Assembly: GCA_009103225.1 (NCBI GenBank)
Contig: RHPI01003516.1
Location: 1-21,784, forward strand
Length of the DNA: 21,784 nucleotides
Direction of reading: 5' to 3'
DNA from: Chlorokybus atmophyticus
Taxonomy: Eukaryota; Plantae; Mesostigma and Chlorokybus algae
The translations under genes and the position numbers were made by a program. The notes below the pieces were generated by a model. That model did not search any database. It was not told the DNA's origin and was given only the letters and a program-made list of their open reading frames with translations. The stretch's first letter is position 1, and each line of letters opens with the position of its first letter. This document shows, in pieces, positions 1 to 21,784 of the stretch.

Positions 1-10
1 GCTCCGGGGC

Positions 11-73
11 CGGACCACCGGTGGTCCGATCATGCCGGACCAATCGCGGCACTGGTACGCTACAACGTACCAG
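11..73. repeat. GC-rich palindrome/hairpin cluster
   Basis: Perfect 18-bp palindrome CGGACCACCGGTGGTCCG at 11-28; 8-bp stem CTGGTACG (52-59) / CGTACCAG (66-73). Confidence 0.85.
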
Positions 74-80
74 ACGTGGT

Positions 81-707
81 CTACGGGCTGCGTACGACTG
101 GTCCGCGCGTAAAAAGCCCTGTGTTCGTCATAGTTTTCAAGTTGTGTCGCCTGTTGACCCTGCCAGCTGGAACCCCTCTCCCGAAGCGTAGGTTGCAGGT
201 GAGGTTCATCGAGTCCCTGCCCAGATCGTAATGCCGTCCGAGATCTGCTGCGACAGTGTTTGCAACCACCTCATCACTCACTAAGTGCTTGTGCTGCTGC
301 TGGGTCTCTTTTTGGAATGTCTTGGCTTGTTCAAGTACCCCCACCATTGCCTTGACAGTCTGCTGTGTTTTGGCAGGATCGCTGACCGAGGGTCCATGCT
401 GTCTTCTGTGCCTTTGAAGGTGAGGAGGTCTCAACTGCACCCTAAACCTGTTCCAGCTTTCCGCTCTGTACGTGCAATGCACCGTTTTGGCACGCACACT
501 GTCAGCCGTAGGCCTAGACAGGGTAAACGTGAGGTCTTTGTTGATAAGGGTCTCATGTGCCTCATTAACAGCAACGTTGCTTCCTGGTGTTCCCTTCATA
601 GAAACTATGAAAGCCCCAGCATACAAGGTGCGGCGCGGACTGTGCGGCACCATGCACGGTGCGTGCTCGTAGGGCCACAGGACTGCGGGACCGCACCTGG
701 TCCGCAT
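81..707 (-). other. Uncharacterised ORF or exon (208 aa open frame), no recognised domain
   Basis: ORF track only. The central part (about 110-605) has protein-like composition and sits between two palindrome clusters. I recognise no family motif. Confidence 0.25.
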
Positions 708-889
708 TCAAGGGCCAACGTACGTTACAGGTCCGTGCCGCACCATGGATGGTGCGGCACGGACCATGCGTGGTGCGCGTCGCCGCGGGGGAACCAGGAA
801 CGGTTCGTCCCCCGCGGACCAGGCAGTCCTGGCCCGCGGGGTACGGATCATGCATGGTCAGCGGTGTCCGTGAAAGAACCATGCATGGT
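647..889. repeat. Cluster of palindromes/hairpins built on an ACCATGCATGGT-like core
   Basis: Perfect 17-bp stem with a 2-nt loop (730-746 / 749-765); perfect 12-mer ACCATGCATGGT at 878-889; variants near 650, 742, 763 and 848; CCGCGGGGG (783-791) / CCCCCGCGG (809-817); CCAGG/CCTGG (819-832). Confidence 0.85.
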
Positions 890-1172
890 CCTTCAACGTC
901 AAGCCGTGTGCACCTCCCCACAGTCCCAAGGACAGTCCACCTTATAACAGTCGCGCGGACAGTCCACCTCACGACAGTCTCCAGGGCAGTCCCCGTCCAT
1001 CTGCCAAGAGAAAGAGAGAGAGAACAAGTGCCCCCATGTTTACACCCCCAGCTGAGAAGAAACGTCCCCTTCAGCCAGACACTCCTGCACGGCAAACTCC
1101 ACCAGCTGTGCGGCCACAAGCTGGAGAGGAGGCTCTAGCAGCAGCGCGTGATACAATTGAAGGTTTCAAGAA
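874..1172 (+). other. Possible coding fragment: Ser-Pro-rich with basic NLS-like KRKRER, apparently truncated at the transposon boundary
   Basis: The frame of ORF 1036..1356 is open from 874 and reads PHSPKDSPPYNSRADSPPHDSLQGSPRPSAKRKRERTSAPMFTPPAEKKRP...IEGFKN, after which the sequence becomes AT-rich repeat. Confidence 0.3.
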
Positions 1173-1218
1173 CACCGGTAATTCTGGACCCCCCGAATTT
1201 CTAAAAATTCAGCGCATT

Positions 1219-1835
1219 TGCCCTGAATACTCATCTGTTTTATGTGTGAATTCGCCACTTGCCTGGCTGCAGAGGTCGCTGTTACGATTGCTGATTATTC
1301 AGGCCAAATGCCCTGAATACAAGCAATGGATATTCACACGTTTTGGTCATGAATAATTGTAGTTGTCCATCTCGCACACAACCTCCTACATGTGAGTAGT
1401 TATTCACTCGCAACAGAACTGCATATTCAGTCTTCTTAGGTATACATGGTCCTAGACTTGTACCATGGCACCAAGTGATTATTCATACTTTATGTGCGTA
1501 AATATTTACAGCGCCTGCCCTCACACTAGGTCCTCCTTATAGGTAATTATTCACACGCATATTGGCTTAATGTTCACACATACTAAAGCTGTTTCAACAG
1601 CACATGTACCATACTAGCGAGTGATTATTCATACGATTTGTGATTAAATAATACAGCATATCTGCTCTCACACATAGTCCTATACATGAGTGGTTATTCA
1701 CCCATAGTATGGTTGAACACTGCTGCCTTTGGTTGATTTTTCACGCGAATTATAATTGAATAATACAGCACTTTTGCTCACACACACAGTCCTACATATA
1801 CTTGGTTATTCACTCACAGTTTGGTTGAATAATCA
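1219..1835. repeat. AT-rich subterminal repeat array (TATTCA/TGAATA in both orientations)
   Basis: 14 copies counted: 1224, 1296, 1314, 1331, 1350, 1401, 1424, 1480, 1548, 1626, 1695, 1757, 1807, 1825. 12-bp direct repeat TGCCCTGAATAC at 1219 and 1309. CACTA elements are known to have such arrays. Confidence 0.8.
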
Positions 1836-1989
1836 CTGCATCTTGCTATCGTCAACAGCTGTGACATAGCATAGCTGTGACATAGCACATAGCAATCAGT
1901 CCAGCCGGTGAATTTGGACAGCAATGTCAGCTGAATGGCAGCTGACTCGAACAACAAATTCACTGATGTCTACAATGTATCTCTGCTAC

Positions 1990-4496
1990 CTACTTCTTGC
2001 TGCCTCGACCACGCCCACCGCGCCCACCCCGCCCACCCCGACTGCCCTTCCCACGGCCCCTCCCGCGCTGTGTGGTTGTGCCTTCCTTTGCTGGCTCCCT
2101 CACCTTGATACTCTTCAGCAACCCAACAGGCCAAAGTAGCAACAAACCCGGCTCGCACTCTGCGCATACATCAACCACACATGAACTCAGCTGACTTGCA
2201 CAATGTTGAAACTGTTCATGCAATCGCATGCACACAAACGCGTTCACCTTTCAAGTGGGTCACTTGCACTCCAACCCCATCACGCTTGAAGCTGATTGGC
2301 AGAGGCACAACCTCTTCTTCCCCTGGTCCGGGACGTCTGGTCCTAGTGATGGGAAGACTGCGGCTGAACTGGACCACCATGTTGCCCTCTCCAATCTTCT
2401 TGCCATGAAACTTGTTGACAGGATTGATGTCGCTTACGTGCGCCTCCCCTACTGGTTCTTTGCGCCCGTTAATGAACAGTTGGACTTCACTGCCAACCTT
2501 CATCGTCGGTGCGGTGTCGTCTTTGTCGCTCAGCTCTTCCTGCGCATGCAAGTGACAAACACATCAAAAGGTACACACATACACAAATGTGATCTCTCAT
2601 ACAGCGCTTGCGAAGCGACCTGCCTTCTGCGAGTCGTTGTCGCTGTTATTGGGGCTGTTCCCCTCGCTGTCCGGGGCGCTGTCCTTGGCGCCATCTTCAC
2701 CGCTGTTCTCGCTTCTATCTGTCTCAGGCATTTCTGGATACGTTGGCTCATCCTGCGCGACAAGGTGACACGACGTGTTAACAAGCTTACAACCATCACG
2801 CAACGAATGCGTGCCTGCCGCAGGTGACAGTTTGTGTGCAGCCAGAAGAACGCAAGAAGCCCATAAGATCAAGTACATGGTGCTTTCATACCTCCTTTTG
2901 CTTGCCGCTCTTCTTCTCCAACACCGTCTCCTGCTTGCCAGTCGAGTGGCCTGCCTCCTGAGACTTGTAGGGAGCCGGTATCGAGCGAACAGTTTTGTTT
3001 GTTTTCTTTTTGGGCGGGCTTGACACCTCATCCTCCTGCCAACAGCATGAAGTCAGATGGTGAGCCACAACTCCGTGCATTGCCGCTCTATCAAGTCCAA
3101 TGCTGCGTACCTCACCAGACACTTTGCGCTTCCCTGAGCTGCTGTCACGCACATCAGCACCCTGCTTGGCACGTGCCTGAACACAACAGTCATGAACGAT
3201 CATGAACACATGTTTAGCAAAGTACAAGCAGGAGCGGCATCTGACCTGTGAACCAGTAGCAGGAGAACTTGAGGGTTGTGGTGCAGTGCCTTCCTTGTTA
3301 CCTATCGCATACACAAGGCACCGATCACAAAAGCCTGCATATACACACAGTACTCCAGCAGCTGCCTGCGCGCGCAAGACGCGGCTCACGCTGCGAGGTG
3401 CCATTTCTGTCGTCGCTGGCGTCGCTGGCGGGATGTGAACGCGTGGGCGCCGTGCAATTACAAGGGGTCATCATACACACCACACAACCTGCATACATAA
3501 GGCACCATCAAATACAAAGCATCGTTCTCAACACGACATTGACAAAGCCAACTTTGTGCAAACTGTAGGTCACCCTCTGAGGTGGCATCCTCGTCGTCGC
3601 TGGCAGATTGCACTTCTTTTGACTTCTTGGGCTTCTTCTTGTTGGCTTTCTATCAAGCACATGGCAAAGGCACTCAAGACATGCACATCGCACAAACACC
3701 TTAGTCACTACATGACACACACCTTGTTGTTCTTGTCGCTAGGCCCTCCCCTGCGCCTTGGCACAAAGCCCCCCGCGAAAGCCTTCTCCATCATCTCCTT
3801 GTAACGCTTCCGACTCTTTTCTTTCTGCTTCTCTTTGTGCTTGGGGTTGCTGTATCCCTTTTTGTTGCCCAGATACTGTTGAATCTTCAAACGCGCCTAC
3901 CCACCAATGAAGAAGTTGTGAAGGCCAACACATGCAAAGCAAACTCCTCCCAGCTCAGACAATGCTGCCATATTGCATGACGGCTCATGTAACTGTGGGA
4001 AATTGCCAACCATTTGATAGGAGAGCTCTGGATTCAGCAGATGCCAGCATTTGGTTGCAAGAGCGAACTTGAATGGGTCCTGCTTCGTTTGAGTCTTCCC
4101 CGGCATCATGCGACAGTACTCGTAGCAAATCCGGCCTTTGTCGGCCAGCTTGGTGACCTTGCGACGATCACGGGCATGATGCTTCCCACGCCAATGTAGG
4201 ACCTTCAGTGCCTGCATAGTTTACATTGGTGCACTAGTACAACATGGGACGAAACAGACTTCGGCAGCAAGGTCTGACATTGATTGCGGATGCTTGATGC
4301 ATAAGCTCACTTTTAAGCAGACCATTGCTGTGGTCTCAAGATCACGCAGGTGAACAGTCGCCTCACTGGTTTCCCACTCATGCTGCAGCTGCTCATCAGA
4401 AGGACCACCAGCATTCTTCCCCCATATCTCTTCGTCCAAATTCTCCCATCCTTCGCTGCAGTTGCTGGACCGCCCACCCGACGTGGTGCCTGACAT
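1990..4496 (-). CDS. TnpA/Tnp1-like CACTA accessory protein, multi-exon, with C-terminal RGG tail
   Basis: Frame-consistent exons: 4496(or 4508)-4311, 4211-3945, 3896-3723, 3649-about 3553, an uncertain exon near 3440-3365, 3301-3246, 3176-3111, 3035-2892, 2752-2603, 2539-2248, 2159-1990. The C-terminal VGEAHVSDINPVNKFHGKKIGEGNMVVQF...VTHLKECEPGLLLLWP resembles the Tnp1/En/Spm-like (Transposase_23-type) pattern VAxGxV...DP...HG..LG...V.V...WP. The protein ends RGRGRGKGSRGGRGGRGGRGRGSKK. Confidence 0.7.
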
Positions 4497-4689
4497 GATG
4501 ATGCCCTCCTGTAGATAGATCAAGCTTGCTTTACAAGTCAGTTGCAACCGCAACCCTAATCAACCTCAAGTCTTGGTTGACTCAAGTGACTGCAGGTTGT
4601 AAGCCATGTGGACTTGCTTGTTGACTTGTCACAGCAAGCAAACCATGTACCTTGCAAAAGAAGTGTCTCAAAGCTGCTTGCACAAAGGC

Positions 4690-4973
4690 GTGCTTGTGAA
4701 CTTGTCAAACTGGCACCCAACAAACCAAACACCCAGTACCTTATAGAGTAGAAGCTTCTTCAGCTTCTTTCCAGCTGAACACGAGAAAGGTAAGCCTAAC
4801 AGCAAGCTAGCAGGCAAATGGCATGTGCATGCACAACATGTGCTTGTGAACTTGTCAAACAGGCACCCAGCAAGCCAAACACCCAGTACCTTGTAGAGTA
4901 GAAGCTGCTTCAGCTTCTTGCCAGCTGAACACGACAAAGGTAAGCCTAACAGCAAGCTAGCAGGCAAATGGCA
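4690..4973. repeat. Tandem duplication, 134-bp unit with period 150
   Basis: 4690-4823 and 4840-4973 align with only scattered substitutions. On the minus strand each unit holds TTCAG|35 nt|GTACTG, an exon-like cassette. Confidence 0.9.
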
Positions 4974-5517
4974 GTCCAGAATGCTAGCGGCACAACACCA
5001 TGCTGTATTTGCTAATTGCAACGAAGTGACCCAGCATGCAACCACTAGAAAAGCAGTGCGACAAGACAGCTGACAACGCTCGCTCACCTCGCCACAGCAC
5101 CGCCGCCGCCAACACAACCAGCAAGTACGCCGGTGCTGTGGGACAATCAGTGCAATTCCCGGTGCGGAAATCCCTGCAATCAATGGAATGCAGTGATCGT
5201 TCGGAAAATCACATCAGCAATTGTGCTGGTCGGACACCAGTCGCGTCTCCGCTTGCTCCGACTGCAATAGGCCGCACGAGCAATTGCCGTGGAAATTGCC
5301 TTTTGTCGAAACTTTGATTGCCAAATGAACTCTATGCATGCATGTATATGGTATAGCAGTCATGTATGTTTATTGGTCGATACAAACCAAGCGAAATTAC
5401 ATTCTCTATTTTCGATGAAATCGTCCATGTCCGAGGACGGTGTCTGTGTGGCTTACCCCAAACTATAAGTAACCCTAACCCAAACATCCAATGCATGCTG
5501 GTAATTGTGCTGCAACA

Positions 5518-6475
5518 ATGGACCCCCCTGTACCCATGCGCACCATGAATGAGGCTCTAACGCAGGCGCTCCTCGCAGTCGGGCGGCGATTAGTGGGACT
5601 AGGTCAGGTCTTGACACAACCGTGGAACGGCTATGTGGACTCTGGCGATGCTCGCTATCATCAGGTATCTTTCTCGCTATTCATGGTGTGAGTTGCGTGC
5701 GCTATGTCACTCTGCATGCTGCTGACTATGCATGCCACTATGCATGTGCCATACTGTTGCGCATTGTGTGTACATGCGTATGCCTTGTGTGCGATTTGGG
5801 TTGAGTTTGCCTGTGTAGTGTGCATATGTTTGTCCTGCTATGATAGGAACGCCTATATATATGCACAGCTCTGATTGCTACCATGCAACACCCTTGCGCG
5901 TTACATGCCGTGCATGTCATGCCATGCTACTGCCTGAATGCGTGTCCAGTTCATGTCCATAACAATAGAGGCGCTGCCTATGCATTTGCATCAACTTCTG
6001 GCGCACGTTTATGAATGAATGCGATGCAACATGCGAGTTAACCTGTAAACTTGTTTGGCAGGTCCAATTATGCAATTGGGAGCTTTCAACTCGTGGAATT
6101 GTTCATCAGGCACCCATTGCGATTGCAGCTACTGTACAAACCGGTGTGTATGTGGCAGTCTCCATGCATGAGAACACTCCCTCGCCTCCTGATGCGCCTC
6201 TTCCTGCTTGCACTATCATTGACTCGGGCACCTATGGCGCTGCTGGCCTGCGCGTTGTGATCGAGTGCGACAACAATATTGCTGCACGCTGGAGTGTGTT
6301 TACTGGCTCCGAAGTCCCTGCACCTGGTGCAACGCCCGGTACCAGTCTCACATCAACTTGTAATGGAATTTTCCCCATCGCGACCCTCCTAGTGAACCTA
6401 GCGACTCTAGTGACTCGTCGCAATGACCATTGCTCTACACACACTTTGTTTGCCGTTCACTCTGGTTACCGCTGA
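5518..6475 (+). CDS. Hypothetical two-exon cargo protein (about 186 aa)
   Basis: ACAATG at 5518; exon 5518-5664 ends CAG|GTATCT (phase 0); acceptor TTTGGCAG| at 6061 joins in frame to ORF 6011..6475. AACCCTAACCC lies 40 bp upstream. No domain recognised, and the 3' end is uncertain. Confidence 0.4.
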
Positions 6476-6636
6476 GCTGCTCTGCTGGTAATTCTCCAAG
6501 TGTGGCTGTTACATGTGCAATTACTGATAACAGTGGGGTGTGTGCCTTTGTGCAACTTGGAGATCTAGCAGCAGATCAGCTCAGGCACAACCGCCACAAT
6601 TGTGTTCACAACAACATAGTGACTAGCAGATTAGTT

Positions 6637-6748
6637 ACATTACAACTATACTACACAACAACTACCAAACTACCACCAAACTATACAACTACACAACAAC
6701 AACAACTACACAACAACTATACAACTACCAAAACTACCACCAAACTAT
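6637..6748. repeat. Low-complexity (ACA/ACT/ACC)n tract
   Basis: ACAACTATACTACACAACAACTACCAAACTACCACCAAACTATA pattern, partly repeated. Confidence 0.85.
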
Positions 6749-7417
6749 AGGCCTTGTGCAAGGATGACGCAAAGATCTGACCTTGTACTTTGTATTACCT
6801 CATGGCCGTAGCACAGCCTGCAAGGCAAAGCGGGTTGCGCTCAAAACTGTTGGACACAAATCAGGCATGCAAGCGCCTAACACTGGCAGTAGAATTGCCC
6901 AAACATGCTGTTGGAAAAACCCCTCACAACTGCACTCACATATGCACAAATACAAGGTATGTTTGCGCAGCAGAAGAAGTGAACACGGACTTTTGCGACA
7001 CACGCGCGCATACACACACATGAGGGCTTACAATCAACTGCCCCAGCTGACTGGACACCATACACACACATGCACATTCATGTGATACGCATGCAAGGAT
7101 GCATTTATCTGTCCCTGTCGTCGCTGGAGCTCTTGCCAACTTCTTGGGCACCGTGACTGGCGGTGTCCTGCAAACATACTGCAGGCAATGCTCAACCTGT
7201 TGATAGCAGCTGTAAGAATGCCAAGACACCCAAAACACAGAGCCAAATACTTTGACCTGAGTCTCATCCACAAACACACCATGCCTGGCATGCGAGCTCT
7301 GGTTTACCTGCTGTCTTGGAAGCAGCCGGCTGGATCATCATACCCTCTGTTGAATGCATGCAAGCATCTGAGTCAAGACCAAATACCTACCTCATGTTCG
7401 ACGAGATCAACTACACT

Positions 7418-8375
7418 GGACCTAAAGCGACCGGCCATCGCTGAATGGTAGCTGTTTACCTGTGGATCACACACCGTAGTTAACCAACAGTAGAGTCAAA
7501 ACTAGAGCAGGGAAATAACTTTTGAGAGACACAATGCTAGCGCAAGCACACACAGAAAGAACACCCTTTTGCCGCAAGGCCACTGAGGGGTTATGCCCAA
7601 GGCTGCCCCAGCGGCTTGCAGCAAACAACTTTTGTGCCGCAGCACAGGTAAGGCCACTGAGCGGTTATGCACAAGGCTGCCCCAGCGGCTTGCAGCAAAC
7701 ACCGCACGCACACAAACACATGCATGGCATGCGCAAGGAAGCACGGCATGCACGTATCTGCTGTGTAGCCGATAGCGCTCCAGTATCGTCGCCGCCGCCG
7801 CCGCCGACGACGATGATCTTGCCTGCCGGCGCCGCCGCCGCCGACCTTGACTAAAATCTGCATGCGAAATGGCTGCTGTAACTCCAAAACCCTAAGTCCA
7901 TGACCTAAGTCCATGGACCTAAGCGACCAGCCATCGCTGAATGGTAGCTGTTTACCTGTAGATCACACACCGTAGTTAACCAACAGTAGGGTCAAAAATG
8001 GAGCAGGGAAATGACTCTTGAAAGACACAATGCTAGCGCAAGCACACACAAAAAGAACACCTTTTTGCCGCAAGGCCATTGAGGGGTTATGCACAAGGCT
8101 GCCCCAGCGGCTTGCAGCAAACAGCTTTTGTGCCGCAGCACAGGTAAGGCCACTGAGGGGTTACGCACAAGGCTGCCCCAGCGGCTTGCAGCAAACACAG
8201 CACGCACAGCACGCACACACACACACACATGCATGGAATGCGCAAGGAAGCACGGCATGCACGTATCTGCTGTGTAGCCGCTAGCGCTCCAGCATCGCCG
8301 CCGCCGCCGACGACGACGATGACCTTGCCTGCGCCGGCGCCGCCGCCGCCGACTTTGACTAAAATCTGCATGCGA
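7418..8375. repeat. Tandem duplication of about 450-460 bp (period 497), each copy with two internal ~70-bp subunits and a GCC-rich tail
   Basis: 7418-7867 aligns to 7915-8375, and most differences are transitions. Subunit AAGGCCACTGAGGGGTTATGCACAAGGCTGCCCCAGCGGCTTGCAGCAAAC occurs four times. Confidence 0.92.
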
Positions 8376-8502
8376 CGTATCTGCCCGAGTTTCTTGCTAG
8401 GAACTCAAGATCGCTGGCGCCGTCGCCACCGACCTCAAAGACTTCGCCGCCAACCACGGCAACCTCGCCGCCTCCCGGCCACAACCTACAACATGCCCGG
8501 GC

Positions 8503-8519
8503 GGTTAGGGTTAGGGTTA
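8503..8519. repeat. Short interstitial (TTAGGG)n / telo-box-like motif
   Basis: GGTTAGGGTTAGGGTTA; a second copy lies at 9129-9144, and each follows a homologous GCC-rich segment. Confidence 0.8.
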
Positions 8520-8565
8520 TGACATATGGCGAAACAGAGTCACAACAACATTCACCCAGTCCACA

Positions 8566-8905
8566 CCACAGGGCCGGTCTGAGGTCTTACAGACCGGCCC
8601 AGCTCCTCACCAACACATTCACAGAAAAACAAAACCACAAGGCAGGACACTGAGGTCTTACAGACCGTCCCAGCGACTCACCAGCACACATGCACAGAAA
8701 CACAAAAACAAGGCAGGTCACTGAGGTCTCACAGACCGCCCCAGTGAATCACCAACAGAATAACAGAAACAAAACCACAAGGCAGGTCACTGAGGGCTTA
8801 CATGCCGCCCCAGTGAATCACCAACACATGCAAATAACGGAAACCACAAGGCAGGACACTGAGGGCTTACATGCCGCCCCAGTGAATGACCAGCACACAT
8901 ACACA
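8566..8905. repeat. Minisatellite, 5 copies of a ~70-bp unit
   Basis: Unit ACAAGGCAGG(A/T)CACTGAGG(T/G)CTTACA..CCGCCCCAGTGAATCACCA starts near 8566, 8637, 8708, 8777 and 8846. The first copy forms a perfect 11-bp stem (8571-8581 / 8590-8600). Confidence 0.9.
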
Positions 8906-9128
8906 CACGCACGCGCACAAACAAAACATGCATGCAGGCAGGCTTGCACGTATCTGCCTAAGTAGCTCTGCATCAACCAAGGATGGCTGCCGCCGTCGCC
9001 GCCAACCTCAAGCACCTCGCCGCCGACCACGCCGCCCACAACCTTTATAACTAAAGACGCTGCCGCGGCCGACCAAGACAACCTCCCCGCCACCAACCTT
9101 GCAAACTACAACAACTTACAAAAACATA

Positions 9129-9144
9129 AGGGTTAGGGTTAGGG
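9129..9144. repeat. Short interstitial (TTAGGG)n / telo-box-like motif
   Basis: AGGGTTAGGGTTAGGG. Confidence 0.8.
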
Positions 9145-9521
9145 ATGCCGGCTATGGCGTCAAAGGTGATAGCCCATCACTGATGGACCATCACTGATTT
9201 GCTTAGGGTTTTGGTGTAGCGATCGAGCAGACAACTTGCAACTGGCAAGGCTGGGCGGCAAGGGCGGCGTTGTTGGCGAGGTCGGCGGCGGCGTTGGCTT
9301 CATTGCTGAAGTGCAAGTGTTGTGTTTTCGCTTGGCTGTTGTAGTTACTTCATTGTGGGTCCGAGAACCCTGGCGAGGTGGTTTCTTGCAGCTTCGGGTG
9401 GGCTGGCTGGAGGGTTTTGGCACTGCTTCCAACAAGGTGCAGCACATGCCGTGCTTGTCTTTGTTTGCATGCATGCCCGTTTGATCATTTCGCTAACTAT
9501 CAAAAGTTCATGTTGTCTATG

Positions 9522-9795
9522 TTGTTAGCCACCACTTGATGCTAACCAGAGGGGCGGCCTCGTGCGTAAGACCACCTCTTGCTCAGTATTAAAGCTGTTT
9601 TATTTGAGCATGCACTCTTGTTAGCCACCACTTGATGCTAACCAGAGGGGCGGCCTCGTGCGTAAGACCACCTCTTGCTCAGTTTCTAAGCTGTTTTATT
9701 TGAGCATGCACTCTTGTTAGCCTCCACTTGATGCTAACCAGAGGGGCGGCCTCGTGCGTAAGACCACCTCTTGCTCAGTTTTCAAGCTGTTTTAT
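9522..9795. repeat. Tandem repeat of a 96-bp unit, about 2.9 near-identical copies
   Basis: Copies start at 9522, 9618 and 9714 (TTGTTAGCC(A/T)CCACTTGATGCTAACCAGAGGGGCGGCCTCGTGCGTAAGACCACCTCTTGCTCAG...). Confidence 0.95.
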
Positions 9796-9941
9796 AGTTT
9801 TCATTGTGGCTGAGGCTAAAGTGTGCATGCTCAGGCTTGTCTGCATGCTCAAATAGGCAGCCGTGTGTGTGTGTGCATGCTCATGTTGCTCAACTATGTG
9901 TGCTTGTTTTTGGCTGTGAGGCTTTCCTCAGGTCGTTCATC

Positions 9942-12900
9942 ATGTCCAAGCGAAAGCTCGTTCCCCTTGGCCAGTTTAAGCCTGCAGGTAATAAGTAATG
10001 TATGCTTGTTCAGCATGATTATCGTTAACATGTGGTAACACTGGTCATGCACACAGACAAGAAGCACAAGGGTTCAGCGCACAAGACGGAACCTGCTAAG
10101 AAGGAAGCTGTCCTGCAGAAACCCTGCAAGAAATCAAGTAATGTAGCGCTGTTCCAGCTGACCATACCAACGCATGCTCACTGCGGTTGTTTGCCACCAT
10201 TGTTGCAATAACACTGTCTATTGCAGACCTTTTTGACACGACAAAGGCTCAGTTGCTGGAGGGGTTCAATAATTGGCGGAAACTAAGGGAGGAGGAGAAG
10301 GCTGGGAAGGCGAAGATGTCCACAGAATACAGTTGGGATGTCGTGGTTGAAGTTATGCAGAAGAACCTGAATGAAGATCCTCGCTTGCTTGAGCTCGACA
10401 AGAACTTGCAGATCTGCCTACGGAAGTTCGTGGAGGACCAGCTCAGGCTATGTGATCCGGAGGCAGCTGCTAGGGGTATGGACCTCGGGCATTTTGGCCT
10501 TGAAGATGTTGTTACCGATAATGACATCCATGAAAAAACGAAGACAAAGTGGGGAAAGAAATTCTCTGACTGGAGGAAAGCGAAGGCGAAGAGCAAGAAC
10601 CTCATGTCATGGGGTGAGCTGGTGGTCTTTATCAAGAAAGCGCTGTGCAAACCAGACTTGGCTTCCCTCAATCGAGAATGGAGGCTCAAGCTACGGCAGT
10701 ATGTGGAGGAAGAGCTAAGGCTATGTGATCCAGAGGCAGCTGCTATGGGCATCGACATCGGGGAATACGGTCTTGACTACGAAACAGAGGCGCCCAAGCA
10801 GCAAGTGGAGGCCCAAGCCAAGCAGCAAGCCGACGCGGAGGCCAAGCAGCAAGCGGATGCTGAGGCCAAGCAGCAAGCCGACGCGGAGGCCCAGCAGAAA
10901 GCTGAGGCCCCACCCAAGTCCCAGACTGCACAAATGCAGAAAGGGCCTCGACCTGAAGCCGGTACCTCTGCTTCTGCTGTTGAACCAGAAGACGGTCTAC
11001 CTCCAGCAGAAACGGAGGGCGAGTTAGAGCTGGTTGGGCTGTTGCATGATAAACACCGGCTTCGGCTTTTCGATGCCTATGCAGATGGGAATTGCTTCTA
11101 TGCCTGCCTTGCCCAGTCGCGCCCTCGCGTGAACGCTGCGTGCTTGACACGCGCGAACGCAGCGGACAACGGGTCTTTCTGGCGAAGCATTGTGCTGGAC
11201 AATGGCAAGCAGCTGCCAACAAGAGAGCAAGCGCAAAAGCTTCGGAAGATCTGTGCTGAGCAGGTCAACCTTTATTGGTTGCTGGAGTATCGCAACTACG
11301 GGGCCTGTGGTGACATGGGCTAGGATTACAAAAAGATGGCCAGGAAATATGGCGTAACCAGGGCACTTAACAAAAAGCAACTCAAGACTAAGCAAGATGA
11401 AGACAACGCTGTAGAGGCTCTGCAGAAAGTGATCGCTGAAGATAGCGTTTATGCCGATCAACTGCAAGTGGCGATCATGGCGCACGCTCTTGGCATTCAC
11501 ATAGGTACTGTGCAGCTCACTGAGGTTGCCGACGAGAAGCAGTACTGCTGGGAAGCAGAGCACAAGGGCGGCCTCATCGAAGGCGATGACGGGAGGTACT
11601 ACACAGTGGATGCCAAGGGAGAGAAGCATTCCGTCAAACCTGTAGTGGTGGTTGGCGAGGATGTTATCGATGTGGCTGGCCATATAATCATTGGCAACAC
11701 GGATCCAAGCAAGCCCAGCGCGCATTACATGTCTGTTGGTGATGCAAATGGTATACTCTCTTGGCAGCGCAGCGACATGCCACCAGAAGTCCTGCGCTGC
11801 ATGTACCCTGCAGATGCCGAGCCCCAGCCCCAGCCCCAGCAGCAAGCCCAGCCCCAGCCCGAGCCGCAGCCCCAGCCCCAGCCCAAGCAGCAAGCCGAGC
11901 CCCAGCCCAAGCAGCAAGCTGATGCCGAGGCCAAGCAGGCCAAGCAGGAGGCCAAGCAGCAGGCCAAGCAGCGGCAGGAGGCGGAGGCCAAGGCCAAGCT
12001 GGATGAGGACAATGCCAAGCAGCGGCAGGAGGAGGCCGAGGCCAAGCAGAGGCAGGAGGCGGAGGCCAAGGCCAAGCAGGATGAGGCCAATGCCAAGGCC
12101 AAGCAGAGGCTGGAGGCCGAGGCCAAGCAGCAGCAGGAGGAGGCCAAGGCCAAGCAGGATGAGGCCAATGCTAAGGCCAAGCAGGAGGAGGCCGAGGCCA
12201 AGCAGAGGCAGGAGGCGGAGGCTAAGGCCAACGAGGCTAAAGACCAGCAAAGGCAGGAGGCTGAGGCCAGGAGCCAGCAGGAGGCTGGCGCTATGCAGGT
12301 TGATGCCGCTGTTGAGGAGGAGGCTGATGCTATCAGTGATATGTCAATTGACATCAGCACCGCAGCAACCAGTGACACCAGTGACACCAAGAAACGCAGA
12401 CGCCGCCCGTCACGCCGCCAACAGCGAGCTGCTTTGCAAAGGGACAACACGCCTTCCGGTGCTTTCCAGAAGCTGCATCGTGTGCAACAGGGGGAGCGCA
12501 CCGTGGACGAATATCACGCGCAGTTTGCACAATTGTGCGGGGTGGCAAACACCTGCGTTGAGCTGGTGCCTAAGGCCCTTAAACTACAACTGTTTCTCCA
12601 GGGACTCAGGAAAGTAGTGCGCATTGGCGTGCCCAAGGGTCCTTGCAACCAAGATTGGAATGCTGATCAGTTCGATTTGCTTGTGTCGGCTGCCAAGACT
12701 TATGAACGGACCTTGCTTGTTAAACAGCAAGCACACCTCCTAGATCGTTCAAAGTTTGAGTTAGGCAAAGCAAGGCCAAGCAGGTTGCAGAAATTGGAAC
12801 GACTGGAACAAATCAGCAGTCGTCGGGAGGGCAAGAAGCTGGCACATCAAGCTGCATATCAGCGTGAGCAGGAGATGATAGCTGCACAGGAGACCCTTGA

Positions 12901-13054
12901 GCAGCAGGAGCAGCTGCGTAAGCAGCTGAAGCGGCAGAAGGAGGAGGAGCGCCAACAGATAAAGCGAATGGCTCAGCAGGGAAAGGAGCAGCGGAAGCAG
13001 CGGCGGGAGCAGAAGGAAACACAGCAGCAGCAGCAGCCGCAGCAGCAGAGGTAG
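9942..13054 (+). pseudogene. Multi-domain protein: duplicated N-terminal module + OTU cysteine protease + Q/P and EAKAKQ coiled coil + retrotransposon Gag capsid-like domain; one in-frame TAG
   Basis: Exons 9942-9987, 10057-10137 and 10227-13054 are phase-consistent and total 985 codons. ORFs 10187..11323 and 11336..13054 share a frame across TAG 11321-11323. OTU motifs: ADGNCFY (Cys 11093), YADQLQVAIMAHALGIHI, AHYMSV (His 11723). Gag-like segment KLHRVQQGERTVDEYHAQFAQL...LFLQGLR at about 12460-12610. Confidence 0.75.
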
Positions 13055-13287
13055 CTGTAACAGCAACCTCGAGGTTGTTCACTTCACGACTACCAGCTTT
13101 GCAGGTTGGAACACGCATGGACACTGCTTGTACAATAGCAAAAGTTGCAAGTATTGCTCTCGTTAACATCTGCTGCTGTTGTGTTTGCAGGAGCCTCTGC
13201 TACCTCACCATGCCTGTGCAGAATCTATCGTTCTCGCAGCGTAGGGCCAACCTCATGTGTAAGTGTATCTATTAATTCAAGCTGAAC

Positions 13288-13455
13288 ACAGAGGCATCTT
13301 CTAGATTTAGCCCTCTGTTTTCTCATTCCCGATTCGGGTCTGAGCTCATGCTGAATGCAGAGGCATCCTCGTGAATAAGCCCTCTGCTTGCTCATTCTGT
13401 CTTTGTATGCAGAGCGTAGGGGCATCACCCTGTGATTAAGCCCCCTTCTTGCTCA
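13288..13455. repeat. Three degenerate copies of a hairpin motif (AGAGG...CCTCT) also found at 9548-9771 and 14458-14490
   Basis: ACAGAGG/CCTCTGT (13288-13318), GCAGAGG/CCTCTGC (13357-13387), AGGGG/CCCCT (13418-13446), with loop consensus CATCCTCGTGA(A/T)TAAG. Confidence 0.75.
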
Positions 13456-14177
13456 CTTTCTTGCCCCCTTCTTGCCTGTGCCACCTGCTTTCGCTGCTAA
13501 CCAGCAGGAAGTGGAGGTGTTCTTCCAGGTGACATGACAGGAGCTTGACATGACAGGATAGAGGAAAGACAATCTCGTGGTCTTTGTACAGGATAGAGTG
13601 TGTTAGCTTTAGCTGCCTGTCTGTGTGTGTTGAAGGATTGCAGCAAAATGCAATCACCCACATCTGCCTGTCCTTGTATGCTTAGGATCATCCCGACTGC
13701 ACGCGGGTTCACTGCGAACGCACCGCCTTGGGAGCCTTGCTGGCTGCTGTTTGTATGCAGTCACGGCGCACAGGTAAGTGTGACAGCACTTGTAGAGTGG
13801 AGGTGGTAACAGAAGTCCGCAGTAAGTCATGAGGTATGCATCGCTCTCGTGCATATACTAACTGTGATTGCATTTCACCTTCTCAACCACCTCCAGCCTC
13901 TGCATGGAACTTGTTGGTCGCGATCTGCTCCAGGGCTTTTGGATGGACGGCGGTTGTACCTGCCGCTGGGGTTGGGTTGCTGTTTGTGATATGGCAACTC
14001 AGGCTGGCAGTCCTTCTCCCCCCACCCACCCGAGAGAACACCTCTTGCTGCTGTTGACATGCCGCCCTCGTACTGGCACGCCCTCGTACTGGCCCCGGCA
14101 ACCGCTGAAACCGGGCATGTGTCCAAAGATTGCACGCAACCAAAGGCATGCGCACAGCAACCTAGAAGTTCTCCTTC

Positions 14178-14386
14178 TCCGCCCACCCACCCGACACAAA
14201 ACCTCCTGCGGGTTTACTGCGAACGCAGGATGTGGTCCTGCAGAGCCGTCTCGCGCAAGTCACGTACTGTAGACTTTGTGCACATGCTCAGAGCCTCTGG
14301 TTCATGACTTTCGCGAGTCAGCTTTGGTTGGACCATACCCTGCGTTCGCAGTGAACCCGCAGGAGGTCTAGTCTCGGGTGGGCGGA
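14178..14386. repeat. Inverted repeat / MITE-like foldback
   Basis: 14202-14229 and 14339-14366 are reverse complements with 1 mismatch in 28. Outer TCCGCCCACCC(ACCC)GA / TCGGGTGGGCGGA extends the arms. A third 20-bp core copy lies at 13703-13722. Confidence 0.85.
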
Positions 14387-14605
14387 CGGCGCAGCAGGGC
14401 ATGAAGGTGCTCTGGAAGAGACCTTGCCCAATAGGTCAGTCTTTCCCGTGCTGGCAAACAGAGGCATCCTCGTGATTAAGACCTCTTGCTGACTTTATTG
14501 CATCGCTCATTCTGTTGTTGGGTTTGAGTTCAGGCTAACAAAGTGGCCAGCAATCAAGAGCTACCTCTACCTTTCAGTAAAAAGGAGGGTAATCAACAGT
14601 GAAGC

Positions 14606-16321
14606 CTATTGCTCCAGCAACAGCCTGCCTACATGTTCGGAGTAAGTTGGTGGAATGGCATTCTTGACTTCCGATTCCGCATCCATCCACTCCACCTGCA
14701 TGGCAGACTGCCACCCTGCAATCGTGCCACGGCAGGATGCTTGGCCGTACACCGGGTAAATTTGCCTCTCCCCAGGTAGCAACTGCCGGCGCTGCTCCGG
14801 GTGGGTGGCCAGCTCTCCAAGTGCACAACCAGTGTGGTTGCATTTCAAGTCTGAGTGCAGTGGAGGGTTTGTCTCGAAGATGCGATGACGATACACATCC
14901 AACTTGAACATGGTGCCACACAGCTTCAGGTGAGTTGTCATGTGTCCTGATGCGCCTGCGACATTCTCTATCACCCATGGCTTGCCGCTCAACTGCAACT
15001 TGGCTCTTATGGGGTCAATCAGGTTTACGTGCTCCCATCGATTGCCGTACGCGGAGCGCTGTGTAGTGGGAATGGCCCCACTTAGAGCTTGACATGGAGG
15101 ACTTGCCCACACCGCAGCGTATGCTGTCGGGTCAGCGTCCATTGCATCCATCTGGCAGAACTTGAATGGGTATGACGGTTGTGGCTTGTTGTCGATGCCC
15201 TCAACATCAAACCCTGCCCTGTACAGACCCATGGCTACACCACCATCGCCGCAAAAGAGATCAAGTGCGCGCGGCCTGCAACGTCTTCCGTTTGAGTCTA
15301 TTGGTGTGCGTGTGATCAGAAGGGGTGGGGGCTTGGGCCATCGATCGAGCTCTCGACCAGGCAAGTCTTGCAGTTTCAGACAGCTTTGACCACCAACACG
15401 AACCATTACGTCGTAACCCTCACGCACAGATGCCATGTTCCAGTTCTTTATCAAGATGTGGTGCAGCCGTGGGTCCACAACGAAATCGTCGTACTTGATG
15501 GTATGTTTTCCTGAGCCACATGTTTGCCTGAGCCGGTGCTTGCATGAGCGTGCGCATGTAAATACTCTGCAGTATACCTGTGTTGGCATCAAAAGTGATG
15601 ATGTGGCCTGCATACCAGGAGCTCATTCCTGGCCAGTACACCACAACGCGGCATGCTACCAAAGACTGCCCCTCATCAACAATCTCCTTCCGCTAAGCAG
15701 CCAGTGTCGCAACATCGTCGACAACCGCGTTCCCCTTTGGCATTCAAGAGTAAGTTGGTCATGCATGCAAGCGCTGTTTTGCTGTTTGCAAGGGCAGTTC
15801 AACTCGACAACCGCCAAGCAGCCAGTGTCGCGACATCGTCGACAACCGCGTTCCCCTTTGGCATTTAAGAGTAAGTTGGTCATGCATGCAAGCGCTGTTT
15901 TGCTGTTTGCAAGAACAGTTCAACTCACCCTGTTGTTGACATCGTCTTCGATTACAGTGGACTTGCCGCGACCGTTGCGCACGAGCTGACGTCGAACCAC
16001 ATTGCACATCTGCCCATTGTGATATGCTCCAGGCCGTGCCCAAGGCAGGTGATTCATGGGCTCGCCGTTCCACTCAAACTTGGAAAGCGAGCACTGCAGG
16101 CGAGTGCACTCCTCCCAAAAGAAATCTGGCCTCATGCATTGTGCCAGCAGTCTGCATTGCCTCACATTGTCCCCCCTTGCCTTGTGGTGCCAGCAGGCTT
16201 CATAGAAGCCATACTGCTCACTGTACAGCTTGCACTTCTCTTCATGCTGTTGCAGACGTCTGTTGTTGCCATTCCTAACCAAGTATGCTTTGCAGAAGCT
16301 ACACACTTTGACGCCGCGCAT
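14606..16321 (-). CDS. C2HC zinc finger - Tudor - C5 cytosine DNA methyltransferase fusion (470 aa)
   Basis: Exons 16321-15929, 15692-15578 and 15510-14606 total 1413 nt in one open frame with GT-AG introns. Motifs: I LDLFCGDGG, II GIDN, IV WASPPCQ, VI IENV, VIII RHRIF, X NAIPP. Tudor: LVACRVVVYWPGMSSWYAGHIITFDANTG|KHTIKYDD. Zinc finger: CSFC-x15-H-x3-C. Confidence 0.9.
15693..15928 (-). repeat. Tandemly duplicated intron (period 121) inside the methyltransferase gene
   Basis: The two copies align closely. The internal acceptor (TAG>TGG) and internal donor (GTGAGT>GTCGAGT) are mutated. Confidence 0.85.
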
Positions 16322-16611
16322 GCTGGCGCCACGCTACCTGGCACACAAACCCTAGAAGCTAATGCACTGGACGGAAGAAGAAAAGGAGCATGTACGCAAA
16401 TTGTGGAGCATATCCGGATTGACTTTCTGGCTTGTTTTGAATCGGGATTGGATGTGTCCTAAACCCTTAATTTACAGTAGGCAGTCATGACGGTGGCGAC
16501 GGCGGCGGTGTCAGCGGCGGCAGCGTGCCTGCAGGTCTTTGCTTTGGCTGTATGGAAGTTGATTGGAAGTTGCTTGCAGTATGTTGGCTGACTGCTTTTG
16601 ATGTTTGTAGC
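16322..16611. promoter_or_regulatory. Putative bidirectional promoter shared by the methyltransferase and transposase genes
   Basis: Divergent ATGs are 290 bp apart. Candidate 5'-UTR introns lie at 16535-16610 (+) and 16395-16338 (-), leaving a core of about 16400-16480 that contains CTAAACCCTTAA. Confidence 0.55.
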
Positions 16612-18109
16612 ATGAGCTACTTTCGCAGGTGTTTTTGCCGCGACTGCAAAGGGAGCAAAGTGTTCACACACAACCACATTAGAAGGGCTGAATATCATGA
16701 AAACTTTGGCAAAAACATGTGGTGTGGCACTCCAGAAGCTGTTGCTCCTGAATACCGTGATCGACTACAACCCCATGAACTTGAAGAAGCTGATGCTGCT
16801 GTTGCTGCTGCATCCTTACACATGTCGTCAGGTACAAGAGCAACTTCTCTACAGCTGTGAATCTATACAACAGGCTGTCTGATCATTGATCTGGCTTGCC
16901 CCAGGTGAAGCTCTCCATGACACCGAACAATTGCTAGTTGGGAACGACGCTACTGAACATGTTGACACAGGCACGCCGTTGCAACCGAGTGTTGAATCTC
17001 CTTTCAATGTTGCAGCCAACTTGCAACCAGCAGGTACGACCTGACTTGCGTGGCATGTTGACATTGCGGATGCTGTGCCTCTCATTGTTCATGTGCCACT
17101 AGACTCATTGCAGCTGGCAGGTTGTGATCCGTGTGCTCATGAAGGACAATGTGCTTATGGAGAACAACGCGGATCTCACCCAGCATTTTGTGGAATTGAG
17201 AATGCTACATTGCAAGAGCATTAAGGTGCCAGAACCAAATTATAAATGGACAAGTAGAGCCTGAGACGCCAGTGTACTGCACCTCCACTGCAGAGCAAGT
17301 CGATGCGGAGCAAGGTGATGCGGAGCAAGGTGATGTTGCCGGCGAAGACCAAGACTATGAAACCGATGTGGAATCGCAGCCGGACGAGGCTAAATGCGTT
17401 GATGATGCCATGCTACTTGACAAGGTGAATGCTGCGTTGCTGGATAATGCAAGCAACCCTGTTGTTTTCGGCTCTCGTACAACCCCTCTAGGCATTTCCA
17501 TGCTGCTATTGGTTCTGGCGCAGCTACATCGAATACCCTTTAATTTCATGAATAAACTGCTCAGGTTGGTGGGCAAATTACACTGCTGAATGCTGAAACA
17601 TCAGCCTGTTCAGAACTGATGTGTTTCTGTGTGCCAGGTTGTTGCGTGGCATCCTCTTGCCTAAGGAGAATAAGATGCCAGGCAGCATGCACGAGCTATT
17701 GAAATGCCTTGAAGGCCTCAACATGGGCTTCCACACATATGATGCCTGTCGCTGTGATCACATGTTGTATTGTGGCCGACATGCCAACAGGATACTTTGC
17801 AAAGGTGAGCAATTGTTGCAAATGTTCACTACAATGGGATTTGATTAGCATGTCCCATCAGCATACGACTTGCTTATGCAGTCTGCAAGGCCCCTCGCTA
17901 CCGCAACATAGGAGGTAGACAAGTTGCATGGAAGATTGGGCGTTACTTTGACGTGCCTGCTGCGCTGAGGGCTCTGTACCTAAAACCTAGTGTTGCTGCG
18001 GAGATGATGGCGCACACAAATCGAAGTCAGGATGGGATTATGCGATCTATACACGGTAACATTGCCAAGTTCAGTGGTAAATGAGGCACGACTGTGTGCA
18101 TGATTGTGT

Positions 18110-18340
18110 TGGTGAGCGGCTGGGGCAGTCCAATGCAAGCCCTCAGTGTCCGTGCCTTGTGCTTTTGTGTGCGTGGCGCTGAGGCGGCATGTAAGACCTC
18201 GGTGTCCTTGCCTGTGTTTGTTTGTGTGTCGGCGAGGTGCTGGGGCGTTATGTAAGACCTCAGTATCCAGCCTTGCGATTGTATGCATGTTTGAATGTGT
18301 TGTGGGGCTGGGGCAGTTGGTCGTAAGCCCTTGGTGTACT
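18110..18340 (-). repeat. Four copies of the ~70-bp minisatellite family, inverted, inside a transposase intron
   Basis: CTG(G/A)GGC...GTAAG(A/C)CCT(C/T)(A/G)GT(G/A)T(C/A)C units near 18136, 18191, 18252 and 18323 are the reverse complement of the 8566-8905 unit. Confidence 0.8.
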
Positions 18341-21300
18341 TGCTGCTGTCAGACTCGCCAATGTTCAAGGACACTGAACAACGCTACAGCCGGTTTGCCA
18401 AAGAACCACGCAATGTGCGCCTAGCGATGTTCATCGACGGGATGAGCCCGTTCAAAGATCCGCACAAAGGTATAAAAGAGCATTTTTCTTCCTGTATGCT
18501 CGTTGCAGTGTAACTGTACGAATGGCAGCAAAGGGTTTGTTGAGTTGCAGGGAACTATGAGTTTTGGGTTGTCACAATCTCAGTGTTGAACCTGCCCATT
18601 GCCAAGATGCACAAGACAGACACTACATTTCTAGCTGCTGTTATCCCTGGACCCAAACAACCAGAGAATCTACAGGCTTATCTCAAGCCAATTATTGACC
18701 AGTTGGGAGATCTCTGGGAAGGTATGGTTTCAACGCAGCTAGGATAAGCAGCTTCCATTACTGCAGTCATGCCTGACAAATGCGCATGACTGAGGCATGT
18801 AATCTGCTGGCATTTGTTGTAGGTATAGACATATATGACAGCCACCGCGACGCAGTTTTTCGTTGCAGATCTATTCTGGAGATTGTAATCCATGATTACC
18901 CAGGTACTCAAGCAGCAGCAGTGTTTGCACTTACTGTTATCAGTGTCTGACTGTATCTGTATATCGGAATGTCCTTGCAACCATGGTTGTGGCTACTGAA
19001 GTACATCATGTTGGTTGCGCAGCTCTGGCAAAAGCTGCCTTGCAGATGGCGCATGGAGCCATCTTTGGCTGTTCAAAGTGCGAGTGCAGTGAAGAACATG
19101 TGGAACTTCTCAAAAAGGTGATCTATCAAGGCCACCGCCGGTACCTACCGGATGACCATCCTTACAGAGTTGATGAGCGTTGGCCGCAACCAGAACACAG
19201 ACCTCCACCACCCATGCGGACTGCAGAAAGCGTGTACAGGTGAGCAATCTCAATTGATTGCGCATTCGGTTGCAGAACATAGGTATGTCAGCAATGCATG
19301 CCATGTGATCAGGTATGCTATGACATCTTGCAACAGCAAGCGTCCACTGCACTCTAAGAGACATCCTTCAAAGACCTCCGGCATCCTTGGACTGAGCTGT
19401 TTTCACGACCTTCCATATTGGCTACCGTTACAAAAATCTGTCAAAGGTCATGTGGTTGGCCCTATGCACATTTTTGCCAACCTGGCAACCAACTTTGCAA
19501 ATCTCCTAGCTGGCTTGCGCGACAGCATCGAATCACGAGAAGATCTGCAGCAGCAAGGCCGCATGCCTGAACTCTGGCTAGAGGTACGTATGTAGTCGGC
19601 CTCGTTGACATGTGCCATAGTTGGATTTAACCAAGGACTTGAACCTATGTGCTGCAGGCAGAGATGAAGATGAAGGATGGAAAGGAAGTCGCAGTCAAGG
19701 TAAAACCCCAGGCTCCATAGACAATCACAGATGTAGGACTGGTTGAGCAATTGTTCTCCGGCGTGAGGGTTTCAAGCACTTTCGGCTCGAAACTGCAGTC
19801 TTTTACAAAGCATTTAGGTGAGATAGCCGTTATATGTTTTGTGTTTACGCTAAAGCAATGATTCTCCATGCATGGAACTTTTGACATGGAGCATGCAGGC
19901 TCGATGAAATCGCACGACAAGCACAACTTATGGTCGGTCGTTTTTCAGTACGTGCTGCGCTCTGCACACGACATTGGAGAAGATCAGAAGAGAACCATCT
20001 TCAAACTATGCGACATCTATCAACGGCTGACTGCATTGGAAGTAAAGCAGTCACACCTCGAAGAATTGAAGGTTGGCTTTAATAACACTTTACTCTGCAT
20101 GCCCAGCTCCTATGGCATGCGTAGCTTATTACTTAGTGCAGGTGCTGGTGCATGAGGCACAGTCTGAAGTGGAGCTGTTCTTCCCGCGAACTTCTCTCAC
20201 AATGATGCTGCACCTCCTTGGCCATCTACCAGAGCAGTGCATGTGGCTTGGTCCGACGCGTGACCACTGGGAGTGGGCACATGAACGCTTTATGCAGTGG
20301 GTGAAGCGCATGATATTTGCAAGGCAGCATGTGGAAGCAAGCATCTGCAAAAGGCAAGTTTTGTGTGAGCCCACTGAGAGTTACGTGCAAACTTTCCACA
20401 TTGTTTGCCTTGTTCAAGTGCCAGTTGCATCTGCAGATACTCTATCCAGCTCATGCTGAACACTTACATGGACGCCTTGAAGCGACTTTTCTTCGACATC
20501 AGTTTGCGATCGGGCAAGCAACGAGATGATGACGACTATGTGCTCTGCGAACGGAGACACCGTATTGAGGTTGGGGATAAAGATAGTAAGACAAGGCAGG
20601 AGCTCGAGTGGTGGTTGGCTGAGAATGACGATGAATACAGGCTGTTAAAAGAGTAAGTTGCTTTGGGAGTTGCTGTTTTGTACGTGATGTCCAACGCGCA
20701 GACAGTATGATTCATTTATGGGTTGCTGCTACACAGAGAGTTCAGTCGGGAGGTGAACAAACGCAGGATGGCAAGGGAAAGGGCTCAAAAACAAGGACAT
20801 GTCGTGGCAAAGGACATGGAGCATATGACTGAGCTGCATCACTGGCGTGGACCTGCTAGGGAGCTTACAAAGCACGAGATGGAGCTGTTGAGCGGTCCAA
20901 TCTTTCCAAAGTACATCAAGCGATACTTCAGAGCACGCTACAAGGACATCGGTCAGTTCAGAGCAGAGGAAATGGAGAAGAAACTCCGCACCATGGACTG
21001 TGGCGTGTTTACCGTTGGGCGTGACTCAGATGACCCAACCAAGAAGATCCATCGGTATGGCAGGGTGCAATCTTTTGATGTTGTGGTGATAGCTGGTCGG
21101 GAGCACCAGCTGCTTAGAGCTAGGTGGTACATGAGCAACCAAGTCCAGCACAGTGGAGGATTTGCAATCCTATGAAAAGACAAGCCCCGCTTTGCAGAAC
21201 AAACCTACCTTGATTGCAACCTGGTAAGTGGATGTGTTGCAATCGTTTTGGCGTGTGCTTGGTGTGATGATAGTAAATTGAAATAGTAGTATGAAAATGG

Positions 21301-21739
21301 CTGATGAATATCCCTTCTTGCTGGCAGGTCAAGGGCCAGTGGTTTGAGGGAATTGATCCCCATGACAACAAAGTAACAGTAGCGCTTGTTAAAGACAGGC
21401 GCAGTCTCATGCGTCGACGCATGCACCGGGACACTCCGGTAAGAGGAGAGTTAACAACGTTGTCCATTGTCCAGAATCTGGATGTCCTCATATATCCTGG
21501 GTTTTGGCATCACATACAACCATCTTGTGTACTTGGTGCAGGGTGCCCTAAGCGAAACCAATAGCGCCTCGAGCGAGGTGTCATGGACCACACGCCGCGA
21601 CTGGCATTTTGAGTACAAGAGGTACTGTTTGCGATTGTGATGCCTCATATCCCTACTGTGAGACTGTAGACCTGGCCACTGAACCTTTGTTCACAGGATG
21701 AGACCGAGACTGGAGCTGGATGCGTTGGAACATCGGGAA

Positions 21740-21784
21740 CATGAAGACTACTGCTTTGTCTGCAAGGATGGGGGCACCATATCT
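21740..21784 (+). other. N-terminal part of a PHD finger (HEDYCFVCKDGG), truncated by the window edge
   Basis: Translation after acceptor TTCACAG| (21696) gives RMRPRLELDALEHREHEDYCFVCKDGGTIS. This matches the typical PHD start (acidic-C-x2-C-x2-GG), but only two of the zinc ligands are visible. Confidence 0.65.

Follow-up and report, generated by a model that had tools for sequence, protein, structure and literature searches.

A probable CACTA-type transposon of the alga Chlorokybus atmophyticus with a predicted Tudor-DNA methyltransferase gene as a passenger

DNA methylation is the main weapon of the host against transposons, and elements that carry methylation enzymes of their own reverse this logic of host defence. 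To our knowledge, such enzymes have so far been described from retrotransposons, as Dnmt3-type methylases, and from fungal DNA transposons, as TET demethylases. The former comprise SymbioLINE and DIRS elements in Symbiodinium and DIRS-type elements in Klebsormidium (de Mendoza et al. 2018, PMC5890265), all of them class I elements in which a eukaryotic Dnmt3-type domain lies inside the retroelement coding region. The latter include KDZ/Plavaka, EnSpm and other fungal DNA transposons that carry TET/JBP dioxygenases (Kojima 2025, PMC12730594). A third set of relevant elements belongs to the CACTA/En-Spm group (CMC superfamily) of plants and algae. Like the locus described here, these elements combine a transposase of the Tnp2 type, including DUF4218, with a terminus that opens with 5'-CAC and with short repeats arrayed next to it; they are also large and carry passenger genes in their interior. 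In plants, CACTA and Mutator elements can also harbor ULP1/SUMO-protease domains that adjoin the transposase or are fused to it. The literature search turned up no paper in which a CACTA element encodes a DNA methyltransferase, and the pairing of a Tudor domain with a C5 methyltransferase was not found described for any DNA transposon.

The sequence analysed here (hereafter the window) comprises 21,784 nt of Chlorokybus atmophyticus (assembly GCA_009103225.1, contig RHPI01003516.1, positions 1–21,784, forward strand). Positions 1173–21784 probably cover 20.6 kb from the left end of a single large, recently decayed CACTA/EnSpm-type transposon with a methyltransferase gene and an OTU/Gag-like gene as passengers. 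Like the DNMT-carrying retrotransposons, one host of which is also a streptophyte alga, it would be a mobile element with its own C5 methyltransferase; in contrast to them, it is a class II element, and its enzyme is of a minimal phage/giant-virus type, fused to a Tudor domain and encoded by a separate spliced gene. The fungal TET/JBP transposons are likewise cut-and-paste elements, some of them CACTA-related, with a DNA-modification enzyme as cargo, but their enzymes remove or oxidise 5mC whereas the enzyme in the window is predicted to write it, and the host lineage differs. Compared with CACTA/En-Spm elements, the window element has a CACCG end, no recognisable TnpA, a distant transposase and a cargo of predicted chromatin enzymes. 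The OTU-like gene resembles the ULP1-type cargo of plant elements as a putative protease directed at ubiquitin-like modifiers, but represents another protease family.

The insertion boundary at 1173 is real, as the initial annotation had proposed, with public contigs breaking exactly at 1172|1173. The contig graph branches at this point: one public contig starts exactly at 1173, and another (run X2) matches 958–1172 and continues with 176 nt unlike the window, beginning GGCCCACGAGGAGC... This continuation is unrelated sequence, yet it keeps the reading frame of the flank, and the contig therefore looks like an empty site that gives the expected right flank of the insertion. The flank itself (1–1172) is repeat-rich, showed no Pfam match and contains an open frame (874–1172, + strand) broken by the insertion. 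The left terminus of the element (1173–1192, + strand) opens with CACCGG; its CACCG has only CAC in common with the canonical CACTA or CACTG. The terminal 20-mer occurs once in the window (both strands, ≤3 mismatches) and is absent from the JGI metagenomes. A total of 79 (run X1) and 61 (run X2) public contigs align to positions 1–6000 in identity bands from 99+% down to <90%, and the diverged paralogous contigs count for further copies. Inside the terminus, a subterminal array with a TTATTCA core in both orientations occupies 1295–1832 (repeat families D11 and D17; TRF period 112), with longer repeat units of ~112–147 bp in the same region. Ten of the 12 TTATTCA matches in the window fall within these ~540 bp, compared with 1.8 expected for the whole 21.8 kb, and the motif array seen at first reading is thus upheld.

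At the right side of the window, a gene of many exons starts at an ATG at 16612 and runs on the + strand past the window end (16612–21784). It is a predicted CACTA-type transposase gene of the TnpD/Tnp2 type, in agreement with the initial annotation: Pfam Transposase_21 was matched at 18349–18459 and 19022–19237 (29.5 and 28.8 bits; cut-off 28.6) and DUF4218 at 20148–20369 (38.5 bits; cut-off 27), and the exon chain agrees with tblastn searches using public relatives. The protein is distant from these relatives (49 bits at best for the exon searched), and its DG and HDYP blocks are present. The exon at 19314–19583 (+ strand), compared with 17 public relatives, contains a conserved D-P-M-H block that reads G-P-M-H in the window (Gly codon at ~19455) and has a 3-residue insertion; the Asp is kept in 13 of 13 relatives (alignment A2). 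A suspected loss of a catalytic Glu in the block MHIF was dropped because the relatives have Phe at the same place. The last visible exon (21698–21784, + strand; from a reading of the frame) ends in CFVCKDGG, a possible start of a PHD finger. Only the first Cys-x2-Cys of the Cys4-His-Cys3 pattern lies inside the window and Pfam found no match in the 29 residues of this exon, and the PHD reader claimed earlier is not confirmed within the window.

The methyltransferase and transposase genes are arranged head-to-head, with their start codons (ATG at 16321 on the − strand and at 16612 on the + strand) separated by a divergent intergenic region of 290 bp (16322–16611). A search for RNA runs that cover the window region returned none. 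Splice sites, homology and fold together define the former as a gene for a Cys/His-rich region, a Tudor domain and a C5 methyltransferase (14606–16321, − strand). From frames and splice sites, three exons (16321–15929, 15692–15578 and 15510–14609, followed by a stop codon at 14608–14606) are predicted to join in one frame (393+115+902 nt, 470 codons) across two GT-AG introns of 236 and 67 nt. The C5 methyltransferase is well founded: the predicted protein matches public C5 methyltransferases at E = 9e-57, contains the motifs FCGDGG (I, FxGxG), SPPCQ (IV, PCQ), ENV (VI) and AIPPTYSE (C-terminal IPP block), and keeps 21 of 21 invariant columns in an alignment of 77 sequences. Its AlphaFold model (pLDDT 89.6, pTM 0.88) matches only the folds of DNMT3A/B, M.HaeIII and DNMT1 (Foldseek probability 1.00; TM by query 0.55–0.62).

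The Tudor domain of this gene is split by an intron, and its pattern runs on across that intron. Exon 2 alone encodes 38 aa, the N-terminal half of the domain, and matches PDB 7de9_A, an RDM15/PDS5C-type plant Tudor, at E = 0.0035, which supports the Tudor reader proposed in the initial annotation; Pfam Tudor models gave weak matches in this region (E = 0.07–0.18). The Tudor of RDM15 is specific for H3K4me1, and the counterpart in the window is fused to a DNA methyltransferase. The zinc finger of the initial annotation is a weak candidate, recognised by the Cys/His pattern of its exon. Just past the stop codon, an out-of-frame remnant, GFTVDYPPFY (14577–14612, − strand), corresponds to the tail G(F/Y)T(V/I)DY that ends P0001 and P0003, the two nearest public relatives of the enzyme. 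In the window this tail lies one frame off, which places a 1-nt frameshift at ~14610, 12 codons before the ancestral end of the protein.

The second passenger is an OTU-like, coiled-coil and Gag-like gene (10227–13054, + strand, with a provisional start), formed by two open frames (10142–11320 and 11324–13051) that share one frame and are separated by an in-frame TAG at 11321–11323. A Gag-like domain at 12455–12610 (+ strand) was identified with Pfam PF03732 (Retrotrans_gag; E = 1.5e-5, 25.6 bits, cut-off 24.1, in 12386–12823 with the low-complexity part removed), and the Atlas features agree. The stop-interrupted, probable OTU protease domain (10994–11743, + strand) was delimited from Atlas features (0.93; 178 shared features), and its Cys motif (~11090), loop and His motif (~11725) were recognized by eye. 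Its best PDB match, on the Cys motif, is at E = 0.18; the matched chain is entered under the name 'RNA-directed RNA polymerase' and is, in our reading, an OTU domain of a nairovirus. Pfam returned no match for the OTU part, and the word-index homology search was blank for the OTU and the Gag parts alike. The Gag-like half of the initial annotation is therefore kept, while the OTU half is weak. AlphaFold, run on the Gag-like part as a single sequence, gave a model that was set aside (pLDDT 53), and N-terminal exons proposed by eye from ~9942 were rejected, the frame being lost. An in-frame GT-AG intron at 11264–11425 that would skip the stop is possible on paper and unlikely, and the TAG is read as a nonsense mutation because the stretch that would be skipped resembles coding OTU sequence.

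The region between the subterminal array and the OTU/Gag-like gene holds few recognizable features. The open frames at 2219–4496 (− strand), which had been called a TnpA-like gene, gave no Pfam, Atlas or PDB match, and this designation is unsupported; maximum-length spliced-ORF models, including one for this stretch, were dropped as unreliable since they picked spurious exons. Positions 4690–9795 are non-coding, repeat-rich filler with ORFs lacking Pfam matches, tandem arrays (150-bp ×2, ~500-bp ×2, 69-bp ×4.8 and 96-bp ×2.9) and two telomere-like TTAGGG stubs. The filler, ~6 kb in all (3.5–9.8 kb), may include nested insertions. Its composition bears on an alternative that we consider unlikely, namely that the locus is composite: the terminus and array (1173–1832) would stem from one element, perhaps non-autonomous or truncated, the gene pair at 14.6–21.8 kb from another, and nested repeats would lie between them. 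Consistent with this are the non-coding stretch of 3.5–9.8 kb, with its arrays and stubs and without recognisable genes, the breaks of diverged paralogous contigs at ~5124, 5698 and 5774–5821, and a right end that lies, with its TIR and the TSD, beyond 21784. However, the window shows no further end that would mark two elements side by side: the 1173 terminus has no inverted counterpart (≤3 mismatches), TTATTCA/TGAATAA motifs form no second or mirrored cluster, and the empty-site continuation does not recur. Unless the locus is composite, these absences place both passenger genes inside the element that begins at 1173. Most of what the initial annotation described is upheld, and its proposal of a cargo-carrying CACTA element of >20 kb is supported in part, by the boundary, the transposase, the 290-bp region shared with the methyltransferase gene and the lack of a right end or mirrored array in the window; its TnpA-like gene is unsupported.

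Phylogenetic analysis grouped the methyltransferase in one clade with P0001 and P0003 (SH-aLRT 98). The contigs encoding these two relatives also encode topoisomerase II, ribonucleotide reductase, U-box and PLOD-type genes and are giant-virus-like; the wider family occurs in phage contexts, with 498 relatives in IMG/VR. The predicted enzyme is accordingly placed with enzymes of giant-virus-like contigs, inside a phage-type family. This placement, together with the private C-terminal tail common to the window enzyme and its two relatives, would also fit an endogenised giant-virus relic, or a virus-derived host gene, that merely sits beside the transposase and is not cargo. Such a status is very improbable for the gene as it stands, which has two spliceosomal introns, one of them splitting a plant-type Tudor domain, has no other viral gene nearby, and lies inside the insertion starting at 1173, only 290 bp from the start codon of the transposase.

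The copy in the window looks damaged in three genes, by the stop in the OTU frame, the frameshift in the methyltransferase and the Asp-to-Gly replacement in the transposase. With these lesions it probably cannot read histone marks, write 5mC or remove ubiquitin, the three activities inferred in the initial annotation. The damage also argues against purifying selection on the window locus, and the least credible reading, a domesticated cluster in which the transposase and its neighbors are host genes with a cellular function and no longer mobile, to which the long open exon chains and only light damage might point, conflicts with this loss of stop-free frame, frame continuity and motif as well as with the precise insertion boundary with its empty-site-like contig and the many diverged paralogous contigs.

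For one large transposon with passengers, a mode of action of its intact members can be outlined. The transposase would cut at the CAC... termini, and a protein encoded by the element would bind the TTATTCA repeats in the manner of TnpA in maize En/Spm. Both the transposase and the methyltransferase would be expressed jointly from the shared intergenic region of 290 bp. Through its Tudor domain, the methyltransferase would be tethered to histone tails with methylated lysine (by analogy with RDM15, H3K4me1), and the enzyme would write 5mC in the tethered chromatin, whereby the element would alter its own epigenetic state. The copy in the window would rely on intact copies, if the family is active. 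As a whole, the proposition that intact members are autonomous, and that a single divergent promoter in them serves both a transposase and a de novo methyltransferase guided by histone marks and obtained from a giant virus, is tentative, and we regard it as possible rather than likely.

If true, a class II element would methylate DNA in host chromatin or its own and thereby control its own silencing. The DNMT-bearing retrotransposons would then have their first counterpart among DNA transposons, and the TET-bearing transposons of fungi their mirror image. A cut-and-paste transposon of an early-diverging streptophyte alga with a virus-derived methyltransferase coupled to a reader would add a third, independent case, and would tie gene flow from giant viruses to the evolution of transposons. 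The protein itself would be a compact natural 'reader plus writer' fusion, and its targeting rule (histone mark and DNA context) is directly testable. Among its closest enzymes, the small orphan C5 methyltransferases (~210 aa) encoded by phages and on giant-virus-like contigs, identity to the window enzyme is 36–52%, all motifs are common and the minimal architecture is equal. An MBD-like insert (DUF7028) is present in P0001 and P0003 and missing from the window enzyme, which differs from the small enzymes in its introns and N-terminal reader domains.

The window contains a real CACTA-family element, partly visible and slightly decayed, whose Tudor-methyltransferase passenger gene is unusual. 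The region is eukaryotic sequence of ~50% GC with short GT-AG introns. Its left end was examined by placing public contigs of two sequencing runs, X1 and X2, on positions 1-6000. A 549-nt X2 contig agrees with 958-1172 and then continues for 176 nt that are unrelated to the window, and another contig begins precisely at 1173. Translated in the flank's frame, the 176-nt continuation stays open (…IEGFKK-AHEEHRKAV…), and the 549-nt contig resembles a target site, either empty or paralogous, that the element has split. The breakpoint at 1172/1173 coincides with the left terminus placed at 1173, by reading the sequence alone, in the initial annotation. The contigs on 1-6000 (79 from X1 and 61 from X2) range in identity from >99% to <90%, which shows that there are other, diverged copies. 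For both runs, the best contigs differ from the window by ~0.3-2%, chiefly by transitions, and an exact copy of 1-6000 is absent from the contigs of both runs. The flank (1-1172) is itself repetitive: contigs that match it only in part are numerous, as are loose ends, the 27-bp x3 array at 911-992 differs in length between the runs, and palindromic ACCATGCATGGT-like motifs recur. The landing site of the element is probably another repeat.

The subterminal array described next to this terminus is also present: 10 of the 12 TTATTCA occurrences in the window, with both orientations represented, fall within 1295-1832, where chance would give 1.8 in the entire window. They are embedded in longer repeat units of ~112-147 bp. 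The window contains no second copy of the 20-nt terminus (either strand, up to 3 mismatches), no second TTATTCA cluster and no sequence matching the empty site of the X2 contig, implying that the element starting at 1173 does not end inside the window.

A multi-exon transposase gene runs on the plus strand from an ATG at 16612 past the window end. It has two Pfam Transposase_21 matches, both barely over the gathering score, and a DUF4218 match. An exhaustive HMMER search with the exon at 19314-19583 recovered only 17 relatives (top 49 bits), and tblastn with these relatives confirmed adjoining exons, which bears out the proposed TnpD gene. The D-P-M-H-I-F motif found in 13/13 relatives of an alignment of this exon reads G-P-M-H-I-F in the window and is accompanied by a 3-residue insertion, which points to damage to this transposase copy. 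The final visible exon reaches the window edge with the residues CFVCKDGG, compatible with a candidate start of a PHD finger. Inside one transposase intron, a 61-bp x2.5 array (18101-18302) represents, in inverted orientation, the 69-bp unit repeated x4.8 in the filler at 8565-8897 (pairs I1-I9, at most 85% complementary). The minus-strand ORFs at 2219-4496, previously labeled TnpA-like, matched nothing in Pfam, the feature-based Atlas or PDB.

The minus-strand METHYLTRANSFERASE gene, with its ATG at 16321, and the transposase gene point away from each other, and only 290 bp separate the two start codons. Its three exons sum to exactly 470 codons: exon 1 (16321-15929) of the METHYLTRANSFERASE gene is Cys/His-rich, exon 2 (15692-15578) encodes the first part of a Tudor domain, and exon 3 (from 15510) completes this domain before a minimal C5 methyltransferase. 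The Tudor domain is interrupted by a 67-nt GT-AG intron; intron 1, also GT…AG, entirely contains a 121-bp tandem duplication (95%, 15690-15926) that doubled its length. By itself, exon 2 matches the 66-residue chain 7de9_A (E = 0.0035), which we take to be the H3K4me1-binding Tudor domain of Arabidopsis RDM15/PDS5C. The methyltransferase part matches public PF00145 proteins at E = 9e-57 and retains all invariant columns of a 77-sequence alignment, and its predicted model (pLDDT 89.6) resembles DNMT3A/B, M.HaeIII, DNMT1 and one prophage methyltransferase. The Tudor and methyltransferase assignments therefore stand, while the exon originally read as a zinc finger has no database match.

The wider methyltransferase family consists of small enzymes of ~210 aa, with 498 relatives on IMG/VR contigs; two gene contexts inspected within this wider family look like phage. 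In a quick IQ-TREE analysis the window enzyme clustered (SH-aLRT 98) with its nearest public relatives, P0001 and P0003, whose contigs carry topoisomerase II, ribonucleotide reductase, U-box and PLOD-type genes and look like giant virus. The C-terminal tail G(F/Y)T(V/I)DY is private to these two proteins. Its counterpart in the window, GFTVDYPPFY, lies just past the methyltransferase stop codon, shifted one frame, indicating a 1-nt frameshift 12 codons before the ancestral end. An MBD-like insert of P0001 and P0003 (Pfam DUF7028, E = 2e-5) is absent from the window enzyme. In both proteins (P0001 encoded at L002:2372-3184, P0003 at L001:10001-10843) this insert (YxSPxGxxFRS) occupies the expected target-recognition domain region, and it could be a methyl-DNA reader inside a viral methyltransferase.

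The OTU-Gag gene comprises two plus-strand ORFs (10142-11320 and 11324-13051) in one frame with a TAG between them. A DGNC Cys motif, a ADQLQVAIMAHALG loop and an AHY His motif flank the TAG, and this part looks faintly like an OTU domain: its Atlas feature score is 0.93 and its top PDB match, presumably a nairovirus OTU domain, has E = 0.18, with no Pfam match and a blank word-index search. Downstream, a long Q/E/A/K-rich stretch precedes a Gag-like region (12386-12823) that exceeds the Pfam Retrotrans_gag threshold with the low-complexity part cut away. Of the two proposed identities, Gag is thus retained and OTU is tentative. The N-terminal part (10340-10780), without a database match, contains an internal duplication of ~90 residues with a conserved LRLCDPEAAA motif (86 nt, 81% identity, 273 nt spacing). 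Immediately upstream of the OTU-Gag gene is a 96-bp x2.9 tandem array (96% identity, 9522-9795). The core motif of this array is found again at 13289, 13358 and 14459, in the stretch that separates the two convergent cargo genes.

The methyltransferase and OTU-Gag genes are considered cargo chiefly on the grounds of position: they are bounded by the verified left end on one side and the transposase gene on the other, no end signal interrupts the sequence in between, and the methyltransferase gene stands head-to-head with the transposase gene. Three lesions were found in the window copy, which is probably not autonomous. By analogy, the element would encode a de novo methyltransferase guided by its Tudor domain. 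A full-text literature search found no description of a CACTA or any other cut-and-paste element with a C5 methyltransferase. The nearest published cases are retrotransposons bearing DNMT (PMC5890265, where DNA transposons that encode a DNMT are noted in marine viruses as well), fungal DNA transposons bearing TET/JBP (PMC12730594), and a survey of fusions between chromatin domains and transposons (10.1101/2021.11.30.470311).

Repeat-rich filler occupies 4.7-9.8 kb. Within it, ~500 bp are duplicated in tandem at 7425-8420 (92-94% identity, families D5 and D14), and two 40-nt segments that form an imperfect inverted repeat across 3 kb (5470-5509 and 8480-8519) bear telomere-like stubs (CCCTAA x2; TTAGGG x2-3) at their outer ends and may delimit a nested element with telomere-repeat ends. 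In all 1-kb bins, including the flank, CpG is depleted, with an observed/expected ratio of 0.42-0.86, while TpG+CpA exceeds expectation (1.3-1.6), both values being for the window only; this pattern would fit cytosine methylation of the repeat-rich region over a long time.
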